From IMG/VR virus record IMGVR_UViG_3300046822_000346, positions 1 to 56,817 of that record: DNA of 56,817 nt, one strand, 5' to 3'. Below the pieces are notes generated by a model. The model did no database searches, was not told where the DNA came from, and saw nothing but the letters and a program-made list of their open reading frames with translations. Made by a program: the position numbers and the translations under genes. The number at the start of each line of letters is the position of its first letter. Positions within the stretch are counted from its first letter, which is position 1. This DNA comes from a virus (Duplodnaviria; Caudoviricetes). This document shows positions 1 through 56,817 of the stretch, piece after piece.

Positions 1-291
1 ACGTTCTTCGGTAAGCGCGTGGTGAGCTTTCTGAGCGGGCCAGACAACGGTTCCGATTACACCGGCTGCGCCTTCCTCGGCGACGATGGCAAAGCGCATC
101 TGTGGAAGCGGTTCCACGACGACGGGCGTCTTGCCGAGGCCGTGCGGGTGCTCGAGGATCCCGCCAAGGCCGCTGCGTTGGGTTTGGCGTACGCGCTCAA
201 GTCCAACAACTGCTGGAAGTGCGGGCGTGAGTTGACGGTACCGGCCTCGATCACGCGAGGCCTCGGGCCGATCTGCGCCGACAAGTTCTAA
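1..291 (+). CDS. DUF6011-like Zn-finger protein, 5' truncated at the window edge
   Basis: C-terminal CWKCGRELTVPASITRGLGPIC motif; frame is open from base 1. Confidence 0.75.
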   Translation, partial: TFFGKRVVSFLSGPDNGSDYTGCAFLGDDGKAHLWKRFHDDGRLAEAVRVLEDPAKAAALGLAYALKSNNCWKCGRELTVPASITRGLGPICADKF

Positions 292-329
292 GGCGCAATG
301 CTGAGCTATCGGCAGGACGGGCAAGAAAG

Positions 330-962
330 GTGGGCGCAGTGCCCAAAGGCTCAAAGTACCACTGGGATCCGGTTTCGAAGACCTTGATTCCAGCGGTACT
401 AGAACAGGAAGAAAGCTCCGTGCAGCAACAACAGCAGCCGCAGATCGACAAGCCTCTGTATCACTGGGATCCTGACCTCCAGACTCTGGTCCCCATTCCG
501 GAAGGCGAGACGCGCAGGAAACAGCCGCCTCTCACCGAGACCACGTTCACTCTGATCCGCGCACTCTACGAACGGTACGGCACCGCCCGCGCCGTGTACC
601 TGACCACGAGTTATTCCGAGGGCCTGGTCTACGACGTCTTAAAGGTCCAGGACTTTGCAGCGTTCCGGAAGGCCCGTGAAGCCGCGCAGGATGCCCGTAC
701 TGCTCGCGATCAGCAGCAGCGGCAACAGGCGAGTCTGGCACAGGCTGAGAGAGCACTGTCTGCCATGCCAGATGCCGCCGAACTGGTGGAAGTCACATCC
801 GAAGATGTGACTCCATTGCAAACAGATGCGCTGGAGCGCATTATCAATGCACTCGAGGGCATCGACACCAGCCTCAAGGCGATCCGCGAGGACACGCGCC
901 AAAGTTTGGAGTTGACGCGACAGTTGTACGACATCTGGAAGCCGATGCCATCGGAGGACTAA
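330..962 (+). CDS. hypothetical protein with two YHWDP repeats and a coiled coil
   Basis: 210-aa ORF; stop overlaps the next ATG (TAATG). Confidence 0.7.
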   Translation: MGAVPKGSKYHWDPVSKTLIPAVLEQEESSVQQQQQPQIDKPLYHWDPDLQTLVPIPEGETRRKQPPLTETTFTLIRALYERYGTARAVYLTTSYSEGLVYDVLKVQDFAAFRKAREAAQDARTARDQQQRQQASLAQAERALSAMPDAAELVEVTSEDVTPLQTDALERIINALEGIDTSLKAIREDTRQSLELTRQLYDIWKPMPSED

Positions 963-1465
963 TGCTGAGACTCCTAACCTGGCTTGAGCATCGGGGTTGG
1001 ACTACCGCCCCGATGCCGCCACACCAACACACGTGGGATGAGCTACACGAGGCGCGGTGGATGACTGCACAGGAGGACAGTGTGAACAAAACCGAGGACC
1101 TACTGAATGCCACCAATGCGCACTCCGCCTGGGACTACTGGAACCTGTTTCTGGCGGAGCACGGCCCAGATAAGCTCCTGCGAGAACTGCGGCCTACCAC
1201 TCACATGATCCCGCGCAGTCCGGTGGACTTTCCCCGCTGGACGCGCCTACAACAGGTAGCCGAGGCTCTCTGCCTGCCCTTCCCCCAAGAGATGAGCCGG
1301 TGCGAACACCCTGGCCTAGTGACGGACATGCTCCAGTTGCTGTACGACTATGTCGACGGCGACACGATGCACGAGGCCTACGCAAAAGTGGCGTTCCGCG
1401 TGTACCTGACTCTGGCGCAGGATCAAGCGGTGCGCGGAGGGCTTAACCATGAAGGCTCCTGGTGA
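962..1465 (+). CDS. hypothetical protein
   Basis: GGAGGA RBS; coupled to the upstream stop. Confidence 0.7.
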   Translation: MLRLLTWLEHRGWTTAPMPPHQHTWDELHEARWMTAQEDSVNKTEDLLNATNAHSAWDYWNLFLAEHGPDKLLRELRPTTHMIPRSPVDFPRWTRLQQVAEALCLPFPQEMSRCEHPGLVTDMLQLLYDYVDGDTMHEAYAKVAFRVYLTLAQDQAVRGGLNHEGSW

Positions 1466-1877
1466 GACGTCAAAGTACACGGGCCCGTTGTTTAGTCGGG
1501 CTTTGCCCCCGCTCTCGTTGTCCTGGCGTAACGCCGTGCGGCTGTACAGCGTCTCGCTCGGCACCCTGATTCTAGGCCTGACACTCGGATACGGAGGTTT
1601 GGGGGATTACGGCGCGGCATTGACGATGTTGAGCATGACGCTGGTTTGGGCTTTTGACTGGAAACAGGCTAGCACGTTGTATAGCCTTTTCCCGGCTCCA
1701 GCCCGGCTTTGGCACGTCATTTTGCTCCTTGCATTCTTCTTGCCCTGGGGGTATACTATTTATATCTGCAGGGCCGGAATTGATTTGCATCGACGCGCCC
1801 GCGTTGAGCGTCAAGTCCAATACGAGCAACTCCTCACCACCATCAAACACCAAGAACACGACCTCTTCGGGAGCTAA
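1449..1877 (+). CDS. membrane protein
   Basis: GGAGG RBS; about three hydrophobic segments. Confidence 0.65.
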   Translation: MKAPGETSKYTGPLFSRALPPLSLSWRNAVRLYSVSLGTLILGLTLGYGGLGDYGAALTMLSMTLVWAFDWKQASTLYSLFPAPARLWHVILLLAFFLPWGYTIYICRAGIDLHRRARVERQVQYEQLLTTIKHQEHDLFGS

Positions 1878-1882
1878 CACGT

Positions 1883-2452
1883 GTGCCTAAACGAATCGTG
1901 CTGTACAACGATCAAGGCGAACATTGGTGCAGTCGTTGTTGCGCTCACCACCCTGTGGAAGCCTTCAGCGCCAACAAGTCCCGTGTCGACGGACTGGCCG
2001 ATGCCTGCAGGGAGTCTCTCAAAGCTTACCGCCGCCGGTGGTATCATGAGCACCTGGAACCTGAGCGGGAGCGGGCCCGGAATCACGCCCAAAGAAGGCG
2101 GCTTCGAGCTGGGATCTATCCGCGCGTATGGTGGAATGATCGCGGCGAACGGTATTGCTCGCGGTGCAAACAGTACATGTCCCCCGGGGCCTTTGTCACC
2201 CACCCTCACAGTAAGGGACGCCGAGAAGATGCTGGCCTTAGCCGCTGGTGTCGTCTCTGCGAGGGCGAGGTCCACAAACAGTACTACTGGGATCACCGGG
2301 ATTCCGAGATCCAGAAGGCCAATGCGTGGTGGGCCCGCCAACCGTTAAAGAAGCGGCGAGAAACTTGGCGCAAACGGGCACGTGCTCGGCGCCATACCAA
2401 ACAGATTCTTGTCGCACAGCAGATGGAGCGTCTGTATGATTTCGAGTGCTGA
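1883..2452 (+). CDS. basic protein with two tandem CxxC Zn-finger repeats
   Basis: WCSRC...F...C and YCSRC...F...CRLC repeats, like HNH/EndoVII N-termini but with no nuclease motif. Confidence 0.65.
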   Translation: MPKRIVLYNDQGEHWCSRCCAHHPVEAFSANKSRVDGLADACRESLKAYRRRWYHEHLEPERERARNHAQRRRLRAGIYPRVWWNDRGERYCSRCKQYMSPGAFVTHPHSKGRREDAGLSRWCRLCEGEVHKQYYWDHRDSEIQKANAWWARQPLKKRRETWRKRARARRHTKQILVAQQMERLYDFEC

Positions 2453-2825
2453 CACAGTCTTGATCGTGATAGCGTTGCTCGCTTTCGTGGCCTTGGCCTG
2501 GAGCGGCATACTGCGTTTCGGGTCGCGTTCTGGAGCCGACACACTCACGCTCGAGTTCACTCAACTGGAATACCGCGAAGTGTACGGCCGTGCTTTCCGC
2601 ACGGCGTGTGAACTGTTTCAGCAAGCCGCCGAGCAACCGGATGGTCCGGCCATCGACTTCGACGCACTCGACGACGCTGCCTTCGAACGGCTCGCCGAGC
2701 TCATGAACCAATACTTCCAGTTGTACCACCTGAGCGTGCGGGTGACCGCGCAAGAGGCGAGGATTGTTCATGCAGAACGGGCTATTCGGGGGCCAGTATC
2801 GACCTGGCTCGAGTCTGTGTCCTGA
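2436..2825 (+). CDS. hypothetical protein with an N-terminal membrane anchor
   Basis: Hydrophobic VLIVIALLAFVALAW; GGAG upstream. Confidence 0.6.
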   Translation: MISSADTVLIVIALLAFVALAWSGILRFGSRSGADTLTLEFTQLEYREVYGRAFRTACELFQQAAEQPDGPAIDFDALDDAAFERLAELMNQYFQLYHLSVRVTAQEARIVHAERAIRGPVSTWLESVS

Positions 2826-2829
2826 GGAC

Positions 2830-3066
2830 ATGCTGAAGCAATGTGCCTGGTGCGGTCTCCTCATGTCGGGGCCGCATCAAGGCGAGCGAGTCTCGATCCT
2901 GCGTTGGGGCGGGTATTGCAGCCACGGTATCTGCAAAGCTTGTGCAATACGCGTCCAACGCCGGGCTGCATACAAGCGCGTAGTGAGAAAGGCGGTGACA
3001 CAAGTTCGTGCAACACTTACGTTTGGAGTTCACCTCCGACATGCGTCCCATCCGCTTGGTTCTTGA
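2830..3066 (+). CDS. small Zn-binding protein
   Basis: GAGGA RBS; CAWC...SHGICKAC motif. Confidence 0.6.
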   Translation: MLKQCAWCGLLMSGPHQGERVSILRWGGYCSHGICKACAIRVQRRAAYKRVVRKAVTQVRATLTFGVHLRHASHPLGS

Positions 3067-4735
3067 CCTGAACTCCCCCGAAGACAAGATCTTGATCGGG
3101 GGACTCGAGGGCGCTCGTGAGAACAAAGACGGCACGCAGATGTATCTGCCGCTAGAGCCGTTCTTGGTCGCCGACCTCAAAGAGCTGTATGGTGACGAGT
3201 TGTCACTGTCTAACGCCTGCGAACGGTGGTACGAGGACTACCAAGAGCGAGCACACCTCACCGCCGTGGTCGGAGAGTATGACGACAGCCCGTTGCCCGA
3301 GCGAGTTGCGTGGCGTGACCAGCTACACCCGTTTCAACGCGTCGGGGCACGGTGGCTGGCTACACTAGGTGGTGGTATTCTCGGCGATCAGCCGGGGCTC
3401 GGCAAGACGATCCAAGCCCTGACAGTAGCCGAGATACTCAAACCGGCTTCATTGCCCGTCTTGATCGTGTGTCCGGCCTACGTCATTGAGAGTGTATGGG
3501 CCGACGAGATCCAAAAGTGGCTACCAGGAGCTCGCGTTGCCGCTTGCGTGGGTTCACCAAAACGGCGGCACGAGGCTTTGGCCCAAGGGGCTCCCTACAC
3601 CATCATCAACTACGAGATGCTACGCCGTTCGCCGAGTGGTGAATGCCCGTACGAAGAGGTGTTTCAGCGCCAATGGGGCTTGGTGATCTTCGACGAGGGT
3701 CATCGCATTCACAATCGCAACGCCTCCCAGTCCAAAGGTGCCACAGAGCTACGCTACCGTTATCCGGTGATCTTGACCGGCACGCCTGTCTGGAACAAAC
3801 CAGACAGCTTGTGGCACTTGTTGCACTTGCTCGATCCGGCACGCTTCTCCTCGTACTGGCAATTCGTCAACACCTACTGCCTAGTGCGGGACACCCCGTG
3901 GGCCAAAGAGATTGTGGGACCCAAGGTCCGCGAACTGCCACGCCTACGTCGTGCTATCCAACCCTACCTGCTGCGACGGCTCAAGGCTCAGGTGGCCCCC
4001 CAGTTGCCACCCAAAATCTATCGACCACTGCCGTACACCCTCACCGTCGAACAAGCGAAAGCGTACAACACGGTCGAGAAAGATCTGCGGCTAACCTTGG
4101 AAGCACAGAACGCCGACCAAACGCCGACCTGGACCGAGATCCAGTTTACCAGCACTGCGGCGAGTTTAGCAACGTTACGCCGCATCTGTAATTCACCGGC
4201 GCTGGTGGATCCACGAGCCACGGTACAGTCCGCCAAGCTCCAAGTGATCCGCGACTTGCTACAAGACATTATCGAGACAGAACAAAAGGTCTTGATTTTC
4301 TTGTGGCACCGAGATTTTGGAAAACTCCTGCGGCAAGCGTTGCAGGGCCAAGGCTTCGAAATCTTTTACCTCGACGGCAACACACCGGCTCCGGCACGAG
4401 CGTCGCAGATCCTAGAGTTCAAGCTTTTTAAGGCGCCAGCAGTGTTGATCGGGACAATTGGGGCCCTGGGTACGGGACTTTCGATTCCTGAGGCTACCAG
4501 CGCGATCTTCGCCGAGATGGATTGGACTCCTGCGAACAACGAACAAGCAGAAGACCGTATCCACCGTATTGTTGGCACTACACAATCTCCCACGATCTAC
4601 CACGTATTCGCACGCGGTACTATCGAGGAAGATATCTACAAAGTAGCGCAGACCAAGGCTTCTATGGCCGACAAAGTCTTAGCCATTCAAGAGGTGGTCA
4701 AACGCTTGCTAGTACGTACGTCCTCGGGCACGTAG
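3008..4735 (+). CDS. SNF2/SWI2-family helicase
   Basis: GDQPGLGKT Walker A, DEGH, LTGTP, QAEDRIHRI motif VI. Confidence 0.95.
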   Translation: MQHLRLEFTSDMRPIRLVLDLNSPEDKILIGGLEGARENKDGTQMYLPLEPFLVADLKELYGDELSLSNACERWYEDYQERAHLTAVVGEYDDSPLPERVAWRDQLHPFQRVGARWLATLGGGILGDQPGLGKTIQALTVAEILKPASLPVLIVCPAYVIESVWADEIQKWLPGARVAACVGSPKRRHEALAQGAPYTIINYEMLRRSPSGECPYEEVFQRQWGLVIFDEGHRIHNRNASQSKGATELRYRYPVILTGTPVWNKPDSLWHLLHLLDPARFSSYWQFVNTYCLVRDTPWAKEIVGPKVRELPRLRRAIQPYLLRRLKAQVAPQLPPKIYRPLPYTLTVEQAKAYNTVEKDLRLTLEAQNADQTPTWTEIQFTSTAASLATLRRICNSPALVDPRATVQSAKLQVIRDLLQDIIETEQKVLIFLWHRDFGKLLRQALQGQGFEIFYLDGNTPAPARASQILEFKLFKAPAVLIGTIGALGTGLSIPEATSAIFAEMDWTPANNEQAEDRIHRIVGTTQSPTIYHVFARGTIEEDIYKVAQTKASMADKVLAIQEVVKRLLVRTSSGT

Positions 4736-4742
4736 GCCACCC

Positions 4743-4772
4743 TTGCCCTTCGCGCAAGGCATTCGGTATAAT
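4743..4772 (+). promoter_or_regulatory. sigma70-like promoter
   Basis: TTGCCC-N18-TATAAT upstream of the glycosylase gene. Confidence 0.55.
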
Positions 4773-4812
4773 TCCCCCTAGATTCCGCAGTGAATCGAAG
4801 GAGGATCCCGTT

Positions 4813-5346
4813 ATGCGTATGTGGAACGTTAACCCGCTGTGGATGTGCGACCGTCACCTGATGCAGGAGCATGCTGACATGCATGTCGCGGCTGAGATGC
4901 TCGTCAAAGGGCATCGCTTGGATCACTTAGTGGACCGCAACTTGCTCGAGGTTCACCATATTCGACATCGTCATGATCGCCTAGAAAACGAACTCGAAGC
5001 ACGAGGTTTGGGACACCGCACCTCGTTGCCGGGACGTTTTCCGGACCAGCCCGCCGGCATGCTCAATGTGCAGGCTAGTCGTCAAAAGTTGTTGCGTACG
5101 TGCTACGAATGCGCCCGGCGTCAACAGGCGCTTCGCACCGCTCGGGACATCGAGTACTTCCGGGCCACTGTCACACAGCTTCGAGACGCAGGTCTCTTGA
5201 CCAACCGTGCTGCTACCCAAGCTGTCAAGCGGGTAGATACCGTGGTGTCGCGGCCGCGCGGTAGCGACTCTAGTGGCAAGCACACGCGGCCACCGATCTG
5301 GATGGGTGACACGGATCCCGCAGCGGGGGAGCTGTCCCTGCGGTAA
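4813..5346 (+). CDS. pyrimidine-dimer DNA glycosylase / endonuclease V-like protein
   Basis: AAGGAGG RBS; N-terminus MRMWNVNP..CDRHLMQEH..MH and RHD.L..EL..RG..H typical of the family. Confidence 0.8.
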   Translation: MRMWNVNPLWMCDRHLMQEHADMHVAAEMLVKGHRLDHLVDRNLLEVHHIRHRHDRLENELEARGLGHRTSLPGRFPDQPAGMLNVQASRQKLLRTCYECARRQQALRTARDIEYFRATVTQLRDAGLLTNRAATQAVKRVDTVVSRPRGSDSSGKHTRPPIWMGDTDPAAGELSLR

Positions 5347-5379
5347 AGGCAGCTCTTTCGACCCGACCCGAAATGCCCG

Positions 5380-5409
5380 TTGATTTACCCGGCTTTCCAG
5401 GGGTATAAT
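5380..5409 (+). promoter_or_regulatory. sigma70-like promoter
   Basis: TTGATT-N18-TATAAT followed by AAGGAGG RBS. Confidence 0.6.
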
Positions 5410-5432
5410 TAGTACATGAAAGGAGGGAAGCA

Positions 5433-6179
5433 ATGACAGCACCAAGCGCGCTCAAGTTGGTCAAACCAGACACCGCTTTGACGACGCTAAAAGTTCTGGT
5501 GTACGGGACCCCCGGCGTAGGCAAAACCTGGCTGGCTGGCACTGCCGAAGATGACGCCCGTTCTGCGCCTGTGCTGTTCTGCGACGTGGAAGCCGGAGTC
5601 CTTACCATTCGCAAGCGCGGAGCTCAGCTGGACGTGGTGCGCATCGAGAGTCTCGAAGACCTGCGCCTTGTCCACAAGGAGCTCCGCTCCGGCAAGCTCC
5701 CGCACCGCACGGTGGTCATCGATTCGCTTACCGAACTTCACAAGGTGACCCTGCGAGACATCTCGAGCGGTAAACCGATTCCATCTATCCAGGATTGGGG
5801 CGTTGCGGCCAAGAAGCTCGAAGAGATCATTTCCTACTTCCGCAACCTCCCAATCAACCTCGTATGCACAGCTCTGGAGATGGACTTCAAAGACGAGCAG
5901 ACCGGCGGTGTTTCGCTGCGTCCCTCGCTTCCCGGAAAGCTCTCGGCAAGCGTAGGTGGATACTTTGACGTTGTCGGACGTCTGACGGGAAAAGCCACCA
6001 AAGGTGCCGATGGCACGATTCGCGTAGAGCGCCAGTTGCAGGTGCAAAACCACAGCAACGTAACTGCTAAGGATCGATCGGACGCCCTTGGCACAAGTCT
6101 GGCAAATCCGACTATACCACACATGCTGGATGTTATTCTTGGCCCTGCTCCTGAGAAGCCGGCAACCAAGAAAGCTTAA
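5433..6179 (+). CDS. AAA_24 / Sak4-like ATPase (single-strand annealing recombinase)
   Basis: YGTPGVGKT, DVEAG, VVIDSLT, AKDR motifs; next to an SSB-like gene. Confidence 0.85.
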   Translation: MTAPSALKLVKPDTALTTLKVLVYGTPGVGKTWLAGTAEDDARSAPVLFCDVEAGVLTIRKRGAQLDVVRIESLEDLRLVHKELRSGKLPHRTVVIDSLTELHKVTLRDISSGKPIPSIQDWGVAAKKLEEIISYFRNLPINLVCTALEMDFKDEQTGGVSLRPSLPGKLSASVGGYFDVVGRLTGKATKGADGTIRVERQLQVQNHSNVTAKDRSDALGTSLANPTIPHMLDVILGPAPEKPATKKA

Positions 6180-6206
6180 CTACCCAGCTGGAAAACAGAG
6201 GGTCGC

Positions 6207-6641
6207 GTGAAACTCAACTTTGACCAGGTGTCCTCAGATCAGGGCACATTCGAACCACTCCCCGAGGGCGACTACGTAGCTACCGTGTTCGAGGTCAAGC
6301 TCGCCAAGTCCAAGACCTCCAACAACGAGTACTACAACTGGACGTTCCAGGTTCAGACGCCCAGCAGGTTCCGCAATCGTCGCCTGTTCCACATCACCAC
6401 GCTCGCGGAACAGTCGCTCTGGAACCTCAAGCAGACTATCGAAGCCGTCACCGGCGAGCCACTTGTCGGCGACTATGACCCCAGTGAGCACATTCGCGAG
6501 TATCTCGGTCGGCCGGTACTCCTCCGGGTTACCCAGGAAGAGTATCAGGGCACGATGCGCAACCGGGTCAAGCGCGTGTCTCCAGCTCCGGTCGCAGTAG
6601 CCGCGGGCGATGCTTCCGACGAGGACGACGACACCTTCTAG
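6207..6641 (+). CDS. DUF669-like ssDNA-binding protein
   Basis: FEPLPEGDY, EEYQG..RNRV, acidic tail DEDDDTF. Confidence 0.85.
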   Translation: MKLNFDQVSSDQGTFEPLPEGDYVATVFEVKLAKSKTSNNEYYNWTFQVQTPSRFRNRRLFHITTLAEQSLWNLKQTIEAVTGEPLVGDYDPSEHIREYLGRPVLLRVTQEEYQGTMRNRVKRVSPAPVAVAAGDASDEDDDTF

Positions 6642-6648
6642 TTGTCGC

Positions 6649-6678
6649 GAGCCGGGTACGTACTCTCGTACCCGGCTC
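6649..6678. repeat. 12-bp perfect inverted repeat just before an RBS
   Basis: GAGCCGGGTACG-tactct-CGTACCCGGCTC, no U tract. Confidence 0.7.
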
Positions 6679-6689
6679 TGGAGGCCCTC

Positions 6690-6905
6690 ATGGATCAGAC
6701 TATGGCGCCCAGTCAGGTCAAGCCCAAGAAACGCCGCAACCGCGGCAAGCGTCAATTTACCGAAACCTTCAACGCTGACACGTTCGAACACGCTGCCATC
6801 CGAGCCGCGGCTAAGCGCGACGGTCGTACACTCGCCGGCTTCCTGCGCTACGCCGCCATCCGCACGGCACATGAGTTGGGTATTGAGGTGGCAAAAGATG
6901 CCTGA
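6690..6905 (+). CDS. ribbon-helix-helix-like DNA-binding protein
   Basis: GGAGG RBS; IRAAAKRDGRTLAGFLRYAA helix pattern. Confidence 0.6.
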   Translation: MDQTMAPSQVKPKKRRNRGKRQFTETFNADTFEHAAIRAAAKRDGRTLAGFLRYAAIRTAHELGIEVAKDA

Positions 6906-7170
6906 CCACAGCTTTCTCCTCACCGTGGCAATGCCGAGTGCGGGGGATGACCCAAACGACTTGGCCCTAGCCAAAGCTCTATTAGAGGCCCCCAAACCGA
7001 TCGATATCGTGCGGCCCGGTGGCGAAGTGATCGGCCAGTTGCTCGATGCCACGCCGACCGAGGGTGACAAGATTCACCTGCGCCTCGTATCTAATGAGGG
7101 CATGGATCCGTACGTGTTCCTAGAGCAGATGGGGGACGTACAGTTCCGCATCAATGGGGAACTCAGATGA
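6898..7170 (+). CDS. hypothetical protein
   Basis: GAGGT RBS; overlaps both neighbours. Confidence 0.6.
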   Translation: MPDHSFLLTVAMPSAGDDPNDLALAKALLEAPKPIDIVRPGGEVIGQLLDATPTEGDKIHLRLVSNEGMDPYVFLEQMGDVQFRINGELR

Positions 7171-7652
7171 TCACAGGACTCAAGACCAAGATCGTCAAAC
7201 AATTTTCGTTCGACGCGAGCCACCAACTCCCGCAGCATTCTGGGCAGTGTGCTCGTCTGCACGGCCACACCTACAAAGTGGAACTCGAGTTGACGGGCGA
7301 GGTGAAACCCGTCGACGGCCGCTCTGATGGCGGCATGATCGTGGACTTTGGGGACGTCAAGAAAGCCTTCGAGGCCACGTGCGGGTTCCTGGATCACCGT
7401 TTCCTCTGCCCGCTACGCAACCGGGATGTCAACGTGCTCCACGCCGAGAATGAGTTCGTCACCATCCAGTATCTCAACACCGGCCAAGAGCTGTGCCTGC
7501 CGCGGAGCAATGTGGCATTCGTAGACGTAGAGAACACCACCGCGGAACTTTTGGCCGCGTTCATCTACGAGCGGCTGATATTCCTAGTTCCCGAACTCAC
7601 CGCCGTGCGGGTCTGGGAAACGCCGACCGCCTTCGCGGAGGTGCGCCCATGA
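7167..7652 (+). CDS. queD: 6-carboxy-5,6,7,8-tetrahydropterin synthase
   Basis: FDASH, CARLHGHTY, GMIVDFG, LDH, TTAE, VWET. Confidence 0.95.
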   Translation: MITGLKTKIVKQFSFDASHQLPQHSGQCARLHGHTYKVELELTGEVKPVDGRSDGGMIVDFGDVKKAFEATCGFLDHRFLCPLRNRDVNVLHAENEFVTIQYLNTGQELCLPRSNVAFVDVENTTAELLAAFIYERLIFLVPELTAVRVWETPTAFAEVRP

Positions 7653-8425
7653 AGATCAACATGCCAGATGCAACCCAAGCGGTCGAGACCAAGATGCCGG
7701 TACTCGAAGTGTTCGGGCCGGTGGTACAAGGCGAGGGTGCGCTCATCGGGCGCCAGACATTCTTTGTACGCCTGGGGTATTGCGACTACCATTGTTCTTG
7801 GTGTGACACCCTGTACGCGGTAGATCCCAAGACGGTGCTAGAGCAGGCCAGATGGCTTACCACCACCCAGATCGTCAACCAGATCATGACCCTCGATATG
7901 TTCCGCGACAGCAGTTACCGCACGCCGTGGGTGACGATCTCGGGCGGCAACCCCGCGCTGCAGAAGAAGGGCCTAGGACCTCTGATCCACATGCTCCAGA
8001 TGCTCGGGTACCAAGTCGCGGTGGAGACGCAAGGCTCGTACTGGAACGATGCCCTGGAACTGGCGGACCTCGTGACGTGTTCGCCGAAACCCCCCAGCTC
8101 GGACATGATCACGAACTGGAAGATCTTGGACAAGTTCGCAGCCCGATTGGCGGGGCGTATCGCGTTCAAGGTAGTCGTGTTTGACGAGACAGACTACAAC
8201 TACGCCAAACAGGTGTACCAACGCTACCCACAGTTGGCGGCCCACGATTTCTACCTGCAGGCCGGAACTCCGGCCTTGGGCGATGATCCGGCCCCGTATG
8301 CTCAGGCCTTAGTTGAGCGGCTCACGTGGTTAGTGGATCGTGTGACAAGTGACCCGGACATGGCGTACGCCGTGCCGCTGTTCCAGATGCACACGCTGCT
8401 CTTCGGACAGCGGCGGGGGATCTGA
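7649..8425 (+). CDS. queE: 7-carboxy-7-deazaguanine synthase (radical SAM)
   Basis: VQGEG, CDYHCSWCD CxxxCxxC, SGGNP, VETQG, SPK, QMH. Confidence 0.95.
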   Translation: MKINMPDATQAVETKMPVLEVFGPVVQGEGALIGRQTFFVRLGYCDYHCSWCDTLYAVDPKTVLEQARWLTTTQIVNQIMTLDMFRDSSYRTPWVTISGGNPALQKKGLGPLIHMLQMLGYQVAVETQGSYWNDALELADLVTCSPKPPSSDMITNWKILDKFAARLAGRIAFKVVVFDETDYNYAKQVYQRYPQLAAHDFYLQAGTPALGDDPAPYAQALVERLTWLVDRVTSDPDMAYAVPLFQMHTLLFGQRRGI

Positions 8426-8426
8426 C

Positions 8427-8621
8427 ATGGTAGACGTTTCACCCAACGGACCATACGGGCGCGCCAAGCTCTCGGTGAACCTAGCCCCGCAAACACCCCT
8501 TGAGATACCATTGCCCGGTATTTCAAGCGGCCAGGATCAATGGAACGAGGTCTTCGCACGGCTGTTGGCCCAGATTGCTGAAGAGACGCATCGCATCGCG
8601 CGAGCGTTGGAGCGCAGATAA
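8427..8621 (+). CDS. hypothetical protein
   Basis: Short ORF filling the queE-folE gap, coupled to folE (TAATG). Confidence 0.5.
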   Translation: MVDVSPNGPYGRAKLSVNLAPQTPLEIPLPGISSGQDQWNEVFARLLAQIAEETHRIARALERR

Positions 8622-9310
8622 TGGACAGTGTACAAGATGCTCCGATCCAGGGGATCGCGGCCGCCATGCCCGAGGGGCGCATATTCAACGACGTTGCCCG
8701 GTTCTTGACGAGCAACCTGTCAGAGGAGGGCGCTACCTTAGACGAGCGATACAACGCCATCCACGCGGCTACCGCGATACTGCTAAAGGCTATCCGGGCG
8801 GATTGGGACCCAGGAACCAAAGACACTCCGGCACGCGTAGCCAAGATGTGGCTAGAAGAATTGGCCGCGGGTGTGGACTACGATCCAGCAGAACATCTGA
8901 GCAAGGTGTTCGACGAAGATTTTCGCGAGATGGTAGCGGTACATGACGTACCGTTTTACTCGACCTGCTGTCATCACCTTGTTCCCTTCTACGGGGTAGC
9001 CCATATTGGGTACATTCCGCAGGGCAAAGTGGTCGGACTCTCTAAGCTCGCCAGAGTCCTTGAAGGCTATTCTCGACAACCCTCTGTTCAGGAACGTATT
9101 ACGGCACAGGTGGCCGATGCGATCGAGGAGCACCTACAGCCCCTTGGTACGATCGTGGTGCTGCGAGCGACACACATGTGCATGTGCATGCGGGGTGTCC
9201 AGAAACCTGGCAGTCTCACCACTACCTCAGCAGTACGAGGCGTCTTCAAAGAGCGCGACAATCTCGCGCGCGAGGAGTTCTTCGCGTTGGTGGGTCGCGG
9301 CAATGGCTGA
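8621..9310 (+). CDS. folE: GTP cyclohydrolase I
   Basis: DTPARVAK, CCHHLVPF, GLSKLAR, VQER, HMCMCMRGV. Confidence 0.95.
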   Translation: MDSVQDAPIQGIAAAMPEGRIFNDVARFLTSNLSEEGATLDERYNAIHAATAILLKAIRADWDPGTKDTPARVAKMWLEELAAGVDYDPAEHLSKVFDEDFREMVAVHDVPFYSTCCHHLVPFYGVAHIGYIPQGKVVGLSKLARVLEGYSRQPSVQERITAQVADAIEEHLQPLGTIVVLRATHMCMCMRGVQKPGSLTTTSAVRGVFKERDNLAREEFFALVGRGNG

Positions 9311-9632
9311 GACGCAGGGGTACAGAGATGAGCAGGTGGAGCGTTTCTGGGAGGAAGTGGCCCACACTATGAGCCTGGCACAAGACGTGTTCACCGCACG
9401 GGCTCAGGCCTATGATGGAGTCTCGGTGCTCGATAAGTTCCTGTACGGAGACAAGTCCATCTTTACTCTGGTGTGGATCAAGATCCAACGGTTACGCTCG
9501 TGCATGTTTCGCAAAGAGCAGGGCCAGAACGTAGAGGAGGCGCTTGAGGATTCGATTCTCGACGCTATCAACTATCTGGCCATGCTCCGAGCATGGTACG
9601 TGATTTACCGCGAGGACAAGGGCCATGACTGA
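9303..9632 (+). CDS. Nmad1/DUF1599-like nucleotide-modification-associated protein
   Basis: IKIQRLRS...EEALEDSILDAINY pattern; lies within the modification cluster. Confidence 0.7.
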   Translation: MAETQGYRDEQVERFWEEVAHTMSLAQDVFTARAQAYDGVSVLDKFLYGDKSIFTLVWIKIQRLRSCMFRKEQGQNVEEALEDSILDAINYLAMLRAWYVIYREDKGHD

Positions 9633-10443
9633 CTTCATCCCGATCTTGCCCAACCAGCTCTTGGTACCAATTGCCAGCTTTCGGAAATGGCACTTGGTAT
9701 TGGCACAGATGCTAGAGTCCAACGAGGCGTACCGCGACTTCTATCTCAAGCTCAGCCAGAATAGCGAGACACGCATTATCCTGGACAACGGTGCCTACGA
9801 GCTCGGAACCAGTGTCAGCGACGAGCTACTGGCGTACTGGGCCGAGCGGCTGCGACCTTACGAGGTAGTGTTGCCCGATGTCATGAAGCGCGGGCCTGAG
9901 ACCTTGGATCGCACTGCCGGGTGGCTCAAACAGTACGGACAACGCAACCAACGGTACATGATTGTACCGCAATCCGACAATATCTTCGGGTGGTTTGTCA
10001 ACCTGCGTAAACTACTCGAAGGGCCTGCCGGGGAATATACGATCACGATCGGAGTGCCAAAACACATGGCGAGCCTAGATTCTGACGGCCTAGGACGCCT
10101 GGAGATTCTGAGCACCCTGCACAGACGGGGCTACTCTTCGCGGCACGCAGTGCATCTGCTCGGCACCGATGATCGGCTCCAAGAGCCACCGCACCTGGAC
10201 GAGTTCTCGTGGGTCCGCTCGTTTGACTCGGCCAAACCTGCGATCTGGGCGTACCGCTGTGCGATGCTGGATCCGCGCCGTGAACCGCTGGCCGCGTTGC
10301 CACCGTTCAACCGTCCCGACGGATTCTTTGACCTGGAGTTCCCGTTCACGTTCTTGTACATGTTGAATCTCACGCGTTGGAACATCAACGCGGTTGAGAC
10401 GTGGGTGCGCGCCGGTATTCCGGTCGCGTATGGAGTGTACTAA
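9625..10443 (+). CDS. TGT/DpdA-like TIM-barrel protein (putative 7-deazaguanine DNA transglycosylase)
   Basis: IILDNGAYE, LPDV, VPQ, VHLLG, SFDS motifs; context with queD, queE, folE. Confidence 0.7.
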   Translation: MTDFIPILPNQLLVPIASFRKWHLVLAQMLESNEAYRDFYLKLSQNSETRIILDNGAYELGTSVSDELLAYWAERLRPYEVVLPDVMKRGPETLDRTAGWLKQYGQRNQRYMIVPQSDNIFGWFVNLRKLLEGPAGEYTITIGVPKHMASLDSDGLGRLEILSTLHRRGYSSRHAVHLLGTDDRLQEPPHLDEFSWVRSFDSAKPAIWAYRCAMLDPRREPLAALPPFNRPDGFFDLEFPFTFLYMLNLTRWNINAVETWVRAGIPVAYGVY

Positions 10444-12980
10444 TGTCAACAGCGACTTTGCTCTTCCCACAGCCGCGCTGCCAGGAGTGTCTCATGCGGC
10501 CCGTACAAGGGTGCGCACCGGTCTCTTCCAACGGGAACTCTGATGCCAAGCTCCTGATCTTGACCGATCATCCCTCAGCCGCCGACATGCACAACGGACA
10601 ACTGCTTTCGGACCGTACTGGCTCGCTCCTGTACCAACTGTTGACCGAGCTTCATGTGCCCACGGCCAAGCTCTATTACCTGTCGGCATTGTGGTGCGCG
10701 CCTGAGGACTACGACTCCAAGCGGCCAGCAACGGTGACCAATTCACTCCCGGCGTGCCGCGATCGGCTATACTCCGAGATTCGCAGTCTGCCGAAACGTC
10801 GCGTGATCTTGGCCTTAGGTAACAACGCAGTACAGGCACTCACCGGTAAGCCAACCAATATCTCGCGTACCGCAGGGCGTGTCGAGTGGCACGAGGAGTT
10901 ACAGGTCTGGGTGGTCTACACCAGTCACCCCAAGTTTCTCTTGGTGCAGCCCGAAGCGATGCCCGAGTTTCGATTGTCGATTCAACGTGCGCGCCAATAC
11001 CTGATCGAAGGGCCGGGCCCTAGAGAGGCGATCCCGACCCGAAAGATCGTCGCTCAATCTGCTAGCGAAGCCGTGCGGTTACTCCGGGGCTTGGACAAGC
11101 CACTCATGGCCACGGACATTGAGACTGATGGCTTTGACTTCCTCACCCAGGACATTATCGGTATCGGGTTCTGCCAAGAAGTTGGCACTTCGATTCTCAT
11201 ACCAGGAGTGCTGTGTTACAACTCCAAGGTCAAGGCGGCGCTCAAAGCGCTCTACGAAGGGCCGACCAAGTTCATCTGGCACAACGGGAAGTTTGACGTT
11301 AAATTCATTCGGCACCAACTGGGGATCGCCGCACGGGTTGACATTGACACTATGTTGATGCACTACTTGCTCGACGAGCGTTCTGGCGACTCGGGCGGGT
11401 ACCACGACCTCAAGGGCTTGGCACAAAAGTACTGCGACGCGCCAGAGTGGGAAGCGGACATCAAGCAGTATCTGCCGAGTAAGGCTACCCCATACTCGGC
11501 GATCCCACACGCGGTGCGGATGACCTACCATGCCTACGACTGCGACTACACGTTGCGCCTCTACTACGAGCTAGACAAGCTCCACGCCCAGGAGCCGAAG
11601 AGTCGCCACGGATACCCGCAACCGATCGAGGCCGCGAATCTCTTGTATCGAGCCGCCAATGCCTTGGCGCGTGTAGAGATGCACGGCGCGTTGATCGATG
11701 TAGCGGCGCTCCACACTCACCGCACGCGCATGGAGGCGGAGCTCGACACGCTCCAAGCGCAGGTCAAAGCGAACATCCCCGACGGCGCGATGTACACGGG
11801 CCCGTTGTTCTCGATCAACTCGCCCAAGCAGATCTCGCACATCATGTACAATGTGCTGGGACTGCCGCCCTACGAGGATCCCAAGGTCAGCGATACCTCG
11901 ACCGCATCCAAGGTGTTACGCGCTTACGAGGATCGTCACCCGTTCATATACCACTTGGCGCGCTATCGTGAAATCTCGCACCTGTACAAGGTGTACATCA
12001 AAGGGTTTGAGGAGCGCTTAGATGACAGGGCTCGTTTACACACCGAATATAATCTCCACGGTACGACTACTGGTCGGCTTTCGTCGCGGAATCCCAATCT
12101 ACAGAATGTTCCACGTGATAGTATCATCAAGCAACTCTTCGTCGCACCTCCCGGGTATGTTTTCTGCAACGCAGACTACAAACAACTGGAGGTTCGCGTG
12201 GGTGCCTACTACTCCCACGACCACCAGCTTATCGCGGACCTTGGCAAGGATCTACACTGGGAGGTTGCAACCCAGGTGTTCGCGGATTTCGTGGGACGCT
12301 TTCTGGGACTGGTACAACGCGAAGACATTGACGGCCTCATTGCACTAGCTGACAGCTCGACCATCATGACCGATGTGGCGGCGCGTATCCATCACACGCC
12401 GCGCGAACAATTGAGTGTCCAGAAACTCCACGATTGGATCCGCGGACGCTTGCGGTTTGCGACCAAGTTCATTACCTTCGGGATCTTGTACGGTCGCGGG
12501 GCGGCATCGCTTGCCGACCCGTTTAACGGCCTAGGTTGCACGTTAGAGGAGGCCAAAGCGTTCTTGCATGCTTGGCACAAGCGCTACCCGAGCATGTCTA
12601 AGACGATGCTAGAACTCGAGACACAGGCCGAGACACGCGGTTGGGTGGAGACACCTCGCGGCAGGCGGCGCCGCTTCCCGCTCATCACAGATGTCAACCA
12701 ATGGGCGATCAAGCATCAAGCCGTGAACATGCCGATCCAGAGTCTGGCCTCGGATATGACACTGGCAAGCTTGACTACCTTGGAGCGCGAGCTTCCTGCA
12801 CGCGATCTCGGTTATGTGGTACTCACGGTGCATGACGCCATTGCCTTTGAGCTCAAGGAAGATCGCCTCGATGAGGCCACCACATTGATCCGTGACATCA
12901 TGGAGAATGCGTGGCCTAACGATATCATCCGGTTCGAGGTCGACTTGGCTACCGGCCCGAACTGGTATACCTGCAAATAG
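10443..12980 (+). CDS. family A DNA polymerase with N-terminal UDG-like domain and 3'-5' exonuclease
   Basis: DIET, HNGKFD, YDCD exo motifs; TGRLSSRNPNLQN, DYKQLEVR, KFITFGILYG, VHD; N-terminal CxxC..C..C and HP of family-4 UDG. Confidence 0.95.
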   Translation: MSTATLLFPQPRCQECLMRPVQGCAPVSSNGNSDAKLLILTDHPSAADMHNGQLLSDRTGSLLYQLLTELHVPTAKLYYLSALWCAPEDYDSKRPATVTNSLPACRDRLYSEIRSLPKRRVILALGNNAVQALTGKPTNISRTAGRVEWHEELQVWVVYTSHPKFLLVQPEAMPEFRLSIQRARQYLIEGPGPREAIPTRKIVAQSASEAVRLLRGLDKPLMATDIETDGFDFLTQDIIGIGFCQEVGTSILIPGVLCYNSKVKAALKALYEGPTKFIWHNGKFDVKFIRHQLGIAARVDIDTMLMHYLLDERSGDSGGYHDLKGLAQKYCDAPEWEADIKQYLPSKATPYSAIPHAVRMTYHAYDCDYTLRLYYELDKLHAQEPKSRHGYPQPIEAANLLYRAANALARVEMHGALIDVAALHTHRTRMEAELDTLQAQVKANIPDGAMYTGPLFSINSPKQISHIMYNVLGLPPYEDPKVSDTSTASKVLRAYEDRHPFIYHLARYREISHLYKVYIKGFEERLDDRARLHTEYNLHGTTTGRLSSRNPNLQNVPRDSIIKQLFVAPPGYVFCNADYKQLEVRVGAYYSHDHQLIADLGKDLHWEVATQVFADFVGRFLGLVQREDIDGLIALADSSTIMTDVAARIHHTPREQLSVQKLHDWIRGRLRFATKFITFGILYGRGAASLADPFNGLGCTLEEAKAFLHAWHKRYPSMSKTMLELETQAETRGWVETPRGRRRRFPLITDVNQWAIKHQAVNMPIQSLASDMTLASLTTLERELPARDLGYVVLTVHDAIAFELKEDRLDEATTLIRDIMENAWPNDIIRFEVDLATGPNWYTCK

Positions 12981-13036
12981 CAGGCAGAGAGAGAGAGTAG
13001 CCTAGCAGAAGTAATACGCAAGGCGCAGGAGGTGAA

Positions 13037-13207
13037 ATGAGCGATTTCTTGTTCGCGATGGGTTGGGGCTTGTTCTGCGGATCGTTAGTAGCTTGCGCGG
13101 CACTGATGTATCTACTGCGCGCCAAGGACCAGGAGATCGCGATGCTGCGCCAACCACATCGCCTGCGGAAGTACGTCTTGGACAATGCGCCAAGCTTACA
13201 TCGGTAG
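13037..13207 (+). CDS. small membrane protein (56 aa)
   Basis: AGGAGGT RBS; MSDFLFAMGWGLFCGSLVACAALMYLL hydrophobic helix; below the ORF-track cutoff. Confidence 0.6.
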   Translation: MSDFLFAMGWGLFCGSLVACAALMYLLRAKDQEIAMLRQPHRLRKYVLDNAPSLHR

Positions 13208-13227
13208 GCTTGTACAATCGAACACGC

Positions 13228-13265
13228 AAACAGGAAGCCGCACATCCAGTGCGGCTTCCGTTTTC
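13228..13265. terminator. probable bidirectional intrinsic terminator
   Basis: GGAAGCCGCAC-atcca-GTGCGGCTTCC with flanking A/T runs between convergent genes. Confidence 0.7.
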
Positions 13266-13298
13266 CTTGCGCGTTGGCAACAGCGTAGCTCCCAGCCG

Positions 13299-13502
13299 CT
13301 ATTTTGTCTCGCTCGGTCCGCGTCTCGCGGGCATGGTGTGGCTGCTACGAATCGTAACGTTGTGACAGTTGTCGCACTTAACGAACACTGTCCGCACGCG
13401 CCCATGAAGTGGATCGTTGCGATCCTCGGTCTCGCAGATCGGCAACGCGGCGAGTTCGGCGTTACAATACGGACACTCTTCGATGTCGAAGTGGAGCGGC
13501 AT
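13299..13502 (-). CDS. small Zn-ribbon protein
   Basis: AGGAG RBS; CPYC...CDNC. Confidence 0.65.
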   Translation of the reverse strand: MPLHFDIEECPYCNAELAALPICETEDRNDPLHGRVRTVFVKCDNCHNVTIRSSHTMPARRGPSETK

Positions 13503-13555
13503 TCTTGTCTCCTGGAAGGTGTGCCAGGCTCTCTCGAGCCTGGCACCTAATCGAA

Positions 13556-13810
13556 CTACTTCTTGTCTTGGCTGGCGCGCACGGCTGTGACGTACGTCTT
13601 GAACAGCTCGAACGCGTTGTCAGCGAAATACTGGTACATGTCCTCGACCATGTCTGGATCGTTCCAATACCCGTCCAGCATGTCAACTGCTTTTTCGGCG
13701 GTTTTGTCGAGCTCTTCGAGCATCGTGGCCTTGGCCTGGTCTACTGACTGTGGGATGGTAACCACCTCCGGAATCTGTTCGAGTGGCGCGACACTTGCGT
13801 GCCATCTCAT
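13556..13810 (-). CDS. hypothetical acidic protein, possibly leaderless
   Basis: ATG lies 6 nt after TATAAT of a cassette promoter. Confidence 0.6.
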   Translation of the reverse strand: MRWHASVAPLEQIPEVVTIPQSVDQAKATMLEELDKTAEKAVDMLDGYWNDPDMVEDMYQYFADNAFELFKTYVTAVRASQDKK

Positions 13811-13894
13811 GTTTTAATTATATGCCAGAAAACATGAGATGGCCCGCCGGTTACCAGCCAATTTTGAAGTCAATTCAAAATTGGCTGGCAGCAC

Positions 13895-14194
13895 TTATTT
13901 GTCTAACTCTTTCACGAAGGTCGCGACCGCGGCGTCATCTTCGAGTGCCCTGACAACCTCACTTAGTTGTTCGACCATCAGATCCGCGAGCGTGACCTCT
14001 TGTGCCATCTCCGGAGCCTCTTTCCGGTAGTAGTCCATGTCTTCTTTCGCTGCTGCGAGGAGTGCCGCGGTGTTGATGTATGCGCGCAACATCGCGACAC
14101 GATCTTGCGTATCCTCGGCATTGAATTTGTCGCTGTTGGCACCAGTCCAAGTACCCACGTAAGTGTCCTCCACGAGGTCGCGGGACAAGTCCAT
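13895..14194 (-). CDS. hypothetical protein
   Basis: Acidic helical ORF in the leftward cassette; start uncertain. Confidence 0.55.
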   Translation of the reverse strand: MDLSRDLVEDTYVGTWTGANSDKFNAEDTQDRVAMLRAYINTAALLAAAKEDMDYYRKEAPEMAQEVTLADLMVEQLSEVVRALEDDAAVATFVKELDK

Positions 14195-14217
14195 CGGAAC
14201 TTGTCCCGCTTGATCTC

Positions 14218-14508
14218 CTAGCTCTCCATCACCGTGATGGTGGGAAACACGTTCCAACCTTGGAGCTCGAATACGACGCGCGCCTCAGGAAACTCGTCGC
14301 ACAGTTGAAGTGCCAGCGGCGCGAGTTTGTCGCGCATCAGCTTCATCTTGTCCGGCGTCGTCATTCCCGGGACACTATACATGATCATCACGCGTCCCGG
14401 CACCGTGCGATAGATCGACAAGCCAAGGCTTGCGCGATCGTGAGGACGCGCTAGCGCGTCCACGGTGCCAGCGAAAGTGCTGACACGATCAAAGAAATCT
14501 TGGTTGAT
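14218..14508 (-). CDS. hypothetical protein (probable ATC start)
   Basis: GGAGGT-N7-ATC; downstream of cassette promoter 14569(-). Confidence 0.6.
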   Translation of the reverse strand: MNQDFFDRVSTFAGTVDALARPHDRASLGLSIYRTVPGRVMIMYSVPGMTTPDKMKLMRDKLAPLALQLCDEFPEARVVFELQGWNVFPTITVMES

Positions 14509-14909
14509 GCGAACCACCTCCAATACGTGGTTTGGATCCAGATGACGTACTTCACATCATCTGGTTCTATTATATGCCAACCTGCGTTGAAAGGCACGCC
14601 GGTAAACTGCCAGTTTTGCGTTCTCATAAAAACTGAAGGCATCGCGTTTATATGCGAATCTACAAGCAGCTACGTAACTACGCGCTGGGAGGCGTTGCCG
14701 CGCGTAGATTCGCATTGTAGCGCGCTGTAGCACGCAGGCCTTATTATAATAGGTACAGCTACCGCGCAAGTATGAGAAACACCTTCAGTTTCGTGGAACC
14801 TGGAAAACTGGCGCAATCCCGGCGTGCCTTTCGTTGGCGGCTGGCATATAATTAAAGCAGAGATAAGGGAAATGGAAGTACCAAGTCTCAAAGTTTTGGA
14901 GGTGTTGAA

Positions 14910-15113
14910 ATCAACACTCAGAAGCCTCAGGTGTCGCGGGTTGTCTTCGAAGGTATCAAGGCTTGTCGGGATGCCGGCAAGTACAATATGTTCGAGGTCA
15001 ACAGTGTAATCCACTGGCTCGAGTCGCATGGGCACATCGAGGCGGCGGATTGGGTGGAGCGCAACCGCGGCGAGTACGCTCGCGGGATCATGTACGGGTT
15101 CGACGTGATCTAG
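14910..15113 (+). CDS. DUF5049-like protein (probable ATC start; GTG alternative at 14931)
   Basis: GIKACRDAGKYNMFEVNSV...NRGEYARGIMYG pattern; GGAGGT-N6-ATC. Confidence 0.7.
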   Translation: MNTQKPQVSRVVFEGIKACRDAGKYNMFEVNSVIHWLESHGHIEAADWVERNRGEYARGIMYGFDVI

Positions 15114-15119
15114 CTCCAA

Positions 15120-15147
15120 GGTGGTACGGTCGCAAGACCGTACCACC
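15120..15147 (+). terminator. 12-bp GNRA-capped hairpin after the stop
   Basis: GGTGGTACGGTC-gcaa-GACCGTACCACC; no U tract. Confidence 0.5.
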
Positions 15148-15283
15148 GAGCCCCACCTGAGGCAGTTCGAACCAATTTTGAAAACTGGCAGATTGCCGGC
15201 GTGCCATCCTACGCAGGCTGGCATATAATTAAAACATAAGAGCGGCGGGTGTTCCGCCACCAACAAATCAAAGGAGCCCAACA

Positions 15284-15583
15284 ATGGCCACTATGAAGAC
15301 CCGCATCATCAACAACCTCACCACCACCATCAACTACTACAACAATCCTACGGCCTGTGAGGCCACCATCAACCGGCTGCGGGAGCTGGGCGCTCCCCAA
15401 ACTACTATCAACTCCACCATCTCCTTCCAGGCGGAGATGCGGGCAGAGCTGCCCAAACTCCTCACCTTCATCAAAACTCTTTCTCACCATTCTTCCTTCT
15501 CTTCCATCCAGTCCGCCGCGCGAGCGGCCGGCTTCACCGGCGACACTTACATGGCCATCGACCTGCGAGATCCGGGGGTGTAA
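15284..15583 (+). CDS. cassette hypothetical protein
   Basis: Own promoter and AAGGAG RBS. Confidence 0.75.
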   Translation: MATMKTRIINNLTTTINYYNNPTACEATINRLRELGAPQTTINSTISFQAEMRAELPKLLTFIKTLSHHSSFSSIQSAARAAGFTGDTYMAIDLRDPGV

Positions 15584-15795
15584 CCCCCACCTCGCTGGTG
15601 TCCAAGCCTCGGCTCGCACCATGATTGCCAAACGCGCAAGCGGGCGGGCAGAGCAGCTCCGGCATAGTCTCCTTCGGGTACGAGTCGAGGCTTGGACATC
15701 AGTTTTTGAAACTGGCATCTAACCGGCGTGCCTTTCCGAGCTCCCTGGCATATAATTGATACATAAGATGGTTCGGGAGTTCGGAGGTACAAAGC

Positions 15796-15978
15796 ATGCG
15801 GAACGGGTACAGCATCAAGACCACGCAAGACCTGCAGGCCGAAGCACTCGAGGCGCAGGCACTGATGGACGAGTGCGAGCAGTACCGCACAGGCAGTGCG
15901 GATGACGATGACGCGATCGATGCCTGGATTACCAAGATGATGGAGGCCGGGATCGATCCCTTCGAGGAGGTGGCCTAG
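15796..15978 (+). CDS. cassette small acidic protein
   Basis: Own promoter and GGAGGT RBS. Confidence 0.75.
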   Translation: MRNGYSIKTTQDLQAEALEAQALMDECEQYRTGSADDDDAIDAWITKMMEAGIDPFEEVA

Positions 15979-16238
15979 TGAACTTCGATTTTCAGCGCGC
16001 TTGGAATGCGCGCATTGAGACTATCACGCATCTGATGTCGCTGGCCGGGAATAGCCCTTACGACTGGATGTTCACTACTGACAAGTTCGGCAATGTCGTG
16101 GCAGAGTTCATTGGCGGTGGCACACTCGACGATCAAATTCGTCGCGCGCGCTGGCTCGTGGACAGCTTGACTGGTAACGCCAGCATTCTCGGTGTTCGGC
16201 GTCGTGGCACTCAAGTGTGGATTGCCCTGATGCCGTAG
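15978..16238 (+). CDS. hypothetical protein
   Basis: GAGGAGG RBS; coupled to the upstream stop. Confidence 0.65.
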   Translation: MNFDFQRAWNARIETITHLMSLAGNSPYDWMFTTDKFGNVVAEFIGGGTLDDQIRRARWLVDSLTGNASILGVRRRGTQVWIALMP

Positions 16239-16253
16239 AAAGGAACGATACCC

Positions 16254-16346
16254 GTGACACGTTTCGCTGCAGCCATCGTACTCCTGTTCCTCTTGTTTGT
16301 CATGATGGTGGGTGCCTACGTCGCGTTTGGCGTCATCATCCGGTAG
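16254..16346 (+). CDS. 30-aa single-TM peptide
   Basis: AAAGGA RBS; MTRFAAAIVLLFLLFVMMVGAYVAFGVIIR. Confidence 0.55.
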   Translation: MTRFAAAIVLLFLLFVMMVGAYVAFGVIIR

Positions 16347-16495
16347 CTCCCGTACCACGGTGTCCAAGCCAACCCGGCTTGGACACCAATTTCCAAAATT
16401 GGTCGGAAACCGGCGTGCCATCGCGCGAGGTCTGGCATATAATTAAAGCATAAGAGAGCGCGGGAGTTCCGCGACAAGGTTCGGAGGACAAAGCA

Positions 16496-16807
16496 ATGCA
16501 GCCATTCACGACCACCCGCGAACAGCAGATCAAAGCCTACCACAAGATCTACGCGCAACTCAAGCGCGCCGGCTTCATCGCCAGCACAGTGATGGCCTGG
16601 GAGGACAGCCACAGTTCGATCCTGCGCCTGGGCGCCAACAACGCCCAGATTCCCAAGAAAGAGGATCGCGAGGCGCGTGAGATGTTCTTGGCGCAGGTGT
16701 TCGCCTTCCTCGAGTCCAAAGGGTACCAGGTCACCTTCGAGCCGTTTCGTCAGATCAGTGACTACAGCTTCATGAACGCCCGCTTGACCATTTACTTCGA
16801 GTTCTAA
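16496..16807 (+). CDS. cassette hypothetical protein
   Basis: Own promoter and GGAGGA RBS. Confidence 0.75.
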   Translation: MQPFTTTREQQIKAYHKIYAQLKRAGFIASTVMAWEDSHSSILRLGANNAQIPKKEDREAREMFLAQVFAFLESKGYQVTFEPFRQISDYSFMNARLTIYFEF

Positions 16808-16905
16808 AACTGGTGCCAGCCAGGCGTGCCATTTCAGCACGCCTGGCATATAATTAAAGCAGAGATGGGGACGTACCGCATCTCACAGGTTTGGAGGACA
16901 CGCAC

Positions 16906-17250
16906 ATGGCCAAGAATCTTGCGGACATGACTGACGAGCAGATCATCGACAACATCGACCACGCGCAGGCGACCTACAACGATGTGTACAACACAGAGGC
17001 CGGCTTGACCGCGGGTATGAAAGAGGCCATCCTCGAACACCTCACTGCCTACCTCACCGAATTGCAAGTCGAACAGCGTCGCCGAGACGGCAAGACCGTG
17101 ACCATCACGTTGGGGTCCGAAGCTTGGGGTTACTGGAAGCTACTGGCACAGCGCGAGGGCATCGACCCTGAAACCTACTTGCAGACCTTCGTTGGGGACG
17201 TTGATTGGCTCGCAGACGAGTGGGCCAAAGTGACTTACATCGAAGACTAA
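16906..17250 (+). CDS. cassette hypothetical protein, possible C-terminal RHH-like segment
   Basis: Own promoter and GGAGGA RBS; TVTITL...LAQREGIDPETYL. Confidence 0.7.
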   Translation: MAKNLADMTDEQIIDNIDHAQATYNDVYNTEAGLTAGMKEAILEHLTAYLTELQVEQRRRDGKTVTITLGSEAWGYWKLLAQREGIDPETYLQTFVGDVDWLADEWAKVTYIED

Positions 17251-17337
17251 AAACTGGTGTCCAAGCCGGCGTGCCATTCCACCGGCTTGGGCATATAATT
17301 AAAACATAAGATAGTTCATTAGTTTGGGGGCAACGCA

Positions 17338-17628
17338 ATGTCCAACTTCAACACGCCACGCGTCTTCGTCGAGGCCAAGCCTCGCACGCGGCGAACCGCC
17401 AGCAACAAGCCTTCGATCGTAGTCAAGGCCAACAACGGCATCACAGTAGTGCGTTTCAACTACAAGCCAGATCCTACAATCCGCGCACGTCTGCTGGCGC
17501 ATGACTTCGCTTGGGATTATGCCTCCGGCAAGTGGACATTGTTGGGCGAAATGCCGCAAGCCGACGTCTTCGCCATCGTGCGCGGTGACTGCCAGTGCTC
17601 GCAGTGCAAAGGATGGTGGACGAAATGA
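17338..17628 (+). CDS. cassette hypothetical protein
   Basis: Own promoter; VVRFNYKPD..IRARL...FAW pattern. Confidence 0.7.
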   Translation: MSNFNTPRVFVEAKPRTRRTASNKPSIVVKANNGITVVRFNYKPDPTIRARLLAHDFAWDYASGKWTLLGEMPQADVFAIVRGDCQCSQCKGWWTK

Positions 17629-17900
17629 TCACCAAGCAACAGCTCCGAGAACTCCTGCTAGCGGCCGGCGTTCCTGAGATGCAGGGCGGCATCATCCGCA
17701 CGCCTGGTTTCCACATCCTGTTCGCAGACAGCCCACTCACCATCACCTGGGACGACGGCAAGTCCTATTGGGATTCGTGGGAGCGCTTCGCTTCACAGCG
17801 TGGCGGCATCGAACAACATATCCTGCCTGTCCTGCAAGCAGCCGGCGTTACTAGCCGCCTCACCGACATTGCCTACGCGGTCGTCCTCGAAGTGCGCTAG
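17625..17900 (+). CDS. hypothetical protein
   Basis: ATGA overlap with the upstream gene. Confidence 0.65.
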   Translation: MITKQQLRELLLAAGVPEMQGGIIRTPGFHILFADSPLTITWDDGKSYWDSWERFASQRGGIEQHILPVLQAAGVTSRLTDIAYAVVLEVR

Positions 17901-18030
17901 GCGGCTTGTACGCCAGTTTTTGCCAGTTTTGGAAACTGGCAAAAACCCGGCGGGCCTTTCCTTGGTATCTGGCATATAATTAAAACATAAGAGAGCGGGA
18001 CAGTCCGCACAAGGTTTGGAGGCAAGCACA

Positions 18031-18678
18031 ATGTCGTACACGAATCAAATGACCAGCCAGAAGATCATCGCAGTCCTCGGCAAGGCCGGCTTCACCAAGT
18101 CCACAAGCTCCACCACGTCAGTCCGCGGTTGGTACAACATCACTAAGGGCTTCGAAGTCCGCGAAGAAGCCGACACCGAGTACGGCGCGCATTCCTACAA
18201 CCACAAGATGTATATCCGTAGCAAGACCATCAACGGCTGGATCGTGTGTTTCACCAACGGCACCACGATCATGGGCGCAGTCAAAGAGGCCGAGAAGATC
18301 AACGCGCTAGTGCAGCGGTACCTCGAAGCACTGCAGGCGGCCGGGATCGAGTGCCTGTTGCGCCAGGACAATTACCACACATTCGTGTGGGTTCCGATGC
18401 AAGATAAGATCGCGCCAGTCAAGGCTGAGAAGTCCGCGACAAGCGACAACACAGACAGTGTCGAACTCCGCGCGCGAGTGTACCACAAGCTTCATGCGGC
18501 AGGGTACGCCAAGCAGGTTAAGATCGAGGTCACAAGTGGCGGCCTGTGGATCACCGCGCGCGAGGCTTCCGAGGCCGAAAGCGTTCTGCGCGATGTGTAC
18601 GGCGTCCTGAATGCCAGCTCCAAGTACGCAGCGTCCTACGCCGATGCAAGACAGGCGTTGTTGGTGGCGGCGATGTAA
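18031..18678 (+). CDS. cassette hypothetical protein
   Basis: Own promoter and GGAGG RBS. Confidence 0.75.
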   Translation: MSYTNQMTSQKIIAVLGKAGFTKSTSSTTSVRGWYNITKGFEVREEADTEYGAHSYNHKMYIRSKTINGWIVCFTNGTTIMGAVKEAEKINALVQRYLEALQAAGIECLLRQDNYHTFVWVPMQDKIAPVKAEKSATSDNTDSVELRARVYHKLHAAGYAKQVKIEVTSGGLWITAREASEAESVLRDVYGVLNASSKYAASYADARQALLVAAM

Positions 18679-18932
18679 CGCGCTACAACGCGATTTAAGC
18701 CGGCGCAGATTACCAACCTAGGTAATCATGCGCTGGCTTTGTTTGACCCGCGTAAAATCGCTTTAGAACGCGATGCTTGGATAACGCGACGTAGCTCCCT
18801 TTGGGCTTGTACACCAGTTTTGCCAATCTTAAAAACTGGCGGCTTACCCGGGTGCCAAACAACGTTGTTTGGCATATAATTAAAACAGAGATGAGGAGGT
18901 ACCAAGTCTCAAAGAGTTTGGAGGCAAACACA

Positions 18933-19163
18933 ATGACACACTTCGACAACAGCTGGATGACACCGGCGGCGCGGAGGGTCTGGCAGCAGATCGAGGACGG
19001 CGCGGTGTTCGTAATTTGGAGCGATGCGATGGGCGTAGGCGCGTGTAGCATCGAAGTGAACGGTGTGGACGTGCCAGTGAAGAAGAATGTGGGACAGCAG
19101 ATTCCAGTGCAGCGCATGATCAAGATCAGCGACAAGCCGCAAAAGTTCGTAGTGCGTAAGTAA
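18933..19163 (+). CDS. cassette hypothetical protein
   Basis: Own promoter and GGAGG RBS. Confidence 0.7.
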   Translation: MTHFDNSWMTPAARRVWQQIEDGAVFVIWSDAMGVGACSIEVNGVDVPVKKNVGQQIPVQRMIKISDKPQKFVVRK

Positions 19164-19245
19164 GCAGTTTATATGCCCGGCGTGCTTTTTCAGCACGCCG
19201 GGCATATAATTAAAACATAAGAGTTCGATAGTTTGGAGGCGCACG

Positions 19246-19548
19246 ATGTACAACGCGAAGCAGTCCAAGGCCACGATGCACAAAGTGTACAGCATCCTGC
19301 AACGCGCCGGCGTAGCCAATCAAGTCAGCCTGTATCGCAACGCCAACAACAGTCTCGCGGTCCTGTTCCGCGACGCGCGTCTGGCCGATGCCAGTCCGCT
19401 GCGCAACGAAGTCATGCACGCCGCACTGGCCGCGCTGACCGGCAAAGTCAATGTCATCGCGCGCGTCGATGGCTTCTATCACGCGCTCCATGTTCTGCCG
19501 GCGGACAGCACCGGCCTCGAGTATCGCATCGCAAAAAGCGCACTGTAG
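19246..19548 (+). CDS. cassette hypothetical protein
   Basis: Own promoter and GGAGG RBS. Confidence 0.75.
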   Translation: MYNAKQSKATMHKVYSILQRAGVANQVSLYRNANNSLAVLFRDARLADASPLRNEVMHAALAALTGKVNVIARVDGFYHALHVLPADSTGLEYRIAKSAL

Positions 19549-19561
19549 TTTGGAGAAGCCC

Positions 19562-19759
19562 ATGCCTGGCAAAGATGAGTTCAACGCAGTCGTCCTGTTC
19601 TTCGTCCGCGAACTGGCCAAAGGCAGTAACGGCGAGAACGTGATCAAGTTCCTACAAGCCGTTGAACAAGGACGGCTACAAGCCGCGCGCCTCGACTTCG
19701 AGCTTTATCACGACGCCGATCAAACGATCAACTGTTTCCTGCTAGACATGCTTGACTAG
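19562..19759 (+). CDS. hypothetical protein
   Basis: GTTTGGAGA RBS. Confidence 0.65.
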   Translation: MPGKDEFNAVVLFFVRELAKGSNGENVIKFLQAVEQGRLQAARLDFELYHDADQTINCFLLDMLD

Positions 19760-19919
19760 CATCTGCAAGGTAACGTTCAGAGCCATCCGCGCTCTGAACG
19801 TTACCGCGCACAAACGTTCAGAGCCAATAAAAGCCGCCGAGTCCCGAATCCCGTGCCTTCTCCGCAAATCCCAGGTACAATATCTACAGAGCCTAACGCA
19901 TTCCCCGAGGAGGCACCCG

Positions 19920-20150
19920 ATGCAGGGTCCAATCCAGATTACAGTGTACTCGACCGGCGACTACGCCGCGTTTGATCAGCCCGCATCGGTCGTTGTACAA
20001 GACGGCGAACGATGCCTAGTGTGCGGCCGCACGGTGGGGCCGCGCAGTGAAGTAGCCATTGGCTTCCAGGTGCTGACGCCGCACGGCGCTGGCGTCGTGT
20101 GTTTAGAGGATGCCGACGTACGCGAGTCGGCTGAGGAGTTCCACGCATGA
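19920..20150 (+). CDS. small Zn-finger protein
   Basis: GAGGAGG RBS; CLVCG...C. Confidence 0.65.
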   Translation: MQGPIQITVYSTGDYAAFDQPASVVVQDGERCLVCGRTVGPRSEVAIGFQVLTPHGAGVVCLEDADVRESAEEFHA

Positions 20151-20521
20151 GCAACAACGGCAACGGTTGGGATCCCGTCAAGTTTGATCAGTGGCTGACT
20201 ACGCCGCCGGATGAGGACGAGGATCTAGAGCAGCCGCCTGAACCGGGTATGACCTGGAATCCGGCGCGCGAAGAGTGGTCACACGAACCCCTGACCCACG
20301 ACGAGTGGGAGAGCTTGACGCCTAGCGAACAGGCGTTCTACGAGGAGCCGCTGCAGGACACGTTCGAGGTGGACCTCAAAGACCTCGCCAGGCTCCAGCC
20401 GGACTTCGCAGCCGGCCTACGCGACGAGATCAGCAAGGTATTCCAGGTGCCGGCGCAATTGCTGCAGCCGCGCAATGATAACCAAAGCGTATCCGAAGGA
20501 GGTGGAAGCAAACAAAACTGA
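20147..20521 (+). CDS. acidic hypothetical protein
   Basis: GAGGAG RBS; ATGA overlap. Confidence 0.65.
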   Translation: MSNNGNGWDPVKFDQWLTTPPDEDEDLEQPPEPGMTWNPAREEWSHEPLTHDEWESLTPSEQAFYEEPLQDTFEVDLKDLARLQPDFAAGLRDEISKVFQVPAQLLQPRNDNQSVSEGGGSKQN

Positions 20522-20637
20522 TTCCAAAATTGGCTTGAAACCGGCGTGCCGTATGCCGGTGGATGAGGTACAATATCAATAGAAGCCACGCAAAATGAGT
20601 GCGGGCAGCAGATCAAGCAGTTCGGAGGAACACAGCA

Positions 20638-21450
20638 ATGGCCAAGTCCAAGATTCAGAGCGACGAGATCCAGAGCGACGAGATCGCGGCTGAGAACGAG
20701 GAGCTCAGCGGCTTCGACGACGAGTCCGAGATCGAAGATGACGGCGAGGCGGACGAGGCTGACGACGAAGAGTCCGAAGGCGAAGAGTCCGAAGGCGAAG
20801 AGCCGGCCGAAGAGAGCACCGAGTCCGATGGCGATGAGCAGCCTAAGGCCGCCAAGCGCGGCGGGCGGCCTAAGTTGGAGCGCGACGAGAAGGAGTGCAA
20901 GACGCACCCGCACTACTTCCCAGCCGAGCCGAGCCTGCGGCCGATCGATGAATTCGCCAACGGCGGTAAGCACTCGTACTGCCGCCGCTGCATGAGCCTT
21001 CGCTCGAAGGACGTGCGCGACGCCAAGAACGCGGCCGAGGGCAAGGAGCCACGCGCTCCGAAACAGCCTAAGGCGGCGAAGGAGCCAAAGGAGGCGAAAG
21101 CCTCCACCAGCTCCAAGCGCGGTGGCAAGAAGGCCAAGGTCGAGCCGCAGAACAAGGCGGACCTGACACTCGGCGCCGATCCAGCCGAGAACACTCCGTT
21201 CCTGGTCATCGACAACCATACGCATCAGGCACTGCCCGGCGGCTTCGCATTCCGTGAGTACGAGCTCTTCGGCGACGAGTACGCCCGCGTCCGCGGCGTA
21301 CATTGGACCGACCGCGAAGATGTGACGGCGCAGATGGTCACCTTCCCGCTTGACGCGGTCGTGCCGGCCATGGAGCAGGACGTCGAGCGTGCCGAGTCCG
21401 CTCGCCTGATCCAGATCGCGGCGGCTGAGGCGGAGCCGGTCGAGGCGTAA
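20638..21450 (+). CDS. protein with an Asp/Glu-rich N-terminus, Zn-finger and Lys-rich linker
   Basis: Own promoter, GGAGGA RBS; CKTH...YCRRC; terminator follows. Confidence 0.8.
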   Translation: MAKSKIQSDEIQSDEIAAENEELSGFDDESEIEDDGEADEADDEESEGEESEGEEPAEESTESDGDEQPKAAKRGGRPKLERDEKECKTHPHYFPAEPSLRPIDEFANGGKHSYCRRCMSLRSKDVRDAKNAAEGKEPRAPKQPKAAKEPKEAKASTSSKRGGKKAKVEPQNKADLTLGADPAENTPFLVIDNHTHQALPGGFAFREYELFGDEYARVRGVHWTDREDVTAQMVTFPLDAVVPAMEQDVERAESARLIQIAAAEAEPVEA

Positions 21451-21473
21451 CACCGCACGCGGTTCGAGGCATC

Positions 21474-21511
21474 GAAGCAGCGTTGGATCGTTGGATCCAA
21501 CGCTGCTTTTG
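21474..21511 (+). terminator. intrinsic terminator
   Basis: AAGCAGCGTTGGATC-gttg-GATCCAACGCTGCTT followed by TT. Confidence 0.8.
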
Positions 21512-21780
21512 CTCTCCCGGCTTGATGCGGGATCAAACCTGCACAGAACTGCGATCTGAGACCATAGCGGCATTCGCGCAGAGCTTTGAAAATACGCAGG
21601 TCAAACGGAAATGCAGGCAGATCTGACGGGGCAGCGTAAAATCGCATTGTAGCGCGATGTATTCCAATCCAAGAATATGTACGACCAGTTTTTCTGGCGG
21701 GCTGGATTTATCTGTTGGCTTGGCATATAATTAAAACAAGGGAAGCGGGATGGACCGCAACCCGATCGGAGGTAAGTAAC

Positions 21781-22077
21781 ATGCAACGCAACGATCTCAC
21801 GTGGCTCAGCATCGAGTTGGTCCAGGACTTCGAATTGTACGTGTCCATCTCCCACGAGGGCGAGGACATCAGCGCGCTGGATTGGTTGGACGAAGCGCTC
21901 GAGTACCTCAGCGAGACCTACCACCAAGAAGGTTGGCCGGTCAGCGTCGACGCCGAAGGTCAGATCCAGTTCGACCACGAGGTGGAAATCGCCAAGGAGA
22001 CCATACAGCAGTACGCCGCAGTGCTGGTAGGTGCGTACTTCATCCACCAGCAGTGGAGCGCGTTGTCGGGCGAGTAA
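21781..22077 (+). CDS. cassette acidic hypothetical protein
   Basis: Own promoter and GGAGGT RBS. Confidence 0.75.
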   Translation: MQRNDLTWLSIELVQDFELYVSISHEGEDISALDWLDEALEYLSETYHQEGWPVSVDAEGQIQFDHEVEIAKETIQQYAAVLVGAYFIHQQWSALSGE

Positions 22078-22177
22078 AACCAATTTTGGAAACTGGTGGC
22101 TGCCCGGCGTGCCATCCACCAGTTTCTGGCATATAATTAATTCATAAGAAGGTTCGAGAGTTCAGGAGGCAAAGCAA

Positions 22178-22555
22178 ATGCGGCAGTTCATGAGCAACGA
22201 AGAAAAGCGAGCTTGGCGGGAAGCCGCGCGCACACAGCGCGACACGACTCCAAGCGAGTGGGTCCTGGCCGAAGTCGTTCGCAACAGACATCTGGACGCG
22301 ACGTTCGTGGAAGGCGCGATCGTGTACGCGCGGCGCGAGCAGGACGGTTGGTTGGTAGTACGCGTCACACCAAGCGTGGTACGGCCAACAGATCCAACGT
22401 ACGGAGTCGTAGTCCTGAGCACCGAGGCCAAGGCCAAGTGGAGCCTTAAGTCGATCACACGCAACGGCGAAGTATGGCATCTGGACAAGACTGATGCAGT
22501 GGCCGCAGAGCGCGTTGTCAAAGCGTGGAGAGAAGGAAAACTGGCGGACATGTAG
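22178..22555 (+). CDS. cassette hypothetical protein
   Basis: Own promoter and AGGAGG RBS. Confidence 0.75.
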   Translation: MRQFMSNEEKRAWREAARTQRDTTPSEWVLAEVVRNRHLDATFVEGAIVYARREQDGWLVVRVTPSVVRPTDPTYGVVVLSTEAKAKWSLKSITRNGEVWHLDKTDAVAAERVVKAWREGKLADM

Positions 22556-22565
22556 TCCGCCAGTT
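22535..22565 (-). terminator. terminator of the late (minus-strand) operon
   Basis: AACTGGCGGAC-atgta-GTCCGCCAGTT; T run on the minus strand; between convergent genes. Confidence 0.65.
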
Positions 22566-22580
22566 CCAGGACAAGACGCA

Positions 22581-23063
22581 TTAGCCAAGCCATGACGCGT
22601 CTTGTCCGACCGCCGCAGTTTGTATCGTAGGTTGTTCAGTAGCCGAGGACACGATGTTGGATTTGGCAGCCGGATCGGCTTGTAGCGGTTGCTTTGCCAG
22701 CGTCTGACCGAGCGCACTTGCCGCGCTCTCGATGTCCTTAGCCAGTGGCGTGTCAGTGCTGATGGTCTTGCCGCTACCGCTACCTTTGACGAACAGAAAC
22801 ACAGTGTTGGCGCCAGCAGCTTGGAGCGCGGCTTGGATTCCGTAGCTTGGCAGGTCCTGCGGGTTGAACTGTCCGGTGAAAGCGACGTAGCTGCAGATCA
22901 GCCCCAGGTTGATCACCACGTTGAGCATGCGGATAGCGCTGTTGAGCTGATCGTTGTTCTGCTTGAGTGCTGGGATGTCGGCCAGAAACGGTTTGAGAAA
23001 TGCCAAGATCACGTTGGTGATCAGGATCATCGCCGCCCCGAGGCCGAGGCTGTCGATCGGCAT
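22581..23063 (-). CDS. putative holin
   Basis: Two to three TM segments; next to the lysin candidate. Confidence 0.6.
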   Translation of the reverse strand: MPIDSLGLGAAMILITNVILAFLKPFLADIPALKQNNDQLNSAIRMLNVVINLGLICSYVAFTGQFNPQDLPSYGIQAALQAAGANTVFLFVKGSGSGKTISTDTPLAKDIESAASALGQTLAKQPLQADPAAKSNIVSSATEQPTIQTAAVGQDASWLG

Positions 23064-23075
23064 GCCTGTGTCTTT

Positions 23076-24233
23076 CTAGGCCTTTGGAGCCATGTACTGG
23101 GCCAGGAGCTGCGCGATGTTCTCCAACGCAACTTTGGCATCTTCGGCCTGCTGATCCACCACAGGCGCTACCGGCGCAGGTGTCGGGGCATTAACCACTT
23201 GATCTTGTAGTTCCGACACTTGCGCCTCGAGCTTAGCCACCTGGTCCTGCAGGTTCTGGATGGTGGTCTGATCATCGCTGTGCTGCCGTGCCAACGTGGT
23301 CTTGTCGTTGTTGGCCTGCTGCAGTGCAGCGTTGACGCTCGCAAGCTGTTGCACAGCCGCGGCATCTTCCACCTTGTCCGCGTTGAGGCTGTTCTGCCAC
23401 TGGTCATACAACCAGTGGAGCACTGTCGGCCCATGCGTGTCATCGAGCGCGCCATTGGCCTTGTTGTAGTAGTAGCCGGTACCATCATCCAGCAGCGCAT
23501 AGGCCTCGGTGCTGTTGATGTACGTGTCACTGAACACCACGTTAGCAGACTTGCCATGCTGATGATACAGGTCCAAGAACCCTGATCCCAGCCCTGCGGT
23601 ATTGCCCACGACGACCCCCTGTTTGGGAAATATGGCCAGTAACGCTACTGGCTTGACCGCGGCAATAATGCCGTCCGGATAGTACACTAGCGGTCCCATA
23701 CCGCTAGTAGTGCCCGCGGTGGCGAAGTTGTCGCCATCCATCACCCAGCGGCCGACGGGTAAAGTGGTCTTAGTACGGCCTGAAGCCCCGCCAGGGTTCT
23801 TGCCGTACACCGTGACAATGTGGTAGGCCAGGTTGCGCGCGTTCTCGCCCTTGCCGGACAAGAAGTCTTTGAAGTTCTGGCCGATCGAGGTTTCCAAGAT
23901 CACCACTGCATTGCCGCACGCGTATTGATCCAGGAAAGCGTACACCTGCGAGATGGGCAGCGGGGCGGTGTTCGGGAGGTAGCCCAGTTGCTTGACCTGG
24001 AACTTGTCCGTAGCAAGCATGCTAGCGATCTTGTTGATGTTGGTGATACCATTGGCATCGCACAGGCCACGCGCGTACATGCGAGCGAACATGTCCAGTG
24101 AACGATTACCAGTAATGTTCTGCGTCAGCGTGGCTTCCGCCATAGCCGCTGCGTTGACGCCGCACATGCCGGTCTTGCCACCCTGAAACTCGGTCTCTGC
24201 GTACAAGCGGCCTGGGAAGATCAGATCGCCCAT
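23076..24233 (-). CDS. putative endolysin: C39-like cysteine peptidase with C-terminal coiled coil
   Basis: GMCGVNAAAM, YHIV, MDGD Cys-His-Asp order; lysis-module position. Confidence 0.55.
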   Translation of the reverse strand: MGDLIFPGRLYAETEFQGGKTGMCGVNAAAMAEATLTQNITGNRSLDMFARMYARGLCDANGITNINKIASMLATDKFQVKQLGYLPNTAPLPISQVYAFLDQYACGNAVVILETSIGQNFKDFLSGKGENARNLAYHIVTVYGKNPGGASGRTKTTLPVGRWVMDGDNFATAGTTSGMGPLVYYPDGIIAAVKPVALLAIFPKQGVVVGNTAGLGSGFLDLYHQHGKSANVVFSDTYINSTEAYALLDDGTGYYYNKANGALDDTHGPTVLHWLYDQWQNSLNADKVEDAAAVQQLASVNAALQQANNDKTTLARQHSDDQTTIQNLQDQVAKLEAQVSELQDQVVNAPTPAPVAPVVDQQAEDAKVALENIAQLLAQYMAPKA

Positions 24234-24241
24234 GTTGCCTC

Positions 24242-24703
24242 CTACGGCCTCCAATGACCTATGAGGTATCCAAGCAGTACGCCCAAAGCGACGATACCAC
24301 CCTGGGCTACCCAGTTCTGAAACCGCACCGCGGCCTCTGTACTGCGCTCGTCTACCTTGTCTTTGACGCCACTGGTACTTTGTAGCATCAACACCTGGAG
24401 CTGTGAGATCTTGTCTAAGAGAGCCGAGTGGGCTGCCTCATTCTCTCGGACTAGTTTGAACCTCAACTCCTCCTGTGCCCGCAACGCTTCACTGTGCTGG
24501 TCAACAGCCGCCTTGATGTTAGTATCGTTGGTAGCTAGCACCTGAGTGGTCACGGCCAGCGCCTGTACCTGTTCGATTGTGCGACTCACCACCTCTGTGA
24601 GCGATTGTACGCTCGCATTGGTCCCCTCGATCATCTGGATCATGATGTCATTGCTGGGGGCTTTTCGAGGCATTGCAGTACTAGAGCGGGTAGCAGCTGG
24701 CAT
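24242..24703 (-). CDS. coiled-coil protein with C-terminal TM (lysis accessory)
   Basis: GGAGG RBS; IVALGVLLGYLIG. Confidence 0.55.
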   Translation of the reverse strand: MPAATRSSTAMPRKAPSNDIMIQMIEGTNASVQSLTEVVSRTIEQVQALAVTTQVLATNDTNIKAAVDQHSEALRAQEELRFKLVRENEAAHSALLDKISQLQVLMLQSTSGVKDKVDERSTEAAVRFQNWVAQGGIVALGVLLGYLIGHWRP

Positions 24704-24721
24704 GTCTCGTCAAAACCTCCT

Positions 24722-25009
24722 CTACAAGATACCAGACGTGTACACGAAAAACGAGCCTTCCGAGGCACCACCAATGGATGGCAAACTAGTGAAACCTGCC
24801 GCTGCCGCACGCCAGGTGTACAGGCCGGGTAACGTGGGCGTATAGTCCACATGATACTCACCCGTTGCATCATGCGCGACAGTAAGCGCGGTAATAGATC
24901 CATCGGGAGCCGCGAGTGTAAACGTAGCCGTGACCGGATCCTGCGACACGGCGTTGACAGCAAACACTGCCTGAAGCCGCACGGTAGTCCCGATCATGTA
25001 GGTATTCAT
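24722..25009 (-). CDS. small Ig/BppU-like virion protein
   Basis: G.TVRL..F...DP...PDG...TGEY..Y.P..PG pattern. Confidence 0.55.
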   Translation of the reverse strand: MNTYMIGTTVRLQAVFAVNAVSQDPVTATFTLAAPDGSITALTVAHDATGEYHVDYTPTLPGLYTWRAAAAGFTSLPSIGGASEGSFFVYTSGIL

Positions 25010-25011
25010 GT

Positions 25012-28000
25012 CTACGACCCCTCGAGATCGCTGATGATGACAACAACGGGCGCACTGTCCGTTTGTATAATGGAGACAATGTACGAGGCGATAGGCGCGG
25101 TAGCCTGAGGACGCCCTAGACCCGGGAAGACGACTGAGGCGGTCTGGTGTGCAACAGCTCCCACAACCAAAAACCCGCGGCCGGGTAAGTGCGCTATTCT
25201 CAAGTATAGTACCACATCTGTTGCATGAAGTGCACCGTGCCCGGGAAGAGTGACACTCGCCACATTGACCAGCGACTGAGTCGCTGTTACTCGTGCCTGG
25301 GCCTTGAATGTTACCTGCCCGCGCTGTGCCAGGGTATTGACCGCTATTACGCGACCTTGGCTCTTAAATGTGGCGGCCCCAGCCAATACTTGGACGCCTG
25401 ATACCACTAGACCTGCTTGACCATGCAGCGTCGCAGCGCGATTCCACGTGCTCACACCGATCACGCTGAGTGAGCCATGCCCAATCAATGTAGCCGTGCG
25501 GTTGTAAGTCAAGAACACGGTCGCCGTAATACGGCCTTGGCCTACGACAGTGGCACTACGGAAGAGCCCCGCAATCGCTGTCGCCAAGACACGGCCTTGG
25601 CCTATCATTATGGCTGGTGCGTAGTTGATCAGCGATACGCCGGTAACCAAGAGCTTGCCTTGGCCATGCAGGGTTGCCGCGCGCGGGTAGGACGTGGCAC
25701 CTGTGGCGAGCAACTTGCCGTGCGACTGGAAGGGAGCCGAGGCAATATTGACCAGGGTCTCATGCGCCGTCATTGCGCCTTGGCCGTGTAGTGTTGCGGC
25801 TTTGTTCCAAGTTACCGCGCCACTGGCAACGAGCTTGCCTTGACCGTGAATAGTGACTGCGCCACTTAGTACGCCCGGCACTACGACCATGGACCCATTG
25901 TTACGCTGTCCGGTGATCGCGCCAGTCGCCACCACGTCGAAGTAGAGCTGTACGTACAACGTGGTATTGGCACTGTCGTTGTAGTAGCGGAAGTCTTGTC
26001 CGGCTACTAGCTGCGCGCCGTTGAACTTGATGATTGGGAAGCCGCCGGTCCAATTGGTAATCTTGAACCGCGGCTTATATCGCGCGGTCACGTGGGTCGG
26101 CGTCAGGTCCAGAGTCGTCGTCAGCAGACTGCCTGCAGCCGCGGCGTACACGTACGAGATTTCATCGTAGGAGAACGCGATGAACGTTCCGGTTGCCGCA
26201 CTCGGCGTACCTGGGGCAATATAGTCTGCAGCAATGGCGCGAGCGTCGGCGGCTACCAGATTGCGGCGCATCGCGCGCAACAGATACACAGTCTGCGTGA
26301 CCGAGGCTGGCCAGGTATTCGAGGCAACAGAGGCCTGTACCTTAAGCTTGAGGCGCGTCGCGTTTTGTAGGTATTGGACCTGAGCACTCGACCAGACCGG
26401 CGCGGAATACGCCGAGACAGCCTTCTGTTTTGCTGTCACCCAGCCGATCGCAATGCCACTCCCGGCCGCGGGTACCATGTAGGCATAGTCGGGGTCGATG
26501 GTAGTGAGGCCGGATGGCCAGGGGGTCTGATCGGTTCCAGCCAACGTACCGTAGCCGCCGTTAGCTGTTTGCCACGTAGCGTCAACTTGCTGCAGACTCC
26601 CGATCAGCGCAATCTCGATTGCATCGCTCGAGGCCATACTTACTGGCGATGCACTTGGGTTGACCATGTCGAAGCGATACGCTATCAGACCCGGATCGCC
26701 TGGATAGATACAGGCGTAACCAACCCAGTTGAACCCGTCCTCGTCAGGGCCGAAGGAGCACTGATAGTAGCGGCGATAGCCGGTACCGGTTGGGCCGAGT
26801 TCCGTCATGGTGAACGGAAAGTCTTCGGAGCCACCGAATGTACCATTGGCAATCTGCTCGTGCAGATGGATACCGCCGCCAGAAAGCGTAGTAGCCAACG
26901 TATGCTGGTTATTGGAGAACGCGTTCCCGTCTACCTCGTACCAGGACGAGATCGGCATACCGCCGTACGTCGGGATCAAACCCATCGACCAGCCGCCGCC
27001 AGAACCGTCGGTATAAATGACATCGGTCTCTGTACCCGAGCCTGCACCGTTGGTGCTGTTAGCCCAAGTCTGGGAACGTGTCGAGACAGCTAAGTCGCCA
27101 ATACCCGTGCCGGGCAAATACATGATGGCTTCGAAGTTACCGTGACCGCGTATAGTTGCCGCGCCGGCAATAATTTGGATGCCGGCTCCGCTAATCTTAC
27201 CGTGTCCGGGAATGATACCGCCGCCGATACCGCTAATACTTCCCGCTGCCGTGATATCGCCTTGGCCAGTAATGGTCGCAGCGCCGGTATAGGTGGAAGC
27301 AAGCGTAATAGTGTTGTCGAACTCTAGGGCGTACGGACTGGAGGCGCTACGTTGGTAGAGCAGGGGCACATATCCCGACAACGCATCGTTCACCACCACG
27401 TGCGGAAAAGCGTTATCGTTAGCCGTATTACCGGTGAGATTGGTGACGCCACTAGCCGATGTGTAGGGACTAACTAACGTGACATACTCCACGTCGCTCG
27501 CGGCGCCTTGTACACCCGTAGCCCAAAATATGTAGACTTTGGGAGTCGCCTGGGAATCTAGAGCAATGGCAGGCTGCAGCGCTGCAGCCGCGCCGCTGTC
27601 CAGTGACAATGGGGTGCTCGGGGTGCCCAGGGTGGTCGTAGTATAAGTCACTGTCACGTAGTAAGGATTAGTGCTGACCAGAGCATTCGCATACACCACG
27701 TGGATACGTTTATTGGCTGTATCTATAGCGGCCGATAATATCGCGCTGCCTACGTTGATAGCCGTCGCACCTGTGAGGTTGGTAGCGGCACTCCAGTTGG
27801 CTATCGCAGGAGACGAGCTATCCGGCAATACGCGTGCGTACAGAGTATCGTTGTGCAGCGAGTACACGGCGATAGTGCACCCATTGACATCGTCGTGGCG
27901 TAAGAGCGGGTAGCAGTGCGAGCCGAGATTGCCGCCATCGAGTATGGCTAAAGCTGTCCAACCAGAGTTTCCGGCTTTGGTGGTAGTGTAGGAAACGATG

Positions 28001-28476
28001 ACACCGTAGTTCGTAGAATTGGCACGCATTGCCACAATCAGATATGTGCCAGTCCAGACAATCGAGCCTAGCATGAAACCGCCATTGAAGCTGCCTAACG
28101 AGATGGCGGTACCGGTATTGTCCCAGGACCAGGAGGATCCACTGGCAGTATAGGTTGCATGCGCGACGTTGATCGAGGCTGTGCTATCGTTAGACGCGTA
28201 GACCACCCAGACGTCATCAGATGTGGTGCCATTATGCTTGACATAGATATCGGCTACGACACTGGAGGAGGACCCGATCGACAGGGCCTGAGATAGCGCC
28301 GTCATGGTAGGCGAGCCGCCAGACGGATTGGTAATTTGAACCAGCTTAGCGGACGTACTGCCGTCGTAGTACGCTGTGATCATGGATCCATCGCAGAGCT
28401 TGGCAATATGACGTTGCGCGCCGTAACCGAGAGCGGTCAGGGAGGTGGACGTTGCCACTTGAAACGGTGCGGGCAT
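25012..28476 (-). CDS. large tail fibre / receptor-binding protein
   Basis: 1154 aa, rich in Ser/Thr/Gly; beta-rich N-terminus; C-terminal ATLHGQG-type repeats. Confidence 0.7.
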   Translation of the reverse strand: MPAPFQVATSTSLTALGYGAQRHIAKLCDGSMITAYYDGSTSAKLVQITNPSGGSPTMTALSQALSIGSSSSVVADIYVKHNGTTSDDVWVVYASNDSTASINVAHATYTASGSSWSWDNTGTAISLGSFNGGFMLGSIVWTGTYLIVAMRANSTNYGVIVSYTTTKAGNSGWTALAILDGGNLGSHCYPLLRHDDVNGCTIAVYSLHNDTLYARVLPDSSSPAIANWSAATNLTGATAINVGSAILSAAIDTANKRIHVVYANALVSTNPYYVTVTYTTTTLGTPSTPLSLDSGAAAALQPAIALDSQATPKVYIFWATGVQGAASDVEYVTLVSPYTSASGVTNLTGNTANDNAFPHVVVNDALSGYVPLLYQRSASSPYALEFDNTITLASTYTGAATITGQGDITAAGSISGIGGGIIPGHGKISGAGIQIIAGAATIRGHGNFEAIMYLPGTGIGDLAVSTRSQTWANSTNGAGSGTETDVIYTDGSGGGWSMGLIPTYGGMPISSWYEVDGNAFSNNQHTLATTLSGGGIHLHEQIANGTFGGSEDFPFTMTELGPTGTGYRRYYQCSFGPDEDGFNWVGYACIYPGDPGLIAYRFDMVNPSASPVSMASSDAIEIALIGSLQQVDATWQTANGGYGTLAGTDQTPWPSGLTTIDPDYAYMVPAAGSGIAIGWVTAKQKAVSAYSAPVWSSAQVQYLQNATRLKLKVQASVASNTWPASVTQTVYLLRAMRRNLVAADARAIAADYIAPGTPSAATGTFIAFSYDEISYVYAAAAGSLLTTTLDLTPTHVTARYKPRFKITNWTGGFPIIKFNGAQLVAGQDFRYYNDSANTTLYVQLYFDVVATGAITGQRNNGSMVVVPGVLSGAVTIHGQGKLVASGAVTWNKAATLHGQGAMTAHETLVNIASAPFQSHGKLLATGATSYPRAATLHGQGKLLVTGVSLINYAPAIMIGQGRVLATAIAGLFRSATVVGQGRITATVFLTYNRTATLIGHGSLSVIGVSTWNRAATLHGQAGLVVSGVQVLAGAATFKSQGRVIAVNTLAQRGQVTFKAQARVTATQSLVNVASVTLPGHGALHATDVVLYLRIAHLPGRGFLVVGAVAHQTASVVFPGLGRPQATAPIASYIVSIIQTDSAPVVVIISDLEGS

Positions 28477-28527
28477 CGCAGTACTCCTAACAACTCTCGA
28501 TTACGACACGCCTGTGAACGCGCGAGA

Positions 28528-28953
28528 CTAAAGCTCTTGGATCACCAGGTTAGACGCTGGCAGGTTGAACGTCGCACCTGCTGCTACCACCTGCGAGCCG
28601 CCGGTCAAGTCGGCGTAAGCCAAGAGGTTTCCGACAGTCGCGGCATCGTACAGTGCCACACCCACCACGGTGCAAGATGGCATATTGTTGAAGGAGATCT
28701 GGCTGCTGTTGTTGGTCTGCTCAATCGCCGAGAGACCCGAGCCGGACGTGGACGCTGCTGGTAGCCCCGCATTGGCAACTGCCTGGCGCGCATAGGAGCC
28801 GCCTGTGCACTCGACCAGCGAGGTGCCGTCACGCGCCGTCGGAGCCGTGGTCACCAATGCCACGTACACATTGGCGAGCGCGGTCGGATACGCCACTCCG
28901 CGAAACCAGTTGACCCGGGCGTCCTGGAGATACTTGGATACGAAAGCTGACAT
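28528..28953 (-). CDS. tail-fibre-associated virion protein
   Basis: YVAL.T..P...E..GGSYARQ...LYDAAT.GNLL motif common in phage tail proteins. Confidence 0.7.
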   Translation of the reverse strand: MSAFVSKYLQDARVNWFRGVAYPTALANVYVALVTTAPTARDGTSLVECTGGSYARQAVANAGLPAASTSGSGLSAIEQTNNSSQISFNNMPSCTVVGVALYDAATVGNLLAYADLTGGSQVVAAGATFNLPASNLVIQEL

Positions 28954-28962
28954 CTAACACTC

Positions 28963-30036
28963 CTAGCTAGGCTGCGTCCACGATCCTGCGCGCTCGTACT
29001 CATTTTGGGTTTGTTGTACCCAATGGCCCAAACGCCAGGTGAAGCTGCCTTGGGCAAACGCCCAACCCGGCCCTGCGGCCGCACGCCAGATACGGCGTGT
29101 TACTACGGTCAAGGCAAACGAAGCGGATCCGTGGTTAGTACTAACTACCACGGGACCGGTTGTAGCACCCGCGGGCACGACAGCGGTCACAGTATTGTTA
29201 TTGATAACGTTGTACGACGTTGCGGTGACGCCGTTGAACGTGACACTGGTCACGGTACCATCAGTGAACCCGCTACCACCAAGGGTAACCGTTTGGCTGA
29301 CCCCAGCCGTCGAAGGACTGATACTCGAGATGCTCGGCGGACCCTCGGTGAACCCGATAGACGCCGTGCCATGATCAGAGGTCACTACAATGTTGCCAGT
29401 AGTGAACCCATTGGGAATGACGACGTTCATGTGTCCGTCGTCGACAGGTACAAAGGAGGCGCCGATACCGTTGACAGTGACGCCGGTAATGTTGCCGCCA
29501 GTAAAACCTACGCCGACAAGTGTGACTGTTTGGCCTGCAACTGCTGGATTAGGTGATACACTGCTAATCGAGAGCGGATCGAGCCACTGCAGATAATAGC
29601 CGATACCGCCTTGAATGAACGGAGAGCCGGGAGTGGCGAACCCTGTCGAGTCTGTCGGGATACCACCAACCGAGCCGCCTTTCCAATTGCCCCCACTGTA
29701 CACGCCGAAGTGCTGTGTACCCCCACCGAAAATCCAGCCCCCACCGACTGATTGGCCCGCGGAACGGAACACCGGCGTGATAAGATTCTGGCCATACCAG
29801 GTAAGTCCGCCGACGGTGGCAACGTTGCTATACCCCAGTACATGCCCGCCGTTGTCAAACAAGATCCAACGCGCCGGACCCGTACCGCTATTAGCTCCGA
29901 ACCAAGCCGCTACCCACGAGACATACCCGTTGGCCGGCATTGCCAAATAGCCAGTTGGGGCGATCTCGTCGTGGGCTGCATCCACGTTTGATCCAAACGT
30001 GGGCGCGGCTTGGTTGCCCAGAGTGTGTACGGCCAT
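28963..30036 (-). CDS. minor tail protein with two IPT/TIG domains
   Basis: Two SISS.SP....GQTVTL.G.GF...V..NG...VP.G.TTG repeats. Confidence 0.75.
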   Translation of the reverse strand: MAVHTLGNQAAPTFGSNVDAAHDEIAPTGYLAMPANGYVSWVAAWFGANSGTGPARWILFDNGGHVLGYSNVATVGGLTWYGQNLITPVFRSAGQSVGGGWIFGGGTQHFGVYSGGNWKGGSVGGIPTDSTGFATPGSPFIQGGIGYYLQWLDPLSISSVSPNPAVAGQTVTLVGVGFTGGNITGVTVNGIGASFVPVDDGHMNVVIPNGFTTGNIVVTSDHGTASIGFTEGPPSISSISPSTAGVSQTVTLGGSGFTDGTVTSVTFNGVTATSYNVINNNTVTAVVPAGATTGPVVVSTNHGSASFALTVVTRRIWRAAAGPGWAFAQGSFTWRLGHWVQQTQNEYERAGSWTQPS

Positions 30037-30465
30037 TTATACCTTCACCCATTCGTCACACTCTTGCATTGTGGCGTACGTCGAAGGATCGGCAGTTCCG
30101 AAGAACCGCCGCACTTCCCGGATGGTTCCAAGACCGCCGTCGTAGACAAGGTTGGTCGAGATCCCCGCCGGATACCAAAGTGCTACGTTACGACTATCAG
30201 TCGCGTCCCACAGCACGATGGCTCCATCAGTACGGATGAGGAACTGGTAATGCTTGCCGTCAGTGGCATTGAGATCTAGCACCACCTTATTCGCTCCGCC
30301 CAACGCCAACGCAGTCTTCAACGCTGCAGTCATAGTGCTAGTGCCGTCGTTGGCAACAGCATTGGAGATGCCAAGATCCATCTGGTTCAGGTTTGCGGCA
30401 TCGAGTGGAGTGTCACCACCCGGGTTGCCCGAGCCATCTTTCCAGTTGACTCGTGTGTAGCCCAT
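30037..30465 (-). CDS. minor tail protein
   Basis: YTRVNW.D...TPLDAANLNQMD.GI motif. Confidence 0.7.
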   Translation of the reverse strand: MGYTRVNWKDGSGNPGGDTPLDAANLNQMDLGISNAVANDGTSTMTAALKTALALGGANKVVLDLNATDGKHYQFLIRTDGAIVLWDATDSRNVALWYPAGISTNLVYDGGLGTIREVRRFFGTADPSTYATMQECDEWVKV

Positions 30466-30478
30466 GGAACACTCCTAC

Positions 30479-31096
30479 TCAACTAAAGGTGTCAGTGCGG
30501 TCGATCTCTAGACTCTCCAGCGCGGTCTTCGCATGATTGTATAATACATGCGCAACCAGCGTACCGGAACCGGGAGTAGCAGAAGCATTTGGCCCGGCAA
30601 ACCATCCGATTTCCTGAATAGTAAAGTTTGTCCCGGTACCCCCGGAAGAACAGGCCTCAGACGGCGCAATGTACGTGGTGGTAGTCAGCCCATTGGCGCC
30701 CACTGCGAACTGGGTGGTAATCTGTTTGCGAAACTGTTCGGTGGTTAAGATCGTGTCGCTGGTAGCCGGAGTAGTAGCGCCACTACCCAGGGCGCCGTAC
30801 CCAATGGCTCCGTCCGCGGTGTTCCCCGCCAGCACGTCGCGAATCATGGTTCGCGCCACATCGCAGATCGTGTTGGGGAACTCCTCGACAGCTATCACCG
30901 CGCCGGCGAGGTCCCGATGGGTCACCTTGATCTGACCGCGCCAGCGCCACGTCTCTGCAAAGTGTATGACCTCGGCAATGAGTTTCTCTTCGTCCGGAAA
31001 GGCTTTGAGATCTCGCAGTGTGGGCCCTAGCTCTGGGAAGGCCTGTCCTAGATAGTGACGCAGAAAACTGCGTAGGGTAGGTGGTTCGTCCGTCAT
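30479..31096 (-). CDS. minor tail protein
   Basis: ALGSG.T.P..SDT.L..E.FRK...IQEIGWF pattern; AGGAG RBS. Confidence 0.7.
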   Translation of the reverse strand: MTDEPPTLRSFLRHYLGQAFPELGPTLRDLKAFPDEEKLIAEVIHFAETWRWRGQIKVTHRDLAGAVIAVEEFPNTICDVARTMIRDVLAGNTADGAIGYGALGSGATTPATSDTILTTEQFRKQITTQFAVGANGLTTTTYIAPSEACSSGGTGTNFTIQEIGWFAGPNASATPGSGTLVAHVLYNHAKTALESLEIDRTDTFS

Positions 31097-31106
31097 CTGA
31101 ATTCTC

Positions 31107-33083
31107 CTAGCACGGATACACTGTAGCACCGGGATACAACGTTGCGCCGGGGAAGTGACAAGCCTGGACAGTCACCGTAAAGCTATCTGTCCAGGTCCAA
31201 GTCTCCGGAAAAGTTTGTAGCAGTGCCACCGTGTTCGTCCCTGTGGTGACGACGTTATCGGAAGCCGCGCTTGCCACCATCTGGGACATGACATCAAAGA
31301 TCTTAGCCCATGAACCGTCTACCGGCCCGAGAATAGCGGTTACCGCGAAATAAGCGGTGTTATCCACTTCCGTGGTGATCACGGTCTCGATGAGCATCTG
31401 GACGTTGTTGAGCCCGTGCTCGACTATGGTCACAGTTAGTACTTGCCCGGCGGCCAAGCCATCTGTGGTGGTGCTAAACTCCAACTTTTTGGCTATCATA
31501 CCATACTTGTTGAGCTGCGCATTACAGAGTTCGAAGGCCGCAGTGGAGCTACTCACCTGGCGGGACGTGATCACCGCCTCAACGATGCCGGTGCCAAAAC
31601 CTTCGACGGATTGGCGCGAGGAAATCTCGGACTGGTTGTTTACCACGGCGACTGTCGGGAACTCACCTTGGTACTGTACCTGGAGCGTGTCAGTGTTGAT
31701 AAGTTTGGTGGCACTGATGTCCTGGGAGATGACTGCATCCCCTTTGCTCCAGTAGAAGTCTTTGCCAGTACTGACACCTTTGATTCCGACGGTTTTGGTT
31801 ACGCCGTTCACCTTGATCGTAGGTACCTTCGCCAGCGGAAACGCCATAGCCCAAGCTTGCGTGTTTCCATCGCCGACACGCGTCTCGGTCTGCGTGGCAG
31901 TGGTATTGACCCCGCCCAGCGCGTACTGCGTATTACGATAAGTTGGGTTACCATCGGTAACCTTAATGGTCGCTTCTAGTAAGTTTAGGTAAGTCTGGGT
32001 GGTGACATCTTTGGAGATGCTCCAGGGAGCAGCTCGCAGGGTGTACTGCTGGAAGTAGAGTATGCGCCAGGCATCGATCCACCAAGTGAACCCTGTCTTA
32101 GCGGAAATCTGGTCCAACGATACTGCCACGGTAATGTAGTTGCACACTTGCTCCGTGAGTAGATTACCCTGTTGTACCGTGGTATTGGTTACCCCATGTT
32201 GTCCAAGCTGCCAAGCCGATGCAGCCGCATCGGTTTCGATCTGGACGGCTCCGATCCAGATGGTGGTTGTCTGGCCGGTCACCGTGCCAGTCTCGACCAT
32301 GACCCCATAGCCCGTGGCCGTAATGGTGCCAGGTGTGGTAAACGTGGCTGAGACTCGTTGCCATTTATTAGTAAGGGTAATAGCCTGTTGCGTGGTAACT
32401 GTCTGAGAGGGTCCCGACTGCCACGCGGAGAACTTCACGGCCAAGTTGCCCGCTGCCGTGAGCGGGCCGCGGATATAAGCGCTGACCGTGTACTGAGTAC
32501 TAGCCGAAAAAACGCCCGAGATCGGCACAATCATCTGCACGCCTTGGTGATTAGTCGACCCGCTGCAGAACGCCTTACACGCCGCACGCCCGACGATAGA
32601 GGTGGCCGTGTCCTGAGTCAGGGTAGCAGTACCAAAGGTTGCAAAGGCGCTAATGTCTACATCGGGATTGGATTGGTTAGGGGTACAACGATTAGTGGTA
32701 TCGAAGCTGGCCTCAACCCCTTCGCCGAACAGATACGTGTTGTACAGATCCTGCACCATGGCCCCAGCGGTCAAGCTGACATAAGACTTGGCCGCAGTGC
32801 GTTTGTCGGCACGATAGTGATTATCGGAACACGTGCACGTGGTGAGCAATACCCCTGAACCGGGCACCTTCTGTTCCGCGGGCTGCTCCAGTTGGCCGCT
32901 AAAGCGCAGTACGCTGTTGACCCAGACCTCGACAGGTTGCCCTTTGAGATAGTGGGACGTGCCGGCAGTATCTACAATCACAAAGTTAGCCGTCGTCCGC
33001 TCCTCAACCCGATCTTCGATGCGGAGGGAGGCGCTGGCGAAGCCCACTGAGGCGTTGGAGATCAATACCGAAGCCGTTGACAC
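31107..33083 (-). CDS. baseplate hub / Tal-like tail protein with an inserted carbohydrate-binding module
   Basis: Follows the tape measure; YTVSAYIR...WQRVSATFT...QIE CBM-like insert. Confidence 0.7.
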   Translation of the reverse strand: MSTASVLISNASVGFASASLRIEDRVEERTTANFVIVDTAGTSHYLKGQPVEVWVNSVLRFSGQLEQPAEQKVPGSGVLLTTCTCSDNHYRADKRTAAKSYVSLTAGAMVQDLYNTYLFGEGVEASFDTTNRCTPNQSNPDVDISAFATFGTATLTQDTATSIVGRAACKAFCSGSTNHQGVQMIVPISGVFSASTQYTVSAYIRGPLTAAGNLAVKFSAWQSGPSQTVTTQQAITLTNKWQRVSATFTTPGTITATGYGVMVETGTVTGQTTTIWIGAVQIETDAAASAWQLGQHGVTNTTVQQGNLLTEQVCNYITVAVSLDQISAKTGFTWWIDAWRILYFQQYTLRAAPWSISKDVTTQTYLNLLEATIKVTDGNPTYRNTQYALGGVNTTATQTETRVGDGNTQAWAMAFPLAKVPTIKVNGVTKTVGIKGVSTGKDFYWSKGDAVISQDISATKLINTDTLQVQYQGEFPTVAVVNNQSEISSRQSVEGFGTGIVEAVITSRQVSSSTAAFELCNAQLNKYGMIAKKLEFSTTTDGLAAGQVLTVTIVEHGLNNVQMLIETVITTEVDNTAYFAVTAILGPVDGSWAKIFDVMSQMVASAASDNVVTTGTNTVALLQTFPETWTWTDSFTVTVQACHFPGATLYPGATVYPC

Positions 33084-33092
33084 GCTGTGCTC

Positions 33093-35315
33093 CTAGAACT
33101 TGAGACCGAGTCTCACGCGCAACTCATCCGCCAGAGGTTGCCCAAGATACTGTACCATCTGTTGTCCATCAGGCATCTGGAAGATAATGGTCAGCGGGCG
33201 CCCTCCACCACTGCCACTGCCGCTCAACGCGTCTCCGCTCGGTACAGCTCCCGTGATGGTAGGACTGCCCATGGCCGTAATGGCCCCTGCCATGTGGTCG
33301 GAGACCTGACTTGCCACGTCCACCCCTTGTACGCCTTGGATCAGGCCCAACGAGATATTGGTACCGATAGCCGCAAATTCCGTAGAGGGCGAATGGATCC
33401 CGAAGACGCCCTTCACCGCCGAGAGAGCGTTGGAGGCCATGCTCTTGAGACTGCTGAGGAACTTGGAAGCACCTTCGGTAACAGCACTGGTAAGCGCGTT
33501 CATGATATTGCTTCCTGCGCCCTTAAAACCATTGAACATAGTCCCGAACCACTCTTGCACGGAGCCCCAGATAATTTGGAGCACTCCGCCTAGGATCTTT
33601 TCTATACCCTGCCAGATACCAGAAAACATATTCTGCATATCTTGCCAAGCACCGCTCCAGTTGCCCGAGATAATGTCGAGCCAGAAGAGAAACGTGTTCG
33701 AAAGGATCGACCAGGCGATCTGGATAATGCCCTGGATGATCGACCATACACCTGCGAATACCTCTTCCATGCCGGGCCACACAGCATTCCACAGAGGCTG
33801 AATAAACGCCACCATGGTCTGAATGGCGGCGCCTACTCTTTTCATCGCGGGTTCAAGTTTCTCGGACAGCTGTCCCGAGAACTTATTGACGCCATCCGAG
33901 GCTTGCTGCACCACCGGAGCCATCGCCTTGAGAGCGGCTCCGACTTGGTCGGCGATCCAGCCATAGAGTTGGGTCAGGATCGGGATCAGCACCTGTAGCA
34001 CTGGAGCCAAGCCAGTGGCGATTCCCACTGCCACCGACAAGATAGCATTGGCGAGACTCAACACTGGCGGCAAGATCTGCGCCACTCCATCGTACAAGTT
34101 GATGATATGCGGTAGCAGGGCTATGAAGGCCGGGATAATTGTCCCCGTAAATAAACCACCGAGCGTGGAGATAAGCGGGGCCAGCGTGCCTAGAGCCTGG
34201 TTCAACCCGTCCATGATCGCCGCCGCAATGTTCGCCACGATCGGGGCTAATTGATTGAAGTCATTCTGGAGGTCAGTTACAATCCCGGATATCTGGTTTC
34301 CCGAAGGTATGAAAGCCTCCAAAGCTGGCACTACTTGGTTCATGAACGTGGAGCCGATACCGTCCGCGTGGGCCTCTAGGTTGGACAGGATACCGGCAAA
34401 GGGGCCTACGGTGAGTGAGACCTGCGAGAACAGAGGTCCGATCTGCTTGAGCCACCCACCTACCACATCGAACGCATCCGCCAGGCCCGTACCTATAATC
34501 CCCACCAGCGGCATGGCAGCAGTCACTAGTTGCGTGAAGACGGGGATGACCGCATTGCCTATTTTCTCTTCGACAATAGACAGGTTGTTGTGCAGGATAG
34601 CTAAGGCACCTGCCATAGTCTTACCGGCGCCCTGCGCACTATTGCCAAACTCCTTGTTCAGCTCTTTGAGGATGATGGCCTGCGCTCCGGCCATATTGCC
34701 CGACTTCTCGAAGTTGGCGATCTGCTTCTTCTGGGTGGCATCGAACGTGACGCCAATACGCTGCAGCGCCGACATGCCCTTTTGCGGATCGTTCAGCGCC
34801 TTGCCCAATTGGATAGCCGCGGACTTGGTATCCTCTCCCATCGCTTGCGCCACGTTGAGCACGGCAGTAGTGGCCTGGGGAAATACGTTGCCCTTGATAT
34901 TGGTAAACGTGAGGAGCATGTTCTCGGTGCTTGCAATCGTGTCATCGGAGAACATGGTGAGGCGCGAGTACTTCTCGGCAAGATCGTCGATCGAGGTAGC
35001 TGTCTGGCCCGCCGCACCGCCTGTGGACTTGATCACATCCGCGGTTTGCTGCTGGACCAGCTCGTGCTGTTTGGTAACGTCGATCGTATCCTTGATCGCG
35101 TTCTGGATACCGACAAAAGCATAACTGACGGCTTGGGAGACCAAGGTAAACTTGGCCATACCCATCATGCCGCCCATGAGCCCACTCTGCGTATCGTGTG
35201 CCGCGGCCGCCTCGGCTCCGAACTCTTCGGTCTTAGTGGCTGCCGATGCCATCTGGGCCGCGTATGCCGTTGCGTCGGCGGAGATCCGCACGAGCAGCTC
35301 GCCTAGCAGCGGCAT
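33093..35315 (-). CDS. tape measure protein
   Basis: LGKALNDP..G..AL.R.G motif; Trp/Phe-periodic C-terminus; GIHSPS. Confidence 0.92.
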   Translation of the reverse strand: MPLLGELLVRISADATAYAAQMASAATKTEEFGAEAAAAHDTQSGLMGGMMGMAKFTLVSQAVSYAFVGIQNAIKDTIDVTKQHELVQQQTADVIKSTGGAAGQTATSIDDLAEKYSRLTMFSDDTIASTENMLLTFTNIKGNVFPQATTAVLNVAQAMGEDTKSAAIQLGKALNDPQKGMSALQRIGVTFDATQKKQIANFEKSGNMAGAQAIILKELNKEFGNSAQGAGKTMAGALAILHNNLSIVEEKIGNAVIPVFTQLVTAAMPLVGIIGTGLADAFDVVGGWLKQIGPLFSQVSLTVGPFAGILSNLEAHADGIGSTFMNQVVPALEAFIPSGNQISGIVTDLQNDFNQLAPIVANIAAAIMDGLNQALGTLAPLISTLGGLFTGTIIPAFIALLPHIINLYDGVAQILPPVLSLANAILSVAVGIATGLAPVLQVLIPILTQLYGWIADQVGAALKAMAPVVQQASDGVNKFSGQLSEKLEPAMKRVGAAIQTMVAFIQPLWNAVWPGMEEVFAGVWSIIQGIIQIAWSILSNTFLFWLDIISGNWSGAWQDMQNMFSGIWQGIEKILGGVLQIIWGSVQEWFGTMFNGFKGAGSNIMNALTSAVTEGASKFLSSLKSMASNALSAVKGVFGIHSPSTEFAAIGTNISLGLIQGVQGVDVASQVSDHMAGAITAMGSPTITGAVPSGDALSGSGSGGGRPLTIIFQMPDGQQMVQYLGQPLADELRVRLGLKF

Positions 35316-35318
35316 ACA

Positions 35319-35497
35319 TCACCTACCCTTGTTGGCATCTTTGCGCTCTTGGGCCCAGATTTCCCAGAGAGCCATCCACTCGACAACATCCTCGCCAGAC
35401 ATTTCTCGGAGCATGTCACGCCAATTGGCATATCCGAGTTTCGCCGCCAACTCTAGATAGAAGCGGTGGGTTCCGTCGGCGAGGATTCGTCTTTTGC
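35319..35497 (-). CDS. tail assembly chaperone, -1 frameshift extension (G-T type)
   Basis: -1 frame reads KRRILADGTHRFYLELAAKLG..RDMLREMS..VVEWMA; GCAAAAG at 35491-35497. Confidence 0.7.
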
Positions 35498-35869
35498 ATC
35501 TTTGAGCGAGTCCTCGGACAGCCCGTTGAGCCGCACGCCGACTTGAGCGACGCGCTCCAACGCCTTACCCGAGAGCTTGTTCAATGCATCAACATCCGAG
35601 CGCGTGAAGATCGGCTCACGTGTTTCCGGGTGCCTGGCGCACTCCACCATGATCAGCGGATACATGCGGACCGAGTCCATCTTGCCCGTGAGTTTGTTCA
35701 GGCTCGCGTTGAGCAGTTGAGATCGGTCGTAGGCGTTGAGACCCACCATCAGAAATGTGATCCCGCCCCATTCGGGGACAGTGACCAATTCCTCGGGCAT
35801 GTTCTGCTGTTCCAGAATCATGCGCCGCAGGTCGGCTGCGGACGGCCCTACCGGCTGGGGCGAAGACAT
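35453..35869 (-). CDS. tail assembly chaperone
   Basis: V.VPEWGG motif; lies between tail tube and tape measure. Confidence 0.85.
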   Translation of the reverse strand: MSSPQPVGPSAADLRRMILEQQNMPEELVTVPEWGGITFLMVGLNAYDRSQLLNASLNKLTGKMDSVRMYPLIMVECARHPETREPIFTRSDVDALNKLSGKALERVAQVGVRLNGLSEDSLKDAKDESSPTEPTASI

Positions 35870-35878
35870 GTTGCACTC

Positions 35879-36505
35879 CTAGAGATAGTAGAGAGCAGAG
35901 TCCAGATCGAGATCTACATCCTCGGTCGGGATCGCCTCTTCCGAGTTCTTGATCTGGTCCTGCTTAAAGCGGACGTATCCCTCGTAGCGGTGACCAGAAA
36001 CAGTGTCCACATAGAGGGACGCGATAAAGGGCACCCCCATACTCTGGACGAAATACAGGTCTAGGTACAGGCGGCTGAACTTGACACTCGCGTCGTGAAT
36101 TCCGGGGCGCTGCTGTTTCCACAACCCGCCGAACACCGTAGCCTTGTTTAAACTGGTGGTGGTAGTTAACTCCCAATCCACGCCCGAGCCGCATTGGCTG
36201 ACTGTGAAGTAGGCGCCGACAGAAGCCCGTACTTGAGTGCCGCCTGCTTGAGCTGCAGTGAACGTTACCTTGCCGCCCACGTACTGGAGCGTGTAGTTAC
36301 TAGTTGCCACTGTAGACCATGTGACGCCGTCGGGGCTGGTCTGGATCGTGACGGCAGTATTTTCGTCCCAGTACCTATGCGTGTCTGAACTCGAGAGACC
36401 ATACGTGGCATGATCCCCCGAGTCCGTCAGCGCGAGATTGGTGAATGGAACAGGACTACCAGTTGCCACGTAAAAGTCGGCAGTAGCTCCTTTGAAGGTC
36501 GTCAC
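35879..36505 (-). CDS. second tail-tube-like protein with an inserted domain
   Basis: DWELT..LNK.T.FG..WK..PGI similar to 36517-36909. Confidence 0.65.
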   Translation of the reverse strand: MTTFKGATADFYVATGSPVPFTNLALTDSGDHATYGLSSSDTHRYWDENTAVTIQTSPDGVTWSTVATSNYTLQYVGGKVTFTAAQAGGTQVRASVGAYFTVSQCGSGVDWELTTTTSLNKATVFGGLWKQQRPGIHDASVKFSRLYLDLYFVQSMGVPFIASLYVDTVSGHRYEGYVRFKQDQIKNSEEAIPTEDVDLDLDSALYYL

Positions 36506-36516
36506 GCGCGCCTACC

Positions 36517-36909
36517 TTACACGGCTGTGAGAGTGCCGTCACCATCGAAATCGAAGTCTGCAGTGGCCACACCTTCGACTACCTGCTTGATCTGGATCTG
36601 CTTGATCCAGACCGAGCCGCTGTAGTGGTGGGTGCCGTCGATATCCAACTCCACCTGGACTAGCGCAGGTGTGCCGGTCATGACGGTCTGCAGAGTAGCC
36701 TGACCGTTGACATCGGTCATATCCCAGCGGCCGCCGAACTTTCCGGACCACTCACGAATACCGGAGGTTTGCGTCTTCCAAGCCTGTCCGAACTTGGTGA
36801 TCTTGTTGAGATTGTCAACAACCGTCAGTTCCCACTGGTCCATTTCGGCCACGGGAGTGGGGCTGGCCCCAACCTTGACGTTGCCGCTTGTGCCCACGAA
36901 CGTCGACAT
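36517..36909 (-). CDS. major tail tube protein
   Basis: WEL...T.FG..WK....GIREWSG...F.GDG.L. Confidence 0.8.
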   Translation of the reverse strand: MSTFVGTSGNVKVGASPTPVAEMDQWELTVVDNLNKITKFGQAWKTQTSGIREWSGKFGGRWDMTDVNGQATLQTVMTGTPALVQVELDIDGTHHYSGSVWIKQIQIKQVVEGVATADFDFDGDGTLTAV

Positions 36910-37352
36910 TAGAGCTCCTCCGCCCAGTACTGATACCGCACTTGCACGTGCCGTGATATACCATCTGGATCACGTGCTTGTACCATGTTGTCATACCGGA
37001 TGCCGATCAAAGACCACACACCGCCCGGTAATGGTAATGTGGCTTGAGTCTGCCGATGCAAGAGTGCATTGAGGCGCCCGAGAATAGCAAGACTTTCTTG
37101 CCAGCTTAACTGGCGCGACCAGATATCAATCGTGAACGTGCCCTGGACAGATTGTCCATCGAACGTATCGTCCACCTTCTCCGTGGTCTGATCATTGAGC
37201 ACTACGTACGGGAATGTGGCATTCTCCGGTACCTCGTCATACACTCCAACCAGCCCGGCGGTTGTCCCAAGCAGGCTAACCAGGTTTGTGTCCGTCGTAA
37301 GAGTGGCAAATACTGTCTCCTGCAGAACCCACGCCGCCGTATCGTATGCCAT
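36909..37352 (-). CDS. tail terminator (DUF3168-like)
   Basis: VYDEVPENATFPYVV...IDIWS...DPDG..RH. Confidence 0.85.
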   Translation of the reverse strand: MAYDTAAWVLQETVFATLTTDTNLVSLLGTTAGLVGVYDEVPENATFPYVVLNDQTTEKVDDTFDGQSVQGTFTIDIWSRQLSWQESLAILGRLNALLHRQTQATLPLPGGVWSLIGIRYDNMVQARDPDGISRHVQVRYQYWAEEL

Positions 37353-37353
37353 C

Positions 37354-37707
37354 TTACACCCCGAACTCTAGGTTAATCTCGCTCGCCAAGGCATTAAGAC
37401 AAGCCTGAAAGTTCTTGTTCAAAGACGGGTAGATAAAAGGTTGTGCCCGCATCCGCAGCGTACCCATCTCTACATAGATAGCATATTCCACATCTGAGTA
37501 GATTTCACGGCTAAGCGGAGTGTCCCCGGCCCGAATGGCGATGCTTGCCCGTAAACGCCCGGTGAGTACCGGGGCCGCTTGTTTTGCGTCCTTTTGCACC
37601 AGGAGCGCGGCTCGATCCAACCCGCGCTGTGTGGCCGTAGTCATGCGCACCGAGGCTAGCTTAAAAGCCGCAGTTACCTCTGCGATACCTGCCACCAATA
37701 TGCTCAT
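37354..37707 (-). CDS. HK97 gp10-like neck protein
   Basis: APVLTGRLRASI, YAIYVEMGT, AQPF. Confidence 0.9.
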   Translation of the reverse strand: MSILVAGIAEVTAAFKLASVRMTTATQRGLDRAALLVQKDAKQAAPVLTGRLRASIAIRAGDTPLSREIYSDVEYAIYVEMGTLRMRAQPFIYPSLNKNFQACLNALASEINLEFGV

Positions 37708-38069
37708 TGGCCGTTGAGCTCCTCGACGAACAGGTTGATCTCGCGATGTCGCTCTGCGATATCGTCCACCGAGCGAATGTTGAATATTCGCACGCCGGTG
37801 GGCGTGGTGTACTTGATGCGCATGTCCGGTGTGACTCCGGGGCGCCACCAGATGTTGACGTAGTAGAAAGTGTGGCCGGCTACTTGACCTTGTACGTATT
37901 GCTCGACGCCTTTGTACATGGTCAGACTGGCCCATACCTTCCACATAGTCACCCAGTTCTCGGCCAATCGACCTCCGGCTTGTTGCCGCGGCTGATTGGC
38001 CTGTATCTCGATCCGGCGGTTCTTAGGTCCCGCGCCGACCGGCTTAAACTGGAATTTATCTACTGGCAT
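37704..38069 (-). CDS. head closure protein
   Basis: RRIEIQ, VWA, DMRI, FNIRSV. Confidence 0.85.
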   Translation of the reverse strand: MPVDKFQFKPVGAGPKNRRIEIQANQPRQQAGGRLAENWVTMWKVWASLTMYKGVEQYVQGQVAGHTFYYVNIWWRPGVTPDMRIKYTTPTGVRIFNIRSVDDIAERHREINLFVEELNGQ

Positions 38070-38732
38070 TTAGAACCACGCCTGGTACACTGCTGGCCAC
38101 GGCCGGTAGGATTGCTGTAGCGGTCCGCGCAGGCGGAACGTGTCGAGATCCTGATAGATATCGTTGGGCACGTTTTGGCCCTCGCGGTTGAGGTACCAAA
38201 ACGCGATCAACTCGTAGATGACCTGGATAAATGGATCTGGCACGGCCAACGCAAGGCTCCCATATCCGGCAGTGTACGTGATCTTGAACGAAGCAAAACC
38301 ACGCATGGTAGGCCATACAGGCCAGACCTGTCCGGGGTTGAGGATAATGCGTCCAGGCGTCGATACCGTATCCACTACGAACACAGTCGGATCTACTTGC
38401 GTGGCGGTACCATCAAAGCCCGTGACCTCAATCTTGGTCACGGACTGTAACGGCGGCCGAGCAATCTCAGTCATGAATGGGCCATAGTCCATCAGCTGTT
38501 GCCAGGTCTGAGTTAGCAACGCGCGCCGTGTGTACTCCTCCACCCCACGCCGTGCCCGAGAGATGAGTCCCGCGAGCATAGCGTCTTCATCGGTGAAGTC
38601 AACTTTCAGGTACGCTTTTACCTGGTCGAGCGTCACTGGTTCGACGCTTGGGGCGGTGAGGAGCTGCGGGGAGATCCTGTTGCGCCTCTTCAGGTCGCGT
38701 ATCAGGAAGTTGTCCGGGTCCAGTTTCGACAT
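38070..38732 (-). CDS. head-tail connector (gp6/gp15-like); start uncertain
   Basis: EPVTLDQVKAYLKVD..ED, TRRALLTQTW, YTAGYG, WYLNRE. Confidence 0.9.
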   Translation of the reverse strand: MSKLDPDNFLIRDLKRRNRISPQLLTAPSVEPVTLDQVKAYLKVDFTDEDAMLAGLISRARRGVEEYTRRALLTQTWQQLMDYGPFMTEIARPPLQSVTKIEVTGFDGTATQVDPTVFVVDTVSTPGRIILNPGQVWPVWPTMRGFASFKITYTAGYGSLALAVPDPFIQVIYELIAFWYLNREGQNVPNDIYQDLDTFRLRGPLQQSYRPWPAVYQAWF

Positions 38733-38895
38733 CTGCCCACTCCGCAACATCAACGTGCCGATGTACAAAACTTTCCGCGAGTTCTCGAGACAGTGGCGGG
38801 AAAGTTGTCTCGTCGTATTCCTCGCCCGCCACATACTCGTGCACGTCGGTACCGTTCGGGGACCCCAAGCGCGTCTGAAGCATGCGTATCCGCAT
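38599..38895 (-). CDS. small hypothetical virion protein
   Basis: MRIRMLQT..GS.NG...EY..GEEY; overlaps the connector 5' end. Confidence 0.5.
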   Translation of the reverse strand: MRIRMLQTRLGSPNGTDVHEYVAGEEYDETTFPPLSRELAESFVHRHVDVAEWADVETGPGQLPDTRPEEAQQDLPAAPHRPKRRTSDARPGKSVPES

Positions 38896-38896
38896 A

Positions 38897-39301
38897 CTAG
38901 ACGATCGTGGATCCCGACGGCGCATAGCGCAGGTAGCCGAGGAAGGCGACCGCGGAAGTCACCGCACCTGTCGTACCGGACGCGATCAGCTGCACGATAC
39001 GCACATAGCGCAGCGAGCCGATATACGCCACAGCTTGCACCGCCGTGCCGCCACCACCAGAAGTCGCGCTCGTGAAGACACCCAGCTGGTCAGACGCCGC
39101 CACGTCCGTGAACGTGGCATTGTCGCTCGACTCCTGGAGCTTGAACGTGTGCGTGCCGTCTGTCACCACGCCGATCGCCAAGATGAAGGTCAGCGCTTCG
39201 CCCAGTTGGCGGTCGATCCCAAGGCCATTGTTAGTTGCCCCAGACCGAGCCGCAGGCGCGAGGGCCAGTGAAGGCGCAATCTCGCGAAGTTGGTCTCGCA
39301 T
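38897..39301 (-). CDS. capsid decoration / accessory protein
   Basis: Follows the MCP; G.GID...LQESSDN..FTDVA...Y.G..RYVR. Confidence 0.7.
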   Translation of the reverse strand: MRDQLREIAPSLALAPAARSGATNNGLGIDRQLGEALTFILAIGVVTDGTHTFKLQESSDNATFTDVAASDQLGVFTSATSGGGGTAVQAVAYIGSLRYVRIVQLIASGTTGAVTSAVAFLGYLRYAPSGSTIV

Positions 39302-39363
39302 CTCACACTCCTGGGGCTACACCGAAGTGTAGCCCACCAGACTCGTGATCCTTGGGCCGTAGC

Positions 39364-40572
39364 CTACTGGATCTTGATGATCCGCATCGCCTCGGGCAGC
39401 ACCACCTGGCCGCCGACACGCTTGCGCGTCAGATACGCCAGCTGGCCCGACTCGGCATATTTCTCGGTCAAAACCTTGACGACCATCTGTACACGATCGA
39501 TGATTGTGTACGCGCGTTTGAAGTCGCCGAACATCACCGCGAACGCGCCGGTTGCCACGAGCGGCATGTCCGGCACTTCCATGTACGGACGACCCAGGAT
39601 CGTCGCCGGTTGCGCGCCACCCAGGCCATCGGGGTAGCTCGGCTCCCACAGATAGCGGTTCTGGGTATCTTTGAGGCCTCGGATGTAGCCGATGGTCTCA
39701 CGGCGCATCAGCCACTGCGCGTTGCCCGCGTAGGCCGACTTCAGGTTGTACATGGACGTGATGAGGTCGTCGAACTTCAGGGTCCCCACCGTACCCGAGG
39801 TATCCTGCGCCACACCGGTGTTGGCGCCCAGTAGGCCGAACGGCTGACCTACACCCGTGCCATTGACGAACGCCTTGCCTTCGGCCACCGCGAACTGCTC
39901 CGCGGTCTCCGTCTGGATCTCAGCGTCCAGATCGAACGCGCTGTCCTCGAGATCCTGCTGCGAGATAATCACCTCGGCATACATCTCGTGGTTCGGGATT
40001 TCCTGGCGGCCGAACTGGAGACCAGTCGTCTCGGTGCGGGTCGTGATCTCATTGACCCACCTGGCCGCGAACAGCCCTGTGCGGACCGGCATGATGACCG
40101 ATCGCATCGTGGTGGACCGCACGTTGGCGATCTGCCGGATCGGGGAGATCAGCACGACACCCTTGATGATGTCTTTGACCCATTCGTCCGGAGCCAAGAA
40201 GCCGCCGGTCGTGTCGTCTGACAGCGACAGCGCCTTCGCATCTTCCGGACCCGCCAGCTTCATGGCCTGCTGATACGCGGGCTCCATGTTGCTGAACTTG
40301 GCGGCGCGCACGAACTTCGAGAACGCTTTGCGCTCGGCGGACATGTCCGCGATCTGCGCATTGCTGCCGACATACGGGCGCCGCATCAGGGTCTCGACCA
40401 CGTCGATGCGCGAGCTGATCTCGGTAAGGGCGTTCTTGGTCTCCTGGAACGAAGCACCAACCGTCTTGATTTCTTGATCTTGGCGATCCGCCTTCTCGCG
40501 AAGAGCGGCAGTAAGCTCTCGGAGCTGGTCGCCAAGCGCCTTCTGGTCGTCTGGCACTTGTGTGCCTCCCAT
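39364..40572 (-). CDS. major capsid protein (HK97 fold)
   Basis: GGFLAP, F.NGTG..QP.G, LKD..NRYLW, GDF..AY.I.DR, RVGG. Confidence 0.95.
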   Translation of the reverse strand: MGGTQVPDDQKALGDQLRELTAALREKADRQDQEIKTVGASFQETKNALTEISSRIDVVETLMRRPYVGSNAQIADMSAERKAFSKFVRAAKFSNMEPAYQQAMKLAGPEDAKALSLSDDTTGGFLAPDEWVKDIIKGVVLISPIRQIANVRSTTMRSVIMPVRTGLFAARWVNEITTRTETTGLQFGRQEIPNHEMYAEVIISQQDLEDSAFDLDAEIQTETAEQFAVAEGKAFVNGTGVGQPFGLLGANTGVAQDTSGTVGTLKFDDLITSMYNLKSAYAGNAQWLMRRETIGYIRGLKDTQNRYLWEPSYPDGLGGAQPATILGRPYMEVPDMPLVATGAFAVMFGDFKRAYTIIDRVQMVVKVLTEKYAESGQLAYLTRKRVGGQVVLPEAMRIIKIQ

Positions 40573-41751
40573 TCAGTTCGCTAGGGCGCGAAGTTGCGCC
40601 AGGACGTCACTGTAGTCGCTGTCCTGAGTGGCTTGGGCCGGCTCAGAGGGCGCGGCAGTGGTGGCCTTATGCTCCGGCTGCTCGCGGGGCGTGTCAGTTG
40701 ACGGCTTAGTCTCATCCTGTACAGCGCCTTTGCTGTCACCAGAGTCGTAAGTGCCGCCCAACATGCCCTTCATCGATGTCGCGTGTCCCGCGAGGCTATC
40801 GGCAATATCCCCCAACGCTTTTTCGTTGGCGGCAGAGAACGTGCGGCCGACCTTTGCCTCATCGGGTGCACCTGCGGACATATATCCGCCATAGTAACCA
40901 TAGGAATAATCAGAGTCATCGTCGTCCGCGATACCCAGTGCGGCGAGAAGATTATCAGCCGCAGTAGCTACCACGTCCGATTCCGTATCCAGCTGTCGGG
41001 CTAGATCTTGTACACCTTCTGCCCCGGCCACAGCCGCCACTGCAGCCGAGACAGTCTGGAGGGCGGCATTATCCATGCCATCTGGATCCGGGATACCGAG
41101 CAGCTGCACCAACATGTCACAGTACTGCACCAAGGCATCGGTAGCATCATCGATGTACTGCGCCAGACACGCGACTGCCGCAATGCCGCCATCATTGACG
41201 GACTTTTGCAGGCGCGGGGGAATCGGGCGCTGCTTTCCGGCGCCACGTCGTTTCACCGTAGTCACATCCGCCTCCGCGTTCATTGGAAAGGTAACAATGG
41301 ACCCTTCCCACAGGCGCAGCTCGATCAGATTGCGTACGCCCTTCTCCCAACGCTCTTTGACCGTATCATAGCCAATGGACATGCCCCGAATGTACTTCTT
41401 CTTGAGCCCGCTATACGCCCGCTGGCCTTGTGGGATATCCATATCGAGTTCACCCTCGACATAGAGTCCCTTGGCATCCTCCGCCATATTGACAAAGCCG
41501 CCGATCGGCTCGTTGGGGTTGTGCTGCCAGAGGATCGGAAAAAGATACGGCGAATCACTTGCCGACTGCGTACTTTTGGCTTCGCGGATAGTCTTGACAA
41601 ACGCTCCGGGCTGCACCGAGTCATTACCATAGTCAACATTGCCGAACGTGGACAGATACCCGGAAAACTTGCCCGTGGTATCATCCAAGGCCTTGAAGTC
41701 GTGCAGGACCAGAGTTTTGTGCGAAGGGGCCGTTTTCATACGGACTGGCAT
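40573..41751 (-). CDS. HK97-family prohead protease with an acidic C-terminal extension
   Basis: FSGYLSTFGNVD, LWQH..PIG, MSIGY, LWEGSIVTFPMN. Confidence 0.92.
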   Translation of the reverse strand: MPVRMKTAPSHKTLVLHDFKALDDTTGKFSGYLSTFGNVDYGNDSVQPGAFVKTIREAKSTQSASDSPYLFPILWQHNPNEPIGGFVNMAEDAKGLYVEGELDMDIPQGQRAYSGLKKKYIRGMSIGYDTVKERWEKGVRNLIELRLWEGSIVTFPMNAEADVTTVKRRGAGKQRPIPPRLQKSVNDGGIAAVACLAQYIDDATDALVQYCDMLVQLLGIPDPDGMDNAALQTVSAAVAAVAGAEGVQDLARQLDTESDVVATAADNLLAALGIADDDDSDYSYGYYGGYMSAGAPDEAKVGRTFSAANEKALGDIADSLAGHATSMKGMLGGTYDSGDSKGAVQDETKPSTDTPREQPEHKATTAAPSEPAQATQDSDYSDVLAQLRALAN

Positions 41752-41866
41752 GTCTATCTCCTCCCGGGTGCACATCCGGGGTATAGTTCTATGGTTATGA
41801 TACCGCGCCAACGCGCAAACTGCACGACCCCGTCACGCTCAGTTTGTAAAATTGACCCAAATGGCT

Positions 41867-42316
41867 TTAGTGCTGGTAGCCGCACGCTCGCGCTAGATCA
41901 CCCGGCGTCACCGTTTCGAAGTGCTGAAACTTGGACACCGCCGGATCACCCCACTTGGCCAGGAATGCCGCGGCCAGGTGGCTACAGTCGAAAGCCTTGC
42001 GGCCGATCAGGAGTGCTCTGCCACTCAACTTGAGTATATCGTCGTAGATATCTTCGTACGAGTACTCGTCCCCTACCTGAGCATGCAACCAGTCCCGCAC
42101 ACTGTCCTGTTTGGGCAAGGAGATCAGGGGTCGCGGCCGATAGACCAGCCCTGTGCGCTGGTACTCCATCAGTACCACGCCGTTGTTCATAGCCGCTACC
42201 TGCGTCGTATCGTCCCAACGGATCGCCACATGCACCACGTCTGATTGAGTGCGCCACTCAATCAAGTGGGACGTGAACGATCCGTCACTGCGGTAGAACA
42301 AAATATCTCCGAACAT
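41867..42316 (-). CDS. permuted papain-like (YaeF/YiiX, NlpC/P60) protein
   Basis: GDILF...HVAI...YSY...CSHL...TPGDL with His preceding Cys. Confidence 0.8.
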   Translation of the reverse strand: MFGDILFYRSDGSFTSHLIEWRTQSDVVHVAIRWDDTTQVAAMNNGVVLMEYQRTGLVYRPRPLISLPKQDSVRDWLHAQVGDEYSYEDIYDDILKLSGRALLIGRKAFDCSHLAAAFLAKWGDPAVSKFQHFETVTPGDLARACGYQH

Positions 42317-42324
42317 GTCTCCCC

Positions 42325-43188
42325 CTACGCCGGATCGTATGTCTCGGTACAGCGGCAGTTCACAATCTCTCCTGCATCTGCCCCCAAAGAACTATCCCCC
42401 GGGAACATCAGCTGAGAGCCACCGACATCATACGGATCCGTGAGTGCTTGCTGCTGCCCATCTGCGGCAGCGTGGGTCTCGCGAGTACGTAATCCCCCGG
42501 TTGCCAGCCATGTATGCACCAGAGTGAGTCCCGTGCCCAACGCATACTGCTGACTGGCGCAGTTACTCGCCGCCACAGTCTCGGTCCGCGCGATCATAGT
42601 AGCGCGCGATCCCAGGCCCACATATAGACTCGATATACTCGCGGCAATGTCGTCCATACCCAGGCCGGCCTCAACAGCCGCAGCCACCACTTGGGCAACC
42701 TGATCGCGGGTGGTATCGGTGATATCGGATACCTTCGAGAGACCCACAGGGCCAAGAATATAATCCACCACATCTTCCAGCCACGGATCCTCGTCATAGA
42801 GATCCTCCAGGTCTGGATCCATATCAACATCGTAGTCATCTTTGCGCTTTGACGGCACCCACAGTTTGGCACTGGTGTACGGATCCAACTCTTTGGCCGT
42901 AATAGTACCAAAGTCCTGTCCCACGGCCACATAGGTTGCAACCAATAGTTGCTGCCAGGCCTGTTTGGCTGGGTCCGACATCAGATAGGCCGACACCACG
43001 CTCAGTCCGTGTTGTGCGTCAACGCTGCTGCGAAAGGCTTCGAGGACGGCGCGCTTCTCTTTGCCGAACTGCTTGTCGACAACAGTCTCGATCGCTGTGT
43101 ACCACGAGGTGCGGGCACGCTCTTTTTCTTGCCCGAGGCGTACTCGATCGTCATCACTCCGCGCTTTGAGACGAAAGGGCGGCGCTTC
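42325..43188 (-). CDS. MuF/SPP1 gp7-like head morphogenesis protein, probably expressed by frameshift from portal
   Basis: IARTE, WLAT...TRETH...DGQ, FPGD, NCRC; frame open to 43188 with no start codon until GTG at 43002/42999. Confidence 0.8.
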   Translation of the reverse strand, partial: EAPPFRLKARSDDDRVRLGQEKERARTSWYTAIETVVDKQFGKEKRAVLEAFRSSVDAQHGLSVVSAYLMSDPAKQAWQQLLVATYVAVGQDFGTITAKELDPYTSAKLWVPSKRKDDYDVDMDPDLEDLYDEDPWLEDVVDYILGPVGLSKVSDITDTTRDQVAQVVAAAVEAGLGMDDIAASISSLYVGLGSRATMIARTETVAASNCASQQYALGTGLTLVHTWLATGGLRTRETHAAADGQQQALTDPYDVGGSQLMFPGDSSLGADAGEIVNCRCTETYDPA

Positions 43189-44606
43189 TCATCCCCCGCA
43201 GGTGCCACAGGTGCAGCGGGCGTCGTTGGTTCTGCCCCAGGAACCGCCGGTTCTGCACCGGTTGGGGCAGGACCTGTGTTTGGATCGGGCGGGTTGGGGT
43301 TCTCGACCGTTTGGCCCGGCAGCAAGGACACCGGCGGTACCACAGGTGGCTCGGCGGCCTGCTCGATCGGGAGTTGCTCGGTGGTCATGTACAAGAGATC
43401 TGCGGCCTCATTCTCGTAGAGCTCGTAGCCCAGTTCCTCACGAGCCTCGTTAGGCGTCAGGACCCCCGCCTTGACCGCGTTGAGTACATTGGTCCATACT
43501 ACCTGGCGATCTTCTTGTAGCGCCTCGATCGAGTCTTTGTCGTACATAAGCACGTACTGGTCGCCATACCGCACGGTCAGCCACTCGTTGAGTTCGGCCT
43601 GGAGCCAATCCATCAACGGCAGGATCTTTTCCTCGTAATAGGCCTTGCGTGCTTCTTGGTAATTGGAGTACGTCTTGTTGGAGTTATCTCCGATCAGCTC
43701 CGGCGGGACCCCGAAGGCAATCGCGATCTCACGCGCAGAGAGCTTCTGGCCCTCAAGCCAGTCCATATCCTTGGGGCTCACGCCCATCTCTTGCCACGTC
43801 ATGCCGCCCTCAAGCAGCAGCGGAGTCCCGGCGTTGGTAGTGCCCGTCCACTCATCGTTCAGAAGCCGCCGTAATCGGTCATACTCGTCATCGGAAATGC
43901 TGCCTGTCGAGGACAGCGCCCCAGTGGGCTTAGCTCCATTTTGCAGCATCGCCACATTCCACGCTTTGGCCTCATTATTCTGGTCGATGGAACGCGCGGC
44001 CGCTTGGATCGGCGAGAGACCGTACCAGTCGTTGGTAGGGTGAAAGGTCTTAAGATGCCGCGTATTGATGGTGTCCATACCCCCAACCGTGACGTTATTG
44101 GCGGTGTACTCGTATCCCCGAACCAATGTCACCGCATCGCCCGGAACCACCTTGACCCGATCGGGCCGTAGCGTCCACAGTTCTAGCGGCGGTTTGTTGC
44201 CCGAGGGCCCGGCGGTGGTGATATAGCTGTTCCCGGCCAACTGCAGGTAGGCGACCACTGCCTCAATGAACTTGGGTCCGGCCTGAAAGGGGTTGGGTTT
44301 GTCCAGCAAGTCCAGCAGCGGGTGGTCTTCGATCTCGGTCAACTTGGAACGTGACTTGCTGAACATCAGCCACGGAATACCGGCGCAGGTGGTGGAGACG
44401 TAATCGATGCAACGATACACGTAAATATTGCGGTTGAATCCTTCCTCGGCAAGCTTCTGATACTCCACCGGCGTCCACACCGGCCTGCCAGGAGTGGAGA
44501 TAGCTACCAGGGATCGCCCGACTGGATTATCCTTCCGCATTTCGGGTCCTAGCAAACGCACGCCCCACCGCACGGCTTGTTTGCCGACCCAGTCACGCAT
44601 TGCCAT
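43002..44606 (-). CDS. portal protein (HK97 family)
   Basis: HPLL.LL.KPN, GNSY, LRPDRV, GLSP, FGVPP..IG, TPNEAR. Confidence 0.95.
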   Translation of the reverse strand: MAMRDWVGKQAVRWGVRLLGPEMRKDNPVGRSLVAISTPGRPVWTPVEYQKLAEEGFNRNIYVYRCIDYVSTTCAGIPWLMFSKSRSKLTEIEDHPLLDLLDKPNPFQAGPKFIEAVVAYLQLAGNSYITTAGPSGNKPPLELWTLRPDRVKVVPGDAVTLVRGYEYTANNVTVGGMDTINTRHLKTFHPTNDWYGLSPIQAAARSIDQNNEAKAWNVAMLQNGAKPTGALSSTGSISDDEYDRLRRLLNDEWTGTTNAGTPLLLEGGMTWQEMGVSPKDMDWLEGQKLSAREIAIAFGVPPELIGDNSNKTYSNYQEARKAYYEEKILPLMDWLQAELNEWLTVRYGDQYVLMYDKDSIEALQEDRQVVWTNVLNAVKAGVLTPNEAREELGYELYENEAADLLYMTTEQLPIEQAAEPPVVPPVSLLPGQTVENPNPPDPNTGPAPTGAEPAVPGAEPTTPAAPVAPAGDEKRRPFVSKRGVMTIEYASGKKKSVPAPRGTQRSRLLSTSSSAKRSAPSSKPFAAALTHNTD

Positions 44607-44609
44607 GAA

Positions 44610-45899
44610 TCACCTCAGGCTCCGTATATTCGGGCGCGGTGCCAAGTTCAGCACAGTGAACGCGCCAGAAGTTGCATCGATCTGGTCTTTAAACGCGTGC
44701 GGGAACGCGAGGGCCTCTTCGAGCCAAGTATTGATCCAGTTGCCTCGTACCAGAAACAGGTTGCCGGCCCGAGCTGCAGAGCTCAGCGGGCCGGCGCGTG
44801 AGACTTTGTCCCGATCGGGGCGGTACGGATTCACATTGTAGCCTCGCAGTATATTGCGCTGATAATGTGAGATGGTATTAATACCACCAGAGCCAGGTTC
44901 TTGTTCAATATACACCGGCGTATTCGTACCGTCCAGCTCTGCAGCCAAACGGACCGTATTCTCAACCGCCAGAGGATCGCCGCGAAAGCGCACCATGTCG
45001 AGTAACCAATACTGCCCTTGGTGTGTTGCCAGTTTCGCACCCGCTGTGAACGCGCTAGTAGTATTGCGCGTTGCTGCAAAGTCCCAGAACCGTACAATCT
45101 TAGAGTGCATCGGGTAGTCGTCGACAATCTGGAAGTATTCGCGCTTGAACAGTTCGCCGTCGGGGATCACGTTCCAGTCGCCATTAAGCAACTGCGCCCG
45201 CGTGATCGGATCCAGGTTCTCCAACGAGCGTTGATAGTCCTCTTGGTCCAGGTGCGGGTTATCGGTCAGTTTGGCCGGAACGAACACGCGCCCGAACTTG
45301 CGCCCATCAATCAAGAATCGCTGGCGCACCCATTCGTGGCCTAGGCCGCCCGGGTTGCTGGCGCTCCGCACGCGTGTCGGGATACCGAGCTCGATGCGGC
45401 GCCGTTTGCGCGAGAACAGATACAAGTACCACGGCTCGTAGAACTGCGTCAGCTCGTCGAAGCCAATAAATTGGAACGCGGCGCCCTGGTACTGGTAGAT
45501 ATCATTCTTGGAATCGAGGTAGCCAAACGAGATGGTAGCGCCGCTGGGGAATTGCCACTGATGTAACGCGCTATCGTACTTGACATCGTTGCGCGAACCC
45601 CACCATTCCATGGAGAGTGGAATCAGCGCGCCCGGTTTCGAGAGATCGGCAAACGTGCGGCGCAAGATCAGGGCGTTGTATCCTGGTACGTCAACATACT
45701 GCGCTGCAGCGGCCAACATACCGTACGACTTGCCGCCGCCCGCTGCGCCCCCGTAGAAAACTTCCTCGACATCATTACAGAGCAAAAAAGCAAGTTGGCG
45801 AGTGGTAGGCTCCCCAACTATAAACTCATTCCAATGAAGCGACACCCGTTCCCGGATATTCTCGAGAACCGGACCCGTCCATTTAGGTATCGCCGCCAT
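44610..45899 (-). CDS. terL: terminase large subunit
   Basis: YGGAAGGGKS Walker A, FDELT Walker B, SNPGG, WDFA, DQIDA. Confidence 0.95.
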   Translation of the reverse strand: MAAIPKWTGPVLENIRERVSLHWNEFIVGEPTTRQLAFLLCNDVEEVFYGGAAGGGKSYGMLAAAAQYVDVPGYNALILRRTFADLSKPGALIPLSMEWWGSRNDVKYDSALHQWQFPSGATISFGYLDSKNDIYQYQGAAFQFIGFDELTQFYEPWYLYLFSRKRRRIELGIPTRVRSASNPGGLGHEWVRQRFLIDGRKFGRVFVPAKLTDNPHLDQEDYQRSLENLDPITRAQLLNGDWNVIPDGELFKREYFQIVDDYPMHSKIVRFWDFAATRNTTSAFTAGAKLATHQGQYWLLDMVRFRGDPLAVENTVRLAAELDGTNTPVYIEQEPGSGGINTISHYQRNILRGYNVNPYRPDRDKVSRAGPLSSAARAGNLFLVRGNWINTWLEEALAFPHAFKDQIDATSGAFTVLNLAPRPNIRSLR

Positions 45900-46155
45900 A
45901 CTCTGTATCCTCTCCCCTGAGAATACCAGACCCGCTATGCCTGGTACCCTCAGAGTCAGGAGAGTCCCACATATGGCCAAATAACGAGCGTGCCGGCGCG
46001 TGCTCGTCTCTCGTAGTATAGAACACGAGCGTTCGCAACGGCACGATGGGCCGAATGGTTAGGGCCGAAAGGGTCGCCTGCAGCGCGGAAATCTGCAGTT
46101 GCAGAATATCCAACTGTGCGTGAAGCTTCTGAATGGCTTCAAGCGACCCCACCAT
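45883..46155 (-). CDS. hypothetical protein
   Basis: AGGAG RBS; fills the queC-terL gap. Confidence 0.45.
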   Translation of the reverse strand: MVGSLEAIQKLHAQLDILQLQISALQATLSALTIRPIVPLRTLVFYTTRDEHAPARSLFGHMWDSPDSEGTRHSGSGILRGEDTEYGGDT

Positions 46156-46160
46156 GTCTC

Positions 46161-46895
46161 CTACAGATCTCCGCCAGTGTGCAGATCGAGACGTGCCACT
46201 TCGCAGGTCTCTTCCCAGGTGCAAGCATACGGCGTCGTATCGTACACGTGCGCCTGATACAGGGCCTGGCGCCGCTCCGAACACGTGCCACACTTGCCGC
46301 AGTGAATATCGCCACCCTCGTAACAGGACCACGTCTCCTGCACCGGCACACTATAAATCTCAGCCATACGCGCGATGTTCGTCTTGGACAACATCACGAA
46401 CGGCGCCCGCAGGATCGGCAGTGGGTCCGCCCATTCATTGCCCAATCGCAACGCGGTATTGAGTGCTGCGATGAACTCCGGCCGACAGTCGGGGTAGATC
46501 GCATGATCCCCTGCATGTACCCCAGTATACACCCTGGAGGCATGTTCCGCCACCGCAATCCCATAGGCGATGGAGAGCATGATCGCGTTGCGGTTCGGCA
46601 CAACCGTTGCCTTCATGTTGTCGGCAGCATAGTGGCCCATAGGCACTGCGCCGCCGTGAGCTGTCAGCGCCGAGCCGTGGAGCAGTTCGGCCATGAAGTC
46701 CATCTCGATCACGATGTGCTCGGCATGTAGCCGTCTGGCAGTTTGTGCCGCGAACTGGAGCTCTTTGCGATGCCGCTGGCCGTAGTCAAAACTCAGCAGG
46801 AGCAGGTCATCCTGCACGGTCCCATTGCCGCTCACCACATGAGCAAGCGTGACGCTGTCCAAGCCGCCGCTACAGATCACAATAGACTTCGCCAA
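46161..46895 (-). CDS. queC: 7-cyano-7-deazaguanine synthase
   Basis: SGGLDS, YGQRH, VPNRN, YPDCR, SCY..CGKCGTC. Confidence 0.95.
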   Translation of the reverse strand: MAKSIVICSGGLDSVTLAHVVSGNGTVQDDLLLLSFDYGQRHRKELQFAAQTARRLHAEHIVIEMDFMAELLHGSALTAHGGAVPMGHYAADNMKATVVPNRNAIMLSIAYGIAVAEHASRVYTGVHAGDHAIYPDCRPEFIAALNTALRLGNEWADPLPILRAPFVMLSKTNIARMAEIYSVPVQETWSCYEGGDIHCGKCGTCSERRQALYQAHVYDTTPYACTWEETCEVARLDLHTGGDL

Positions 46896-46969
46896 GGTCT
46901 TTCTCCTACGGCGTTTTACGTCAGTCCGCCGACGCTTCCGGATTGCCCTGTGCGCTCCGGTATGTTAAT

Positions 46970-46998
46970 AATATACCCTATTTCGGGCATATCATCAA
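46970..46998 (-). promoter_or_regulatory. internal promoter for queC
   Basis: TTGATG-N17-TATATT. Confidence 0.5.
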
Positions 46999-47016
46999 CG
47001 CCCCATTTGGGCCGGC

Positions 47017-47631
47017 TCACTCGTCGGCTTCCACCACTTCTACCAACGTGTTCGGATCGCGCGTGTGGATCGCGGCCTCAAACGCGCCGACTTCGTCGAG
47101 AATCTGCAACACTTGCGCCAACTGGTTATCGGGGAGCCTCTTGACCGGCGACTCAATCTGCGGCCGCTCTTCTTGCTGCCCAGGAATACGGAACTCGACC
47201 GCGTCCGACCAGTTGCCCGACAGACCGCCCTTGGTGAGCCAGATCTCGGGCTTCTCGTACCACACGCGCTGTTCCGCCGCCGAACGGGCTACCCCGATAG
47301 CTGCCATCACCGCGACATAGAAAAGCGCGTAGGTGGTCAGCGCCTCCTCATCCGGCAACACGTCGTATTCCTGCTTGCCCCAGTTGAGCCAGTTCCAGAG
47401 GCGATTGCCGACCAGCCCGCACGAGGCAGCAGCCGCCTGGGGTGAGGCGCCTTGGCAAATCTGTTGGCAGATCTCCAGGGTTAATTCCGGCGATAGCTTG
47501 GTACGTGCCCCAGCGCGTGAAACAAGTTCCCGCACGGCATCGGTCTCGACAGTATCGTCGATGTCCTCTGGCGCCGGCCGGTTACCGCGACGCTTCATGT
47601 TGATATCGAGCTTGGCCAATTTCTTCCTCAC
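47017..47631 (-). CDS. putative terminase small subunit
   Basis: HTH-like I..G.S...AA...G...LWNWL..G; upstream of terL. Confidence 0.7.
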   Translation of the reverse strand: MRKKLAKLDINMKRRGNRPAPEDIDDTVETDAVRELVSRAGARTKLSPELTLEICQQICQGASPQAAAASCGLVGNRLWNWLNWGKQEYDVLPDEEALTTYALFYVAVMAAIGVARSAAEQRVWYEKPEIWLTKGGLSGNWSDAVEFRIPGQQEERPQIESPVKRLPDNQLAQVLQILDEVGAFEAAIHTRDPNTLVEVVEADE

Positions 47632-47800
47632 TTGCCTGGCGGAGCGTGGTGATTAAGAACCACTGCTGCCCGGAGCCACGACCGCACAGCGCATAGGTGC
47701 CATGCGGCATACTATTAATCTGGCGAATGGCAGTGACCATATTGGTGTGCGTAGTCAACTCGACTACCACGATATCTCCCACATGAAATTCTTCGTTCAT
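47582..47800 (-). CDS. small hypothetical protein
   Basis: AGGGG RBS; FHVGDIVVV N-terminus. Confidence 0.5.
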   Translation of the reverse strand: MNEEFHVGDIVVVELTTHTNMVTAIRQINSMPHGTYALCGRGSGQQWFLITTLRQASEEEIGQARYQHEASR

Positions 47801-48084
47801 ATGCGCCCCTAAAAGAAAGGCGACGTACCCGCCTTGAGGTCTAGGCCCCGTGGAGCCCTTTCCCGTGCCGCAGTACGTCGCACCGGTGAGTTGGCCGATG
47901 TCTATGGCGCGTGCCGACGATGTTCATGCGCGCTTCATCGCTAGCCTGCCAAAGCCCCTGACCGTTTAACGCTACGAAGCCCTTCTGCAGCGACCAACTC
48001 ACAAAGGTGGGCCTGGGGGGACTCGTTATGCACAACACCCGCCCCATCAAGCTGCATGGTTAAGACAGCTCCAAGCCCACAGAC

Positions 48085-48432
48085 CTAGTCCTCGGTACCC
48101 GTCGCCCCCGTCGTGTCCTCGGAGGCCAATACCACCGAGGCGTTGACAACCGGCGGATCTGCAACCTGCACCGTACAGGAGACGAAGTCGTTGGCCCAGC
48201 CTGGCGTCTTCTCGTGCTTGAGATTGGCATGACCACCCATGTAGCCCGAGACCCAAGTCTCTGGTGTCACCGCACCCAGTGCGCCGGAGTTGACAGCCGC
48301 CAGCAGGCAAGCTTTTGCCGCTTCGAGCTGCTCCAACGCTTCCGGGAAATCCTGGCCCGCCGGCTTGAGCGTATCGAGTACGGCCTCAAGCTGTCCCACC
48401 TGGGTTGGTGGCACATTTACACTCCAACTCAT
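48085..48432 (-). CDS. hypothetical protein
   Basis: GAGGA RBS before MSWSVNV. Confidence 0.6.
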   Translation of the reverse strand: MSWSVNVPPTQVGQLEAVLDTLKPAGQDFPEALEQLEAAKACLLAAVNSGALGAVTPETWVSGYMGGHANLKHEKTPGWANDFVSCTVQVADPPVVNASVVLASEDTTGATGTED

Positions 48433-48472
48433 ACCTGTCCTCTCTCCTCCACTTGGAGGGGCGCCTGTACGG

Positions 48473-49033
48473 CTATACCCTGGCACCCTTTATCATGTTG
48501 CAGCCCAGATGTGTCAGCTGGACATTTGAACGATCATGAGTACCACCTTTTGACAGTGGTAAGATGTGATCCAGTGACGGCATCATTGGATCCGGCCAAG
48601 CAATGTTCGGATCTACGGGATCTCCGCATAGTTGGCAAACCCACTTGTTCGCCTCGAACACCTCGAGAATATTAACATATTCGCCCGCCTCAAGTTGGGC
48701 TCGGCGAATAGCGTTGCGCATTCGATACCGGCTGGGATCCGCTTTGTAACGGTCTCGGCCGTACTGACGATAGTACTCCCGGTTGGCTTCACGCCGAACA
48801 GCTTTTCTGGTCAGATCTTGAGTGCGAAAGTCCTCGTCGGCGTGATAACGCTTTCTCGCTGACGCGTTCTGCGTTTCCCGGACTTTCTCAGGATTCCTCT
48901 CGCGATAGCCCGCATTAATGGCCTTCACCTTTTCTCGGTTTTTAGCCTTCCAGCGTGCTACCGCGGCCCCTCTTGTTGCTGTCGTCATTTTAGTCTCCTG
49001 GAGGACGCTGGGCGAGTTGAACGCCCGCGCCAT
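48473..49033 (-). CDS. HNH endonuclease (alternative start at 48988)
   Basis: CQLC, LDHILPLSKGG.H..SN...H..CN..K. Confidence 0.9.
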   Translation of the reverse strand: MARAFNSPSVLQETKMTTATRGAAVARWKAKNREKVKAINAGYRERNPEKVRETQNASARKRYHADEDFRTQDLTRKAVRREANREYYRQYGRDRYKADPSRYRMRNAIRRAQLEAGEYVNILEVFEANKWVCQLCGDPVDPNIAWPDPMMPSLDHILPLSKGGTHDRSNVQLTHLGCNMIKGARV

Positions 49034-49084
49034 GCACGCTCCCCTTCCAAAACGTGCATAACTGCCGCCTTCTCAGCAGCGCCC

Positions 49085-49177
49085 AGAGTACGAAACACCT
49101 TCAAGATGCTACAGGTCGTTCCCACGCGTTGCCAGACCCAGCCACTTGTGTTTGGAGGTGTGGGTGCTTCGTACTCT
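49085..49177 (-). ncRNA. candidate structured small RNA / leader with an anti-SD loop
   Basis: Promoter TTGAAA(49204-9)-N17-TATAAT(49181-6); 15-bp closing stem; internal loop ACCUCCAAAC. Confidence 0.5.
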
Positions 49178-49192
49178 TGAATTATACCCCAC

Positions 49193-49690
49193 TTACGCTG
49201 GCATTTCAACGGGATCTTCCGGGCTCTTTGGGGCAGGTAATCGATCCGGTGTGTAGTAACGCAAGCGATGCGGGTCTTCTTTGACCACGACAATGCGGCC
49301 CTGAGCTTCGAGCCACGCTAAAATCTGGCGCCCTTCGGCTGCGGCCACCACGTGTGCCAGCTGCGTGCCCGTGAGGCCGGGAAAGCTCCGTATATAAGCA
49401 TACAATCGCGCAGCGTTGCGATTGAGGCCTTCCGGATACGTGACCTCCGGCAAGTTGAGCTCACTGATGGCCCAGACCTCACTGGGTGAGCCGGTGATGT
49501 ACCACTTGGAGCGTTGCACCTTGCCTTCGAGGGCCAGTTCCTGCAAGAGATACCGCACGGCGCGGCGCGATTCTTTGGGCAAGATCAAGAACACCGGCAA
49601 GACGCGGTGTTCGGCTAGTTCAGCGAGAATACCCTGTTTGAGCTTCTCGCGGTTGTCTCCGGGAGCTTCGGGAATCAAAATACGAGGCAT
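49193..49690 (-). CDS. putative winged-helix protein
   Basis: Two wHTH-like segments (YLLQELALEGKV; ILAWLEAQGRI); own promoter. Confidence 0.55.
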   Translation of the reverse strand: MPRILIPEAPGDNREKLKQGILAELAEHRVLPVFLILPKESRRAVRYLLQELALEGKVQRSKWYITGSPSEVWAISELNLPEVTYPEGLNRNAARLYAYIRSFPGLTGTQLAHVVAAAEGRQILAWLEAQGRIVVVKEDPHRLRYYTPDRLPAPKSPEDPVEMPA

Positions 49691-49716
49691 GGAACAGTTC
49701 CCCCCTTTCTGCTCTT

Positions 49717-49769
49717 ATTATACCATCACCCGCGTGCCCCGTGCACCGATCGATCTGCCGGACTATACT
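49717..49769. promoter_or_regulatory. back-to-back promoters sharing a palindromic GTGCAC -35
   Basis: GTGCAC at 49741-6; + strand N17-TATACT, - strand N18-TATAAT. Confidence 0.55.
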
Positions 49770-49813
49770 TATAGCAGATGTAATACTTGCATCTGCTGAA
49801 AGGAGACCGAACC

Positions 49814-50080
49814 ATGTCACCGAGCACTCCGGCACCAAACAGTCGGCCACTTGAGCCGCGCGTCCAAGTCACGCTCCAGATGCCGCAAACCTTGTACCAG
49901 GCCGTCGAACGGCTCACACGCCAAGGCGAGCGCCACGCTTTCCTGTTGAACATTATCCAACAGGATCCAGCAGTCGCCAAAACCGTCCTCGCGCTCCAAG
50001 CAGAGGCGGCAGAACGGGCCCGCTTTGAGGAGCTGGGCCGCAAGGCTGCGGAGCAAGGACTCCTGACCCCTGGCACGTAA
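49814..50080 (+). CDS. ribbon-helix-helix-like protein
   Basis: AAGGAG RBS; RVQVTLQMPQTLYQAVE...R..F. Confidence 0.65.
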   Translation: MSPSTPAPNSRPLEPRVQVTLQMPQTLYQAVERLTRQGERHAFLLNIIQQDPAVAKTVLALQAEAAERARFEELGRKAAEQGLLTPGT

Positions 50081-50169
50081 ATGGCCATTTGGCGCCATCA
50101 GGGCATATGACGTACATTCCCTGTGCTTGCTGTGACCAGCGGCACAGGGAGTTTTTTGCGCGAAATCCG

Positions 50170-50520
50170 AGCCACGATTCCCGATCGCTGATCGATCATG
50201 AGCGATATTTCCCTATCGGGAATCGCGGCGAATGCACACTAGCTATACGCTGCCATGCCCTCATGACCGATATGACCGTTCCATGAGGGGGTAATTATAT
50301 ATAATGAGAGAAAGTGTTGGATTTGTATATATGGATCACAGTTTTATCGATCATATCGATCATCTCTTATTGTCAACCCACATAAATTGTGCAGGGGCCA
50401 CATTACCGATCGCATTTGGCTCGCTCATTATCGCTCATCGATCGGGAATCATGTTCACTTCTCTCTGTGGCACGAATAGTATCCAGATAATCCAAAAAGC
50501 CCGGTTGCAGTTTTGATCGT
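50170..50520. other. putative replication origin
   Basis: Noncoding AT-rich core flanked by inverted repeats; nine GATC sites; upstream of the primase. Confidence 0.5.
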
Positions 50521-50661
50521 GCCGATATATACTAAGAGAGTACGCACGCACTGCAGGTCAATCAGCGTATACTAACTCCCATATCCTCACTGCAGTACGT
50601 GCTGTACCTTCCTCGCGCGTTACACCAGGCGTTCACACCACAGGAAAGGAACGGACATACC

Positions 50662-50865
50662 ATGTCCATCAGCAACCCGGTCGGCCGGCCTCGTAAGCCG
50701 TGGGACCAGAAGCGCACCAGTATCAGCATCACGTTGCCGATTCGTGTCCTACGCGCTATTGACGCGTTGGCCGACAATCGCTCCGGGTTCGTGTCAGAGC
50801 TGGTGATCAACGACCCGCGTATCCAGGTCGCTGTGAACCAGTTGGATCAGCCCGCCGAGGAGTAG
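50662..50865 (+). CDS. ribbon-helix-helix protein
   Basis: GRPRK..KRTSISITLP...IDALA.NRSGFVSELV. Confidence 0.75.
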   Translation: MSISNPVGRPRKPWDQKRTSISITLPIRVLRAIDALADNRSGFVSELVINDPRIQVAVNQLDQPAEE

Positions 50866-50869
50866 GACG

Positions 50870-52990
50870 ATGCACGAGGCCAACAACCCCTTTCTGGCCG
50901 CTGCATTGGAATACGCCACATGTTTCGGGTGGCATGTGTTCCCGGTACAACCGGGCCGCAAAGAACCCGCGACAGCTAACGGATTTCTCAATGCGACCAC
51001 CGATCCAGACCAGATCCGTGCCTGGTGGCGTTCCAACCCCAATGCCAACGTGGGAGTAGTGCCAGGCCCCAGTAATCTGGTAATCCTGGATCTTGATAAG
51101 CCGGTTGCCAAACGCCTGATCGAGGAATACGACATTCCGGACCAGTTCGCGTGGGCAGCTACTGGCAAAGGCGACCACCTGTACCTGGGACGTGGCCAGT
51201 ATGAGGTCAAGTCCCACAACTGGGCCGACATCTTCGGCCTCGACATACGCGCGGAGACCGGGTACGTGGTAGCGCCTCCCAGCTTGCATCCAGAGGGCGG
51301 CACCTATAGTTGGGTACACGAGCCAAGTAATGTACTCGACACGATCCCGCAGCGGCTGCGGGATCTGTTGACCACGCTGGAGAAGATCCAAACCTGGTAC
51401 CGGCGCTACCTCAACGAAGGCAAGGTCGGCAACCGCAACGATATTGGCTCCTATGTAGTACAGCAATTGCTGGACAATCGGGTACCCGAGAACGTGGCCT
51501 TAATCTTGGCGCTACACTACCAGCAGACCGTGCGGTACCAAGAGGGCAAGGGCGAGTATACCGAAGACGAGATACTAGCCACGTTCCGCAGTACCAAACT
51601 GAAGCCGCGCCGCGTAGCCGCGTTTACCTCTGAAGACGTGGGCGGATTTACGCCCACCGATATGGGCAATGCGCGGCGCTTCATAGCACGCTACGGCCAG
51701 CAAGTACGGTACAACGCGGTGTGGGCCAAGTGGATGTACTGGACCGGCTACAACTGGGTGATTGACGAGCATCAGCGTGCCCGCCACATGATGCAGCAGA
51801 TACCCAAAGATATTAAAGCCGAGATGGAGAAAGCCCAGACCGATGAGATCCGCGACATGCTCCGTAAGTGGCTGATGCGCAGCGAGATGCATGCCACCCA
51901 AGAGAGCTCGTTGTTGGAGGCCGCTAAGTTTCCGGCAGTGGTGGCACACCCCGACGACTTCGATCGTGACCCGTGGCTGCTCAATACCTTGTCGGGAGTG
52001 GTGGATCTGCATACTGGCCAAACGCGTGCGGCCAACCCGGCAGACATGTTGCATCGCGTGACCAACACGGTGTACGATCCAACCGCGACGTGTCCAACAT
52101 TCGAGCGATTCCTGGAAACCATATTCAAAGGCAATCAGCGGGTGATTGCCTTTCTGCAGCGGTTTCTGGGATACTGTCTCACCGGACTCACCACCGAGCA
52201 GGCCTGGGTGCTCTTTATCGGGCCCGGGTCGAATGGCAAGAGCACGCTGTCGGAGGCCACCGCATACAGCTTGGGCGATTATGCGTTGACGGCACCGAGC
52301 TCGCTGTTCTTGGAACGCCAAGGTGAGACCATCCCCAACGATATCGCCAAGCTCCCTGGTCGGCGTTTGGTCTATGCCAAAGAGCCGGACAAGAACAAAC
52401 GGCTTGCCACCGGACGTATTAAAGAACTGACCGGCGGCGATACCATTTCGGCGCGTTTCATGCGCGGTGAGTTCTTCGAGTTCAAGCCGGTGGCGAAGCT
52501 GATTTTGTCGGCAAACCACTTTCCCCCGGTACGCGACCAAAGTCACGGATTCTGGCGGCGTATCTTTGTCCTGCTATTCGAGGTCCAGATTGATGAGCAG
52601 GACAAAGAGCTCCCCGAGAAACTGCGTGCCGAGGCTGCGGGCATCTTGAACTGGCTGATCGCCGGGTGCCTCGAATGGCAGCAACAAGGCCTCAACCCGC
52701 CCCAGGAGGTCTTGGGCGCCACCAAGAACTACCGCACCGAGTCGGACCTACTGGGCGAGTGGATCAACGAGTGCTGCGAGTTGGACAAAGGGGTCGAGAC
52801 CGCTTTCACGCCGCTCTACGAATCGTGGAAAGCGTTCCTCGAGGAGTACGGCGAGATCGAGGATCGCTCACGGCGTGCGTTTGCCAATCGTTTGGTCGAG
52901 CGCGGCCTGCAGCGGCGCAAGACCATGAACGGGCCCATGTACAAGGGGATTCGTATCCAGCCCAACTTCAAGCTTACTGGTCACAACTAA
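50870..52990 (+). CDS. bifunctional primase-polymerase fused to a D5/P4-type SF3 helicase
   Basis: VFPV..GRK.P, NVG, LDLD, HLY, YVVAPPS.H; GPGSNGKS, ELTGGD, RR. Confidence 0.95.
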   Translation: MHEANNPFLAAALEYATCFGWHVFPVQPGRKEPATANGFLNATTDPDQIRAWWRSNPNANVGVVPGPSNLVILDLDKPVAKRLIEEYDIPDQFAWAATGKGDHLYLGRGQYEVKSHNWADIFGLDIRAETGYVVAPPSLHPEGGTYSWVHEPSNVLDTIPQRLRDLLTTLEKIQTWYRRYLNEGKVGNRNDIGSYVVQQLLDNRVPENVALILALHYQQTVRYQEGKGEYTEDEILATFRSTKLKPRRVAAFTSEDVGGFTPTDMGNARRFIARYGQQVRYNAVWAKWMYWTGYNWVIDEHQRARHMMQQIPKDIKAEMEKAQTDEIRDMLRKWLMRSEMHATQESSLLEAAKFPAVVAHPDDFDRDPWLLNTLSGVVDLHTGQTRAANPADMLHRVTNTVYDPTATCPTFERFLETIFKGNQRVIAFLQRFLGYCLTGLTTEQAWVLFIGPGSNGKSTLSEATAYSLGDYALTAPSSLFLERQGETIPNDIAKLPGRRLVYAKEPDKNKRLATGRIKELTGGDTISARFMRGEFFEFKPVAKLILSANHFPPVRDQSHGFWRRIFVLLFEVQIDEQDKELPEKLRAEAAGILNWLIAGCLEWQQQGLNPPQEVLGATKNYRTESDLLGEWINECCELDKGVETAFTPLYESWKAFLEEYGEIEDRSRRAFANRLVERGLQRRKTMNGPMYKGIRIQPNFKLTGHN

Positions 52991-52995
52991 GCGTC

Positions 52996-53025
52996 GAGCC
53001 TGTCCTCCTCTGGACAGGCTCTTTT
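52996..53025 (+). terminator. intrinsic terminator
   Basis: GAGCCTGTCC-tcctct-GGACAGGCTC-TTTT. Confidence 0.8.
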
Positions 53026-53177
53026 ACTGCTACCGGGAATCCCCCATTCGGGTCAATTTTCAGCCCGGCGGGTAAAAGCTACGTGCCTTCTCAGCGGGTC
53101 GGGAGTATACTCAATCATGTAGGTACTGATGTAGTACCAAGAGAGGTGCGACCCGAGTAAACAAAGGAGACCGTATC

Positions 53178-54104
53178 ATGGCCCACCGGTTCATCGAGCG
53201 CTTCGAGGTTTTCATGTCGAACAACATCTTGTTCGTCTACCTCGTGTCGCTGTTTCTGGGCACCGCGGCATTCTTCACTGGCCAGGCGCTTGGCCTCAAC
53301 GCGAACGTGATCTATGTGGTCGGCATTGCTACAGCGCTGGCTGTTGAGGTGCACAGCTTCCTCTCGCAGCGCTTGGCGCGCGGCCTGAAGGAGGAGCGTG
53401 ATAGCCACCCTTTCAAGGGCCCGCTGTGGGTGGCGGCGGATCGCAAGTTCCAGTTCCACCTCCGGATTACGGTCGGGCTGGTGCTGTTCTCGATGTTCAA
53501 CAGTGTAGCGTTCTGGATCTCGATCGATCGACCAGTAACAGCCGGCGACTGGATCGCTTCCGTTTCGCGGGGCATGGCACTCCCAGCCTTCTTCTTGTTG
53601 GCAGGGTTCTTGACGCCACTACGCACCAATACGGCCGAAGTGGTGCAAGCGGCCCATGCCGACATGATTCGCACAACCATGAAGGTGACGCTGCGCCAGT
53701 TCGAGAAACGGCTCAAGGCGGTGCAGAAGGCTGGCGCGAACTTGGTGCCAGTGGTAGCGACCCTCTTGGACAATCACGGCGACACGCAATCGGCGACACA
53801 GATTCGCTTGGTAGACGCGGCGCTAACGCTCGCCGAGGGGCGTGGCTCGCCGATGAACTTCCCGATGGCGATTTCCGCCGGGCTACCGCAAGTGGTTTCG
53901 GAGCCAGAAGCGCCCAGCGCGTCTACTTCCAGCGGGTTTGGAGTCCGCGCGGCGAACAGTGGTATGCTCAGGCAGGCCGCACGGGAGTGCTGGCACCTTG
54001 GCATGACGCCCGCTGAGGTCGCCGCTCAGGTCGGATGCTCCACGGCCTACGCCAGCAAGTTGGTCAAAGAGTTCGAAGCCGAGCTCACCTCGGTGTATGC
54101 CTAG
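53178..54104 (+). CDS. multi-TM membrane protein with C-terminal HTH
   Basis: Four hydrophobic segments; GMTPAEVAAQVGCSTAYASK; own GTGCCT-N17-TATACT promoter. Confidence 0.7.
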   Translation: MAHRFIERFEVFMSNNILFVYLVSLFLGTAAFFTGQALGLNANVIYVVGIATALAVEVHSFLSQRLARGLKEERDSHPFKGPLWVAADRKFQFHLRITVGLVLFSMFNSVAFWISIDRPVTAGDWIASVSRGMALPAFFLLAGFLTPLRTNTAEVVQAAHADMIRTTMKVTLRQFEKRLKAVQKAGANLVPVVATLLDNHGDTQSATQIRLVDAALTLAEGRGSPMNFPMAISAGLPQVVSEPEAPSASTSSGFGVRAANSGMLRQAARECWHLGMTPAEVAAQVGCSTAYASKLVKEFEAELTSVYA

Positions 54105-54116
54105 TGCCACGCTATC

Positions 54117-54152
54117 GAAGAGCCTGCTATCTCATGATGGCAGGCTTTTCTT
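54117..54152 (+). terminator. intrinsic terminator
   Basis: GCCTGCTATC-tcat-GATGGCAGGC-TTTTCTT. Confidence 0.75.
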
Positions 54153-54164
54153 GTGGAGAGTAAT

Positions 54165-54599
54165 ATGGAACTTTTAGCCATCGACCCTGGGCCGCATTGC
54201 GGCTATGTCTGGTGTAACCTGTACAACAACCAACTAGAGATCCTGCTCGCCGGCACCTACGTTCCGCAGAATCTCGAGATGGTGTGGACGTTCTTCAAAC
54301 GCTACATTGAAAGCGCCGATGTCGTGATTGTTGAAGACTACCGCACCGTGCGCCAGCTGAGCAAGGACGGACTGTTTACCATTGAAGCGCTGGGGGTGCT
54401 GATTGCCGAGAGCCAGCTGCTCTGTACCCATCGGGTCGACGAGCCAGTCGTGCTCCAACTACCCTCGGCCAAAAAGCCCTTCGCCAAGCAGGCTGCAAGC
54501 CGCATGCCGCGGCAAGGCCCGCATGCGCAAGATGCTTTGGCGCACGTGTTAGCCTATCTTCATCTGCGCAAATTAGTGCCGGTCAATTGGACTCCCTAG
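54165..54599 (+). CDS. RuvC-like Holliday junction resolvase
   Basis: LAIDPG..CG, VVIVED, HAQDA. Confidence 0.8.
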   Translation: MELLAIDPGPHCGYVWCNLYNNQLEILLAGTYVPQNLEMVWTFFKRYIESADVVIVEDYRTVRQLSKDGLFTIEALGVLIAESQLLCTHRVDEPVVLQLPSAKKPFAKQAASRMPRQGPHAQDALAHVLAYLHLRKLVPVNWTP

Positions 54600-54668
54600 G
54601 CGGGCATTTCCCTGAGTCCGCGGGTATACTTAAGACAGCCCGCGCTTGCGGGTGTAAGGAGGTGTCCC

Positions 54669-55130
54669 GTGAAACTAAGCGACATGTCACCGCAAGAACG
54701 TTTGCACCGTTGCCTAGAGATCGCCGAAGAACGGCACTTGTACATCTTGGCAAAAGACCCCGTGTCGATGTTCATCTCGGATGGACACGGCAGCACCCAC
54801 GAGGTGCGCTATCGCGGCGAACACATTGTTTCCTGCCACAATGCTGCCGGCGCGGTCTGCACCAGTTTTGCGTACAACGGCATGTGCTCGCACGCGGCCC
54901 TGGCGTTGCTTAACCTACGGTACGAGGCCGATCTGGAATACGCGATCGCTCTTGGCACGCGCGACGTATTCGAGACCGATCTGGCCGCGGACGAACGGTG
55001 GCGATCGTACGTCGAGCAACTCGCGCTGTTGCCACAGATCGCGTTTGAAGCCACGGAAGAGCGTTTGGCGCAGCCTCTGTTGCATCGTGCCAGCGCCAGA
55101 CCTTTCTCACTCTGGAGGGCCGACGAATGA
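54669..55130 (+). CDS. SWIM Zn-finger protein
   Basis: AAGGAGGT RBS; C...CTSF....CSH. Confidence 0.7.
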   Translation: MKLSDMSPQERLHRCLEIAEERHLYILAKDPVSMFISDGHGSTHEVRYRGEHIVSCHNAAGAVCTSFAYNGMCSHAALALLNLRYEADLEYAIALGTRDVFETDLAADERWRSYVEQLALLPQIAFEATEERLAQPLLHRASARPFSLWRADE

Positions 55131-55480
55131 CGTATACCGAGGACGAGATCAAACGTATGCGAGCGACACTGACCTCTGAGGGTTTCTTCACCGAGGTCCC
55201 AGAAGTGATCCACGTCGAGGACGAGCCGCCGCACGAGATCGCCCACTATCCAGACAACCCGCTCAAGACCGCGTTCCAGATACCGGTACCGGCATCGCTC
55301 GTACCCAGGAAGGGCCTGTTCCCCGGAGTGCGCTTGGCCCTCTACACGGTCCAGACCATTCAGTGGCAGGCGTGGCACACTATCAAGGTGGAGTTTCAGC
55401 CCAAGAACAATCGCGTAGTGCTCCACGGGTACAAGGAGATTGTGGCCATTCGTTTCCCGGTACTGGAGCCAGAGGTCTAA
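55127..55480 (+). CDS. hypothetical protein
   Basis: GGAGG RBS; ATGA overlap. Confidence 0.65.
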   Translation: MTYTEDEIKRMRATLTSEGFFTEVPEVIHVEDEPPHEIAHYPDNPLKTAFQIPVPASLVPRKGLFPGVRLALYTVQTIQWQAWHTIKVEFQPKNNRVVLHGYKEIVAIRFPVLEPEV

Positions 55481-55481
55481 C

Positions 55482-55796
55482 ATGAGTTTAGACGACGCTG
55501 CCCACCAATCACCCCAACAGCGGGCTCGTGCCCAGCGCCGAGCACGCGAAACAAAACACCGCGCGGAGTACCGGGAAGCGCTAGGTCAGGAAATGGCAGA
55601 GTTCAACTGGGCCATCCAAGCCGGAACCACCGTGACATACCAGGATCGTTTTGGCGACCATCTGGTGGAGAAAGTCGACGCCTTTTTCACGCTACATTGT
55701 GTCGACGGATACCGTGCCCGTATCGCCGACGGACCAGTTTGGACTGATCTCTTGGTACAAGCCGGCATAGCGCGGCATACCCGGTTACTGGAATGA
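55482..55796 (+). CDS. hypothetical protein
   Basis: GAGGT RBS. Confidence 0.6.
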   Translation: MSLDDAAHQSPQQRARAQRRARETKHRAEYREALGQEMAEFNWAIQAGTTVTYQDRFGDHLVEKVDAFFTLHCVDGYRARIADGPVWTDLLVQAGIARHTRLLE

Positions 55797-55909
55797 GTGC
55801 CGGTCAACTGCATGGTGTCTCCCCGGGCATCCTGGGGGATGCACGTGAGGACCCGCCCCTTGCTCTCCTATACTAGGAATACCTAGAGTACGCCCAGAGG
55901 AGGGCAAGT

Positions 55910-56632
55910 ATGCGACAGCAGCAGCGCGTGTTCCTGGTCCTAATGTGTTTCGTCGGCATAGTGTGGTTTAGCAGCGCTCCGGCGGCGCACGCACAAGGGT
56001 TGACCCCTTCAGGAGGCATTTACTTGTCACACGGACAAGCTTGTGTTACCTGGAAATCCGGGTCGTGGACCTACACGCATTGCACGACGCACTGGCACAT
56101 CTCAAACGGGCGCATCATTAGTGACAACCCGTCCTGGGTGCCTAACAACGGAGTGCCGACACACTCCACCGCCTCGGCTCCAACTCGTCCTGCATCCGTC
56201 ACCGTGACCTCGTCTCGCGCGGGACGTACCGGGCCCTGCACTTCCGCGGCTATGTTCGGCGCACGTATTACCCAGTGGACGCCACCGCCAGGGTGCTACG
56301 CGAACATCTATTACCCGCGCTTGTCAGACTATGTCTCGCGACCTTCGTTTGGTTGGTGCAACTGGTTGCCAGAGGTCATGCAACCTCAGTATACTGGCAA
56401 CGTCGCACTGCACCTACCAAGTCATGCTACTCCGCGCGTAGGGTCCACGGTGTTCTTCGCACCCGGGGTACAAGGTGCAAGCTCGGCTGGACACTATGCG
56501 TACCTAGTTGGTATTGGTCCCAACGGGTGGTTGCTGGTGGAGGAGATGAACTTCTACTTCAGGGGCGGCGGCTGGGCCAAGATCGACTACCGGTACGTTC
56601 ATGTGGGAGCTGGAATCCAGTTCCGCTACTAA
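55910..56632 (+). CDS. secreted CHAP-domain protein
   Basis: Signal peptide ending AHA; GWCNW, AGHYA, EMNF. Confidence 0.75.
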   Translation: MRQQQRVFLVLMCFVGIVWFSSAPAAHAQGLTPSGGIYLSHGQACVTWKSGSWTYTHCTTHWHISNGRIISDNPSWVPNNGVPTHSTASAPTRPASVTVTSSRAGRTGPCTSAAMFGARITQWTPPPGCYANIYYPRLSDYVSRPSFGWCNWLPEVMQPQYTGNVALHLPSHATPRVGSTVFFAPGVQGASSAGHYAYLVGIGPNGWLLVEEMNFYFRGGGWAKIDYRYVHVGAGIQFRY

Positions 56633-56660
56633 ACACCACGCGTGCTCTAGGTATGCCAAT

Positions 56661-56693
56661 AAACTGCGCAGGATTGACTCCTGCGCAGTTTTG
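56661..56693 (+). terminator. intrinsic terminator
   Basis: AAACTGCGCAGGA-ttgac-TCCTGCGCAGTTT. Confidence 0.75.
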
Positions 56694-56709
56694 CATATTG
56701 GGCAGGTAC

Positions 56710-56817
56710 CCGGCGTGCCTTTTCCATCTGCCTGATTTATAATGAGATCATGGAAGGCGGACCGGCATGACGGCCGCCAAGCGCAGCAGTTTTGGAGGTA
56801 CCACGCATGGCAAGCAC
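56710..56817 (+). promoter_or_regulatory. cassette-type promoter, RBS and start of a truncated ORF
   Basis: CCGGCGTGCC..TATAAT(56738), leader hairpin, TTTTGGAGGT, ATG at 56807. Confidence 0.7.

Follow-up and report, generated by a model that had tools for sequence, protein, structure and literature searches.

An uncultured tailed phage, represented by a 56.8-kb contig from soil metagenomes, has a presumably early region of small genes that is probably organised as 15 autonomous mini-operons, each equipped with the same composite promoter module and fired by the host polymerase at infection. Within the window, i.e., the whole stretch of 56,817 nucleotides analysed here, 15 tiny gene units share an array of 8.7 kb (positions 13811-22555); from a point of divergence near 14.6-14.8 kb, 13 of them run to the right and 2 to the left. 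Near-identical modules each head a unit of their own, which implies co-regulation; judged from the sequence, the modular, co-regulated set proposed in the initial annotation thus appears to be a sound description.

The module consists of an A/T-rich dyad (CCAGTTT..AAACTGG), the CCGGCGTGCC box, a 14-nt gap, TGGCATATAAT, and a conserved start region, followed in some copies by a 5' hairpin and then by a GGAGG ribosome site and the start codon. The repeat had initially been put at 10-40 nt but actually extends over ~100-130 nt, including the upstream dyad and, in most cases, a strong stem-loop. The dyad (TTTT..AAAA, at about -64 to -49) is present in 13 of 15 copies, and in 11 of these 13 its right arm ends exactly 35 nt before the -10 hexamer. 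Left arms complement the right ones at 6.3 of 8 positions on average, compared with 4.75 +/- 0.19 in shuffles, and lie either ~1-3 nt or ~10-11 nt away from them, a difference of one helical turn. The GTGCCW part of the CCGGCGTGCC box occupies the -35 hexamer position and, in line with the initial description, stands 17 nt before the -10 hexamer in 11 of the 16 copies; the remaining -35 parts are GGGCCW (2 copies), GTGCCG, GTGCTT, and TGGATT. The 17-nt spacer ends in TGGCA, the -10 hexamer is a perfect TATAAT in 14 of 16 copies, and the discriminator is A/T-rich, with C96 of the alignment found in at least 90% of copies and an invariant A97, 7 nt after the hexamer. Six copies with the 17-nt spacer score 10/12 against the sigma-70 consensus. 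The -35 part agrees with TTGACA at only 4 of 6 positions, and better canonical promoters occur elsewhere in the genome: TTGATT (5380) and TTGCCC (4743), both with 18-nt spacers, and TTGAAA-N17 (49209). Sigma-54 promoters carry GG and GC elements 10 nt apart (-24/-12); this promoter type was rejected for the module, since ten nt after the GG of TGGCA the alignment has TA, not GC.

Downstream of the putative start site, the predicted leaders measure 29-58 nt. Leader hairpins, originally thought to be present in many copies, fold clearly better than shuffles in only 6 of 16 leaders (z -1.86 to -2.36) but not in the other 10. A GGAGG-type site precedes the start codon by 6-9 nt in 15 of 16 copies, the exception being the GGGGG of the copy with its -10 at 17294, and the longer GTTYGGAGG occurs 8 times in the window, 7 of them within the array.

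The initial count of 13 exact copies of GGCATATAAT, 11 on the + and 2 on the - strand, holds together with their positions; the TACAAT variants (19876, 20569) and the related copy (56738) are likewise confirmed. When up to 1 mismatch is allowed, 15 copies are found, compared with 1.48 +/- 1.15 expected (100 shuffles, largest 5). A profile of the element recovers 15 strong copies and 1 weak copy (19876), and no further ones in the rest of the window or in 42 fetched loci. The CCGGCGTGCC sequence occurs 10 times in the window: 8 copies fall within 13700-22600, the one at 56710 is part of the 16th module copy, and that at 10749 is an isolated occurrence within the DNA polymerase gene.

All 16 module copies are located between ORFs, each pointing at an ORF with a GGAGG-type site, in agreement with the earlier view that every copy heads 1-3 short ORFs. 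On the - strand, module copy 1 (13801-13871; -10 TATAAT at 13822-13817; profile E 2.7e-17), which has a palindrome with 15-bp arms upstream, heads an ORF that can be read as 13756-13556 (GGAGG-N8-ATC) or as 13810-13556 (ATG at the predicted start site), and copy 2 (14554-14624; -10 at 14574-14569; E 1.2e-14) heads ORFs 14508-14218 and 14158-13895. The other copies are on the + strand. Copy 3 (14796-14868; -10 at 14847-14852; E 5.7e-16) precedes a DUF5049 ORF (14910-15113), and copy 4 (15172-15244; -10 at 15224; E 3.3e-18) precedes ORF 15284-15583, with a separate 12-bp stem-loop at 15120-15147 (z -6.48). Copy 5 (15699-15771; -10 at 15751; E 1e-17), with a long upstream stem at 15594-15703 (z -6.93), serves ORFs 15796-15978, 15978-16238, and 16254-16346. 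Copy 6 (16386-16460; -10 at 16438; E 2.2e-17; stem-loop 16359-16387, z -6.45) heads ORF 16496-16807, a member of a paralogue family discussed below. Copy 7 (16801-16870; -10 at 16849; E 2e-16), with an 11-bp hairpin over the -35 box and spacer (z -4.68), heads ORF 16906-17250, whereas copy 8 (17245-17315; -10 at 17294; E 2.1e-15), with a hairpin over its -35 box (z -3.08), heads ORFs 17338-17628 and 17625-17900, the latter of the paralogue family.

Farther along the array, copy 9 (17923-17997; -10 at 17975; E 5.1e-18), whose dyad is extended to 14 bp (z -2.93), is followed by ORF 18031-18678 with three paralogue-domain repeats, and copy 10 (18823-18896; -10 at 18875; E 5.6e-15) by ORF 18933-19163, with a terminator-like stem at 18697-18739 and then a U-rich run (z -6.35). 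Copy 11 (19163-19223; -10 at 19205; E 9.1e-13) carries an 18-bp perfect palindrome that includes the -10 flank (z -8.32) and heads ORFs 19246-19548 (paralogue family) and 19562-19759. The degenerate copy 12 (19851-19893; GTGCCT-N17-TACAAT; profile E 0.0026 only), preceded by a 15-bp stem-loop at 19769-19805 (z -6.55), heads ORFs 19920-20150 and 20147-20521. Copy 13, the other TACAAT variant (20517-20588; E 1.5e-11), has a nonsignificant hairpin (z -1.18) and precedes ORF 20638-21450, the product of which has an acidic N-terminus. Copy 14 (21685-21747; -10 at 21726; diverged -35 box; E 2.1e-08) heads ORF 21781-22077, with a terminator-like stem at 21474-21509 followed by UUUUG (z -5.15), and copy 15 (22079-22152; -10 at 22132; E 4.1e-17; hairpin not significant, z -0.53) heads ORF 22178-22555. 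A stem-loop at 22569-22607 (z -3.77) closes the array where it meets the convergent late genes of the - strand.

The stem-loops are a regular component of the array. When each region was compared with 200 shuffles of its own, z was -2.9 or lower in 11 of the 13 + strand inter-unit regions, with 0-3 of 200 shuffles as stable. Five gaps measure only 62-75 nt; in three of them (before the -10 hexamers at 16849, 17294, and 19205) a clearly significant hairpin covers the -35 box and spacer, and in the other two (20569 and 22132) such a hairpin appears in the minimum-energy fold without being significant. Most stem-loops have no U-tract, and efficient intrinsic termination is therefore not assured. 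With its own promoter and, in most cases, a stable stem-loop, each unit looks like an insulated mini-operon.

Neighbouring genes of the same unit either overlap or adjoin (TAGTG at 15976; ATGA at 17625 and 20147). No Pfam or PHROG family was found for 19 of the 20 cassette proteins tested, and family-less small proteins are typical of early hyperplastic regions; the products are probably host-takeover or anti-defence proteins. For 17 of 20 ORF translations, public collections also contain a gene call, on 5-12 contigs in each case. The initial annotation regarded the ORFs as unrelated, but four of them, starting at 16496, 17625, 18031, and 19246, are remote paralogues. These share only 21-23% identity, indicating that the duplications are old.

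The phage encodes a tape-measure protein, portal and capsid proteins of the HK97 type, a family A polymerase, and a primase-helicase. Portal, terminase, and polymerase all differ from the T4 type, no T4-like marker was matched among the ten largest proteins of the record, and genome G+C is 57%. No close relative was found in the searches made; variant contigs, P0151 and P0153, exist. The phage is probably lytic, with no integrase seen: the tyrosine recombinase family (PF00589) gave 0 matches in the record, which may be incomplete, and was detected in 14 of 14 control genomes. Neither sigma-70 region 2 nor region 4 was found in the record. As the record is rated "linear, 70% complete", a regulator or polymerase could sit on the missing part.

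Taken together, the mini-operon reading suggests that host RNA polymerase with its housekeeping sigma factor would fire all modules at once upon infection, so that about 23 small proteins would be expressed independently of one another, at high and equal levels. Nearly every unit has a stem-loop at its 3' end, which may stop or attenuate read-through, or stabilise the upstream mRNA, and which in the short gaps would be folded over the -35 box and spacer of the next promoter; each unit would thereby be insulated. The 16th copy (56685-56760, + strand; -10 at 56738; profile E 9e-12) was initially noted as a related copy. Its ribosome site and ATG (56808) extend beyond the end of the window, and rather than a small cassette it probably heads a DUF6011 ORF (open at window positions 1-291) and the subsequent replication genes. 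This copy would drive the replication module, so that one signal class could switch on both gene sets.

Other readings of the modules deserve consideration. The conserved 10-mer of the CCGGCGTGCC box is nearly invariant and longer than a contact with sigma region 4 needs, so another factor could read it. The modules would then be activator-dependent middle-type promoters, with a phage protein reading the box and the array firing after an immediate-early step, much as MotA of T4 reads the Mot box. The poor match of the box to TTGACA, next to canonical TTGAxx promoters elsewhere in the genome, points in the same direction, and the PmSL elements of phage nt-1, described as a Mot box plus a -10 (PMC4122927), offer a precedent. 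However, the -35 T-G and the 17-nt spacing are retained, immediate-early genes typically form small ORFan units of this kind, with very strong ribosome sites, and family scans, in which many ORFs belong to no known family, revealed no MotA/AsiA-like or sigma-like protein; we regard activator dependence as quite unlikely. Compatible with the promoter reading, and an addition to it, is the idea that the dyads are operators through which one dimeric regulator, of phage or host, switches all 16 promoters together. One candidate site, CCAGTTT..AAACTGG, lies upstream; the other, TGCCA-N12-TGGCA, spans the -35 and -10 and is an exact inverted repeat in most copies. The fixed position of the right arm and the helical-turn offsets of the left arms are what such a regulator would favour. 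Yet the arms co-vary between copies (CCAGTTT/AAACTGG versus CCAATTT/AAATTGG) and loop length varies, and a nucleic-acid hairpin or simple A-tract geometry accounts for this better than a single protein site; in the second dyad, 17 bp separate the half-sites, which are not on one helix face, and the only helix-turn-helix hit is weak and below the cut-off. Common operators thus have a minor chance of being correct.

We likewise consider it unlikely that the main role of the repeats is recombination in a mobile-cassette system, whether by PeSL-style mini-circles or integron-like, with promoter activity secondary and ORFan units moved, duplicated, or deleted via the repeats. PeSLs of RB49/phi1 are reported to recombine and form mini-circles (PMC2839356), and among the phage proteins are a Sak4-like annealing protein (E 7.5e-50) and a weak SSB-family match (phrog_378, E 1.6e-07). 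The remote paralogues in four units imply past duplication of units, although at 21-23% identity; similarity of upstream halves does not track that of leaders (Mantel r 0.12, p 0.19); and in run X2 one contig carries a module with a different spacer, indicating that a further copy or a relative exists. The copies themselves argue otherwise: exact identity between them reaches at most 25 nt (median 13 over 120 pairs; at least 20 nt in only 9 of 120), and whole-module identity is 0.61, compared with a baseline of 0.53 for unrelated coding DNA, giving no sign of recent homogenisation. Conservation is concentrated in blocks at the functional boxes, a pattern that selection for promoter function appears to fit better than recent exchange. 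No clean unit deletion was seen, and contigs from four other runs show 0 differing letters in the pieces listed. The same contigs, together with the recurrence of the ORFs on 5-12 contigs each and the failure of all 100 shuffles to reach 15 matches, argue against the view that the record, a single metagenome contig, might reflect misassembly or chance clustering of promoter-like words; this is hardly conceivable and, as far as contigs can show, is excluded.

The initial comparison with an integron lacking its integrase is not supported. Integrons are characterised by a single promoter (Pc) serving promoterless cassettes, by attC sites, and by the IntI tyrosine recombinase. The array shares with it a row of small, mostly unrelated genes parted by a repeated element, but promoterless cassettes read from one promoter were rejected here: 15 of 15 units have their own module, usually with their own hairpin, no attC-like sites were found, and no tyrosine recombinase is encoded in the record.

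The suggested resemblance to promoter-early stem-loops (PeSLs) of T4-like myoviruses (Arbiol et al. 2010, PMC2839356; Comeau et al. 2014, PMC4122927) is, by contrast, close. These reports describe PeSLs as composed of a stem-loop, an AT-rich region, a sigma-70-like promoter, a Shine-Dalgarno sequence, and a start codon, as flanking ORFans, and as lying in a variable early region with a separate consensus for each phage group (PMC2839356, PMC4122927). Five of the seven PeSL features considered recur here: a stable stem-loop beside the promoter in 11 of 13 regions but not in 2, the A/T-rich dyad, a sigma-70-like promoter within the repeat, the Shine-Dalgarno sequence and start codon at its 3' end, and family-less proteins alongside. 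As far as described, both are composite intergenic repeats of ~100 nt with the same parts, densely repeated beside small ORFans in the early region. The record is, however, not a T4-like myovirus genome but that of an unrelated phage with a tape-measure gene and 57% G+C; the -35 part is CCGGCGTGCC, not the TTGACA or TTTACW described for PeSLs; and no sequence is shared by the stem-loops, which often overlap the promoter itself. Moreover, the defining claim for PeSLs is recombination at the elements, whereas the likeness drawn here is one of sequence features. An arrangement already known from T4-like phages is thus seen with unrelated sequence in an unrelated phage.

The host-takeover module of the Bacillus phage SPO1 was reportedly described by Stewart et al. 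in 1998; no sequence relation to it was found in the searches made. In the published portrayal, about 26 small early genes fill a 12-kb block and are split into many short operons, each having strong promoters and ribosome sites; several of the gene products shut down host processes (PMC6873191). The SPO1 block lies in the terminal redundancy, and repeat-mediated shuffling is absent from that description (PMC6873191). The likeness, as so portrayed, lies in a block of small early genes in many short operons with strong promoters and ribosome sites. Conserved inverted repeats also accompany the early promoters of the Streptomyces phage phiC31, and cluster A mycobacteriophages have stoperators; these sites are defined by a known repressor. 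All share many copies of a short dyad or asymmetric site beside early promoters, which allows common control, but the dyad described here is more hairpin-like, with variable loops, and is a candidate operator.

The array of 15 small gene units between 13,811 and 22,555, each headed by its own promoter/hairpin module, is real, statistically unambiguous and well organised. The initial annotation had counted 13 exact copies of GGCATATAAT, and we recovered the same number (11 on the + strand and 2 on the - strand), all within 13,817-22,137; with one mismatch allowed, there are 15 matches, compared with 1.48 +/- 1.15 in shuffled sequences (shuffle maximum 5). The region 13,700-22,600 also contains all 11 occurrences of TGGCATATAAT, 8 of the 10 of CCGGCGTGCC, 7 of the 8 of GTTYGGAGG, and 17 of the 18 of AAAAYTGG. 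The repeat originally described does exist, but alignment of 160 nt around the 16 sites, the last of which lies at 56,738, revealed a far longer true consensus. Its 5' half reads CCAGTTTT..AAAACTGG, followed by C, 7 nt, CCGGCGTGCC, 14 nt, and TGGCATATAAT; downstream of the latter come TAAAACATAAGA, a variable stretch, (G)TTTGGAGG, approximately 8 nt, and ATG. A profile of the core retrieved 15 good copies with E <= 2e-8 and the 19,876 copy with E of 0.0026. Since the profile was built from the member copies, these matches are guaranteed, and its informative part is the absence of others: weak noise aside, neither the window nor 42 retrieved loci contained extra copies.

All module copies are intergenic, and each is oriented toward an ORF. 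Fourteen copies have a perfect TATAAT as their -10 hexamer and the other 2 have TACAAT; GTGCCW is positioned 17 nt upstream in 11 of the 16. Six copies score 10/12 against the sigma-70 consensus. An A occupies the seventh position past the hexamer in every copy, preceded by a C in at least 90% of them; both the position and the base are usual for a transcription start site, and we refer to this A as the predicted start. Counted from it, the leaders measure 29-58 nt and are of three types: those beginning with AGAGATG..CATCTC (copies 14,847, 16,849, and 18,875, named after the position of the -10 hexamer), those with a GCGG..CCGC stem, and short ones with no stem. Leader hairpins, previously attributed to many of the copies, fold better than shuffled sequences in 6 of the 16 (z -1.86 to -2.36), but not in the remaining 10. 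Neither sigma-70 region 2 or 4 domains nor an integrase are encoded in the record, which makes transcription by the main holoenzyme of the host the simplest reading. The array very probably represents the way in which early transcription is organised in a novel soil phage. The unusual conserved box on the -35 side may reflect the promoter preference of the soil host or the action of a phage transcription factor. Sigma-54 and sporulation-sigma readings of TGGCATATAAT were dropped after inspection of the alignment.

In 3 units (13,756, 14,508, and 14,910), the triplet found 7-8 nt after the conserved GGAGG is ATC, and neither ATG nor GTG or TTG occurs at a usable spacing; GGAGGTGGTT-NNN-ATC is common to 2 of the units. 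ATC may be used as the start codon here. As an alternative for unit 13,756, a leaderless ATG is located exactly at the predicted start site, at 13,810, and public gene calls adopt the resulting 84-aa form.

The regions following the + strand units are rich in secondary structure: 11 out of 13 contain stem-loops with z-scores of -2.9 to -8.3, matched in stability by only 0-3 of 200 shuffles, and those preceding the 20,569 and 22,132 copies contain none that is significant relative to shuffles. In the long inter-unit gaps, the stem-loop lies immediately 3' of the stop codon. In gaps of 62-75 nt, the minimum-energy fold places the hairpin over the -35 box and spacer of the next promoter, as exemplified by CCAGGCGTGC..GCACGCCTGG at 16,820 and by an 18-bp perfect palindrome at 19,169-19,208; such promoter-overlapping hairpins are significant in 3 of the 5 short gaps (p16849, p17294, and p19205), but not in the other 2. 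A clear U-run follows only 2 of the stem-loops (18,697-18,739 and 21,474-21,509), and those lacking one may function in transcription attenuation, stabilisation of the upstream mRNA, or tail-less termination.

The A/T-rich dyad upstream of the promoter is real as well. Two of 15 copies lack its right arm; in 11 of the other 13, this arm terminates 35 nt upstream of the hexamer. The complementarity of the left arm averages 6.3/8, compared with 4.75 +/- 0.19 in shuffles (shuffle maximum 5.31). The left arms either adjoin the right arm or lie approximately 10-11 nt farther off, and the two arms co-vary among copies (CCAGTTT/AAACTGG versus CCAATTT/AAATTGG). The dyad may act as an operator, form a hairpin, or represent an UP-like A-tract. 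We also note a second repeat family of approximately 28-30 nt, GCGTAAAATCGC..GCGCGATG, with an ATCGC/GCGAT dyad. Its members (14,702-14,729, 18,750-18,777, and 21,634-21,661, with an inverted partial copy near 18,680) are confined to 3 long non-coding gaps, each approximately 60-120 nt upstream of a module.

The 15 units contain 23 ORFs with plausible ribosome-binding sites. Among the 20 that were scanned, one is a DUF5049 protein (37.9 bits, cut-off 28.7), which also matches PHROG 8677, and the other 19 matched no family above threshold; 17 of the 20 translations also occur among publicly available gene calls, each on 5-12 contigs. These ORFs had been described as unrelated, but those starting at 16,496, 17,625, 18,031, and 19,246 carry a common domain of approximately 45 residues, consisting of a helix, an L..AG[FVY] motif, and a strand, which occurs in 3 copies in the 215-aa member and in 2 copies in the 91-aa member. 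In leave-one-protein-out profile searches against 1,110 window ORFs, the omitted paralogue always ranked first after the training set, with E-values of 6e-6, 4e-5, 0.04, and 0.09 and the best outsider at 0.35 or worse. On these sequence comparisons, the paralogue relationship is solid in 2 cases and suggestive in the remaining 2. The 215-aa protein has 8 small homologues (94-144 aa) among 1.84 billion representatives, none of which matched Pfam above the cut-off, and cluster look-ups of this small-protein family returned no names; two further matches, long and repetitive, were taken as spurious. An AlphaFold model of the paralogue family (pLDDT 78.8, pTM 0.72) had no match in the PDB at E <= 0.001 and, in BFVD, matched uncharacterised phage proteins only (best E 2e-5). 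This is a small, uncharacterised family, members of which were seen only in metagenomes and phages.

Two other cassette products have distinctive compositions. A 270-aa protein (20,638-21,450, +) combines a very acidic, tandemly repeated N-terminal third, encoded by 15-nt repeats at 20,651-20,685 and 20,766-20,802, with a Cys/His cluster and a region rich in Lys. Searches identified neither a homologue nor a fold of this protein, and an Atlas search gave no usable match. The third gene of the 15,751 unit (16,254-16,346, +) is a 30-codon ORF corresponding to a single hydrophobic helix.

The array region had no match among 50,697 phage records by megablast and blastn, and neither did the 215-aa cassette protein by tblastn. 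Relatives recognised through the terminase share 43% identity or less; in IMG/VR, 9 loci were retrieved by the polymerase (31% or less) and 27 by the portal protein (43% or less). Of the polymerase loci, 4 were checked for arrays of any repeat and had none, their largest repeat families numbering 2-4 copies. Scans for the 19-nt core and for the two-box pattern had no match in viral contigs but recovered 2 metagenome contigs and 3 genome contigs, one copy apiece; the 2 metagenome matches, isolated single copies with no surrounding array, were taken as chance. Portal homologues in a collection of 5.8 billion reached up to 60% at 70% coverage, or 63% at 60%, under names so scattered (Atrimonas, Aeribacillus, Nitrospirae) that the host is not assignable from them.

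The main system with which the array can be compared is the promoter-early stem-loop (PeSL) of T4-like phages, which, according to PMC2839356, consists of a terminating stem-loop, an AT-rich stretch, a sigma-70-like early promoter, a Shine-Dalgarno sequence, and a start codon, flanks ORFans in hyperplastic regions, and has its conservation spread over approximately 100 bp. According to PMC4122927, each T4-like subgroup has its own PeSL consensus, and a middle-promoter version also exists. Against the PeSL parts list as given there, the soil-phage module agrees point for point. However, the soil phage does not belong to the T4-like group, its module has an unusual -35 side, and the hairpins share no sequence with one another and in many cases extend over the promoter; furthermore, exchange at the repeats, which defines PeSLs, is so far only a proposal for the soil-phage module. 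[quoted passage not shown] The resemblance to an integron lacking its integrase, proposed in the initial annotation, does not hold on either defining feature of integrons, since every unit has its own module and the record contains no integrase. The array is a variant of a known architecture rather than a new system. A literature search for the 10-mer returned unrelated primer lists only, and a narrow one for similar repeats in other phages returned PeSL papers only; such arrays may already have been reported in siphoviruses.

A role of the modules as recombination handles would be a possible, testable addition to the promoter reading. The fuller proposal, a PeSL-like mobile regulatory cassette that arose independently in a high-G+C soil siphovirus and shuffles ORFan units through its core, seems to us rather unlikely. 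Under this proposal, a core of approximately 25 identical nt, made up of TGGCATATAAT and the start region, would act as a micro-homology handle together with the Sak4-type annealing protein of the phage, duplicating, deleting, and importing ORFan units that already carry a promoter, leader, and hairpin, and such shuffling would have left the 4 remote paralogues as its fossil record. The encoded Sak4-like protein makes short-homology exchange mechanistically possible. Within the genome, copies with similar upstream halves do not tend to have similar leaders (Mantel r 0.12, p 0.19), an independence compatible with shuffling in a test of little power. The evidence on recombination gathered here is nonetheless blank or mildly against it. 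Close relatives were absent from the phage, IMG/VR, and pattern-scanned collections. Exact matches between copies reach 25 nt at most (median 13), those of at least 20 nt occur in only 9 of the 120 pairs, and whole-module identity is 0.61 versus 0.53 for unrelated coding DNA aligned identically, which points to conservation limited to the functional boxes and argues against active exchange.

Contigs of 4 other sequencing runs (X2, X4, X6, and X8) cover the region in short pieces, and those listed have no differing letters. They also contain 3 joints, each from one contig, of a kind that often derives from other organisms. The X2 joint connects 15,732 to 19,199 with 12 other letters in between, and the remaining two have 21-letter sides. 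The former combines the -35 box of copy 15,751 with the -10 flank of copy 19,205, with the box-to-box distance kept, and hence resembles an additional copy of the module, carried by a variant or relative, rather than a clean deletion. Unit deletion was rejected as an explanation of the joints, the X2 spacer being unlike either parent promoter and the short side only 33 letters. Variant contigs of 6.8 and 7.4 kb also exist.

If the modules work as we read them, they provide a compact collection of 16 naturally occurring versions of a single strong promoter, complete with leader and insulator, from an uncultured soil phage, and the approximately 23 early proteins become prime candidates for host takeover or anti-defence, one of them from the family known only from metagenomes and phages. 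They would also offer a test case, beyond T4-like phages, for the PeSL principle that regulatory repeats double as shuffling points; should that principle apply, promoter-linked gene shuffling would be a general strategy of phage early regions and not a peculiarity of T4.

The genome is a single contig of 56,817 bases, recorded as a linear virus with an estimated completeness of 70%. The array region is contained in 24 metagenome runs from soil or rhizosphere, with no RNA run among the listed holders. The array is located between the replication and nucleotide genes, which run rightward from approximately 49.8 kb across the end of the window to 12,980, and the structural genes, which run leftward from approximately 49.7 kb to 22,581. 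The 10 largest ORFs include those for a family A DNA polymerase, helicase, primase-helicase, tape-measure protein, portal, large terminase, major head protein, and head protease; Sak4-like, SSB-like, QueC-like, QueE-like, and GTP-cyclohydrolase-like proteins are found among the remainder, and a 308-aa protein has a weak helix-turn-helix. Rfam and tRNA scans of the whole window gave no matches. At the right end, the 16th module carries a ribosome-binding site and an ATG at 56,808, and a DUF6011 ORF is cut open at the left end (1-291). By eye, the ATG and the bases after it (56,808-56,817) would be in frame with this ORF if the terminal AC present at both ends is counted once, which suggests, without proving it, a circular or permuted genome despite the recorded classification.

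The Sak4-like single-strand annealing protein (5,433-6,179, +; E 7.5e-50) and the SSB-like protein (6,207-6,641, +) are encoded consecutively and preceded by a canonical promoter, TTGATT-N18-TATAAT, at 5,380-5,409. The QueC-like (46,161-46,895, -), QueE-like (7,649-8,425, +), and GTP-cyclohydrolase-like (8,621-9,310, +) genes suggest 7-deazaguanine modification of DNA by the phage. Finally, a non-coding stretch of approximately 580 nt directly upstream of the primase-helicase gene (50,080-50,660), with many short repeats of the ATCGATCAT or CGATCG type and an A/T-rich patch at approximately 50,290-50,340, may be a replication origin.

Follow-up and report, generated by a model that had tools for sequence, protein, structure and literature searches.

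The C-rich motifs of RNAIII and RsaE sit in well-defined hairpin loops of discrete, terminated small RNAs (sRNAs), and the c4 RNA, which is processed by RNase P, uses a loop to pair with a ribosome-binding site (RBS). Structure at the beginning of a message can also matter in cis, in that base-paired 5' ends hinder 5'-end-dependent decay and 5'-terminal stem-loops stabilise mRNA. Stabilisation of this kind was reportedly described in 1992 by Emory, Bouvet and Belasco and by Bouvet and Belasco (both cited in PMC3997798). One report (PMC8198154) places c4, icd and ant in one operon and finds C4 to be needed for full repression of ant, and another (PMC9378689) describes the put elements of HK022 as two RNAs of approximately 70 nt that follow PL and PR, are similar in sequence, and are protein-independent. 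We compared with these systems an element on the minus strand of a soil phage genome, which the initial annotation had proposed to be a discrete sRNA of ~90 nt, made from the late arm and exposing a loop complementary to the RBSs of a family of phage genes. The feature is real, and it is an RNA-level element, although what can be recognised is a leader and not a demonstrable sRNA.

The record IMGVR_UViG_3300046822_000346 was analysed over 56,817 bases (the whole stretch of DNA, hereafter the window), with approximately 57% G+C and a completeness rating of 70%. A minus-strand arm running from ~49.7 kb to ~23 kb carries genes for an HNH endonuclease, QueC, the large terminase, portal and structural proteins; the replication genes on the plus strand encode a PrimPol/D5 helicase, an SNF2 helicase and DNA polymerase A; and between 13.8 and 22.6 kb lies a series of small orphan genes, each preceded by its own promoter cassette. 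The QueC-like gene (46161-46895, minus strand; Pfam 2.8e-58), with the HNH block on one side and the gene for the large terminase on the other, suggests that the DNA of this phage carries a 7-deazaguanine modification, and the family A DNA polymerase (10401-12980, plus strand) shares its ORF with an N-terminal domain of the uracil-DNA-glycosylase superfamily. Immediately around the element are the HNH endonuclease gene (48473-48988, minus strand; Pfam HNH 1.2e-08, and PHROG HNH families), with a start that coincides with that of gene-caller product P0002 (171 aa, beginning at 48988) and a product with distant relatives only in the protein collection, and, upstream, a 165-aa orphan gene (49193-49690, minus strand) that finds its own cluster only. 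The 165-aa protein is probably a tandem winged-helix DNA-binding protein, judging from its predicted secondary structure and from its Atlas neighbours, which are winged-helix regulators and serve as leads only; its AlphaFold model (pLDDT 56) was too poor for a fold search. Divergent from this gene, an 88-aa ORF with the Shine-Dalgarno (SD) sequence AAGGAG occupies 49814-50080 of the plus strand, and the control region common to the two contains a CAGATG...CATCTG inverted repeat. The 88-aa product, which had no significant Pfam match, was read as ribbon-helix-helix-like, and a 120-aa minus-strand ORF overlapping it is probably spurious. The stretch that follows (50089-50500), between this small plus-strand gene and the second promoter discussed below, is non-coding, AT-richer, and carries repeated ATCGATCAT-type motifs; it directly precedes the replication genes and may be a replication origin.

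The promoter from which the element would be transcribed, here called P1, was found by sequence inspection at 49181-49209 of the minus strand, and consists of TTGAAA (49209-49204), a 17-nt spacer and TATAAT (49186-49181), exactly as the initial annotation had described it, its activity being a prediction from the sequence. P1 is the sole 11/12 match to the sigma-70 consensus in the whole window, where 100 dinucleotide shuffles gave a mean of 0.15 such matches and at least one in 14 of 100, and it is also the sole minus-strand promoter scoring at least 10/12; the TAA stop of the 165-aa ORF (49195-49193) falls within its spacer. Promoter-like matches within 28,000-47,900 remained at chance level (13 found versus 9.5 +/- 2.6 expected). 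An assignment of P1 to the late arm was not supported, as it is the best host-type consensus of this genome and there is no ground for calling it late. Based on the usual distance to the -10 box, transcription is predicted to start at G49174.

The 15-bp closing stem that had been reported is in place as well, with the 5' arm at 49163-49177 and the 3' arm at 49085-49099 (both minus strand, with one G-U pair). The 5' arm contains AGAGTACG 3 nt past the -10 box, and pair probabilities for the 5' arm range between 0.72 and 1.0; the 3' arm is likewise supported by sequence and pair probabilities. A start at G49174 would lie inside the helix, leaving 12 paired bases from +1. Stems of this kind (at least 15 bp, no more than one G-U pair, and a span of up to 140 nt) are found at 9 loci in the window versus 0.1 per shuffled genome in 40 shuffles, and the one at P1 qualifies on the minus strand only. 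A separate 15-bp stem centred at 50200 also counts on the minus strand only. Between the two arms are 63 nt (49100-49162, minus strand) that are weakly structured, lack a well-defined fold, and hold the segment CACCUCCAAACAC (49160-49148), which is the complement of the cassette RBS. Taken alone, the element is not unusually stable (z -1.49, equalled by 18 of 200 shuffles). It contains no AUG, so a leader peptide was rejected; a miniature transposon was also rejected, given the single copy in the record and no target-site duplication, and a role of the plus strand as RBS for a 30-codon antisense ORF was set aside because no cassette promoter lies upstream of it.

Inspection of the minus strand from the element to the start of the HNH gene revealed no intrinsic terminator, and the first terminator-like hairpin downstream of P1 (47817-47835, minus strand) lies beyond the HNH gene and two further ORFs of 133 and 69 aa. 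A transcript from P1 would thus be the 5' leader of an mRNA, and the discrete ~90-nt sRNA that had been suggested is not visible in the sequence. Within this leader of ~186 nt, the element is the first of four hairpins. The third (49029-49062, minus strand) is predicted by folding to have a stem of 12-14 bp, in which several pairs are G-U, closed by a GGAAGG loop, and buries an upstream in-frame ATG (49033-49031); the fourth (49010-49026, minus strand) is predicted to have 5 bp. The SD AGGAG (48999-48995) and the ATG at 48988-48986, which is the likely HNH start, are unpaired in the leader fold (48986-48999, minus strand). The 193-nt RNA from 49177 to 48985 has a minimum free energy (MFE) of -78.1 kcal/mol (z -2.87) and none of 200 shuffles is as stable, whereas the opposite, plus strand reaches -64.6 kcal/mol (z -1.45, 18 of 200 shuffles), so that the minus-strand fold is better by 13.5 kcal/mol. 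The G-U pairs of the closing stem and of the third hairpin are, in fact, possible on the minus strand only. Such strand-specific folding indicates that it is the transcript of the minus strand that carries the structure, and supports the earlier proposal of an RNA-level element on this strand downstream of a strong promoter.

A paralogous arrangement, P2, is found on the plus strand at 50505-50609, with TTGCAG at 50505-10, a 17-nt spacer, TATACT at 50528-33 and AGAGTACG at 50537-44, the latter after a gap of 3 nt from the -10 box that is identical to the spacing at P1. There are only five occurrences of AGAGTACG in the window, two of which are the arms of the P1 helix, with the third being the one at 50537 (plus strand). 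The 5' stem of P2 (50540-50609) has 16 bp, two single-base bulges and an unpaired, C-rich loop of 33 nt, and its stability was not reached by any of 200 shuffles (z -3.56). P2 leads to a 66-aa ORF (ATG 50665) and to the PrimPol/D5 helicase gene, and a strong terminator-like hairpin with a 10-bp stem (52996-53021, plus strand) directly follows the latter. The two units are alike only in their first 8-16 nt, and their folds differ; the shared opening is suggestive of common descent or function. GUAC is the predicted first four transcribed bases at both P1 (49174, minus strand) and P2 (50540, plus strand), and the same four bases recur in four cassettes, within the loop of their first leader hairpin (14843, 16845 and 18871 on the plus strand, and 14578 on the minus strand).

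We favour the explanation that the element is the 5' end of a cis-acting mRNA leader rather than a free-standing sRNA, with a probability of about one half, because there is no terminator before the HNH gene, the leader is more stable than its shuffles, the SD and AUG are open, and P2 offers a parallel. According to this explanation, transcription from the strong, host-type P1 would start at approximately G49174, and the first 12 nt (15 should the start be a few bases upstream) would pair with nt 76-90 to form a long 5'-terminal helix closing a loosely folded 63-nt domain, followed by three further hairpins, with the SD AGGAG and the AUG at 48988 of the HNH endonuclease gene remaining open. 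P2, ahead of the replication genes, likewise has AGAGUACG at the P1 distance from its -10 box and begins with a long 5' stem. The task of such a leader might be to shield the 5' terminus of its message or to guide the processing of that terminus or, as another option, to set the expression of the downstream unit, and the match of its C-rich segment to the cassette RBS would be secondary or fortuitous. The phage leader would resemble the leader stabilisers of E. coli ompA and papA in having a helix at or near its predicted first transcribed base and then an accessible RBS, and it is heavily structured, on the transcribed strand only; the phage helix differs in closing a 63-nt domain instead of a small hairpin, and its start site is a prediction. 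Most of the 14 cassette leaders described below have a hairpin within ~30 nt of their predicted start, so that 5'-proximal helices are a general feature of the messages of this phage. Against our preferred reading, a plain 5' stabiliser needs neither the 63-nt interior nor an anti-SD-like segment, and the rarity among control windows of an 11-nt match to a cassette translation initiation region (TIR; 25 of 10,745) hints at more than passive structure.

The cassette family, to which this match refers, has 14 members (13826-22137 and 56734-56743), namely 13 exact copies of GGCATATAAT (plus strand at 14843, 15220, 15747, 16434, 16845, 17290, 17971, 18871, 19201, 21722 and 22128; minus strand at 14578 and 13826) and the variant GATTTATAAT at 56734 (plus strand). 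The common layout comprises CCGGCGTGCC 14 nt upstream, AAACTGG further up, GTGCCA/T at the -35 position, a leader hairpin and, approximately 8 nt ahead of the start, an SD of the (G)TTTGGAGG type. Six of the cassette gene products were scanned and yielded no Pfam family, and none of the viral contigs in the collection contains the exact cassette-promoter pattern. In three cassettes, at 14910 (plus strand), 14508 and 13756 (both minus strand), ATC replaces ATG 7-8 nt from GGAGG; the respective frames are open for 67, 96 and 66 codons, all three have the extended SD GGAGGTG, and these ATC triplets may be non-canonical start codons. This region also holds several inverted repeats of 14-32 nt, perfect or nearly so (13784-13888, 17916-17946, 19169-19209, 19764-19810 and 21475-21508), which are likely terminators or operators between cassettes.

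The RBS matches quoted in the initial annotation all exist, namely TTTGGAGGTGT at 14895, GTTTGGAGG at 16889, 18014, 18916 and 19231 (spanning 16889-19239, plus strand) and TTTGGAGGT at 56791, together with TTGGAGGTG on the minus strand, which is located at 14523-14515, one base away from the position initially given. The best complementary site for CACCUCCAAACAC is the RBS of the cassette at 14843, with 11 nt (14895-14905, plus strand), and the perfect complement extends over 9 nt at 16889, 18014, 18916, 19231, 56791 and 14523 (minus strand). The structure that had been drawn to expose this segment fared less well. The pair probability of the CCAC/GUGG hairpin is 0.00-0.01, and one of its C residues is common to the 15-bp stem; the GGGUC/GACCU stem can form, albeit more weakly than drawn (0.27-0.39). 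Overall, that structure has an energy of -26.8 to -27.6 kcal/mol versus an MFE of -33.2 kcal/mol, and is therefore 5.6-6.4 kcal/mol above the latter.

These matches raise the question of action in trans. Should the leader, or a fragment excised from it in the manner of c4, work as an anti-RBS riboregulator, its CACCUCCAAACAC would pair with (G)UUUGGAGG(UG) and lower translation of the cassette genes; the segment would be a mimic of the anti-SD of the ribosome, extended by AAAC and thereby specific for the (G)UUUGGAGG RBS, and one abundant transcript would lower translation of a whole gene class as the packaging arm switches on. We regard such a riboregulator as rather unlikely, and the more specific proposal that the leader of the HNH/packaging arm doubles as an anti-RBS RNA, lowering translation across the 14-cassette regulon, as decidedly doubtful. 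Speaking for it, perfect complementarity of at least 9 nt is present in 7 of the 14 cassettes and reaches 11 nt in one; TTTGGAGG, which occurs eight times in the window, is part of a cassette RBS in six cases, the remaining two being the complement of the element and a site inside a gene; and when hybridisation sites are ranked across the genome, cassette RBSs fill 6 of the top 10 places and 9 of the top 25. This ranking was obtained with a 16-nt seed, since duplex scans with a long segment gave loop-ridden and uninformative pairings, and comprised 140 sites at or below -11 kcal/mol, with the element's own antisense site left out. Furthermore, opening CCUCCAAAC, which is fully open in 38% of the ensemble, costs only 0.6 kcal/mol, and among 10,745 control windows of 63 nt taken outside the cassettes, complements to some cassette TIR reached 9 nt in 521, 10 nt in 155 and 11 nt in only 25. 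However, no terminator delimits a discrete sRNA, the hairpin that should display the segment has a pair probability of 0.01, and CCUCC is paired in the MFE structure of the element. Net interaction energies after opening both partners are modest, at -2.7 to -11.0 kcal/mol. The cassettes are copies of one another, hence the many matches are in essence a single match to a single consensus, and every CCUCC can pair with every SD. The 25 windows with an 11-nt match fall at five loci, of which the element is one and four are others, eight 10-mers elsewhere in the genome are complementary to the 63-nt interior, and the loop of P2 shows no match to the cassettes longer than 7 nt. All considered, the chance of the RBS match is approximately 0.002-0.004 per element and, if a couple of dozen leaders or gaps are allowed for, approximately 0.05-0.1, which is suggestive but not compelling. 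RNAIII and RsaE share with the element a CCUCC-containing segment complementary to GGAGG-type SDs; the phage element differs from both in having no terminator and no predicted C-rich hairpin. The c4 RNA (Rfam C4) of the phages P1 and P7, the closest analogue for an anti-RBS role, blocks translation by pairing at an RBS, and resembles the element as an RNA in an operon leader with a closing helix that joins the 5' and 3' ends; the 9-11 nt of complement to 7 of 14 cassette RBSs may be added to this likeness as one of complementarity, not of regulation. Unlike c4, however, the element has no recognisable processing signal, and its putative targets are not downstream on the same transcript but 27-35 kb away and on the other strand. 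The matching RBSs lie, in fact, at 14.5-19.2 kb and at 56.8 kb, most of them on the opposite strand, and the SD of the HNH gene itself is unpaired.

Three further explanations need to be weighed against a cis-acting leader. The nascent RNAs of P1 and P2 could modify RNA polymerase so as to pass downstream terminators and continue into the long late and replication arms, as in the processive antitermination of HK022, which would agree with two promoter-proximal structured RNAs sharing an opening sequence and heading two outward-pointing arms, with a terminator-like hairpin and then co-oriented genes after both units (47835-47817, minus strand; 52996-53021, plus strand), and with a late arm devoid of any other good sigma-70 promoter. 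Like putL and putR, the two elements stand just past the promoters of long operons that have terminators downstream, a layout resembling that described for the put RNAs (PMC9378689). This likeness is one of layout, as the put RNAs are ~70 nt long, have two stem-loops and are mutually similar, whereas P1 (90 nt, multibranch) and P2 (bulged stem, 33-nt loop) have no fold or two-stem architecture in common and are alike at their beginning only; late promoters of an unrecognised type would, moreover, make read-through unnecessary, and we judge antitermination unlikely. If the repeats acted instead as DNA, the inverted 15-mers, which cover -3 to +12 of P1 and recur 78 bp downstream, would together with the AGAGTACG of P2 bind a phage regulator repressing both promoters, candidates for which would be the adjacent 165-aa protein, with its winged-helix likeness, and the small protein encoded divergently from it. 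The equal placement of AGAGTACG from the -10 box at both promoters and its scarcity in the window would fit such an operator, as would the inverted repeat beginning upstream of the predicted transcription start and the resemblance (leads only) of the product of the adjoining gene to winged-helix regulators. The arms at P2, however, differ by single-base bulges, which are tolerated by an RNA helix but not by repeated protein sites, the folding is strand-specific and G-U-dependent, and a distance of 63 bp between arms is unusual for a dimeric operator, which makes this option quite improbable in our view. Finally, the locus might have no dedicated function, and promoter-like sequence and inverted repeat be left over, for instance, as the scar of a mobile HNH insertion. 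HNH genes are often mobile, and the present one has distant relatives only; an 11/12 promoter match appears in 14 of 100 shuffled genomes, and the interior is without a well-defined fold. On the other hand, the expectation for a 15-bp stem is 0.1 per genome, here the stem is placed exactly at the predicted start of the sole 11/12 promoter and is mirrored at P2, the leader as a whole is more stable than all of its 200 shuffles, and neither a second copy nor a target-site duplication hints at a miniature transposon. We consider a relic very unlikely.

Searches of phage, viral, metagenome and protein collections returned no close relative of this phage. A blastn search of 48400-49800 against the phage collection returned no relative, protein-anchored locus searches of viral contigs with the 165-aa protein, HNH and TerL gave nothing usable, and the one anchored on the PrimPol helicase gave a single locus at 28% identity; the best cultured relatives of TerL have no more than 43% identity. 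For the 165-aa protein, no relative was found in metagenome contigs, nor outside its own cluster among 1.84 billion representatives, making it an orphan in both protein libraries. The exact loop pattern had no match in viral contigs. A degenerate pattern of the P1/P2 promoter plus AGAGTACG matched 12 loci in metagenome contigs (GC 0.34-0.57), which were judged to be chance matches, as in them no long helix closes from the 5' end as it does at P1 and P2. The sequence is present in 24 soil or rhizosphere runs, none of which is recorded as RNA, and of four such runs that were compared, one lacks the element and the other three match it with 0 differences, hence without microdiversity. With regard to known RNA families, Rfam, with C4, HEARO and riboswitches among its models, yielded 0 matches for the whole window at gathering thresholds. 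For 48900-49300, with E up to 10, it returned two chance-level matches only (microRNA and snoRNA models), so that the element has no C4 match even at this limit, and for P2 (50480-50700) it returned microRNA-type matches and one sRNA-type match, all far below gathering.

In the literature searched, a regulon-wide translational switch of the kind considered above was not found described for phages, and here it is an attractive idea with one moderately significant sequence match behind it. What is unusual in this genome, more than the sRNA idea, is its 14-copy family of promoter, leader and RBS cassettes together with the pair of P1 and P2, that is, two consensus host-type promoters followed by the same eight opening bases and a long 5' helix, alongside 14 cassette promoters that belong to another type. 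The arrangement of P1, P2 and cassettes can serve directly as a guide for mapping transcripts. Were the anti-RBS reading true, translation of an entire class of phage genes would be coordinated by one RNA; if the cis-acting reading is true, this locus would be a clean, though ordinary, illustration of the way an orphan soil phage designs its transcription units.
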